A stretch of DNA of 32,000 nucleotides. Origin: Candidatus Saccharimonadota bacterium (GTDB taxonomy: Bacteria; Pseudomonadota; Alphaproteobacteria; CAJXXZ01; 1604HC). This document shows, one piece after another, positions 1 through 32,000 of the stretch. Location: contig NZ_CP043314.1 in assembly GCF_008189525.1 (NCBI RefSeq), forward strand, positions 360,001-392,000, given 5' to 3'. Numbering within the stretch: the stretch's first letter is position 1; every line of letters starts with the position of its first letter. Under the pieces are notes generated by a model, which was given only the letters and a program-made list of their open reading frames with translations, ran no database searches and was not told the DNA's origin. The translations under genes were made by a program, and so were the position numbers.

Positions 1-2
1 AA

Positions 3-668
3 ATGCCTGCTTACCACCTTTCTCTTCCAAACAGAAGAGGAATCACTCTTATCAATATAGGAGTAGGGCCTAGTAATGCTAAAAACATTACAGACCATTT
101 AGCTGTTCTTAAGCCTAATAGCTGGACAATGCTTGGACATTGCGCTGGATTACATTCAAGCCAAGAAGTCGGAGATTACGTATTGGCTCAAAACTACTCA
201 AGACATGATCATGTTTTAGATCCATATATTGCAAATAGAATACCTATTCCAGCATCAAAAGAATTGACAGAATGTCTAGAAGAAAGCGTCCTTAGAAACA
301 ACCACAATGGGGAAAAATTGCACAAAGGAACGATAGCAACTACTGGAGATAGAAACTGGGAACTAAATGGAGAAATGGTAAAAGAATTTTCAGAATCTAA
401 TGCTATAGCAGTGGATATGGAGTCTGCAACTATAGCAACAAATGGATTTAGGTTCTCTGTACCTTGCCTTACATTCCTATGCATATCAGACATGCCTCTG
501 CATAGAAAATTAAAACTAAAAGGAATGGCTCAAAACTTTTATGAAACCAGAATAAGAACCCATTTCAACACAGGAATGGAAGCTGTAAAGAATATAAACA
601 AAAAACTAAATTACAGCATAAGAACTAATTCAAGTAAAAAAGGTAAAAAACTGGTTCCATTTAGATAA
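3..668 (+). CDS. amn: AMP nucleosidase, C-terminal catalytic part (5' end lies outside the window)
   Basis: The frame is open from the window edge. The motifs GITLINIGVGPSNAKNITDHLAVL, GHCAGL, GDYVLA, DRNWEL and AVDMESATIA follow the order and spacing of E. coli-type Amn. Confidence 0.85.
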   Translation: MPAYHLSLPNRRGITLINIGVGPSNAKNITDHLAVLKPNSWTMLGHCAGLHSSQEVGDYVLAQNYSRHDHVLDPYIANRIPIPASKELTECLEESVLRNNHNGEKLHKGTIATTGDRNWELNGEMVKEFSESNAIAVDMESATIATNGFRFSVPCLTFLCISDMPLHRKLKLKGMAQNFYETRIRTHFNTGMEAVKNINKKLNYSIRTNSSKKGKKLVPFR

Positions 669-874
669 AAAAATTATTTAAAGAATATGGACTAAATTCA
701 CTAAACTTAGTTTAGACTTAGTTTAGAAATAATCACTACTACAGAAACATTCTTATATAACCTATATAACCTTTGTTGACTATCTTTGTATTAATTCACC
801 ATTCCCTTGAAATATGACCTGCAAACGCACTGCTCTGGGTAATAATTATACAAAAATATAAGTACAATGATGAG

Positions 875-1576
875 ATGAACGAAAAAATGAAACTAGACCT
901 TTACGCTTCTTTATTAGCATTTGAAACAATAAATTTCGAAGATGAAATCAAAAAGATAGAAAATAGTTTTGCAGGAATTCATTTAGATTATATAGATGGT
1001 AATTTTATAAACAAGTTTGGAATACCTCCTTATTTCATAAAATTTATAAAGAAATTTTTCAAGAAACCAATACAAGTACACATTATGGGGTATGTAGATA
1101 ACTTTATAGACGAAATTTTATCACAAGATGCATTGCCAGATTCTATTTTCTTCCACATAGACTCATCAAACAATCCAGAACTTGTTATAGAAAAAGTTAA
1201 ATCTAAAAATATAAAAATTGGAATCTCTATAGAAAATTTTGGAACAAAAGAAATGAGTATTTTTGATAAAATAGATGAAATATTGATCATGACTGTCAAA
1301 CCAGGCAAATGTGGTCAGAAATTCATTGAAAAAAACTTACTTATATTAGATAAAATTGATTCTTTTTGTAAAGAGAAAGCTACAAACGATTTTTACCATA
1401 CAAAGAATATTTTTGTAGATGGAGGGGTTAATTTAGAAACAATACAAGCAGTATATAAATATAATAATGATCATGAGAAAATTACAGAAAACACCATAAC
1501 CAATCAACATCACAAAATAAAAGGCTGCGTAGTTGGATCTGCATATAAGGATTTTTTGTACAATAAGATTAGTTAG
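875..1576 (+). CDS. rpe: Ribulose-phosphate 3-epimerase-like protein (divergent)
   Basis: Rpe TIM-barrel landmarks are present in order: IHLDYIDGNF (HxD..D), QVHIMG, MTVKPGKCGQKF, VDGG and VGSAY. The rest of the sequence is strongly diverged. Confidence 0.6.
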   Translation: MNEKMKLDLYASLLAFETINFEDEIKKIENSFAGIHLDYIDGNFINKFGIPPYFIKFIKKFFKKPIQVHIMGYVDNFIDEILSQDALPDSIFFHIDSSNNPELVIEKVKSKNIKIGISIENFGTKEMSIFDKIDEILIMTVKPGKCGQKFIEKNLLILDKIDSFCKEKATNDFYHTKNIFVDGGVNLETIQAVYKYNNDHEKITENTITNQHHKIKGCVVGSAYKDFLYNKIS

Positions 1577-1695
1577 TTAATTTAAATAATAAATTAACTT
1601 ATAAATATCATAAAATGTAAAAATAAGTTAATAAATAAACAAACAATGTACAAGTTTTCATTTTATCATTGTATCTTATGATGTATACTCACTTT

Positions 1696-2571
1696 ATGAA
1701 TCAAAAATGCTCTTTAGTTGCGATAGTTGGACCACCAAATGCTGGAAAATCTAGTTTACTAAATAATTGGCTTAACAAGAAAATAAGTATAGTCTCCTCA
1801 AAACCACACACCACTAGAAATAATGTGTTCGGATCAGTAACAAAAGAAGATACGCAGGTTGTTTTCGTTGACACTCCAGGATTTGCTAAAAAACATGGTG
1901 TATGGGGAAAGCACCTACAAAAATCTATGTATGAATCCTTAAAAGATGTAGACACAATATTATTAGTTATAGATTCTTTAAGTCCATTTAAGCTAGGAAC
2001 AGAGATATTATTTGATGTAGCAAAAAAAACTGATGCAAATTTATTAGTCACAGTACATAAAACAGATAGACCTAAAAAAAGCAAATTATATGAAATAGGA
2101 AGATGGTTAAAGGAATCCAAAAGTTATGAAGATCCAATTTTCTTAACTTCCACAAACACAAAAACTGGTACAGAGAAATTATTGGATAAAATAGTAAGCT
2201 TAGCTAAAGAAGGGCCTTGGTTATTTGATAAAGATCAAGATACAAACCTAACAAAAGAATGGATAGGTGCTGAATATGTTAGAGAAAAAGTATTCCAATC
2301 TATACACCAAGAAGTTCCCTTTAACATAGCCGTACAACCAACTGAATGGGATTTCAATTCAGAAAAATGGGTTTTAAGAGTCAGATTATTAGTCAGAACT
2401 TTATCTCATAAAAAAATCATTATAGGTAAAAAGGGATTCAAATTACAACAAATAGGATCTGCTGCAAGGGCTGAGTTAATGTCATTATGGGGACCTGGAC
2501 AGCTTTTTGTAGAAGTTGTAAAAGACAATCAATTTGAAGAAACAATTAAAGAACTTTATTACAGCAGCTAA
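1696..2571 (+). CDS. era: GTPase Era
   Basis: G1 GPPNAGKSS, G3 DTPG and a G4-like HKTD are present, plus a C-terminal KH motif IIGKKGFKLQQIG. The ORF is open from TTG 1669, but ATG 1696 (MNQKCSLVAIVG) gives the canonical Era N-terminus. Confidence 0.85.
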   Translation: MNQKCSLVAIVGPPNAGKSSLLNNWLNKKISIVSSKPHTTRNNVFGSVTKEDTQVVFVDTPGFAKKHGVWGKHLQKSMYESLKDVDTILLVIDSLSPFKLGTEILFDVAKKTDANLLVTVHKTDRPKKSKLYEIGRWLKESKSYEDPIFLTSTNTKTGTEKLLDKIVSLAKEGPWLFDKDQDTNLTKEWIGAEYVREKVFQSIHQEVPFNIAVQPTEWDFNSEKWVLRVRLLVRTLSHKKIIIGKKGFKLQQIGSAARAELMSLWGPGQLFVEVVKDNQFEETIKELYYSS

Positions 2572-2617
2572 ACCTATAATGTTGTGGAATAATTTTGAAC
2601 GTAAACTTAGATATTAA

Positions 2618-3364
2618 ATGGTTTTAAAACTAAGAGAAGGGGTTATATTGAACAAATCTGGCAAAGAAAAAATTTCAAGAATTTTTGATAAAGATCAACA
2701 AACAAAATTAGATATTTATATGCAAATGATACTGGATTGGCAACCTATGCTTCATTTGGTAAGCACAAACGCTCTTCAGAATCTAAGAAAACATATTTTG
2801 GATTCTGCTTATTTGTTAAAATTCATGGACAGTGAACTAACTTCTGCAAAATCTGAAAATGAAAGTTTTTTTGGGATAAAGAATATCACAGAACAAGATC
2901 AATTAAATGAACCAAAAAGTCCAGAACTATGTAAATATATATTGGATTTTGGATCTGGAAATGGGTTTCCTGGAGTTATTTTAGCTATATTAGGATTGGA
3001 TGTAATTTTAGTAGAAATTCATAAAAAGAAGTGCATTTTCTTAGATGAGGTAAAAATCAAATTAGAACTAAATAACTTGCAAGTATATAATTCTGATATC
3101 AGAAACTTTAATTTACAATCTTCTAATTCATGCAAATATAAAGAAATAAAATATATAGTTACCAAGGGATTTGGCAAGGTAGATAAATGCATAGAATATA
3201 CAGAGCATATTTGGTCAGAAGATACAGTAGGTTTGTTCATAAAATCTAATGATGTAGAGTCTGAATTGGAACAAGCTTTGACAAAATGGAATTTTAATCA
3301 CAAGATTCTAAGTAGGTATATGCCTGGATTTGTATTAGAGTTAAAAAATTTAAGAAAAATCTGA
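2618..3364 (+). CDS. rsmG: 16S rRNA (guanine527-N7)-methyltransferase RsmG/GidB
   Basis: The SAM-binding motif ILDFGSGNGFPGVILAI is present. The position immediately upstream of parA-parB matches the classic gid-par cluster. There is a hydrophilic insertion before the SAM motif. Confidence 0.75.
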   Translation: MVLKLREGVILNKSGKEKISRIFDKDQQTKLDIYMQMILDWQPMLHLVSTNALQNLRKHILDSAYLLKFMDSELTSAKSENESFFGIKNITEQDQLNEPKSPELCKYILDFGSGNGFPGVILAILGLDVILVEIHKKKCIFLDEVKIKLELNNLQVYNSDIRNFNLQSSNSCKYKEIKYIVTKGFGKVDKCIEYTEHIWSEDTVGLFIKSNDVESELEQALTKWNFNHKILSRYMPGFVLELKNLRKI

Positions 3365-3586
3365 TAAGCATTAAAGTATAGATATAGTAGTAATAATGAT
3401 TTTTAGGTTAAACTGTTTGCAAAACAAGCTAAATATTAAACTTAAATAAATAAAAATTAAATATACTAGATTTTAAAACATGATTATAAGCAAACAGGGG
3501 CGAAGTTGAACAAAATCATCACAATCATAAGTAAGGATTATATAAAGAATCCTAGAAATACAAATTTTATAAGGATAATGTTAAAA

Positions 3587-3776
3587 AACAGGAGCGCAAG
3601 TTGAATAGAAACAAAACCATCGCGGTGGTGAATCAGGAAGATGCCCCAAGGAGAATAACAGGAGCGCAAGTTGAATAGAAACAAAACCATCGCGGTGGTG
3701 AATCAGGAAGATGCCCCAAGGAGAATAACAGGAGCGCAAGTTGAATAGAAACAAAACCATCGCGGTGGTGAATCAG
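3587..3776 (+). repeat. 70-bp tandem repeat (2 perfect copies plus a 50-bp third copy that runs into parA); a degenerate older copy lies at about 3492-3586
   Basis: The string ggagcgcaag recurs at 3591, 3661 and 3731. Copies 3587-3656 and 3657-3726 read identically. Each unit contains AGGAG, a 6-nt spacer, TTG and the first 12 parA codons. Confidence 0.95.
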
Positions 3777-4499
3777 AAGGGAGGAGTAGGAAAAACCACT
3801 ACTGCTGTAAATTTATCTACTGCACTTGCTCAAAAAGGGAAAAAAGTTCTGTTGATAGATTTAGATCCTCAGGGAAACGCAACTACTGGAGTTGGTTTAG
3901 AGAAAAATTCCGTAAGCAATTCATATGATCTATTTTTTGAAAAAGTACAAGAAAGTAAAACCTTTGTGGAAAATTTACATTGCATTCCTAGTAGTAAAGA
4001 TTTAGCAGGGATTGCAATAGAGCTGGCTTCTGATCCAGTAAAAAATTACAAACTAAAGCAATCTATAAATTATCCTGAATATGACTACATAATCATGGAT
4101 TCTCCACCTACACTAGGATTGATAAGCTTGAATATTTTGAACGCATGTAATGGAATTATTATACCAATGCAATGTGAGTTTTACTCACTTGAAGGAATAG
4201 CTCAGCTAATGGAAACAATAAGCTCTGTAAGAGAAAATTGGAACAAAGATATTAAAATAGATGGAATACTAATGACAATGTTCGACAGAAGAAATATGCT
4301 TTCTAAAGATGTTTTGAATGAAGTAACAATGTTTTTCAAAGATTTAGTTTTTGAAACAAAAATACCTAGAAATGTTAAACTAGCAGAAGCTCCTTCTTTT
4401 GGGAAGCCAGGAGTAATTTACAGTCCATTATCTCCAGGGGCAAAAGCTTATGATGATTTAGCAGAAGAATTTTTATCTAAAGAAAAATTAAATCAATAA
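3741..4499 (+). CDS. parA: Chromosome partitioning ATPase ParA/Soj
   Basis: The deviant Walker A is present in [19 protein letters not shown], followed by [18 protein letters not shown] and a C-terminal EAPSFGKP. The start is TTG, preceded by AGGAG. Confidence 0.9.
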
Positions 4500-4662
4500 G
4501 AATCTAAATCAGAAAATAAATACTAAACTAACCTTAAGAAATATAAAAATAAGTTATATAATGTGGGTAAAGTTAAAACTAAATGATTTTAAATAGCATA
4601 ATAAACAAAATATTTGTTTTACTATCAAATTATTTATTACAAATTATAAAATGGAGATTTAA

Positions 4663-5676
4663 TTGAATTCAAAAAATCATAGACCTAGAATAGGAAAAGG
4701 GCTTCAAGCTTTGTTAGAAACAGAAACATCCCAATTCAAAGAAATAAGCATTAAAAAACTTCACCCTAGTAAATTTCAAACAAGAACAGAGTTTAAAGAA
4801 AGCGAAATAGAAGAATTATCAGCAACAATTAAAACAAACGGTATCTTACAGCCTATAATAGTAAAAAAAACAGAACTATCTTCCTCTAATACTGAACAAA
4901 AATTCGAAATAATAGCTGGAGAAAGAAGGTTTAGAGCTGCTAAATTAGCAGGTTTAGAAAACATTCCATGTAGAGTTGTAAATTGGTCAGAAGAAGAAAT
5001 AATCGAAGCAAACTTACTGGAAAATATACAAAGATCTCAGTTAAATGGAATAGAAGAAGCCAGAGCTTATAAAAAATTACTAGATAAATACAGCATTACA
5101 CAGGAAGAGTTATCAAAGAAGGTTGGTAAAAGCAGAAGCCATATTGCTAATCTAGTCAGATTACTTAAATTACCTGAAAATATACAAAATGAAATATTAA
5201 AAGGAAACCTAACTGTAGGTCATGGGAAAGCTCTATTACAAAAAGAAAACACACAATTAATGGAAGAAGAGTTAGGTAGAATCCTAAAAGAAAATCTTTC
5301 TGTTAGAGATATAGAAAATAGATCAAACAATGTTCCAGAGAATATGAATGATTATAATCCAAAAAATAATAACAAAAATTCAAGGAAGTCAGATAACGCA
5401 CAGAATGGAAAAACTGGAAAGATAAATCTAGGCGGTCATAATCAAGAAAAAACTGAAGAACAATGTATAAATGTAAATGAACCAAAATCACAAGCAAGCA
5501 AAACCAAAAATGAGGATCTGATTCTAATAGAAAGTCAAATTTCTCAATTATTAGATTACACGACTGAAATAGAAATGTTATCTAAATCTTCCGGAAATAT
5601 AAAAATAAATTTCAAAAACAGTATAGATCTTGATGATATTTTATCTAAACTATCTTCGATACAGAAAAAAAAATAA
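4663..5676 (+). CDS. parB: Chromosome partitioning protein ParB/Spo0J, with a long low-complexity insertion before the C-terminal dimerisation segment
   Basis: An N-terminal GKGLQALL is followed by the ParB box IIAGERRFRAAKLAG and the HTH TQEELSKKVGKSRSHIANLVRLLKL. The start is TTG with GGAG 7 nt upstream. Confidence 0.9.
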   Translation: MNSKNHRPRIGKGLQALLETETSQFKEISIKKLHPSKFQTRTEFKESEIEELSATIKTNGILQPIIVKKTELSSSNTEQKFEIIAGERRFRAAKLAGLENIPCRVVNWSEEEIIEANLLENIQRSQLNGIEEARAYKKLLDKYSITQEELSKKVGKSRSHIANLVRLLKLPENIQNEILKGNLTVGHGKALLQKENTQLMEEELGRILKENLSVRDIENRSNNVPENMNDYNPKNNNKNSRKSDNAQNGKTGKINLGGHNQEKTEEQCINVNEPKSQASKTKNEDLILIESQISQLLDYTTEIEMLSKSSGNIKINFKNSIDLDDILSKLSSIQKKK

Positions 5677-5836
5677 TATAATAAAAACAAGAACTATAGA
5701 AACCAAATGCAACAACACTAAAAAAATAAATATATGTAATAGAAAATAAAATCAATAGATACAAACAGTTAAGATTTTTTTAGAATAGATTCCTTGAAAT
5801 GTATACAAAATACGCAGTAGATACAAACACGTCAAG

Positions 5837-6556
5837 ATGATACAATTCCGAATGGATAGTAATTCAATTTATTCTAACATTTCACGTTTTAAAATCAGTT
5901 TATCAAAACTTTCAACTAAACTTTCGAAATATTTTAGACCAAAGGGGTTTAGTTTTTTTGAAATAGGTATAGTGATTTTCTTGATTAGCATATTACTTGG
6001 ATATGTAATAAAAAAAGGGTCTACAATCATGGAAAAGACAAAAATGTTCGAAGTATCAAATAAAATAAGAGATACAAAAATGTCCATCGAATCTTTCAAG
6101 ATTTCTCATGGATTCTTACCAGGAGATTGTCCTCATAAAAATATGTACAAACCAGGAAATGGAAACAATATAATAGAAGGAAAAGGATTAGAGAAAGACT
6201 CAGAGTCTTATGTTTTTTGGGATCACCTTTACATGCATGAAAATACTAAAATCCCTAAATCTCATTTTATAAGTGTAATGGGAGGGGGTATAATTACCGT
6301 TGAGCAAAACCCTGATGGATTAGAAGATGCATGGTTAATTATAGGAAAACCTGTAACATCAACTAACAGAGCTAATGGCCCTTTGTTCAGTTATACGAAC
6401 ATTATAGAGTTAATCAAAAATCTTAGTGATTCTATTGATGATGGAGAATTAATGATAAAAACGGCAAATGAAGGTTCTGCAAAGAAACCTGAGGAAATTT
6501 CTAATGAAAACAAACAATCATCTAAGAAAATTTTTACAGCATATATCAGAATATGA
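5837..6556 (+). CDS. Prepilin-type (class III signal) pilin/pseudopilin-like protein
   Basis: The sequence RPKG|FSFFEIGIVIFLISILLGYVI has G at -1, F at +1, E at +5 and a hydrophobic alpha-1 helix. Further on, a GFLPGD segment resembles the start of a pseudopilin globular domain. The leader length is uncertain (alternative start ATG 5852). Confidence 0.6.
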   Translation: MIQFRMDSNSIYSNISRFKISLSKLSTKLSKYFRPKGFSFFEIGIVIFLISILLGYVIKKGSTIMEKTKMFEVSNKIRDTKMSIESFKISHGFLPGDCPHKNMYKPGNGNNIIEGKGLEKDSESYVFWDHLYMHENTKIPKSHFISVMGGGIITVEQNPDGLEDAWLIIGKPVTSTNRANGPLFSYTNIIELIKNLSDSIDDGELMIKTANEGSAKKPEEISNENKQSSKKIFTAYIRI

Positions 6557-6658
6557 TAATAGTACGGTGGTTTAATAACAGTATTAAAACCATATAAACT
6601 TAAATTTCAGCAGTTTGTTAATAATTAAAAAATAGGAACATAAAGGAAAATAACCTTA

Positions 6659-7909
6659 ATGAAAAATAAATATATATCCAGAAATACAAACATAATGTAC
6701 ATAAATAATGTGAAGAAATTTCTAAGACCAAAAGGATTTTCTATGCTTGAAATGGCAATAGTTTTAGTAATATTTGGTTCATTAAGTAGCATTATGTTTA
6801 GCTCGATGCAAAAGTATGTAAAGTGGCAAAGAAGTGAAGTAACTAAATCGAATATGGAAAAAATCTTAAAATCACTTGGAACTTTTGTTTCGTCACGTGG
6901 CAGATTACCATATCCATCCACACCTTCAAATAAGTTTCCTGACCCTGATAATCCAGTTACTGTAGCTCCAGGGTTTGAATACCCTTGGCCTAAAAATGAT
7001 AAAGAATGGGGAAATATATACTTATATTCAGGCATAGTTCCATTCAAAACATTACAAATACCTGAGCACATGGCCAAAGATGGGAATGGTAGATATTTTA
7101 CATACGTTATGGACACTACATTAGGCGGACGAACATATGTAGAATCCGTTTCACCAAATGATGACAGAATAAAATATGAATATGATTCTGATGATAAAGA
7201 TATAAAAATATCTAGCTTTTGCTTTGTAAGACACTATGGAGATCCTACAGAAATAACCAAAGGTGAAATAACCAAAGGAGTTGGAGATTCAGGGTATTTC
7301 AAGCATATTGGACTTAATTTCAGAGCATCTCTAGTAGATTTAGTGCATTGGAGAGAAAAAATTAGTTTGATTGAAGACAAAACTGTATACGCATATCAGC
7401 TTATGTATCCAGAATATATACCTCAAAACAATCTTGCTACTAAATATTTTATAAGTGAAATGTACCAACATGACAATGATCTCTATAGACAACACCATAG
7501 ACCATATGTTCTAAACAAAGCTTTCTCTGCTAAAATGAGCTCTTCACACAAAGGGCTTGTTGTAAGGGATACAATAGCTGTAGTACTCATAAGTCACGGA
7601 GATTCAGGTGGATGGATAACACCAAATGGAACAAGGCAACCTTTAAAGGGAGATGTGTCAAGAGGGAAAAGATGTAATTCAAAGCATAATGGTTCTTTTT
7701 TTGAAACTGATATAGAAACCAAAAAAGATAAGAGTAAGATTTTCGATGATACTGTTTTATTTGTATCCAGATTCAATTTTGCAGCACTCTACGGAGGATT
7801 CTTATGCGAATCATTAAGTTCAAGCCAAAGACACGTACCTTATATACCTGCACCTCATATAGCTGATAAAATAGCTAAAAAACAAAATTTGACAGAACAT
7901 AATCAATAA
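6659..7909 (+). CDS. Large (416 aa) prepilin-type pilin-like protein
   Basis: The sequence RPKG|FSMLEMAIVLVIFGSLSSIMF has the same G/F..E signature as the upstream gene, followed by a GRLPYP segment. The remaining roughly 350 aa have no motif I recognise. Confidence 0.55.
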   Translation: MKNKYISRNTNIMYINNVKKFLRPKGFSMLEMAIVLVIFGSLSSIMFSSMQKYVKWQRSEVTKSNMEKILKSLGTFVSSRGRLPYPSTPSNKFPDPDNPVTVAPGFEYPWPKNDKEWGNIYLYSGIVPFKTLQIPEHMAKDGNGRYFTYVMDTTLGGRTYVESVSPNDDRIKYEYDSDDKDIKISSFCFVRHYGDPTEITKGEITKGVGDSGYFKHIGLNFRASLVDLVHWREKISLIEDKTVYAYQLMYPEYIPQNNLATKYFISEMYQHDNDLYRQHHRPYVLNKAFSAKMSSSHKGLVVRDTIAVVLISHGDSGGWITPNGTRQPLKGDVSRGKRCNSKHNGSFFETDIETKKDKSKIFDDTVLFVSRFNFAALYGGFLCESLSSSQRHVPYIPAPHIADKIAKKQNLTEHNQ

Positions 7910-8086
7910 AAAGTCAAACTTAAAAACTAGAAATGTAGTGGGTATATATAATAAATATAAAGAGATATGATAATAAAATTAGAGCGAAAATAGAACGAAA
8001 TAATTAAAAAACAGAGCTAAATAATTATAACAATTGTAATAAAATAGTTATTGAGATTTATCATCAAAAAATAGAATAAGGATAAA

Positions 8087-8815
8087 ATGTATATAGATGA
8101 ATGCAGAAAATGGATGTCATTTGTTATTGAGCTAGCATTAAAAACAAAGAATCATGAAGAAGTACCAGTAGCATGTGTTATTTTGAATAAAACACTTACA
8201 AATCAAAGCTCATCATCATTAAATAAATTACAGCTAAAATCTACAGAGCCTGACAGAAAAACATTTCACAATAACAAAAACCAAAAGTATAGCGAATGTA
8301 TATCTCAAATTAATTCCAATGAATATAAAAATACTAATGAGTATAATAACGAGTATAAATATGAATTAGTATCTAAATCTTCAAATCAAGTACAGCTAAA
8401 ACAAAATCCATTAAAGCATGCAGAATTAATAGCACTTGAGCTAGCTTTGAAAAAATTAAATACAAAGTATCTTACAAACTGTATTTTAATAACAAACTTA
8501 GAGCCTTGCGATATGTGCATGAAGGCTATAGAGCTATGTAAAATAAAAAGAGTTATCTTTGGAGCGTATAGAAATAATTTAAACCAAAATAAATTAGATA
8601 ACGATCTACAAGAAAATCATAAAGAAAGACATATTAGTAACATGCAAAATAATTCACAAAAACATAATACTAATTATCATTCTTGCAAGAGTCATAACAA
8701 TTACCATGATTATCACTATAAAAATCACTCTAGTCATCATATTGGTGGAGTAATGGAAACTGAATGTAAAAAAATACTTCAGAATTTCTTTAAAAAAATC
8801 AGAGAAAGAAATTAA
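8087..8815 (+). CDS. tadA: tRNA-specific adenosine deaminase TadA with two large low-complexity insertions
   Basis: The deaminase zinc motifs are present: EVPVACVIL, KHAELIALE (HAE) and LEPCDMCMKAI (PCxxC). They are followed by VIFGAY and a C-terminal GGVMETECKKILQNFFKKIR. Confidence 0.75.
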   Translation: MYIDECRKWMSFVIELALKTKNHEEVPVACVILNKTLTNQSSSSLNKLQLKSTEPDRKTFHNNKNQKYSECISQINSNEYKNTNEYNNEYKYELVSKSSNQVQLKQNPLKHAELIALELALKKLNTKYLTNCILITNLEPCDMCMKAIELCKIKRVIFGAYRNNLNQNKLDNDLQENHKERHISNMQNNSQKHNTNYHSCKSHNNYHDYHYKNHSSHHIGGVMETECKKILQNFFKKIRERN

Positions 8816-9090
8816 TATCTTACAAAAAGACTAACAAAACATATAAGGATCATTTTCAAACCAAAATAAAATATGGGTAAATCCATTTAACCTAGTAAAA
8901 TCAAGCGTTAATTCTAATTAATTTTATGCTTTTGTCTTAATTTCTAACTTAATTACATAAAAACAATAGATTATTTTGCTTTGTTTTTAAAAAGTTTATT
9001 GCAAATCTTTCTTATATTTTATTTTTTTGAAACATTATTTTGACAGTTTTTTAAAAGTTAAATGTTTTAACTAATTTGAGAGGAAAAAAA

Positions 9091-11109
9091 ATGACAGAAA
9101 GTATACAAAAAACTTTATCAAGAATAAGACCTCCTAGAGTTAAGATAACCTATGATGTAGAGACAGGTGGAGCTATAGTAAAGAAAGAGCTCCCTTTCAT
9201 AATGGGAGTAATATCTGATCTTTACGGACACCAGGAAGAAAAAATAGATCTTAAAGATAGAAGATTTATTTTTATAGATAGGGATAATTTTAACGATGTT
9301 ATGTCTTCTATCAAGCCTATGCTAAAAATCAGAGTCAAAGACACACTAGCAAAGAAGGCACCAGATTCTAAGAAAGCTAAGAAATCTGATGGAAAAGAAG
9401 AGAAAGATTCAAAGAAAGCAAAATCTAATGATGCTGCATCCGAAGATGCAATGATTCCTTTAGAAATAAAGTTCGAAAGCATTGATGATTTTCATCCAGT
9501 ATCAATAGTAAACAAAATTCCTGAATTGAATTCTATGATTAAAGATCACGTATCTTTGGTAGATTTACTTTCAAAAGTAGATGGAAACGAAGATTTAGAT
9601 AAAATTCTATGCGATGTAGTAAAATCTGAAGATAAAGCTAAACTAATAGCAGAATCAGCAGATATTTCTAAAGCAACTCCAGAAATAGAAAAAATCATAA
9701 AAGAAGGAAAAATGATCCTACAAGAAGGAGAAACTGTAGACCCTGACAAGCTTCTAAAAGCTAAAGAAATTGTCGCAGCTTTTGTAAGATCCTTGGATGA
9801 AGCTAAAGAGTTGAGTAACTCCTATCCATACATAATGAATAGAATTTCAAACATAGACCAACAAATCTCCTTGCAACTTGACGAAATAATTCACAATCCA
9901 GAGTTTCAGAAATTAGAAGCTTCTTGGAGAGGGCTACATTATTTAGTCATGAATTCTGAAACTGGTGAAAGATTGAAAATCAGAGTCTTATCTATTACAA
10001 GAGATGAATTACAATCTGATCTAGAAAATGCTATAGAGTTCGATCAAAGTAAATTATTCAAAAAAGTTTATGAAGAAGAATATGGAACATTGGGTGGAAT
10101 GCCTTACTCTTGTCTTCTAGGTGATTTCTACGTAGGAAGAAGTCCTGTAGATGTTTCTTTAATAGATCATATAAGCACTGTTGCTGCTGCTGCACACACA
10201 CCATTCCTTGCTGCTGCTGATCCATCTATGTTTGATTTGTCTGCATTCACAGAACTTCACTACCCAAGAGATTTGAAAAAAATCTTCGAAAGTTCAGAAA
10301 TGATCAAGTGGAACAGCTTTAGAGACAAAGAAGACTCTAGATACGTAAACTTGTTCTTACCAAGAGTTCTTGTAAGACTTCCTTACGGTGATGATACCAT
10401 TCCTGTAAAAGAATTTTCTTACAATGAAAAAGTCGATGGACTAGATAACTCTAAGTTCTGTTGGGGTAACCCAGCTTTTGCGATGGCTTCAAGAATTACA
10501 GATGCATTTGCAAAATTCGGTTGGACTGCTGCTATCAGAGGTGTAGAAGGTGGTGGATTAGTAGAAAATCTACCTGCATACACATTTAAGACACAATATG
10601 GTGACATAGCTCTTAAATGCCCTACAGAAACAATCATAACTGACAGAAGAGAAAAAGAATTAAGTGATTTAGGTTTCATAACAATTTGTCATAACAAAGG
10701 AACAGATAAAGCTGTATTCTTTGGATCACAAAGTACACAAAAACCAAAAGAGTACAACCTTCCAGAGGCAACTTCAAATGCGTTGATCTCTTCAAGATTG
10801 CCTTACATGCTTAATGTATCTAGATTTGCTCATTATATAAAAATGATCATGAGAGAAAAAATAGGTTCATTCGCCTCTGCAGAAGATATAGAAACATACT
10901 TGAACACATGGATTGCACAATATGTATTCTTATCAGACACAGGAAGCCAAGGAATAAAATCCAGGTATCCATTAAGAGAAGCAAATATAAAGATCAAAAC
11001 AAATGAATCTGATCCAGGATCTTATAGCGCTATTATATACATGAAACCTCACTTCCAGTTGGAAGAACTAACCGTTTCATTAAGACTAGTAGCTAAGATT
11101 CCTGCTTAA
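9091..11109 (+). CDS. tssBC: Type VI secretion sheath, fused TssB(VipA)-TssC(VipB) single polypeptide
   Basis: The N-terminal part carries the TssB signature: [40 protein letters not shown] and [13 protein letters not shown]. The remainder carries TssC signatures: [84 protein letters not shown] and SLRLV. The frame is continuous. ATG 9091 is preceded by GAGAGGA, and the ORF is open from TTG 9076. Confidence 0.85.
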
Positions 11110-11129
11110 AAAGAAAGGATAAATAGAAA

Positions 11130-11759
11130 ATGATAGCACAAAACAATAATATGGGCTCAAATCTAGGAAAGTTAGAAAATAACAGAATACAGTATGGAGA
11201 TGGATCGAGCGTTGATGGTATAAACCAACTCGAAAGACAAGATTCTGGTTCTGATCTTCTAATCAGAATGGGAGAAGATACAAAAAAAGAAGTTAGTAAT
11301 ATTGAAAAATACACATGCTTCCATCCAATGAAGAGTTACCACGAATCTTTCACAGGATCAGTTAACAAAGATATGTCTAACCCAAACAAAACATTGAGCG
11401 GAAAAGTAATATCAAGTTACATAGAAGTTGTAGTTCCAGTTGGTGTGTTTGCCATGTCTATGGAAGAAACTGGTTTAACAAATACAGGTATTAAATTCAT
11501 AGAAGTAGTTAGAACACAAATCGTAAAGAAAGAAAGAGTTATTTCTGAATCCAGAATTTTCGTACAATCTTTCGTACTTGGAAGTGCAGGTCAGCTAGGT
11601 GATCACGTTTGGTTACAACTTGGATTTAATGAAGTTCATAAACATATAAACCAATATGACTCAGCAGGAAATCCTACTGGAAGCTTTGGATATGCTTATT
11701 CAAATGAAAAAGGAACCTTGTTGGCAGACGGTAAACTAGACCCTTACAGTCCTTCATAA
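11130..11759 (+). CDS. hcp: Hcp/TssD-like T6SS tube protein, divergent, with a roughly 40-aa N-terminal extension
   Basis: The gene starts 20 nt downstream of tssBC. DLLIRMGEDTKKE aligns with the Hcp N-terminus (DMFIKIGDVKGES). IFVQSFVLGSAGQLGDHVWLQLGFNEVHKHINQYDSAGN aligns with VLVSSVSTGGSGGEDRLTENVTLNFAQVQVDYQPQKADG of P. aeruginosa Hcp1. Confidence 0.6.
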   Translation: MIAQNNNMGSNLGKLENNRIQYGDGSSVDGINQLERQDSGSDLLIRMGEDTKKEVSNIEKYTCFHPMKSYHESFTGSVNKDMSNPNKTLSGKVISSYIEVVVPVGVFAMSMEETGLTNTGIKFIEVVRTQIVKKERVISESRIFVQSFVLGSAGQLGDHVWLQLGFNEVHKHINQYDSAGNPTGSFGYAYSNEKGTLLADGKLDPYSPS

Positions 11760-12077
11760 TACAAGAGCTTAAAACAATCTAAAGAAAAAATGGTATCAGG
11801 ATGATATATGATTTCGCAGAAATGATATCAGGATGGTGTCATTTAATTTTTTAGGTTAGTTCTAATTAAGAAATATTTTCAAAATAGCAAAACACTATTT
11901 TCTATTCTATAGGGAATTTTATTTCTAATAAACTAATGTATATTGATTTTAATAGTTAAAAAAAACATAACAATGCTCAAGCATATTAATTTACTAATAT
12001 TCAGATCTATTACATTACATATTTACTCAATTTAAACTTTTATAAGATAGACTTTTTAAACATTTCTTAAATATGAC

Positions 12078-14039
12078 TCAACTTATATTCTTCAAATAAT
12101 TATAAGAATTTAACACCCATGTGTTTTCTTTCAAATAATTGCTTATAGAATCAATAACAGAAGGGCCGATTCCTTTTATATTTATATTTGCTAATTTTTC
12201 TTTATCTGTAAAAGTTTCTATGAAATTTTCTAAGGTAATTAAATTCTTTGCAAGCAAAGTACTTTGCCCATATCCAACATTAGGAATACATAAAGCAAAA
12301 ATCCATCTATTAAGCTCTATTCTTGATTGAGAGTTTATACTATTCAATATATTTATAGCTACTTTGCTGCCCAATATATTTTTTACCTGACTATTATTTT
12401 GAAGTATAAGTTCTCTTAATTTTTTAATTACATCTTCTTGATTGTTCACTAAACCAATTTCAAATAATTTTCTAATATTTTTCTCACCCAGATTAGATAT
12501 ATTTAGTGCTTTTTTAGAAACAAAATGCTCTATTTGTAATATTTTCTGTTCACTACATTGAGGATTAATGCATTTCAACATAACACTTTCTCTTACTAAT
12601 TCACTATTGCAAGATGGGCAAATTACAGGAAGTATAAACTTTTCTTTTCCAGTATTTTTCTTAGACATTACGTGTGGAATTACATCTCCAGCTCTAGCTA
12701 TAATCACCTCATCACCAATTCTGTAATCTTTGTTAATAACTTCTTGAACATTATGCAAAGAAACTTTCTTAACTTCTACTCCATCTATAAAAATCGGATC
12801 TAAAATGGCTACAGGGCTTATTGCTCCACTTTTTCCAATTTGCATAACTATATCTACAATAGTTGTGGAAGAATTTCTCGGAAAAAACTTACAAGCAAAG
12901 CAAAATCTAGGTGCTGTGCTATGAAAACCTAATTCATCCCAGCTCTTCAAGCTATTCACTTTCAGAACAACTCCATCTACAGGGTAGGGTATATCGTTTC
13001 TAGACAGCTCTGTTTTCTGAAAAGCTTCTTTTGCCTCACATAAATCATCACAAATGACATATTTCATTGTATTAAATCCCAATTTGGATATTAAATCTAT
13101 CTGATTAGAGTACTTAGATCTTAAATTCTGTACAAACCCATGGGGAATAAATTTCAATTTGTAATTTGCTATAAAATCCATTTCTTTATTTCTTAAAATA
13201 CCAGCAGTAGCATTTCTAGGATTCTTAAATTCCTTTTCTATAGAGTTATTAACTTTATTAAAAGACTCAAAATCCATAAAAATTTCACCTCTAATCTCAA
13301 ATTCATCAGGCATAGTAATTTCTTCTGTATCCATTATATTTACACTTACTGCACCTGAGCTTTCATCTTTTGTATCTTTGTTTATATCTATATTTTTATC
13401 TTCTTCTGCACTTTCTACTATTTCTACTAAAGCTTCTATTTTTACTGGAATTTCTTGAGGTATGTTTTCTATATATTTAGCTTGTTTAGTAATATCCATT
13501 CCATAAGTTCCATCTCCTCTTGTTACACATAAACTCAGTTTCCCTTTTGTATAACTTAATGACGCAGATATTCCATCTATCTTATGTTCCAAAACCATTT
13601 CTGGCTCTAATTTTATAGAATTAAGTATTTTTTTATAAAACTTCTCCATAGAATCAGTTCCGTACCCATGGTCCAGAGAAAGCATAGGAAATTTATGCTT
13701 AACTTCTTTGTCTTCTATATGTCCGATTTTATTTAAAGGGCTGTTTTTTTGCTTCCCTATTTTTTCTTCTATTTCTTGCAATCTATATTTTAATAAATCA
13801 TACGATGTATCAGCAATTAAAGGCTTACCATAAGCATATTTTTTGTCATAAAACTTTACTTTCTTAGAAACTTCTTTCCACTCTTGTTTCAACTTACCTA
13901 AATCTCCGCCTAAACCTTCTTCGGTTATTTTGCCTATAGGTTTATCTTCAACAAATTTACTCACTTTAGATGTATTTTCTAAGTTTTTATCTTTTTTTAA
14001 AACACTACTTTCATCAATTTCATCAAATAAACTTCCCAT
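12078..14039 (-). CDS. ligA: NAD-dependent DNA ligase LigA (N-terminal extension, internal insertion, no BRCT domain)
   Basis: The adenylation motif EHKIDGISASL (KxDG) is present, followed by TRGDGTYG, VDGVVLK and the Zn finger CPSCNSELVRESVMLKCINPQC, then HhH repeats (IPNVGYG, IKGIGPS). The protein ends right after the HhH region. Confidence 0.9.
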   Translation of the reverse strand: MGSLFDEIDESSVLKKDKNLENTSKVSKFVEDKPIGKITEEGLGGDLGKLKQEWKEVSKKVKFYDKKYAYGKPLIADTSYDLLKYRLQEIEEKIGKQKNSPLNKIGHIEDKEVKHKFPMLSLDHGYGTDSMEKFYKKILNSIKLEPEMVLEHKIDGISASLSYTKGKLSLCVTRGDGTYGMDITKQAKYIENIPQEIPVKIEALVEIVESAEEDKNIDINKDTKDESSGAVSVNIMDTEEITMPDEFEIRGEIFMDFESFNKVNNSIEKEFKNPRNATAGILRNKEMDFIANYKLKFIPHGFVQNLRSKYSNQIDLISKLGFNTMKYVICDDLCEAKEAFQKTELSRNDIPYPVDGVVLKVNSLKSWDELGFHSTAPRFCFACKFFPRNSSTTIVDIVMQIGKSGAISPVAILDPIFIDGVEVKKVSLHNVQEVINKDYRIGDEVIIARAGDVIPHVMSKKNTGKEKFILPVICPSCNSELVRESVMLKCINPQCSEQKILQIEHFVSKKALNISNLGEKNIRKLFEIGLVNNQEDVIKKLRELILQNNSQVKNILGSKVAINILNSINSQSRIELNRWIFALCIPNVGYGQSTLLAKNLITLENFIETFTDKEKLANINIKGIGPSVIDSISNYLKENTWVLNSYNYLKNIS

Positions 14040-14136
14040 AATTAGCTCTTTTCTGCTTTTAATATTTAATATCTTTTAATTATTTTTTTATAAATTTTAT
14101 AATTTCATTTTTACTTATTAATCATATTTAGATTAG

Positions 14137-14940
14137 TTAGTTAAGGTTTTTAGCCTCTACGTACCACTTACTTTTGGGGTATTTCATTTCAAAGTATTTT
14201 AAGATTCTCTCTTTATCTCTTTTTGAACCTATATTCTGAAAAATTTCAGCACACCTAAACAAAGATTCTTGTACATAATCACTTTTGCTATATTCTTTTA
14301 TTATTTTTCCATAATACTTTAAGGAAACTATTGGATTTCCTTTCTTGGAGTAAAAAATACCTAATTGAAAATTTTGGTAAGCAAGAATATTTATGCATTT
14401 ACTTCTTATTTCTGAATGATTTGATTTAGAAAGGGGAATTAATTCTAGAATTTCGCTTATTTCTGAATTATCTCTACCTACATCTCTTATTTTTTTATAT
14501 AAACACTTAATTATTATAGAGTTCACATCCATTTCACCAGAAAAAATAGGAAATATAGATTTCAAAACTCTTGCAGCTTCTAAGCTCTTTTCATATTCCT
14601 TAGCATTATAAAAAGATTTAGCTGCTTTAAGAATAGCATACTTAGCTTTGCTAGATGTTGGATAATTTTCTTCTATTTCAAGGTACTTTTCTGCAGCCTG
14701 TGAATATTTTTTCCTTTTCAAAAGATCCTCTGCATTAAGCCAAATTTTTTGCAAATCCGACACTTTATCTTTCTGGTCAGAGCTCTTTTGATTTACTTTC
14801 TTATTTTCTTTTACAGCAGCAGATTTTTCAAGATTCAGATCATATAAACCGCTAGAGCTTAAAGTATATAAGAATAAAGCCACTAAAATAGCCTTAATTA
14901 TTTTATTAATTTTTCTTCTAGATTTTTTAAAGAAATACAC
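14137..14940 (-). CDS. bamD: BamD/YfiO(ComL)-like TPR outer-membrane assembly factor
   Basis: An N-terminal hydrophobic signal-like segment is followed by repeated TPR-like units with the typical BamD pattern: YPTSSKAKYA, LAYQNFQLGIFYSKKGN, EYSKSDYVQESLF and YPKSKWY. The start is GTG. Confidence 0.6.
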   Translation of the reverse strand: MYFFKKSRRKINKIIKAILVALFLYTLSSSGLYDLNLEKSAAVKENKKVNQKSSDQKDKVSDLQKIWLNAEDLLKRKKYSQAAEKYLEIEENYPTSSKAKYAILKAAKSFYNAKEYEKSLEAARVLKSIFPIFSGEMDVNSIIIKCLYKKIRDVGRDNSEISEILELIPLSKSNHSEIRSKCINILAYQNFQLGIFYSKKGNPIVSLKYYGKIIKEYSKSDYVQESLFRCAEIFQNIGSKRDKERILKYFEMKYPKSKWYVEAKNLN

Positions 14941-15099
14941 ATCAAAAATATAACATTTTGTAAAGATTATTAGAATATGAATAATTTGAATAAGCGCATT
15001 TGAATCATATTATTTATTTTAATAGTTATATTTATTAACTAATATACAGCTAGATAAAAACAGCTAGACAAAATAGAATACATAGAATCAACGTAAAAA

Positions 15100-16284
15100 C
15101 TACGCCAAGTTTACTTTGCAGTATCCATTTTTACTATTCAACCAACTTAACTCTCCTAAAATACAATCTTCTCCTAATAATGCATCAGGTCTTGATTCTT
15201 TCTTCAAATTTAACTTTATTGAAAAATTCAAATCAAATGGAACATAAGATTTAATCAACTTTATAATTTGACTCCTAAGCCTTTTTCCATGCATAAGTTT
15301 TTTATACAAATCCAAGCTGTGTATAGTAATTAGTATATCTATTCCATATGTATTATCCAAAAACCTCTTTCCTAAGAAAGTAGTTCCAAAACTTCTTCCT
15401 GGAGCATCACTATACCCAAGACAATACCCTTTATTTTCCACATGCCTTCTAGTAACTTTGTCAAATGAAAACACATCCTCATCGTTTATATATTCCCATT
15501 TCCCCTTAAACTGAAAAACTGCCACATCACACTTATAATTTAAAAATGATAAAATTATCCTTTTTAATTGAAATTTATTATGCTTTTGTTTCCAAAATGC
15601 TGCAGACACATATCTAGATATATTATTTATATAAGAATTTACATAAGGTTTTGTAGAGCCTATAGATTCTAGAACTTTATTAATAACATGATCTCTCTTG
15701 TTTTGAGGATTACATATTGATACATTTCCCCTCTGTGCTATTTTGTAAGTATTTTCTATTATCTTATTATTAAAAATATCTAAGAAATCTTTGAAAACAT
15801 GATCTTTTTCTTTTCCATCATTAATAAATTTATGTATATAGAATAATGGCAAAGCACCCTGTATTCCGAGCATACTTACATTATTAACTATCATTTCTAT
15901 TCTTTTTCTTTTCTTATCGTACGATATAGATTTTATATCACTAGAGTTTACGCTCATTTCAACAGAACCTTTAAAAACTATTTCTTTTATATCTTTCGGG
16001 TTCTTTTTTTGATAACTTTCCAAGAGAAAGATTGCTTGGTGTACGGAAAAATTCCAAGGAGATTTAATCAAATTATACAAAACAAATTGACTGTCAAAAT
16101 AATGATAAGTTTTTAATTCATTTTTTGAATCCATGCCTGAATCTATGCCTGAATCTAACTTATCTAAGTAAAACTTACTTTCAGAATTTAATTTATTTTG
16201 CTCCATCTCTAACTCACTTTCTAATTTACTTTCTAATAATTTCAGTTTTGTAACATTTAAATATTTAATATCTTCTGAGCTCAC
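15100..16284 (-). CDS. tssG: Type VI secretion baseplate protein TssG (ImpH/VasB family)
   Basis: WNFSVHQAIFLLE matches the TssG N-terminal FxFFQAxRLLE-type motif, and the C-terminal ALLGEDCILGELSWL matches the LG..LG..W tail. The GTG start follows directly after the tssF TAA stop. The N-terminal extension contains a 12-bp tandem duplication (16133-16156, encoding DSGIDSGMDS). Confidence 0.75.
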   Translation of the reverse strand: MSSEDIKYLNVTKLKLLESKLESELEMEQNKLNSESKFYLDKLDSGIDSGMDSKNELKTYHYFDSQFVLYNLIKSPWNFSVHQAIFLLESYQKKNPKDIKEIVFKGSVEMSVNSSDIKSISYDKKRKRIEMIVNNVSMLGIQGALPLFYIHKFINDGKEKDHVFKDFLDIFNNKIIENTYKIAQRGNVSICNPQNKRDHVINKVLESIGSTKPYVNSYINNISRYVSAAFWKQKHNKFQLKRIILSFLNYKCDVAVFQFKGKWEYINDEDVFSFDKVTRRHVENKGYCLGYSDAPGRSFGTTFLGKRFLDNTYGIDILITIHSLDLYKKLMHGKRLRSQIIKLIKSYVPFDLNFSIKLNLKKESRPDALLGEDCILGELSWLNSKNGYCKVNLA

Positions 16285-18081
16285 TTAATTCTGAACTTCC
16301 CATTTTTTCCACGGTACATCATCATTAGATGACCCGAAAACTCTCATTTCTAATAGCGTATTGAAGCCTACATTGTTGCTTATGACACAAGACAAAACTT
16401 TTCCTAGCATAAAATGCTCTGCAACTTCATCCTTTATTTTTAAGTCAATAACAATTTTAGGAACTGACCCTGTCCAAGGAGAATTAGGCATCCTAGCTAT
16501 TGTTTTCTTGTGCTTTATCCCTAAAATTACCTCATTATATTTCTGATTGAAATTAAAATTATATATTTCTAGCATTTTCCTTAAAGGTTTTATATCTGAG
16601 TTATTAATAGAAAGATCCACATGGTTCAAAGATAAATTAGATATTATTTCCCATTGAGATTGCCCTCCGTACTGAGGATCTACTTGTTCTGTCGGTTTTA
16701 AAATATTAACACAAGAAAGGTTATCTATTTTATTAAACTGAAAACTTGTCTTGTAATTTATACTTTGAGCTTTATCTCTATTTGTACATAATAAATCAGC
16801 ATAAACAGTTTCTTCACTATATTCCTCTACATCCAAATCTTCATCAATAAAAGAAATCATCATTTTTGATCCTTTATCTTCTTTTTCTCTTCTTGAATAC
16901 CAAAAAGATCTTTCAGAGCCATTTTCTATGTCTGAAAATGAAAAGTAGGGATAATATACCTTTCTATTATTCTTAAAAGAACTCTTGTAACTAAATACTT
17001 CTTTTATAGTGTGTATTTCTGAATTTGAATCAAATCTATCAGACATGATTTTATATGAATCTTTTTCGTAATCTAATCTCAATGGCTCAGACTTCTGTTC
17101 AAACAAATTTACTGCTGGGCAACAATTATTCATAAGAATATTATCACTCATTGGAAGAAGTGAAGGCTTTGTCCTTTTGCTAAGAGGGATAAGAAAAGCT
17201 ATATCTCCTTTTATTTGTTCTAAATTAACATTTAAATTATTAATCTCGAAATTTAAAAATAAAAACTTATGCGGGAATATATTATATTCCATCAAAAGCC
17301 TATGAGAATCAGAAGTATATATAGGTCTATCTATGAGAGATTCATCCTCTCCAAATCCTTTTGGAGTTATTACACCTATTTTACTCTTTTGTAATAATTT
17401 CCCAGATTTATCAGATAAATAAATCGGAGTAGGTTCAGTTGGGTGATACCCTAAAATATGCTCGTATAAACTCTTAGCAGAAAAAAGATCACTATTTATA
17501 TAAAAAACTACATTAGAATTATTTTTGAAACTTTTCATATTTTCTGTTTCAAGTGAAAGACACCAATAATTCTGAGATTCTAATAATTCTGTATCTTCGG
17601 TCTTCATATAACTTATTTTCTTAGGATTAAAATCATTAACTGTTATTTCTTGAGAAGTAATAAAGTCACATAAAATATCTTCCTTATTATTAGCGCTGAT
17701 TTTTGTATGCTTAGGGATTTTAATATTCTTCTGATTAGATATATTTTTCTTACTTTCAAAATGAACTATTGTGCATGATGGAAACGGAGCCATAAATTGT
17801 GGATACAAAGAATCTAATAAAAAAGAGCTCAGGAAAGATAACTGGTCATCTATTTGCCATTGCAGCCTAGCATCAAAAAAAGCAAAAGACTCTAATATTC
17901 TTTGTACATGCGGGTCATCGACCTTATTTTCAGCAAAATTCAACTCCCTTGCTACAGAAGGGTATTTTTCTGCAAACTCATTTCCTTTTTTCAAAAGATA
18001 ATCCATAGATTTTCTAAAATGTGGAAACAGATTATTTAGATCTGGTGTAGATTTCATAGGCAAATTTAAAAATAAAATCAT
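16285..18081 (-). CDS. tssF: Type VI secretion baseplate protein TssF (ImpG/VasA family)
   Basis: The sequence YLLKKGNEFAEKYPSVARELNF..DDPHVQRILESFAFFDARLQWQIDDQL..LLDSLYPQFMAPFPSCTIVHF is the canonical TssF N-terminal signature. The length of about 590 aa fits the family. An alternative start exists at ATG 18057. Confidence 0.85.
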   Translation of the reverse strand: MILFLNLPMKSTPDLNNLFPHFRKSMDYLLKKGNEFAEKYPSVARELNFAENKVDDPHVQRILESFAFFDARLQWQIDDQLSFLSSFLLDSLYPQFMAPFPSCTIVHFESKKNISNQKNIKIPKHTKISANNKEDILCDFITSQEITVNDFNPKKISYMKTEDTELLESQNYWCLSLETENMKSFKNNSNVVFYINSDLFSAKSLYEHILGYHPTEPTPIYLSDKSGKLLQKSKIGVITPKGFGEDESLIDRPIYTSDSHRLLMEYNIFPHKFLFLNFEINNLNVNLEQIKGDIAFLIPLSKRTKPSLLPMSDNILMNNCCPAVNLFEQKSEPLRLDYEKDSYKIMSDRFDSNSEIHTIKEVFSYKSSFKNNRKVYYPYFSFSDIENGSERSFWYSRREKEDKGSKMMISFIDEDLDVEEYSEETVYADLLCTNRDKAQSINYKTSFQFNKIDNLSCVNILKPTEQVDPQYGGQSQWEIISNLSLNHVDLSINNSDIKPLRKMLEIYNFNFNQKYNEVILGIKHKKTIARMPNSPWTGSVPKIVIDLKIKDEVAEHFMLGKVLSCVISNNVGFNTLLEMRVFGSSNDDVPWKKWEVQN

Positions 18082-18217
18082 TAAATTTATGTTAAAAACG
18101 TATTAAACTGTCAGTTTTCATACAAAATTTGATTAAATTTGATCTTTAAACTGTATTTAACTATGAAAGAGAGTGCTCAGTGTAGGAATTAAAATATATT
18201 TTGTATAGGATGTTGTG

Positions 18218-19246
18218 ATGAAGTATGCATTCGTTTTTCCTGGCCAAGGATCTCAGAAACAAAATATGGCAAGTGATTTTTATTCATGTTCTAAATTGCT
18301 AGATACATCTAAAAACATATACCCAAATATAGAAAACATATTCAAATTACCAGATCCAGAGTTAAGTCAGACAGAAAATTCTCAACCAGCAATATTTGTA
18401 GCTTGCAGTATGATATGGGAAGAAATAAATAAAATGTATTCATTCTCATCTCTAAGTAATAATGCAGGTAATAATAATGAGCATAGTATACAAAATGGAC
18501 ATATAAACCAAGCTGATAAATTACAAACATCTGATCAAACCACTGTTAACAAAAATGATACAAAAATGATTCCAGCTCCATCATTTTTTGCAGGGCATTC
18601 TTTAGGAGAGTATTCAGCTTGCTTTGCTTCTAATGCAATAAACTTTGAATCTGGGTTAGAGCTGATAAAACTAAGGTCGAGATTAATGTCTAAATCGAAG
18701 GGTACTATGTTTGCTTGTATAGGAAAATTTGATGATGTACAAAATCTTTGCCAATTTGTGTCTGAAAAGACTAATAAAATATGCCAAATTGCAAATGATA
18801 ATAATGACACTCAAGTAGTTATAAGTTGTGAAAATGATTGCATAGATTTAATTAATAAAAGTTATAAAAATTTCAATGTAAAAAGATGTATACAACTTAA
18901 AGTAAGCGGAGGATTTCATTCTCCTTTAGTTGAAAGTGTAAAATCTGAATTATCTAAAGGAATCAACGAGGTCATGTTTAATGATGTAGAGATTCCAGTA
19001 ATATCTAATAAAACTGCACTGCCAGAAAAAATAGGACAAAAAATAAAAGATAATTTAATGGATCATGTTGTTTCTGGTGTAAAGTGGAGAGAAACAATTA
19101 TGTTTATGAAAGAAAATGGAGTAGAAAAAATTGTTGAAGTAGGAGGAAATGTATTATCTAAAATATCTGCAAAACTTGGAGTAGACTCTTTTTCGATATC
19201 TAATAAAAATGAGCTTTTGGATTTAGAATCCTTTTTGAATAAATAA
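18218..19246 (+). CDS. fabD: Malonyl-CoA:ACP transacylase FabD (with a roughly 45-aa insertion before the active-site Ser)
   Basis: The motifs YAFVFPGQGSQ, QPAIF, the active-site GHSLGEYSA and VSGGFHSPL are present. AGGA lies 8 nt upstream of ATG 18218. Confidence 0.85.
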   Translation: MKYAFVFPGQGSQKQNMASDFYSCSKLLDTSKNIYPNIENIFKLPDPELSQTENSQPAIFVACSMIWEEINKMYSFSSLSNNAGNNNEHSIQNGHINQADKLQTSDQTTVNKNDTKMIPAPSFFAGHSLGEYSACFASNAINFESGLELIKLRSRLMSKSKGTMFACIGKFDDVQNLCQFVSEKTNKICQIANDNNDTQVVISCENDCIDLINKSYKNFNVKRCIQLKVSGGFHSPLVESVKSELSKGINEVMFNDVEIPVISNKTALPEKIGQKIKDNLMDHVVSGVKWRETIMFMKENGVEKIVEVGGNVLSKISAKLGVDSFSISNKNELLDLESFLNK

Positions 19247-19380
19247 ACTTTCTAACTACTATAAACTGCCATATATATAAATGCCTTTAATTTTGCTATA
19301 CTGATTTGGTTGTTATTATTTTTACATTTTTAATTTTAAGTGTAATTATTTTAATTATTTATATATTGAAAGGTGGATTT

Positions 19381-20112
19381 GTGTTTGATCTTACAGGCAA
19401 AAGAGCTCTTATAACAGGAGCTGCAGGTGGAATAGGATCTGAAGTTGCAAAAACATTAAAAAATCATGGGGCTGACGTTTTTTTGACCGGCACAAAAACA
19501 GAAGAACTTAAGGAAATTTCCAAACCTATAGGTGCGAGTGGATATTTTGCAGCAGACTTAACATCCTATGATGATTTAAAGAAAATGTTCTCAGAGGCTG
19601 TAAAATGCATGGGTGGAGTAGATATTTTGGTTCACTCTGCAGGTTTTGCACAAGACAGACTATACCCAGCTGTAACAAATGAATCATGGCAAAAACAAAT
19701 GGATGTAAATCTAAATTCAGTTTTTCAGTTAACTCAATTAGCTCTCAGTAAAATGAGAAGAAATGGATGGGGCAGGGTAATTAGCATGTCTTCTGTAGTG
19801 GGTTGTACTGGAAATATAGGACAGGTAGCATATTCCACTTCAAAAGCTGCTCTTCTAGGAATGACTAAAACTCTAGCCAGAGAAGTAGCGAAAAGCAACA
19901 TTACTGTAAATGCTATTTGCCCTGGATTTATAGACACTCAAATGACAAAAGAACTTTTGGAATCAAATGGTAAAATATTAGAAAATATTCCACTACAAAG
20001 AGCTGGAACAGTTAAAGAGGTTGCAGCTGGAGTGATTTATTTAGCAAGTGAAGAGTCTGCATATGTTACTGGAACGAGTTTACATATAAATGGTGGGATG
20101 ATGATGTGCTAA
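19381..20112 (+). CDS. fabG: 3-oxoacyl-ACP reductase FabG
   Basis: GTG 19381 gives (M)FDLTGKRALITGAAGGIGS, the canonical FabG N-terminus, with AGGTGG just upstream. The catalytic motifs SSVVG, YSTSKAA and NAICPGFIDT are present, and the C-terminus is LHINGGMMM. The ORF-track start at 19306 adds only an implausible hydrophobic leader. Confidence 0.85.
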   Translation: MFDLTGKRALITGAAGGIGSEVAKTLKNHGADVFLTGTKTEELKEISKPIGASGYFAADLTSYDDLKKMFSEAVKCMGGVDILVHSAGFAQDRLYPAVTNESWQKQMDVNLNSVFQLTQLALSKMRRNGWGRVISMSSVVGCTGNIGQVAYSTSKAALLGMTKTLAREVAKSNITVNAICPGFIDTQMTKELLESNGKILENIPLQRAGTVKEVAAGVIYLASEESAYVTGTSLHINGGMMMC

Positions 20113-20882
20113 CAAAATATAGACAAACAAGACTATGGTTAGTGCAATCTATTTTCCAACATCTAATAAATAAAAATCCTTACAAATTAGGGAAAAATAA
20201 TTCAGAGCAAGTTAAATCTGAGAAAATACGTAATGAAGAAATAAAGCCTGAATCAGATTTCATTAACAACGAAGATGGAACTCTAGTTTTCGAATCTGAA
20301 CAAACAACAGAAACCACTTTAAATGAAGAAAACGAAGATAATGAAATTGTAAAGGAAGATGAAGATGATACTTTACAAGATTTACAAGAGAAATCCGATG
20401 AATTTAATGATGTAATTTTAAATGATATAAACTTAAATACCAATGAACTCGAAACTGAATCTACAGAATTAATCGAAGATCTTGAAACCAAAGAATTTGA
20501 AAACATAAATGAACACATAGATATAAATTATAAGATGCGTGAGTTTGAAGAAATTATTTTCGATAATTTAGGGGATAAAGTAGAATTCAAAAAACTTTTT
20601 TCAGGTGTTCTACATAATGAGCAAGAAGTGACAGAAAAAGTTTCTAAATACTTAACTAGTAGCTGCAAATGGAAGAACATGCAATTAGTTTTAAAAAGTA
20701 TATTTTTGTCTGCTGGGTATGAAATTATTTTTGCAAATTTGGACAATGGTGAAGATCTAGAAAAGACAAAGCAGCATATAATAAAAAATTACATATCTAT
20801 AGCTAGAGTACTAGGAGAAGAAAAAGGGGTAGATGTAATCTTCTCTGTTTTACATAAAATCAAACACAAAATAAACGTATAA
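20106..20882 (+). CDS. nusB: Transcription antitermination factor NusB-like, with a roughly 115-aa acidic insertion
   Basis: The N-terminal helix RQTRLWLVQSIFQ is followed later by FKKLFSGVLHNEQEVTEKV, LVLKSIFLSAGYEII and IIKNYISIARVLGEEKGVDVIFSVLHKI. This matches the NusB helix pattern (R..A.Q.L, GV....ID, ILR.A.YEL, INE.VE.AK....FVN.VL). The GTG start overlaps the fabG stop. Confidence 0.55.
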   Translation: MLTKYRQTRLWLVQSIFQHLINKNPYKLGKNNSEQVKSEKIRNEEIKPESDFINNEDGTLVFESEQTTETTLNEENEDNEIVKEDEDDTLQDLQEKSDEFNDVILNDINLNTNELETESTELIEDLETKEFENINEHIDINYKMREFEEIIFDNLGDKVEFKKLFSGVLHNEQEVTEKVSKYLTSSCKWKNMQLVLKSIFLSAGYEIIFANLDNGEDLEKTKQHIIKNYISIARVLGEEKGVDVIFSVLHKIKHKINV

Positions 20883-21748
20883 TAATAAAAAATTACATAA
20901 TTCAACTTTTTGTAAAAACAGCTAATCAATGGCTTAATATATAAGTTATAATATAACCAGCAGGTTTTGATATTTTTTATATAATATTTGTATCAACTTC
21001 TTCTGAGCATTCATTTATATAATGGATTTAGCAGGTACACTCATTATTTTCTACTATTAAAGCACTTTATTGATATTCTATTCATGAAAATATAACAATT
21101 GTAACAAAAAATAGTATGAAATTCATAACCAATTTACAAGGTTTCAGTTTTTTACAATAAACTTAAAACTATATATATAAGGTTACAAAGCATCTTGTTA
21201 AACTTAAATATAGTATATGTACAAATTAGCTTTATAATCTGAACAGGTTTACATTCTGTCCAAAATTTTGTAGAAAATTATTAATAAATTTAATAAAACT
21301 GGTTTTAATTAGAATCTAAATCAGGTTTTATATTTCCATAATTTCTACTTCTATAACACTTATTACAAATTACTAAAAAACTAATACTAAAAAAATTTAG
21401 ATATATGAGCTATCAACTCATTTTAATATAAAAATAAATTTATAAAATAAATTCTTTTCTATTTATTAAAAGTATTATTAATTTTTATACAAATGTGAAA
21501 ACTGATTAAGAAATAACTTTGATTCGATAGTTGGTTAAATGGAAATCAAATACCTTAACCTTATAGTTTAAGATTTATATATTGATTTCACTTAAAAAAC
21601 AGTTTTTAGAACAAAAACCAATAGTGCAAATTAAAATGAAACTTAAAAATATTTAAAGGTTTTGAAATATTTTCTTGTTTTGTACATAAAATATAAAAGC
21701 TAAGTTTTCCTTAGGAATATAAATTAATGAACAAGAATTAAGTAAAAA

Positions 21749-22264
21749 TTAAGCTTTGTATGGCATTAAAGCTAGAAATCTTCTTTCTTTTATAGCCTTA
21801 GAAAGTCTTCTCATTTCTTTAGCACTAAAGCCTAATATCTTTGGAGCTAAAATACGACCATGAGGGGTTGTCATTCTAGAGGTATCTCTTAGATAATCTA
21901 TTTTATTCTCAGCAAATCTATTTCTAGGGTCTCTGATTGGATCAAATAAACTTTGAACTTCTGTCAAAGGTCTTTCTTTCTTGTCCAGTAATCTGATCAT
22001 GTATCTGATCAAATCCTTGTTTAATTTTAATGTGTTTACAAGTTTTTTTGATTGTTCAGAAGGAAGATTAAAGTCCATAAGAATATAATGTCCTCTTATG
22101 TTTCTTTGTATTTCATATTTTAGCTTGTTCAGTCCAAAATTTTTCCTTGATACTTCTTTTCCGCCTAAAGAGTCAATTTCTTTTGAAATTTGATCAACTA
22201 CTTTTTCAGCTTCTTCTTCTGATATGTTTTGTTTCAGTACACAGTTTAACCTGTAATTGCGCAA
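21749..22264 (-). CDS. rpsF-rpsR: Ribosomal protein S6 fused in frame to ribosomal protein S18
   Basis: Residues 1-93 (MRNYRLNCVL..EEAEKV..GGKEVSRKNFGLNKLKYEIQRNIRGHYILMDF..LIRYMI) follow the S6 pattern. Residues about 113-171 (RNRFAENKIDYLRDT..HGRILAPKILGFSAKEMRRLSKAIKERRFLALMPY) follow the S18 core pattern. Confidence 0.75.
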   Translation of the reverse strand: MRNYRLNCVLKQNISEEEAEKVVDQISKEIDSLGGKEVSRKNFGLNKLKYEIQRNIRGHYILMDFNLPSEQSKKLVNTLKLNKDLIRYMIRLLDKKERPLTEVQSLFDPIRDPRNRFAENKIDYLRDTSRMTTPHGRILAPKILGFSAKEMRRLSKAIKERRFLALMPYKA

Positions 22265-22350
22265 TTAACGCCTCCTGGACATACTGTATCAAAAACTTTA
22301 AAGAATTGTAAGAGAAGCAAAGTAACACAATAAATCCAGCATAAATTTAT

Positions 22351-23550
22351 CTAAATAACCTTATCTAAGAAATCTATAATTTCATCTATTTTTATATAAT
22401 GAGTTTTATCAGATATTACTCTAACTTCTACAGAATCACTCTCTAACTGCTTATTTCCTATAATAATTTTAATAGGAGATCCTATCAAATCTGAAACAGC
22501 AAATTTCTCACCAGGTGATTTTTTACCACTTACGATATATGTTGTTTTAGAAAATTTTCTACGTATTTTCTCACAAGTTTTATCTGCTTTTTCGCTATCC
22601 TTACACATATTCAAAATTGTAATTTTAAATGGGGCTATATTTTTAGGCCAATTAATTCCATTTTCTACACTATATTTCTCTACCAAAGCCCCTACAAGCC
22701 TTGAAACACCAATTCCATAACAGGACATAACCAATGCATTAGTTTTATTCTCACTATTCGTTACTTTTAGGTTCATTGGCTCACTGTATCTTGTACCAAG
22801 CAGAAAAATATGACCTAACTCCATAAAACTCTTCTCAACTCCATCTACCACTGCTGTGTCTTCGCCTATTTCAGATTCAATCAAGAACTCATGACTTTTA
22901 GAACCTCCAATTTCCCCTGTTTCAGCTGGTTTTGAAATAACATCCAAACCTAACTCATCGAATACTTCTTTGTAAGCTTCTGAAACATTATCGTAAAAAT
23001 CCAAAGCATCTTTTTCTGTTTCATGAAATGAATATCCATCACACATCAAAAATTCTCTGCATCTTACAATTCCGTATCTTGGCCTTAATTCATCCCTAAA
23101 CTTCCACTGTATGTTAAAAACTTTTACAGGAAGGTCATGCAATTTTATTTTATTCCTTACCATATCCACACATGCTTCTTCTGCGGTTGGTCCAAAAACA
23201 AGATCTGATTCATTCCTGTCTTTTATCTTTAACATTTCCTTTCCATAAACTTCATATCTTCCAGTTTCTATCCAAAGAGATGCAGGATGCAAAGTTGGTA
23301 AACACATTCTATTAAATCCAATATCCTCAAATTTATCAGAAATTATTTTCTCTACGATTGAAAGAATTTTGTACCCTAACGGAAGCCAAGCATATATACC
23401 CGAAGACAATTTATGTATCATTCCACTTTTCATCATCAATTTTGCTGTTTCTGAAAATTCATCAGAGTCTTTTTTTGTGGGTATAAAAAACTTACCAAGA
23501 GACTCACAATTAGAGCTATAATTATCATTTTTAGATGTATTCATTATCAT
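22351..23550 (-). CDS. proS: Prolyl-tRNA synthetase (short form without the INS editing domain)
   Basis: Class II aaRS and ProRS motifs are present: SGIYAWLPLGYKIL, FGPTAEEA, WKFRDELRPRYGIVRCREFLMCDGYSF and MSCYGIGVSRL. A C-terminal anticodon-binding region contains IIIGNK. Confidence 0.85.
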   Translation of the reverse strand: MIMNTSKNDNYSSNCESLGKFFIPTKKDSDEFSETAKLMMKSGMIHKLSSGIYAWLPLGYKILSIVEKIISDKFEDIGFNRMCLPTLHPASLWIETGRYEVYGKEMLKIKDRNESDLVFGPTAEEACVDMVRNKIKLHDLPVKVFNIQWKFRDELRPRYGIVRCREFLMCDGYSFHETEKDALDFYDNVSEAYKEVFDELGLDVISKPAETGEIGGSKSHEFLIESEIGEDTAVVDGVEKSFMELGHIFLLGTRYSEPMNLKVTNSENKTNALVMSCYGIGVSRLVGALVEKYSVENGINWPKNIAPFKITILNMCKDSEKADKTCEKIRRKFSKTTYIVSGKKSPGEKFAVSDLIGSPIKIIIGNKQLESDSVEVRVISDKTHYIKIDEIIDFLDKVI

Positions 23551-23784
23551 TCCTTTTTATATCTATAGATTTGTATATTCATACTATCAAATTACAAAAA
23601 ACTTGTTAGACAAATTACTAACAAAAATTAAATAAAACCATAAAATAAATCTAATTGGTAAAATATTATACGCTCAATTTACACAAAAAATATTCTTTAA
23701 TTAGATTTTGTAGAATTTAACGAAAATTTAGAATTATTTAGAATTAAGTTAGATTTTTCTTAATTCTTTTTAGAAATCTCTATT

Positions 23785-24771
23785 TTAGTATTTAGAAAAA
23801 TTACTAGCTGATGTAGATTTCTTTGTGGATTTTTTTTCAGATGTATTACTATTCATATCATCAGACATTTTATTACCAGTAATTATTGAATTCCTAATTT
23901 GATTGAACAAATCATTCATTCCACCTGGAGAATGAGGTATTAGTATAGTATTTTGATTGCTATGTAAGCCTAAATCTTTAATAGTGTCGAAATACTGAGC
24001 CATCATTATAAGAGTCATCGCATCATGTGGGTCAGCATCTCCAATCTGCTTCTGAAACTCATCAAGTGATTCTCTTAATCCATCCATAATTGCTCTTCTT
24101 TGACCAGCCATACCTTTTCCTTGAAGTATTTTGCTTTCTGCCTCTGCTTCAGCTTGTTTTACTTTAAGTATTTTTTCTGCTTCACCGCGCTCCATGGATG
24201 CAACTCTCAACCTTTGAGCTTCATTAATTTCATTCATAGCAGTCTTTACTCTAGAATCCGGCTTAATATCTGTAACAAGTGTTTTTATTATGTTATAACC
24301 AAAATTATTCATAACTTCTTGAAGTTCATCTTTTACAGAAATAGCTATTTCATCTTTTTTAGAAAAAACATCATCTAAGTCTATCAAAGGAACTCTAGCT
24401 CTAACTACATCAAAAACAAAAGATTGAATTTGTTTTTCAGCATTATCTAAAGTATAAAATGCTTCGTAAACTTTATTTGGAAGCACTTTATATTGCACAG
24501 AAACCATTATATCTATAAAAACATTGTCCTGAGTTTTTGTTTCCACCAAAACATCTAACTGCTTAATTCTTAAGCTGATAACTCCAGATACTTTCTCTAT
24601 AAAAGGAGTCAAAAAATGTAATCCAGCTCCAGAAATTCTAGAAAATTTACCCAATCTTTCGATCAAAGCTACCTTTTGTTGCTCTACTATGAAAAGAGAT
24701 GATGTGATTGTAATAAAAACAACCACTAAAACGAACACACCTACATATATAAAAACGTCATTATTAATCAT
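23785..24771 (-). CDS. SPFH/band-7 (stomatin/prohibitin-like) membrane protein
   Basis: An N-terminal TM helix is followed by an SPFH core (VALIERLGKFSRISGAGLHFLTPFIEKV..TKTQDNVFIDIMVSVQYKV) and then a coiled-coil segment (AEKILKVKQAEAEAESKILQGKG). Confidence 0.8.
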   Translation of the reverse strand: MINNDVFIYVGVFVLVVVFITITSSLFIVEQQKVALIERLGKFSRISGAGLHFLTPFIEKVSGVISLRIKQLDVLVETKTQDNVFIDIMVSVQYKVLPNKVYEAFYTLDNAEKQIQSFVFDVVRARVPLIDLDDVFSKKDEIAISVKDELQEVMNNFGYNIIKTLVTDIKPDSRVKTAMNEINEAQRLRVASMERGEAEKILKVKQAEAEAESKILQGKGMAGQRRAIMDGLRESLDEFQKQIGDADPHDAMTLIMMAQYFDTIKDLGLHSNQNTILIPHSPGGMNDLFNQIRNSIITGNKMSDDMNSNTSEKKSTKKSTSASNFSKY

Positions 24772-25167
24772 ATAGGCATATTATCACTTTAAAGCTAAAA
24801 AAATAGTGTGCTGAAAACATTTAAGATTAGCACAAATTTGTATTATTTCTCCATATTTATGCAGATACAGATATTCTTAAGCAGGTTTAAAGAGGTCAAT
24901 ATATTCTCACAAGTAAATCAAATTACTAAATAAATTGATAATATAAATATAATAATCTTTAAAGCTTAAATTTTGTTGGATTTTGTTAAATTTTATTTAT
25001 AATGTAATGTTTTAAACTTTTTGATTTTATAACAAAATCAAAAACCAATTTGCTTTTATTTAGGTATAAAAGTAATAAATTAACAGCAAAAAATAAATTA
25101 AAAACTTATTCAAGATACACAAAATAAATCAAACAAACAAAGAAATAAGCTTGTACATCTAAATCAC

Positions 25168-25242
25168 TGGTGAGTAATAACAGATTTGAACTGTTGACCC
25201 CCTCGGTGTAAACGAGGTGCTCTACCGCTGAGCTAATCACTC
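25168..25242 (-). tRNA. tRNA-Val (anticodon UAC), CCA encoded
   Basis: The reverse complement folds by hand as a 75-nt cloverleaf: GAGTGAT TA GCTC AGCGGTA GAGC A CCTCG TTTACAC CGAGG GGGTC AACAG TTCAAAT CTGTT ATTACTC A CCA. The acceptor stem is 7 bp (one G-U), with a 4-bp D stem, a 5-bp anticodon stem and a 5-bp T stem. The anticodon is TAC. Confidence 0.9.
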
Positions 25243-25397
25243 GGAACAACTTTACATCTTTTTAACACTTTTTACAATATTCACATTAAAAACAATTCAA
25301 ATAAAACTCTACGCATGAACATAAATATAAATTTAAAATTGAACAAAATATTAAATAAACACAAACAAACAGAAGTAGTATGCACAAAGAATCTTTT

Positions 25398-25586
25398 AGA
25401 ATAAAAAGCTATCAGCATGGTGATTTTTTAATAAAAAATTATCAGAAGGGTAGGTTTTTAATAAAAAAATTATCAGAAAGGTAGGTTTTTAGAATAAAAA
25501 GCTATCAGAAAGGTAGGTTTTTAGAATAAAAAGCTATCAGAAAGGTAGGTTTTTAGAATAAAAAGCTATCAGAAGGGTAGGTTTTC
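25398..25586. repeat. Six tandem copies of a 30-32-bp AT-rich repeat (agaataaaaagctatcagaaaggtaggttttt)
   Basis: Copies lie at 25398-25429, 25430-25459, 25460-25490, 25491-25522, 25523-25554 and 25555-25586. Copies 4 and 5 are identical and the outer copies are progressively diverged. There are no intervening spacers. Confidence 0.9.
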
Positions 25587-25624
25587 TGTAGTAATAATTT
25601 ATATAAGCATAATACACTATGCAA

Positions 25625-28600
25625 CTAAAATTCTGCTTCCCAATCTATATCTTTTATAGAATTCATTAGACTATCAGACCAATTAACGTAACCAATTTTC
25701 AAGGGGGGCTGTTGTTCAAATCTTAACATTAGCTCTATTCCACTTGGTTTTTTGTATATTTCATCATAAGAATCCACTGTATCCTTACTTACACTAGGAC
25801 TTATTATATGCTCTTTAAGCTTTTTGCTCACATTAAGTAAATCTTGTTCTGATTTTATTTTTACATTTATTCTGCTAATTCTTTTTAGTTTTTCTGACAA
25901 AGGGTATATATTTTTCACTGACAAAAACTTACCTTTATCTTGCATTGAAATCCAAACCATTTTTTTATGTAAAGCAGCCAGCTCTGCAGAATCATTCGCT
26001 ATAAATCTCCACATACCGCAAGGGTCTGAAACTATACCAATCTTGTAAATCTTATTTCTCTGACTTTTTTTAGTAATCAAATTTTCTAACAAACCTACAG
26101 CTTCAACATCTTCTTCTTTTGTGGGTCTAGTAGAAATCCATTTTATACCAAAATTATTAGGATTTATTTTATGAAGAGGGTGGTGATCTATATAAGATCC
26201 TATTACTTCAAACTCGTAATTCGCTTCTTCCTCTTCAGTCCATTTTTGAATATCATCTTCTATCACTTCAAACAAACTTATCTTACGTTTCTTAACTTTC
26301 TCAGAATTAAACTCATTAAAAATCTTCGCTCTGTTTCTTTCTAAATCATCAAAAGCACCTGCTTTTATAAAAGATTCCATGGTTTTCTTATTTATACTTG
26401 CTCTGTCGTAGAAATCCTGCATATTTACAAAAGGTTTTTTAGATATAACTTCCTCTATACAAGATCCACTTACGTTCTTTATAGCAGAAAGCCCAAAACT
26501 TATTGTTGTATCATTCTCCACTTTAAAATCACGCTCAGATTTATTTATATTAGGCTTTAATATTTTTATCCCCATTCTTTTTGTTTCGTAAATCAATTCT
26601 GCCAATTTTTCAGTATTTTGTTGCTCTAATATCATTGAAGCTGTCATAAATTCTATTGTGTAATTAGCTTTCAGATAAGCTGTTTGATAACTTATAAGTG
26701 CATATGGAGTAGCATGAGCTTTAGGAAATGCATATTTAGCAAAATTTACTATTTGATTAAACAAATCTTCTGCTTTTTGTTTTGTACTTTTAGTATTTTC
26801 ACAAACTCTTTTTATAAACTCTTTTTGATGCCTTGCCATCTCTTCAGGCTTCTTTTTACCCATGGCTCTTCTAAGCAAATCAGCTTCTTGCATACTATAT
26901 CCAGCCAAATCTCTTGCAACCTGCAAAACCTGCTCCTGGTAAACAAAAACTCCATATGTAGATTCTAGTATTTTTTCCATCTCAGAATATAAATATTCTA
27001 TTTTTATTTCTTTATGCTTACCTTTGATAAATTTTGGTATATTCTCCATTGGACCAGGTCTGTAAAGAGAAATAACAGCAATTAAGTCTTTAAATGATTC
27101 AGGCTTCAATCCAACAAGAACTTCTTTCATTCCTTTGCTTTCAAATTGAAATATACCTACAGTGTGCCCTTTAGACAGCATATCCAAAGTCTTATCATCT
27201 TCTAAAGGTATTTTGCTTATATCTAGCATATTTTCACTTACTGAACCTACTGAACTATGTACATCACCTAAATCACATTCTCCACTTCTCCTATCAGAAA
27301 TCACATCTAAAGTTTTGCTTATGATAGTTAAAGTTGTAAGTCCAAGTAAATCGAATTTCACCAAACCAGCAGTTTCAATATAATTCAAAGAAAACTGAGT
27401 TACAGCTGTGTGTTCATCAAAAAGCAATGGAAGCATTTCATGCAAAGGCTTACTTCCTATAACTATACCTGCAGCATGTATGGATGCATGTCTAAATAAT
27501 CCTTCAAGTCTTAAACTAAGGTCAAATAGTTTCTTTATATTAGGATTAGATTTCATTTGCTTTTCTAAATCAGCATTATTTTCCATGAATTTTTCTAAAG
27601 TTACATTAAACCCTTGTATGCTTGGAATGGCCTTACATAATCTATCTATAACGGGGTAGGGTATTTGTAATATTCTACCAACATCTCTCAAAACACCCTT
27701 TGATTGCAAAGAACCAAAAGTAACTATATGCGCGACATGATCTTTACCATATTTGTTCACTATGTAATTTATTACTTTCGCTCTTCCTTTAGGGCAAAAA
27801 TCTACATCAAAGTCAGGCATACTTACTCTTCCAGGGTTAAGGAATCTTTCAAAGACTAGACCAAACTGCAAAGGATCTACATCAGTAATTCCTATGGCAT
27901 AAGCAACAAGAGAACCAGCTCCAGAACCTCTTCCTGGACCAACTGAAACACCATTTTTTTTAGCCCAGTTTATGAAATCTGCAACTATTAAGAAATAACC
28001 AGAAAAATTCATCTTGATTATGACACCTAACTCAAAATTCAATCTATCCACATATTCTTGAGAATTCTCTAGCTTTGTAATACCTTTTTTCTCAATTCCT
28101 TCTATAGCTTGCTCTCGCAAACATTCATTTTCATTGTCTGTATACTTAGGCAGTTCTGGTTTCTTTTTCTCAAGTATAAAAGAGCATTTTTTAGCAAACA
28201 ACAAAGTGTTTTCCAAAGGTTCTTTCCAATCATGAAAAATTTCTTCCAGCTCTTCTTGTGTTTGTAAATAGAAATCATTAAAAAAACCTGACTCTAAATA
28301 AGTTCCATTTTTAATACATTTTAATGCTTCATAAGCCTCATCATCATCTTTTTTTATGTAATTTACCTTAGGAATTGCCACAACAGGTGTTTTATGTAAA
28401 TCTGACATTTTACAAACCAGAAATTCATTCTCTTGCCTATCTCTTATTCCAACACACCAAGATCCATTAAAATATTTTTCCATTTTTAATGCGCATGATT
28501 CTATATCATTTACTTCACATATTTCACTTGGTACAGCAATGGCCATCAAGCCTAAATCCACCTTACCTAACTCACTATTTCTTTCTATATTTCTTTCTAA

Positions 28601-29053
28601 ATCTACTTCACAGTGAATTGAATTATTAGCCTTGCTGTGCTTGTCATCTAAATTAAGTTTTTCTAAACTAAGTTCTTTCTCTGGTTTAGATTTAACTATC
28701 TCTAACTTAGATTTCATTAAATTTTCTAAATCAGACCAATATATAAAAGGGTTCTTAAGATCATTTTCGTAACTTTTACTAAGCAAGAAACAGAGATTTT
28801 TGTATCCTTCTGAGTTTTTACAATAAATCATTATGGATTTTTCATTTTCCAATTTTACTTCACACCCTGTTATTGGCTTTAAGCTAGAATTTATAAATTT
28901 TTCATTAAATTCCATAGCTCCAAACAAATTATGATTATCAATGAATCCGGCTCCTAAGAAATTATTTTTTGTCAAAAATTCAACTAACTTGTTTATTCTT
29001 ACAGTGCTGTCTAAAAGAGAGTATGAGGTTTTTATCCCTAGAGGAATGTACAT
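25625..29053 (-). CDS. dnaE: DNA polymerase III alpha subunit DnaE
   Basis: At 1142 aa, the protein has a PHP-like N-terminus, the polymerase core ([72 protein letters not shown]) and a C-terminal OB region. The PHP His ligands are replaced (PLGIKTSYS instead of HxHxHSxxS). Confidence 0.95.
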   Translation of the reverse strand: [1142 protein letters not shown]

Positions 29054-29249
29054 CTGCTAAATTTTAATTCTTTTTGCATGCTTTGTCTACTTATATACTC
29101 TTTGCAAACTAATTTGTAATAATCTTCATTAAAACCTTACTTATATTTTTATTTCTTTGTTCTGTTTTTCTATTCTGTTAAATTTTCTACAAAAACATAG
29201 TTCAAACTTCAATAAAGAAAATATTATAAAATCCAAGCATAAACTAAAA

Positions 29250-30074
29250 TCAGTTAAAGCTCGATGTTAAATGCATCTTCCCCATGGAACATGTATATGA
29301 TTTATCAAATAAATTTTTCCAATTTGGATTATGAGTAACGCAAATAAAGGTTATATTATTTTGCTTTGAAAAGCTTAAACATAAGTTGATTATTTTTTCA
29401 CCAGTTTGGTTATCTAAATTACCTGTAGGTTCATCAGCAAGTATAAGTTTAGGACTGCTTGCAAATGCCCTGGCTATTCCAACTCTCTGCTGTTCTCCTC
29501 CAGAAATAGCATTTACACTCTTATTCAAATGATCTGAAAGCCCTACTTGATCTAACCATAGTTTTGATATTTTTGTAGCTTTATTTTCACTTACACCTTT
29601 TATAAGCAAAGGCATTTTCACATTTTCCAGAACTGTAAAATCCTTCCACAATGAATGAGATTGAAAAATGTAACTTATTTTTCTTCTAAATTCATGTTCT
29701 GTAAAATCAATCAGGTTTTGACCTTCGAATAAAATCTTTCCTTCAGAAGGAGTTTCTAACTTACCAGCTAAATTCAGAAATGTAGATTTCCCACTTCCAG
29801 ACTTACCTTCTATAATCAACGATTCTCCCTTTGAGACTTCCAAAGAAACGTTTTTCAATACATAACTTTCCCCAGAATCCTTTTCTTCTAAACTCTTCTT
29901 TCCTGAGTTTTGTAAAACTTTTTCATTGCCCGATTCATAAGATTCATAATCAGATTTGTGATCAATTTCATGTTTAGTAGAATTACTTTTGTGGTTTTTG
30001 TTTTCATTAAGCTTGCTTGATTTGTTATTATTTTCGTCTGGATACTTAAAAAACACCTTGTCAAATTTTAACAT
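29250..30074 (-). CDS. lolD: Lipoprotein-releasing ABC transporter ATP-binding protein LolD-like (with an N-terminal low-complexity insertion)
   Basis: Walker [13 protein letters not shown] signature [13 protein letters not shown] and Walker [13 protein letters not shown] are present. The ATG overlaps the stop of the upstream permease gene (TAATG). Confidence 0.7.
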
Positions 30075-31276
30075 TAGAAATTAATTCCTTTCAAAATATC
30101 TGTTTTGGTAGCTGATCTAGCGGCAAAGAATAATATAAAGCACATTATAAAAAAGGCAGAAAAGGTTATTATAACCAAGTCTAAAACTTCTATTCTAGGA
30201 AAGAATTCTGTAAAACCGAATGTATCTCCGTGAATAATATTTATACCCATTCTGTTTTTTATAAAACTCATAATATATGGGAAAATCTTTATCATAGACA
30301 CTCCAAATAATGTTCCTATTAAAACACTAGAAATACTCATAATTATGCTTAGATTAGCAAAAAGCCAAAAAATCTGTTTTTTGCTAGCTCCAAAAGCTTT
30401 AAGCAGACTTATGTCTCTAGTTTTTTCTGATATTAACATCCATAAACTGTTTGTGCTTTGAACCATTGCGCACAACACAAACAGACCTATGAATATCCCA
30501 ATCACCAAGTTCTGCATAACAAACATCTGTTTTAGGGAAGGGTTTGTGTCTTTCCAAGTCCATACGCTCAATGCATTTCTATTTTCTTTATAAACTTCTT
30601 TTTTATAATTCTCTATCTTTTCAGGATTAGTTGTATATACAGTATGTGTTTCTTCAGGATTTCCTATTGTATATTTATCCAACCCATGGCCAAGCGTGAA
30701 AATTACATTCCTGTCAAAAGAATGAAACCCTAAACTGAAAATACCAACAACCTTTGCTCGTATTTTTTTTATAGATATATTATTTGATCCAAATCCATGA
30801 GGTATCAGCAAATCTGCGTAACTTCCTATTCTTAATCCAAACTCTTTCGCAAGTTTCTGACCCACTGCAATTGATTCCACATCTCCAGTTTTATTTTTTT
30901 GGAATTTTTTGTTTATCCACTTATTTTGTATTATATAATCTATGTCTTCTGGATCTGCAGATACGATTTTCACACCTTTAGTGCTGCTATAATGATTTAT
31001 CATTCCATGTTTTTCAGAATTTTTAATAGACCTTACATACCAATCTTTTTTCTTTAGAAAATCAACTTTAAATCCTTTTTGAGACACTACATCCATATGT
31101 CCGTAAATATGCAAACTTTTTTGTAAAATAGATTCTTGGAAACCACGCATTATCGCTATGGTTTTTATTAGTATTCCTAAACTAAATCCTATACTGAGTA
31201 TAGTTATCCACATTACTTTTTTGGTTCTTTTTCCTGTCATAGATATATAAAAATACCTAAAAGCTAATCTTATCAC
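30074..31276 (-). CDS. lolC: Lipoprotein-releasing system permease LolC/LolE family (FtsX-like)
   Basis: The N-terminus (IRLAFRYF..TILSIGFSLGILIKTIAIMRGFQESI) is followed by a large periplasmic loop and a C-terminal FtsX domain with ISLLKAFGASKKQIFWLF. The topology is a 4-TM LolC/E type. The start is GTG. Confidence 0.7.
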   Translation of the reverse strand: MIRLAFRYFYISMTGKRTKKVMWITILSIGFSLGILIKTIAIMRGFQESILQKSLHIYGHMDVVSQKGFKVDFLKKKDWYVRSIKNSEKHGMINHYSSTKGVKIVSADPEDIDYIIQNKWINKKFQKNKTGDVESIAVGQKLAKEFGLRIGSYADLLIPHGFGSNNISIKKIRAKVVGIFSLGFHSFDRNVIFTLGHGLDKYTIGNPEETHTVYTTNPEKIENYKKEVYKENRNALSVWTWKDTNPSLKQMFVMQNLVIGIFIGLFVLCAMVQSTNSLWMLISEKTRDISLLKAFGASKKQIFWLFANLSIIMSISSVLIGTLFGVSMIKIFPYIMSFIKNRMGINIIHGDTFGFTEFFPRIEVLDLVIITFSAFFIMCFILFFAARSATKTDILKGINF

Positions 31277-31943
31277 TAAGTTAATAATATATAATTTAGT
31301 TTTTATATAAAAGTCACAAATCTATTTCTAGTGAATTTCAATACAACTAATTAAAATTGTAAGCATATAAATCACTTTAAAAATAAATCTAAATTCATAA
31401 AATAAACAGAAATAGATGATAAAAAACAAATAAATAAATTAGAATACATTATTGAATATAGTCTGAATATCTCTACTATTTTAAAGCAAAATAATTAAAT
31501 TGCGCATAATCTTATAAGCACTTTTAAACTCAGCTCTAATTATAAAATAAAAATTGTTAGACAAAATTCGACTGGATTACTCCAGCCATTTTTAGTGTAA
31601 GGTTTTAAGAAATGGGATTTTCTAGTAAATAAAAAATGAGGTACATCTTATTAGACATTTTAATTTTCTTACCCTCAGGTTTTATTCCTTATTTTTAAAC
31701 CAAATTTACAAAACATAGCAAAAACCATGATTAAAATTCAGCTTACTAAAGCTCTATATAAAATTAAAAAATTTATACAAAACTAATTCAAGATCGCAAT
31801 CAATGAATAAATTAAATACTGATCTAAATTAAAAAAAATTCAAATTAAATAAATATCTAGATTTATAAAATCAAACGACTCTTACAGTTATCTTATCAAT
31901 AATTTAAATATTAACAAGACTGATCTGTTTCAAGCTTTAAAAT

Positions 31944-32000
31944 TTAAGCTTCTTCAGATTCGTGTGAGGATTCGGATGGCCCCATAGATAGAACAACAAC
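31944..32000 (-). CDS. 3' end of an unidentified gene that runs off the window (...VVVLSMGPSESSHESEEA*)
   Basis: An open minus-strand frame runs from the window edge to TAA at 31944-31946. The local G+C is visibly higher than in the flanking spacer. It is too short to identify. Confidence 0.25.
   Translation of the reverse strand, partial: VVVLSMGPSESSHESEEA

What the first reader, a model, noticed from the sequence alone, without database searches (positions are those of the whole stretch)
9091..11109. Single-chain T6SS sheath: TssB (VipA) and TssC (VipB) encoded as one polypeptide
One uninterrupted 672-codon frame carries a complete TssB signature in about the first 190 residues and a complete TssC signature from about residue 250 to the end. 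There is no stop, frameshift or recognisable linker domain between them. The junction lies at roughly nt 9630-9770. In the T6SS classes I know (proteobacterial type i, Francisella IglA/IglB, Bacteroidetes type iii), the sheath is made of two separate interdigitating proteins. Single-chain sheaths are characteristic of phage tails, pyocins and eCIS/T6SS-iv. A covalent fusion would make the TssC N-terminal helix internal; ClpV uses that helix to recognise contracted sheaths. This suggests a different recycling mode or a single-shot apparatus. The TssB part also carries a Lys-rich insertion ([34 protein letters not shown], nt 9349-9451). I cannot tell from memory whether such fusions have been catalogued.
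Basis: partly seen in the sequence, partly recalled or inferred. Interest (0 to 1): 0.8.

Follow-up and report, generated by a model that had tools for sequence, protein, structure and literature searches.

The report
Natural single-chain TssB–TssC T6SS sheath
The gene really does encode both proteins of the type VI secretion sheath as one chain; this fusion is old and common in symbiont and marine bacteria, seems undiscussed in the papers I could search, and occurs in gene clusters that lack the usual sheath-recycling ATPase ClpV.

Summary
Confirmed. Window 9091-11109 (+) is one 672-codon gene. It consists of a complete TssB (residues 1-186), a 7-residue linker and a near-complete TssC (residues 194-672). 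Both curated equivalog HMMs pass their cut-offs. The protein is 100% identical to one from Candidatus Nesciobacter abundans, a Holosporales endosymbiont of diplonemids.

It is not an assembly artefact. All 120 best database clusters carry the same three domains in one chain, and so do 115 of the 150 best 50%-identity representatives. The fusion occurs in Holosporales, SAR324 and marine Gammaproteobacteria, including the isolate Thalassomonas sp. RHCl1. AlphaFold2 (pLDDT 85) reproduces the TssB/TssC protomer. Only the two inter-subunit arms and the Lys-rich loop are disordered.

The TssC N-terminal helix, which ClpV binds in Vibrio, is retained internally. ClpV homologues lie near tssBC in 42 of 64 unfused loci and in none of 25 fused loci. 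Published inventories list no tssH for N. abundans.

I found no paper describing natural TssBC fusions. The next ORF (11130-11759) is a divergent Hcp, which published accounts call missing.

Verdict: a new variant of a known kind, of moderate interest.

The parts
9078..9084 (+). Shine-Dalgarno-like GAGAGGA, 6 nt upstream of the ATG
   Evidence: read directly from the sequence
9091..11109 (+). tssBC: single 672-codon gene for a fused T6SS sheath protomer (stop codon included)
9091..9648 (+). TssB (VipA) part, residues 1-186, complete through its C-terminal helices
   Evidence: PF05591 and TIGR03358; alignment with seven stand-alone TssB proteins; PDB TssB chains 9n4v_B and 5n8n_A
9136..9165 (+). 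N-terminal arm (residues 16-25), the expected inter-protomer 'handshake' strand
   Evidence: pLDDT below 50 in the monomer model. Its role is inferred from published VipA/VipB structures (my own knowledge).
9349..9450 (+). Lys-rich low-complexity insertion (residues 87-120) in a TssB loop
   Evidence: disordered in the model, residues 94-116 below pLDDT 50; the loop is ~5 residues in seven unfused TssB proteins; the measured loop segment spans 3-67 residues among 89 fused proteins
9649..9669 (+). 7-residue linker DISKATP joining the end of TssB to the start of TssC
   Evidence: the corresponding segment varies from 10 to 113 residues across the family
9670..9708 (+). Retained TssC N-terminal helix ([12 protein letters not shown]), equivalent to LLDKIIxEGKM of unfused TssC and to the ClpV-binding helix of V. 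cholerae VipB
   Evidence: modelled as helix 197-205 with high confidence. ClpV binding to this helix in Vibrio is my own knowledge.
9670..11106 (+). TssC (VipB) part, residues 194-672
   Evidence: TIGR03355, PF05943 and PF18945; 9n4v_A aligned over query residues 200-671; TM-score 0.87-0.96 to solved TssC chains
11059..11106 (+). C-terminal arm (residues 657-672), the expected second handshake strand
   Evidence: pLDDT below 50 in the monomer model; role inferred from published sheath structures (my own knowledge)
11130..11759 (+). Divergent Hcp (inner-tube protein) with a ~40-residue disordered N-terminal extension
   Evidence: same position as Pfam-positive Hcp in other fused loci; hhalign 64% probability, E 6.5e-5; AF2 core pLDDT 80-90; top Foldseek PDB hits are overwhelmingly Hcp chains, best E 3.8e-10, TM 0.71
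15100..16284 (-). tssG (baseplate)
   Evidence: PF06996, E 8e-38
16285..18081 (-). tssF (baseplate)
   Evidence: PF05947, E 6e-102

Best explanation
The gene encodes a single-chain sheath protomer of a proteobacterial-type (T6SS-i) secretion system in the endosymbiont Candidatus Nesciobacter abundans.

Shown here:
- It is an end-to-end fusion of a whole TssB and a whole TssC.
- Only the floppy C-terminal tail of TssB and the floppy N-terminal tail of TssC have been replaced, by a 7-residue linker.
- The predicted fold is that of the TssB/TssC heterodimer.

Inferred:
- The free N-terminus (TssB arm) and free C-terminus (TssC arm) still make the inter-subunit handshake that knits the sheath together.
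- The joint lies in the surface domain 3, where the two ends already sit side by side. The protein should therefore polymerise around the divergent Hcp tube encoded next door, on the TssEFGK baseplate, and contract like a normal sheath. The 1:1 stoichiometry is hard-wired.

Origin: the fusion is old. It is shared with other Holosporales and with a marine gammaproteobacterial/SAR324 clade. A few lineages have secondarily split it. Other origins are possible elsewhere in the TssC tree.

Recycling (inferred, about 0.5): these systems have no dedicated ClpV. Contracted sheaths would then be disassembled by a general unfoldase such as ClpB, as in Francisella, or turned over slowly.
For: - Both equivalog HMMs pass their cut-offs in one frame.
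- The junction maps residue by residue against seven unfused relatives.
- The protein is identical to an NCBI protein of N. abundans, and all 120 top clusters are fused.
- 115 of the 150 best 50%-identity representatives are fused.
- Single ORFs were verified in 16 species-representative genomes, including Thalassomonas sp. RHCl1.
- AF2 gives pLDDT 85 and pTM 0.87. Only the two arms and the Lys-rich loop are disordered.
- Foldseek matches TssC chains at TM 0.87-0.96 and the contracted-state TssB chains at ~0.73.
- TssF and TssG lie in the window, and an Hcp-fold protein is immediately downstream.
- Bootstrapped NJ tree: the gamma/SAR324 fused clade has 92% support and the Nesciobacter group 96%. 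The clade of all fused plus three nested unfused lineages has 56%. The nested unfused lineages fall inside fused-only clades in 95-99% of replicates.
- ClpV homologues are found in 0 of 25 fused loci against 43 of 65 unfused loci (Fisher p = 1e-9).
- Two complete fused clusters contain no clpV.
- The published inventory for N. abundans reads tssBCEFGIKLM, with no tssH.
Against: - There are no protein-level data. Cleavage in the linker, or internal initiation, would regenerate two chains. An AAGGA motif a few nt upstream of the ATG for Met206 lies inside the gene.
- ClpV absence was tested only within 6-10 kb of tssBC and in this 32-kb window. No whole genome could be searched, and vgrG is also encoded elsewhere in some of these genomes.
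- The ClpV association is phylogenetically non-independent, because it rests on essentially two clades.
- ClpV-less relatives with separate tssB and tssC exist (L015, L037, L004). The fusion is therefore not needed for life without ClpV.
- The tree is neighbour-joining on TssC only. Support for a single origin is weak (56%), and the larger unbootstrapped tree shows fused and unfused forms interleaved.
Confidence: 0.8

Rival explanations
1. The fusion is neutral. tssB and tssC are adjacent, co-oriented and encode obligate 1:1 partners whose joined ends are flexible and close in space. Loss of the stop codon is therefore tolerated and drifts to fixation. It has no consequence for firing or recycling, and ClpV loss is an unrelated trait of the same lineages.
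For: - Linker length (10-113 residues over the measured segment) and composition are unconstrained.
- Secondary splits occur inside the fused clade, and Ca. Bodocaedibacter has separate genes.
- Fused forms appear in several parts of the wider TssC tree.
- The same window holds a second fusion of adjacent heterodimer partners, ribosomal S6-S18.
Against: - The fused state has persisted across deep divergence (~45-50% identity) in both free-living and symbiotic lineages.
- The co-distribution with ClpV-less clusters is very strong.
Confidence: 0.35
2. One gene, two proteins. The fused reading frame yields separate TssB and TssC in vivo, either by proteolysis in the disordered linker or by internal translation initiation.
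For: - The linker and the neighbouring segments are low-complexity and variable.
- An AAGGA motif lies a few nt upstream of the ATG for Met206.
Against: - Met206 lies inside the conserved N-terminal helix, which is internal to unfused TssC as well.
- That Met is not conserved among fused proteins.
- The window's linker is only 7 residues.
- No protease site or conserved motif is visible.
Confidence: 0.08
3. The open frame results from an assembly or sequencing error, or from gene decay in an eroding endosymbiont genome. It is not a functional gene.
For: - The genome is reduced and ~29% G+C.
- Low-complexity inserts are common in its proteins.
Against: - The same uninterrupted architecture occurs in more than 100 independent sequence clusters and in complete genomes.
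- It is 63-68% identical to its Cytomitobacter-type orthologues over the full length, and many residues are invariant across the wider fused set.
- The structure model is confident.
Confidence: 0.01

Closest known systems
Azotobacter vinelandii TssB/TssC sheath (PDB 9n4v) and Pseudomonas aeruginosa H1 TssB1/TssC1 (5n8n)
   Same: These are the closest solved relatives. TssC of 9n4v aligns from its residue 21 to its end at 615 bits. TssB also aligns. The fold matches at TM 0.89-0.96. The nearest unfused genomic relatives have the same gene order, tssB-tssC-hcp-tssE-tssF-tssG.
   Different: In those systems there are two polypeptides encoded by two genes. Here there is one chain with a 7-residue joint, plus a 34-residue Lys-rich loop in the TssB part. 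The nearest unfused clusters carry clpV shortly downstream of tssB-tssC. Fused clusters do not.
Vibrio cholerae VipA/VipB with ClpV
   Same: The fold and domain plan are the same (TM 0.87-0.94 to chains of 3j9g, 5mxn and 5myu). The N-terminal helix of VipB that ClpV recognises has an equivalent here.
   Different: That helix is internal here rather than near a free N-terminus. No ClpV was found nearby or in the published inventory.
Francisella IglA/IglB (T6SS-ii), whose sheath is recycled by the general chaperone ClpB
   Same: It is a precedent for a T6SS sheath that works without a dedicated ClpV in an intracellular bacterium (my own knowledge). The fold also matches (3j9o_B, TM 0.89).
   Different: IglA and IglB are separate proteins and are much more distant (31% identity to IglB over the Foldseek alignment). 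ClpB use in Nesciobacter is untested.
Single-chain sheaths of phage tails, R-pyocins, eCIS/PVC/Afp and T6SS-iv
   Same: The topology is the same: one polypeptide whose N- and C-terminal arms link subunits. The core sheath fold is shared.
   Different: The relationship is only remote (Foldseek E 1e-5 to 1e-3, TMq ~0.3, 8-12% identity). The protein described here is a T6SS-i TssB+TssC with the T6SS-specific domain 3. It is not a member of those families.
Ca. Bodocaedibacter vickermanii T6SS (Holosporales)
   Same: It has the same scattered T6SS layout, [tssG-tssF] and [tssB-tssC-hcp], an Hcp1-like gene downstream, and no tssH in its table.
   Different: tssB (513 nt) and tssC (1455 nt) are separate genes there.

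Membership tests
TssB/VipA sheath small subunit (TIGR03358, PF05591) | Sequence matches the curated equivalog model above its cut-off | tested here: met
   140 bits against a cut-off of 97.25. Pfam gives 141 bits against 24. The match is in two stretches, split by the Lys-rich insert.
TssB/VipA sheath small subunit (TIGR03358, PF05591) | A separate ~17-20 kDa polypeptide encoded by its own gene | tested here: not met
   There is no stop codon between it and TssC. One ORF runs from 9091 to 11109.
TssC/VipB sheath large subunit (TIGR03355, PF05943 + PF18945) | Sequence matches the curated equivalog model end to end | tested here: met
   647.5 bits against a cut-off of 271.5, covering model positions 8-473 of 473. 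Both Pfam domains are present.
TssC/VipB sheath large subunit (TIGR03355, PF05943 + PF18945) | Fold of solved T6SS sheath large subunits | tested here: met
   The AF2 model (pLDDT 85) matches 5n8n_B, 9n4v_A, 5urx, 3j9g and 3j9o_B at TM 0.89-0.96 (normalised to the target) and E 1e-27 to 1e-39.
Complete T6SS-i apparatus | Baseplate genes tssF and tssG | tested here: met
   PF05947 and PF06996 hits at 16285-18081 and 15100-16284.
Complete T6SS-i apparatus | Inner-tube protein Hcp/TssD | tested here: met
   The ORF at 11130-11759 has no Pfam hit. Its position, profile-profile match and predicted fold all indicate Hcp.
Complete T6SS-i apparatus | tssE, tssK, tssL, tssM, vgrG and PAAR | not testable with these tools
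   None is in the window. The published inventory lists tssBCEFGIKLM, vgrG and PAAR for N. abundans.
Complete T6SS-i apparatus | Dedicated sheath-recycling ATPase ClpV/TssH | tested here: inconclusive
   No ClpV homologue is in the 32-kb window or near 25 fused loci, against 43 of 65 unfused loci. The published inventory lacks tssH. The whole genome could not be searched.
Phage / pyocin / eCIS / T6SS-iv single-chain sheaths | Close sequence or fold relationship to gp18-, pyocin-, Afp- or PVC-type sheath proteins | tested here: not met
   Only remote matches were found (E 1e-5 or weaker, TMq ~0.3, 8-12% identity), far below the T6SS TssC chains.

The most novel reading that the evidence does not exclude
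Fused TssBC marks a large, old and so far undescribed class of T6SS-i, found in Holosporales endosymbionts, marine Gammaproteobacteria and SAR324. In this class the sheath is a single polypeptide and the dedicated ClpV recycling ATPase has been lost. These machines would then use another disassembly route (ClpB or proteolysis) or fire rarely. Metagenomic relatives that add WD40, FGE-sulfatase or other domains in front of TssBC would be further elaborations of the same single-chain sheath.
Probability: 0.35. Interest if true: 0.65.

Novelty: new variant of a known kind. Interest (0 to 1): 0.5.

Why it matters
Every characterised T6SS sheath is described as a TssB/TssC heterodimer, and recycling models centre on ClpV pulling on the free N-terminal end of TssC. 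A natural, widespread and conserved single-chain sheath shows three things:
- The two-gene arrangement is not required.
- A covalent joint in domain 3 is tolerated.
- The whole clade appears to live without a cluster-encoded ClpV.

This makes two questions testable: what ClpV actually needs, and how ClpV-less systems reset. A cultured carrier exists (Thalassomonas sp. RHCl1), and the reverse experiment of fusing vipA-vipB is simple.

The finding also corrects the picture of the Holosporales T6SS. That system is the main candidate for host interaction in these symbionts and has been called tube-less. A divergent Hcp sits immediately downstream of the sheath gene.

For annotation, these proteins are currently labelled only 'sheath large subunit'. 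Presence/absence screens may therefore score tssB as missing.

Tried and rejected
- Assembly artefact or pseudogene: rejected on conservation.
- L056 (Acidisphaera): it first looked fused, but that was a spurious long frame in high-GC DNA. It has separate 174-aa and 499-aa genes.
- tblastn 'full-length' matches in Pseudomonas, Burkholderia, Acidobacteria and others: these are adjacent separate genes, not fusions.
- Internal start at Met206: rejected as not conserved and inside a helix.
- First NJ tree with BLOSUM distances on 224 sequences: too poorly resolved to count origins.
- A Biopython bootstrap run timed out. I redid it with my own distance code.
- Searching for homologues of the 209-aa ORF alone found only the ORF itself. 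A profile of syntenic ORFs was needed.
- Walking beyond TssM with a TssM query in metagenomes found nothing. A TssK profile gave two complete fused clusters.
- Cluster-member look-up gave no taxonomy for the long metagenomic fusions.
- Literature: searches for TssBC, TssB-TssC and VipA-VipB fusion phrases, for COG3516/COG3517 with 'fus', for Holosporales T6SS and for 9N4V found only GFP fusions or nothing relevant. This library omits most subscription journals, so absence is not proof.
Full report
**1.

The window is ~29% G+C. The frame 9076..11109 (+) is open. Homologues all start MxESxQ, so the ATG at 9091 is the start. A GAGAGGA motif lies 6 nt upstream.

The 672-residue product gives these hits:
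- Pfam T6SS_VipA, E 3e-41
- Pfam VipB, residues 251-550, E 2e-127
- Pfam VipB_2, residues 559-670, E 9e-42
- NCBIfam equivalog TIGR03358 (TssB), 140 bits against a cut-off of 97
- NCBIfam equivalog TIGR03355 (TssC), 647 bits against a cut-off of 271, covering residues 209-671, which is model positions 8-473 of 473

The closest solved structures are the Azotobacter vinelandii extended sheath (9n4v) and P. aeruginosa TssB1C1 (5n8n). The TssC chain of 9n4v aligns from its residue 21 to query residue 200 onwards. The TssB chains match the N-terminal part.

**2. Where it comes from, and whether it is an artefact**

The protein is 100% identical to a protein of Candidatus Nesciobacter abundans, on a 616-kb contig. 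This organism is a Holosporales endosymbiont of diplonemids.

Evidence against an artefact:
- All 120 best 90%-identity clusters carry the three domains in one chain of 620-760 residues.
- In an exhaustive search of 50%-identity representatives, 115 of the best 150 contain both TssB and TssC. This ranking favours fused proteins, so 115 is a floor and not a proportion.
- Among GTDB species representatives I checked each locus for a single spanning ORF. Sixteen are truly fused: Holosporales, Holosporaceae and Caedibacter MAGs, other alphaproteobacterial MAGs, SAR324, Thiotrichales, Woeseiaceae, Algicola, Kangiella, Arenicella and the isolate Thalassomonas sp. RHCl1.
- The many Pseudomonas, Burkholderia, Acidobacteria and Planctomycetes matches are ordinary adjacent tssB and tssC genes.

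An assembly error or pseudogene is therefore excluded in practice.

**3. Anatomy of the joint**

I aligned the protein with separate TssB and TssC from seven unfused relatives. The result is a clean end-to-end concatenation:
- TssB is complete through its C-terminal helices (to ~residue 186).
- Seven residues follow (DISKATP).
- TssC then starts at its N-terminal helix, [11 protein letters not shown]. Unfused TssC has LLDKIIxEGKM at this position.
- Only the floppy tails of the two proteins are missing.

Across 89 fused proteins the measured segment that spans the linker varies from 10 to 113 residues. It is rich in Ala, Lys and Asp.

The measured loop segment spans 3-67 residues among fused proteins, with a median of 11. 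It is a variable, disordered loop. It is not tied to the fusion.

**4. Structure**

AlphaFold2 with 89 homologues gives pLDDT 85 and pTM 0.87. The only low-confidence segments are:
- residues 1-3 and 16-25
- residues 94-116 (the Lys-rich loop)
- residues 657-672

From published VipA/VipB structures (my own knowledge), the N-terminal strand of TssB and the C-terminal strand of TssC are the arms that form the inter-protomer 'handshake' sheet. They would be ordered only in the polymer. Both ends are free in the fused chain.

Foldseek against the PDB puts solved T6SS TssC chains first (E 1e-27 to 1e-39, TM 0.87-0.96). Contracted-state TssB chains follow at TM ~0.73. Phage, pyocin, eCIS and CIS sheaths appear only at E ~1e-5 or weaker with 8-12% identity.

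The protein is therefore a T6SS-i sheath protomer in one chain. It is not a relative of the classical single-chain sheaths.

**5. Context**

The window also holds tssG and tssF, scattered among housekeeping genes. The same scattered layout is reported for other Holosporales: [tssG-tssF] and [tssB-tssC-hcp].

The 209-aa ORF immediately downstream (11130-11759) has no Pfam hit and no sequence homologue other than itself. Several lines still identify it as Hcp:
- In free-living fused loci the gene in this position is a clear Hcp (PF05638, E ~1e-18 to 1e-19).
- A profile of the Holosporales ORFs matches those Hcps (hhalign 64% probability, E 6.5e-5).
- Its AF2 model (core pLDDT 80-90) hits mostly Hcp structures (4w64_C, E 3.8e-10, TM 0.71).

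The system therefore has a tube protein. This contradicts the statements that Hcp is missing.

**6. ClpV**

The helix that ClpV recognises in V. cholerae VipB (my own knowledge) is retained and is modelled as a confident helix.

I searched all fetched loci with a Pfam-verified ClpV:
- 42 of 64 unfused loci have a homologue within ±6 kb.
- None of 16 fused loci does (p = 8e-7).
- With the extra fused and unfused loci fetched later, the count is 0 of 25 against 43 of 65 (p = 1e-9).
- None is present in this 32-kb window.

The unfused Pseudomonas loci (L010, L012, L059) carry clpV about 4 kb downstream of tssC. Two complete fused clusters run sigma-54 activator, TssBC, Hcp, TssF, TssG, TssK, TssL, TssM, TssA and then stop, without clpV. 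The published inventory for N. abundans is tssBCEFGIKLM, vgrG and PAAR, with no tssH.

Caveats:
- The comparison is not phylogenetically independent.
- No whole genome could be searched.
- ClpV-less relatives with separate tssB and tssC exist: Ca. Bodocaedibacter, with genes of 513 and 1455 nt, and L004, L015 and L037.

Loss of ClpV and the fusion characterise the same clade. A causal link is not shown.

**7. History**

I built a bootstrapped NJ tree of the TssC part for 57 sequences:

| Grouping | Bootstrap support |
|---|---|
| Gamma/SAR324-type fused clade | 92% |
| Nesciobacter/Cytomitobacter group | 96% |
| All fused plus three nested unfused lineages | 56% |
| Nested unfused lineages falling inside fused-only clades | 95-99% of replicates |

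The simplest reading is one or two old fusions followed by occasional re-splitting. A broader, unbootstrapped tree shows fused forms in other parts of the TssC tree as well, so more origins are likely.

Some metagenomic relatives add WD40, FGE-sulfatase, VWA-like or TIR-like regions in front of TssBC.

**8. Mechanism and rivals**

Best explanation (confidence about 0.8 for the core): the protein is a hard-wired 1:1 sheath protomer that assembles and contracts like TssB/TssC. The joint sits in surface domain 3. That the system runs without a dedicated ClpV is inferred, at about 0.5.

Rivals:
- A selectively neutral 'Rosetta-stone' fusion with no functional consequence (0.35; it overlaps with the core explanation).
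- Processing or internal initiation that regenerates two chains (0.08).
- Artefact or gene decay (0.01).

The same window contains a second fusion of adjacent heterodimer partners, ribosomal S6-S18. This fits the neutral view for this genome. The TssBC fusion, however, long predates Nesciobacter.

**9. Novelty**

The sequences are public and are auto-annotated as 'sheath large subunit'. The papers on these symbionts do not mention the fusion. Phrase and COG-based searches found only engineered GFP fusions. The searchable library is incomplete, so an earlier description cannot be excluded.

I classify it as a new variant of a known kind, of moderate interest. The interest would rise if the ClpV-independent class is confirmed.

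Noticed in passing
window 11130-11759 (+): The 209-aa 'hypothetical' ORF immediately downstream of tssBC is a highly divergent Hcp (tube protein) with a ~40-residue disordered N-terminal extension. Published accounts of N. abundans and Holosporales say Hcp/TssD is missing.
   Followed up: yes
window 21749-22264 (-): Ribosomal proteins S6 (residues 2-89) and S18 (~residues 115-171) are encoded in one 171-codon frame. This is a second fusion of adjacent genes whose products form a heterodimer in the 30S subunit.
   Followed up: partly
P0183, P0191, P0172, P0125 and other metagenomic proteins of 900-1650 aa: These are fused TssB-TssC proteins with large extra N-terminal regions: WD40 beta-propellers, an FGE-sulfatase domain, and weak VWA- and TIR-like matches. 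Their organisms are unknown, and gene-call merging has not been excluded.
   Followed up: partly
L081 8114-9292; L088 1565-2953 (-); L022 3899-5305 (-); L029 1134-2546 (-): Free-living genomes with fused tssBC have a sigma-54 enhancer-binding protein immediately upstream of the cluster. Their clusters end after tssA, with no clpV.
   Followed up: partly
L004 1718-3778; L015 875-2947; L037 5932-8097: These are unfused tssB and tssC genes nested inside the fused clade. The TssC of L004 has a long Gly/Ser/Lys-rich N-terminal tail that resembles the linkers of fused proteins, as expected after a secondary split.
   Followed up: partly
window 8087-8815 (+) and 12078-14039 (-): Housekeeping proteins (a TadA-like deaminase and NAD-dependent DNA ligase) appear to carry Asn/Lys/Glu-rich low-complexity insertions. 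If so, the Lys-rich loop in TssB may reflect a genome-wide habit of this AT-rich endosymbiont.
   Followed up: no
window 6659-7909 (+): A 416-aa ORF has a weak N-terminal prepilin-type methylation motif (PF07963, E 7e-4) and no other hit. It may belong to the reduced T2SS/type IV pilus system reported for this organism.
   Followed up: no

Follow-up and report, generated by a model that had tools for sequence, protein, structure and literature searches.

The 32,000-nucleotide stretch of DNA analysed here (the window; GC 29.3%) belongs to Candidatus Nesciobacter abundans, a member of Holosporales that lives as an endosymbiont in Diplonema japonicum and has a 616-kb genome. Very probably, the window carries two T6SS modules of the Holosporales type that were inherited vertically among housekeeping genes and are parts of an ordinary injection machine. 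The tail module consists of tssBC, encoding a single-chain sheath, and hcp, and the baseplate-wedge module consists of tssF and tssG (Table 1). The proteins of the window are exact matches to those on the 616-kb assembly GCA_960610765.1, which is named as Ca. N. abundans in PMC13598402. An earlier note, made from the sequence alone, had described T6SS genes scattered among core genes of a genome with signs of reduction, and the location of the window on this assembly bears this out. The dispersed layout of T6SS genes and their vertical retention are already published for Holosporales. Gene identities, intactness, conservation across genera and a divergent Hcp after tssBC are the direct results of this study. 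Only the identification of Hcp is new, which is a modest correction to a known system.

Table 1. Coordinates of the T6SS genes and their conserved neighbours in the window, with the evidence for each assignment.
Feature	Position	Strand	Evidence
tadA-like deaminase, conserved upstream neighbour of tssBC	8087..8815	+	Pfam dCMP_cyt_deam_1 (1.7e-17)
tssBC, fused T6SS sheath TssB/VipA + TssC/VipB	9091..11109	+	Pfam, NCBIfam, alignments
hcp/tssD, highly divergent putative inner-tube protein, 209 aa	11130..11759	+	Iterative HMM, HHalign, fold, position
ligA, NAD-dependent DNA ligase between the T6SS modules	12078..14039	-	Pfam adenylation, OB, zinc-finger and HHH domains
bamD, outer-membrane assembly lipoprotein between the T6SS modules	14137..14940	-	Pfam YfiO (2.1e-10)
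tssG, baseplate wedge subunit	15100..16284	-	Pfam TssG
tssF, baseplate wedge subunit	16285..18081	-	Pfam TssF, NCBIfam TIGR03359
fabD, divergent from tssF	18215..19246	+	Pfam Acyl_transf_1
fabG, after fabD	19306-20112		Pfam adh_short_C2

The sheath gene is a single uninterrupted ORF on the plus strand, without a stop codon between its TssB and TssC parts. In Pfam, it matched VipA/TssB (PF05591, 3.4e-41), VipB/TssC (PF05943, 1.7e-127) and VipB_2 (PF18945, 9.2e-42). The TssC part is full length, since it covers positions 3-301 of 301 in PF05943 and 1-112 of 112 in PF18945, that is, the N-terminal and the gp25-like C-terminal domains. The cut-offs of both NCBIfam sheath equivalogs were exceeded, with 647.5 bits against 271.5 for TIGR03355 and 140 bits against 97.25 for TIGR03358. 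Within the 677-aa ORF the subunits lie head to tail, and their junction is located at approximately residues 186-207. Separate TssB and TssC proteins of Pseudomonas and of Holosporales with unfused genes aligned to residues 6-207 and 186-676, respectively, and the PDB sheath chains 9n4v_B and 9n4v_A mapped onto residues 1-88 and 200-671. Rather than being encoded by two adjacent genes, TssB and TssC are fused here, as they are in 25 of 85 related loci, the other 60 being unfused. The earlier note was silent on this fusion. The mechanically called ORF starts at TTG 9076; the real start is likely ATG 9091, which has an SD-like AGAGGA upstream and matches the residue at which the orthologues start. 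An AF2 monomer model of TssBC (pLDDT 66, with handshake regions of low confidence) added nothing beyond the sequence matches.

The baseplate-wedge genes were recognised over their full length. TssF matched its Pfam family at 5.6e-102 (profile positions 4-602 of 608) and scored 362.8 bits with NCBIfam TIGR03359 (cut-off 260.3). For TssG, the Pfam match (8e-38) extends over positions 2-303 of 304, and the NCBIfam score of 121 bits lies under the cut-off of 143. The GTG start codon of tssG abuts the stop codon of tssF (junction TAA-GTG). Compared to its relatives, TssG has an N-terminal extension of about 40-70 residues, and the alignment of the orthologues starts at residue 72. A tssE gene hidden in this extension or in small ORFs was considered and ruled out, as the TssE profile had no match there. 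All T6SS genes named by the earlier note were found where it had placed them, on the basis of ORF, Pfam and NCBIfam evidence and, for hcp, of remote homology.

Both modules are 3.3 kb apart and convergent around ligA and bamD, and 133 bp separate tssF from the divergent fabD. LigA has a complete domain set, and BamD reached 86.2 bits with NCBIfam TIGR03302 (cut-off 81.4). The ORF map, Pfam and NCBIfam agree with the earlier placement of ligA and bamD between the T6SS groups and of fabD divergent from tssF. A promoter and terminator scan of the AT-rich window returned fewer promoter-like sites than were found in shuffled sequences and was uninformative. Therefore, operon structure was inferred from gene spacing.

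The order tadA-tssBC-ORF-ligA-bamD-tssG-tssF-fabD-fabG is kept, with intact ORFs, in five genomes: two assemblies of Ca. Cytomitobacter primus, two more genomes of ~620 kb and a 558-kb MAG. Sheath identity across these genomes goes down to about 60-66%. TssBC is 63% identical to its counterpart in C. primus and 60% to the orthologue of the MAG; against C. primus, identity is 59% for FabG, 47% for LigA, 45% for TssF and 43% for FabD. Among 12 syntenic proteins compared between genera, TssBC is the best conserved. Long-term vertical retention and selection for function had been proposed in the earlier note, together with a synteny comparison with related genomes. Vertical retention is borne out by the tadA-to-fabG order shared by the five genomes, and the rank of TssBC at the top of the 12 proteins argues for selection. 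Pseudogenisation in related genomes, which the note had named as contrary evidence, was not seen in these five. The sequence comparisons thus support an old and vertically kept T6SS arrangement.

Judged by iterative profile search, HHalign, predicted fold and position, the 209-aa ORF, whose start lies 20 bp beyond the stop codon of tssBC, is a divergent Hcp. The ORF has no match to Pfam (including PF05638) or NCBIfam even at E ≤ 10, and none among PDB sequences. A word-indexed homologue search returned only the ORF itself, the profile version of this search only four relatives, and an exhaustive phmmer search against 1.84 billion representative proteins again only four relatives. An iterative HMM seeded with canonical Hcp reached the ORF in round 2 (E 0.0042) and round 3 (E 5.1e-12), and this chain picked up solely ORFs immediately 3' of tssC or tssBC. 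A cruder iterative HMM from Hcp, built on fast alignments, did not reach the Holosporales ORFs in three rounds. Thus, the HMM chain is sensitive to alignment quality, and for this reason HHalign and fold comparison were added as independent tests. HHalign of the clade of the ORF against 44 canonical Hcp gave a probability of 94.2% (E 1.2e-7, 154 columns). The AF2 model is of moderate confidence only (pLDDT 59, pTM 0.60). Its 50 best Foldseek matches in the PDB were nearly all Hcp, or fusions and sheath-tube models that contain Hcp; one was a phage sheath-tube entry (best E 1.2e-8 of all matches; target-normalised TM 0.55-0.63 for the best). An Hcp beta-barrel is therefore moderately supported as the predicted fold. 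Homology to Hcp appears at the level of profiles and not as a match to a curated family. The label hcp given by the earlier note holds in this sense, on iterative HMM, HHalign and fold, with Pfam and NCBIfam silent. The ORF also takes the position of the Pfam-positive Hcp in full T6SS clusters, as complete clusters from this sheath lineage read TssBC-Hcp-TssE-TssF-TssG-(TssJ?)-TssK-TssL-TssM. Between genera, Hcp is only 28% identical, against 63% for the sheath. Such fast divergence beside a conserved sheath is odd for a tube protein.

The TssD/Hcp inner tube was called missing by George et al. (10.1101/719211), who described a 'modified T6SS' of this organism, and in a 2025 review, and functional speculation on a tube-less system was built on this missing tube. 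With a divergent Hcp at the expected site, the idea of a tube-less system becomes unnecessary, and the list of truly missing parts shrinks to TssA, ClpV and TssJ. Subtype-specific profiles for TssE, TssK, TssL, TssM, VgrG and PAAR, made from related clusters, gave a best E of 0.4 in a six-frame search of the window and 10 kb on each side (~52 kb), where 5 of 13 core T6SS families (TssA to TssM) are present. This agrees with the earlier note, which had recognised neither tssE nor tssK, tssL/M, vgrG or PAAR in the window; tssE is thus absent from it. For N. abundans, Table S3 of George et al. (10.1101/719211) lists tssB, C, E, F, G, K, L, M, vgrG and PAAR; tssA, clpV and tssJ (and D) are not in this inventory. 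Thus, the remaining apparatus is encoded elsewhere in the genome, where published inventories place tssE, tssK-L-M, vgrG-ywqK and PAAR (10.1101/719211).

Together, these parts would be able to run an ordinary contractile injection cycle. On the membrane complex of TssL/M, TssF/TssG wedges, TssE and TssK would form a baseplate that surrounds VgrG-PAAR, and stacked Hcp rings would build the tube. Fused TssBC would polymerise around this tube and then contract, expelling Hcp-VgrG and effectors from the cell; the cytoplasm of the host, its organelles or bacteria living alongside would receive them. The sheath would have to be recycled in the absence of ClpV and the machine anchored in the absence of TssJ, as in other T6SS lineages that do without these parts. 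T6SS genes are transcribed in a relative (Midha et al. 2021, PMC8163844). The T6SS is the sole secretion machine kept by nearly all Holosporales, the smallest genomes included, and the leading candidate for their manipulation of protist hosts (2025 review). A 2026 volume-EM study reported that these symbionts associate with the host mitochondrion; sheath-like structures go unmentioned in it. It is tempting to speculate that N. abundans, with Hcp restored, has 10 of 13 core T6SS families, without TssA, ClpV and TssJ, and that strong selection maintains, in a genome of 616 kb, a firing apparatus that is naturally pared down and yet complete, with a single-chain sheath, an unusually fast-evolving tube and possibly the host mitochondrion as target. 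We propose this only tentatively; if true, N. abundans would lend itself to studying how small a working T6SS-i can be.

Could the 209-aa ORF be an unrelated, fast-evolving and lineage-specific adaptor or effector, in an apparatus that lacks Hcp or does not inject? TssD was reported missing (George et al., 10.1101/719211; 2025 review), searches of Pfam, NCBIfam and PDB sequences gave no match to the ORF, its identity between genera is only 28%, and its AF2 model has a pLDDT of 59. We nevertheless consider this unlikely, given the HHalign result against canonical Hcp (94%, E 1.2e-7), an HMM chain that recruits solely ORFs straight after tssC or tssBC, best Foldseek matches that are nearly all Hcp or Hcp-containing constructs, and the location at the Pfam-positive Hcp site of complete clusters. 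Moreover, an Hcp-like gene is reported in the same [tssB-tssC-hcp] module of Bodocaedibacter (Midha et al. 2021, PMC8163844).

The genes might instead be decaying remnants of a broken-up cluster whose machine no longer works, as the cluster is split, the genome is strongly reduced, TssA, ClpV and TssJ are not found in the published inventory (10.1101/719211), and Hcp and TssG evolve fast. Decay is very unlikely, since none of the five coding regions is truncated relative to its profile, the genes are intact in five genomes at about 60-66% sheath identity, and TssBC is more conserved than LigA, FabD and FabG; a 616-kb genome would also rarely retain ~6.4 kb of dead genes. That tssBC, hcp, tssF and tssG approximate the whole working set of a truly minimal five-gene system, a possibility raised by the earlier note, would fit with 52 kb without a further T6SS gene. 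This did not survive comparison with the published inventory, in which tssE, K, L, M, vgrG and PAAR are found elsewhere in the genome (Table S3, 10.1101/719211). In relatives, [tssK-L-M-A] and [ywqK-vgrG] are kept as modules at separate sites (Midha et al. 2021, PMC8163844), and Hepatobacter and a Holosporaceae MAG have a tssBC-hcp-vgrG-ywqK-PAAR block; a five-gene machine is therefore highly improbable.

The preferred reading, two modules of an ordinary injection machine, can be set beside several known systems. The T6SS of Holosporales consists of conserved modules at no fewer than four locations, including [tssB-tssC-hcp] and [tssG-tssF] (Midha et al. 2021, PMC8163844). The window shares with it both modules, the dispersal among core genes and the lack of TssJ (10.1101/719211; PMC8163844), and the modular layout is found here as two separate modules, with tssK, L, M and vgrG all absent from the 52 kb searched. 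It differs in that a mere 3.3 kb lies between its modules, which converge on ligA-bamD, and in that an Hcp, published as absent in the clade, is identified. In Caedibacter-like loci, tssE is attached to the tail module, whereas the tail module of the window is without tssE.

Canonical T6SS-i clusters that occupy a single locus and have a fused sheath gene, such as those of Thalassomonas sp. L033 and the 4.38-Mb genome L005, resemble the window in a TssBC that is ~49-52% identical, in hcp directly after it and in the same TssF and TssG families. In contrast to the window, their genes all run in one direction as a block, TssBC-Hcp-TssE-F-G-X-K-L-M, which is preceded by a sigma-54 activator, and their Hcp is recognised by Pfam. 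Relative to this block, the window is broken, with tssFG inverted and housekeeping genes interposed. ClpV was not found within the 10-kb flanks of fused-sheath clusters from free-living bacteria, and DUF2169/pentapeptide proteins are present there instead.

The T6SS-ii of Francisella resembles that of N. abundans in belonging to an intracellular bacterium, and it is not known to have a dedicated ClpV or a canonical TssJ. The tube protein, IglC, likewise diverges too far for its sequence to reveal it as an Hcp. However, the Francisella genes are located in one pathogenicity island, and the sheath consists of two proteins, IglA and IglB. This sheath is far more distant from TssBC, as its chain 3j9o_B scored 237 bits against 615 for the best T6SS-i sheath. 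The T6SS-i of Agrobacterium tumefaciens and Acinetobacter are functional without the TssJ outer-membrane lipoprotein, as would be the case in N. abundans, but both keep ClpV, TssA, a recognisable Hcp and clustered genes.

Gene identities were checked with Pfam and NCBIfam, and every gene that the earlier note had named was borne out (hcp by further lines of evidence). TssBC exceeds both sheath equivalog cut-offs of NCBIfam, and its start is likely ATG 9091, which follows an AGAGGA motif and is also the start in orthologues. The GTG start codon of tssG comes right after the tssF stop codon, and only 20 bp separate tssBC from hcp; this arrangement suggests two small transcription units. A consensus promoter and terminator scan of the AT-rich window was uninformative.

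T6SS genes of the window and their neighbours
Gene	Position	Strand	Identification
tssBC	9076-11109	+	single ORF; VipA/TssB 3.4e-41, VipB 1.7e-127, VipB_2 9.2e-42
hcp	11130-11759	+	209 aa; position, profile, HHalign, fold
ligA	12078-14039	-	complete NAD-dependent LigA, between the tssBC-hcp and tssFG groups
bamD	between the tssBC-hcp and tssFG groups		BamD above NCBIfam cut-off
tssG	15100-16284	-	full-length TssG, 8e-38
tssF	16285-18081	-	full-length TssF, 5.6e-102
fabD, then fabG	fabD 18215-19246		divergent from tssF

The inner tube (TssD) and TssJ were reported as missing from all diplonemid endosymbionts and related Holosporaceae (George et al., 10.1101/719211), and a 2025 review repeats the claim for TssD. 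The ORF downstream of tssBC has no match in Pfam, NCBIfam or PDB sequences, and only four relatives were detectable among 1.84 billion representative proteins. Four independent lines of evidence identify it as a divergent Hcp. In the sheath lineage to which the window belongs, complete clusters encode a 202-aa protein (Pfam T6SS_HCP, 7e-20) directly after tssBC, followed by tssE-F-G-(X)-K-L-M, and an ORF of 180-210 aa occupies this position at every Holosporales locus. An iterative profile search over the 8,057 ORFs of all loci, seeded with canonical Hcp, picked up Caedibacter-like proteins first (round 1), then ORFs of the CP060235 MAG (6e-10), Ca. Cytomitobacter primus (1.8e-6) and the window (0.0042) in round 2, and reached 5.1e-12 for the window ORF in round 3; all divergent recruits were the ORF directly after tssC or tssBC. 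Because a cruder iterative run did not get as far, HHalign was added, and a six-sequence Nesciobacter/Cytomitobacter alignment matched 44 canonical Hcp sequences with a probability of 94.2% (E 1.2e-7, 154 columns). The AlphaFold2 model (five-sequence alignment, pLDDT 59, pTM 0.60) consists mostly of beta strands, and its top 50 Foldseek matches in the PDB are nearly all Hcp, Hcp-containing fusion constructs or sheath-tube models, and one is a phage sheath-tube entry (best E 1.2e-8; target-normalised TM-scores ~0.55-0.63 among the best hits). An "Hcp-like superfamily" gene was described in the same module of Bodocaedibacter (Midha et al., 2021, PMC8163844). Thus, the earlier reading of this ORF as hcp was right, and the published absence of the tube is best explained by a limit of annotation sensitivity. 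The divergent Hcp of the Nesciobacter/Cytomitobacter clade is one of two useful additions of this analysis, the other being a natural single-chain sheath fusion.

When the separate TssB and TssC proteins of Pseudomonas and of Holosporales without the fusion are aligned to the window protein, they cover its residues 6-207 and 186-676, respectively, and PDB sheath chains map onto it in the same way. TssB and TssC thus follow one another head to tail, both practically complete. Both sheath domains are present in all 120 top database relatives, and the fusion was found in 25 of the 85 retrieved loci (most Holosporales, SAR324, Thiotrichales, Woeseiaceae, Thalassomonas, Algicola, Kangiella), the other 60 having two genes (Pseudomonas, Xanthomonas, Stenotrophomonas, Duganella, Reyranella, some Holosporales). 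This spread indicates that the fusion is old and not a by-product of genome reduction; our literature search found no paper on a TssB-TssC fusion. Since the part of TssC that binds ClpV, its N-terminus, falls at the junction, the fusion might accompany ClpV independence. In fused-sheath clusters of free-living bacteria, vgrG is followed by genes for DUF2169 and pentapeptide-repeat proteins (L028 18275-21945; L012 1624-5366; L054 13133-15713), and the 10-kb flanks of these clusters showed no ClpV. A second fusion of binding partners is encoded at 21749-22264 (-), where ribosomal protein S6 (Pfam 5e-20, residues 3-90) and a C-terminal S18 part (1.1e-06, residues 129-167) share a single ORF of 171 aa; the two are separate adjacent genes in related alphaproteobacterial loci (L010, L022).

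The window is coding dense, with a G+C content of 29.3%; for the endosymbiont newly described from D. japonicum, 29.78% was given (George et al., 10.1101/719211). The assembly of Ca. Nesciobacter abundans from the diplonemid Diplonema japonicum measures 616,058 bp (GCA_960610765.1, record OY490516.1; PMC13598402). Proteins from either end of the window are found in this record without a single difference, which places the window in N. abundans. A gidB-parA-parB block of the kind typical near origins lies at 2618-5676 (+); GC-skew sign switches track gene strand, and dnaA is absent from the window. The order (pseudopilin-like genes)-tadA-tssBC-hcp-ligA-bamD-tssG-tssF-fabD-fabG recurs with all ORFs intact in C. 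primus (two assemblies), two further ~620-kb genomes and a 558-kb MAG, and none of the T6SS genes is pseudogenised. TssBC of the window and of C. primus share 63% identity, the highest value among 12 syntenic proteins (FabG 59%, LigA 47%, TssF 45%, FabD 43%, BamD 39%, TssG 36%, Hcp 28%). These sequence identities point to a sheath under purifying selection and speak against a relic in decay, and with the shared synteny they support the vertical retention under selection proposed in the earlier note. Sequence change has been much faster in the tube than in the sheath that has to enclose it. Many N. abundans proteins exceed their Cytomitobacter orthologues in length through low-complexity N/K/E-rich insertions or extensions (TadA 242 vs 143 aa, LigA 653 vs 573, TssG 394 vs 339, FabD 343 vs 307, Hcp 209 vs 181; regions 8087-8815, 12078-14039, 15100-16284, 18215-19246, 20106-20882), which is unusual in a reduced genome. 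Just upstream of tadA-tssBC lie two genes (5837-6556 and 6659-7909, +) for prepilin/GspG-like proteins that carry an N-terminal methylation motif. Their position is kept in relatives, and they are probably part of the reduced T2SS/T4P that George et al. described.

Profiles of TssE, TssK, TssL, TssM, VgrG and PAAR, made from related clusters and run at maximum sensitivity in six frames over the window plus 10 kb on each side, gave nothing better than E = 0.4. Therefore, the five T6SS coding regions are the only ones in ~52 kb, in agreement with the claimed absence of these genes from the window. A giant orphan ORF of 1,386 aa (3888-8048, -, in the flanked window L087) lies some 2 kb before the window begins; it has no match to Pfam, NCBIfam or the TssM and VgrG profiles and is a possible effector in this 616-kb genome. 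The minimal gene set suggested earlier was not borne out, as the published N. abundans inventory lists tssB, C, E, F, G, K, L, M, vgrG, cts2N and PAAR (Table S3 of George et al., 10.1101/719211). Once Hcp is counted, this inventory covers 10 of the 13 core families; those still unfound are TssA, ClpV and TssJ. The dispersed genes would most likely encode the parts of an ordinary contractile cycle. Other T6SS lineages offer precedents for the lack of ClpV and of TssJ. The symbionts are cytoplasmic and closely associated with the host mitochondrion, which makes host structures or a co-resident symbiont plausible targets.

Earlier publications already describe a dispersed T6SS in this organism and in its order, and the retrieved loci are consistent with a modular layout. 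In Caedibacter-like genomes tssBC-hcp-tssE is followed by unrelated genes, Hepatobacter and one Holosporaceae MAG have tssBC-hcp-vgrG-(MORN/YwqK)-PAAR, and several other loci have tssBC-hcp by itself. The MORN-repeat (YwqK-type) protein of Hepatobacter (NHP-B) and the MAG is encoded between vgrG and a DUF4280/PAAR-like gene (L004 7283-7981; L008 15484-16365). The two modules are 3.3 kb apart in Nesciobacter and Cytomitobacter, whereas tssFG lies >10 kb from tssBC in the relatives listed above. The joining of modules differs as well, as vgrG-YwqK-PAAR directly follows tssBC-hcp in the Hepatobacter type, unlike in the window.
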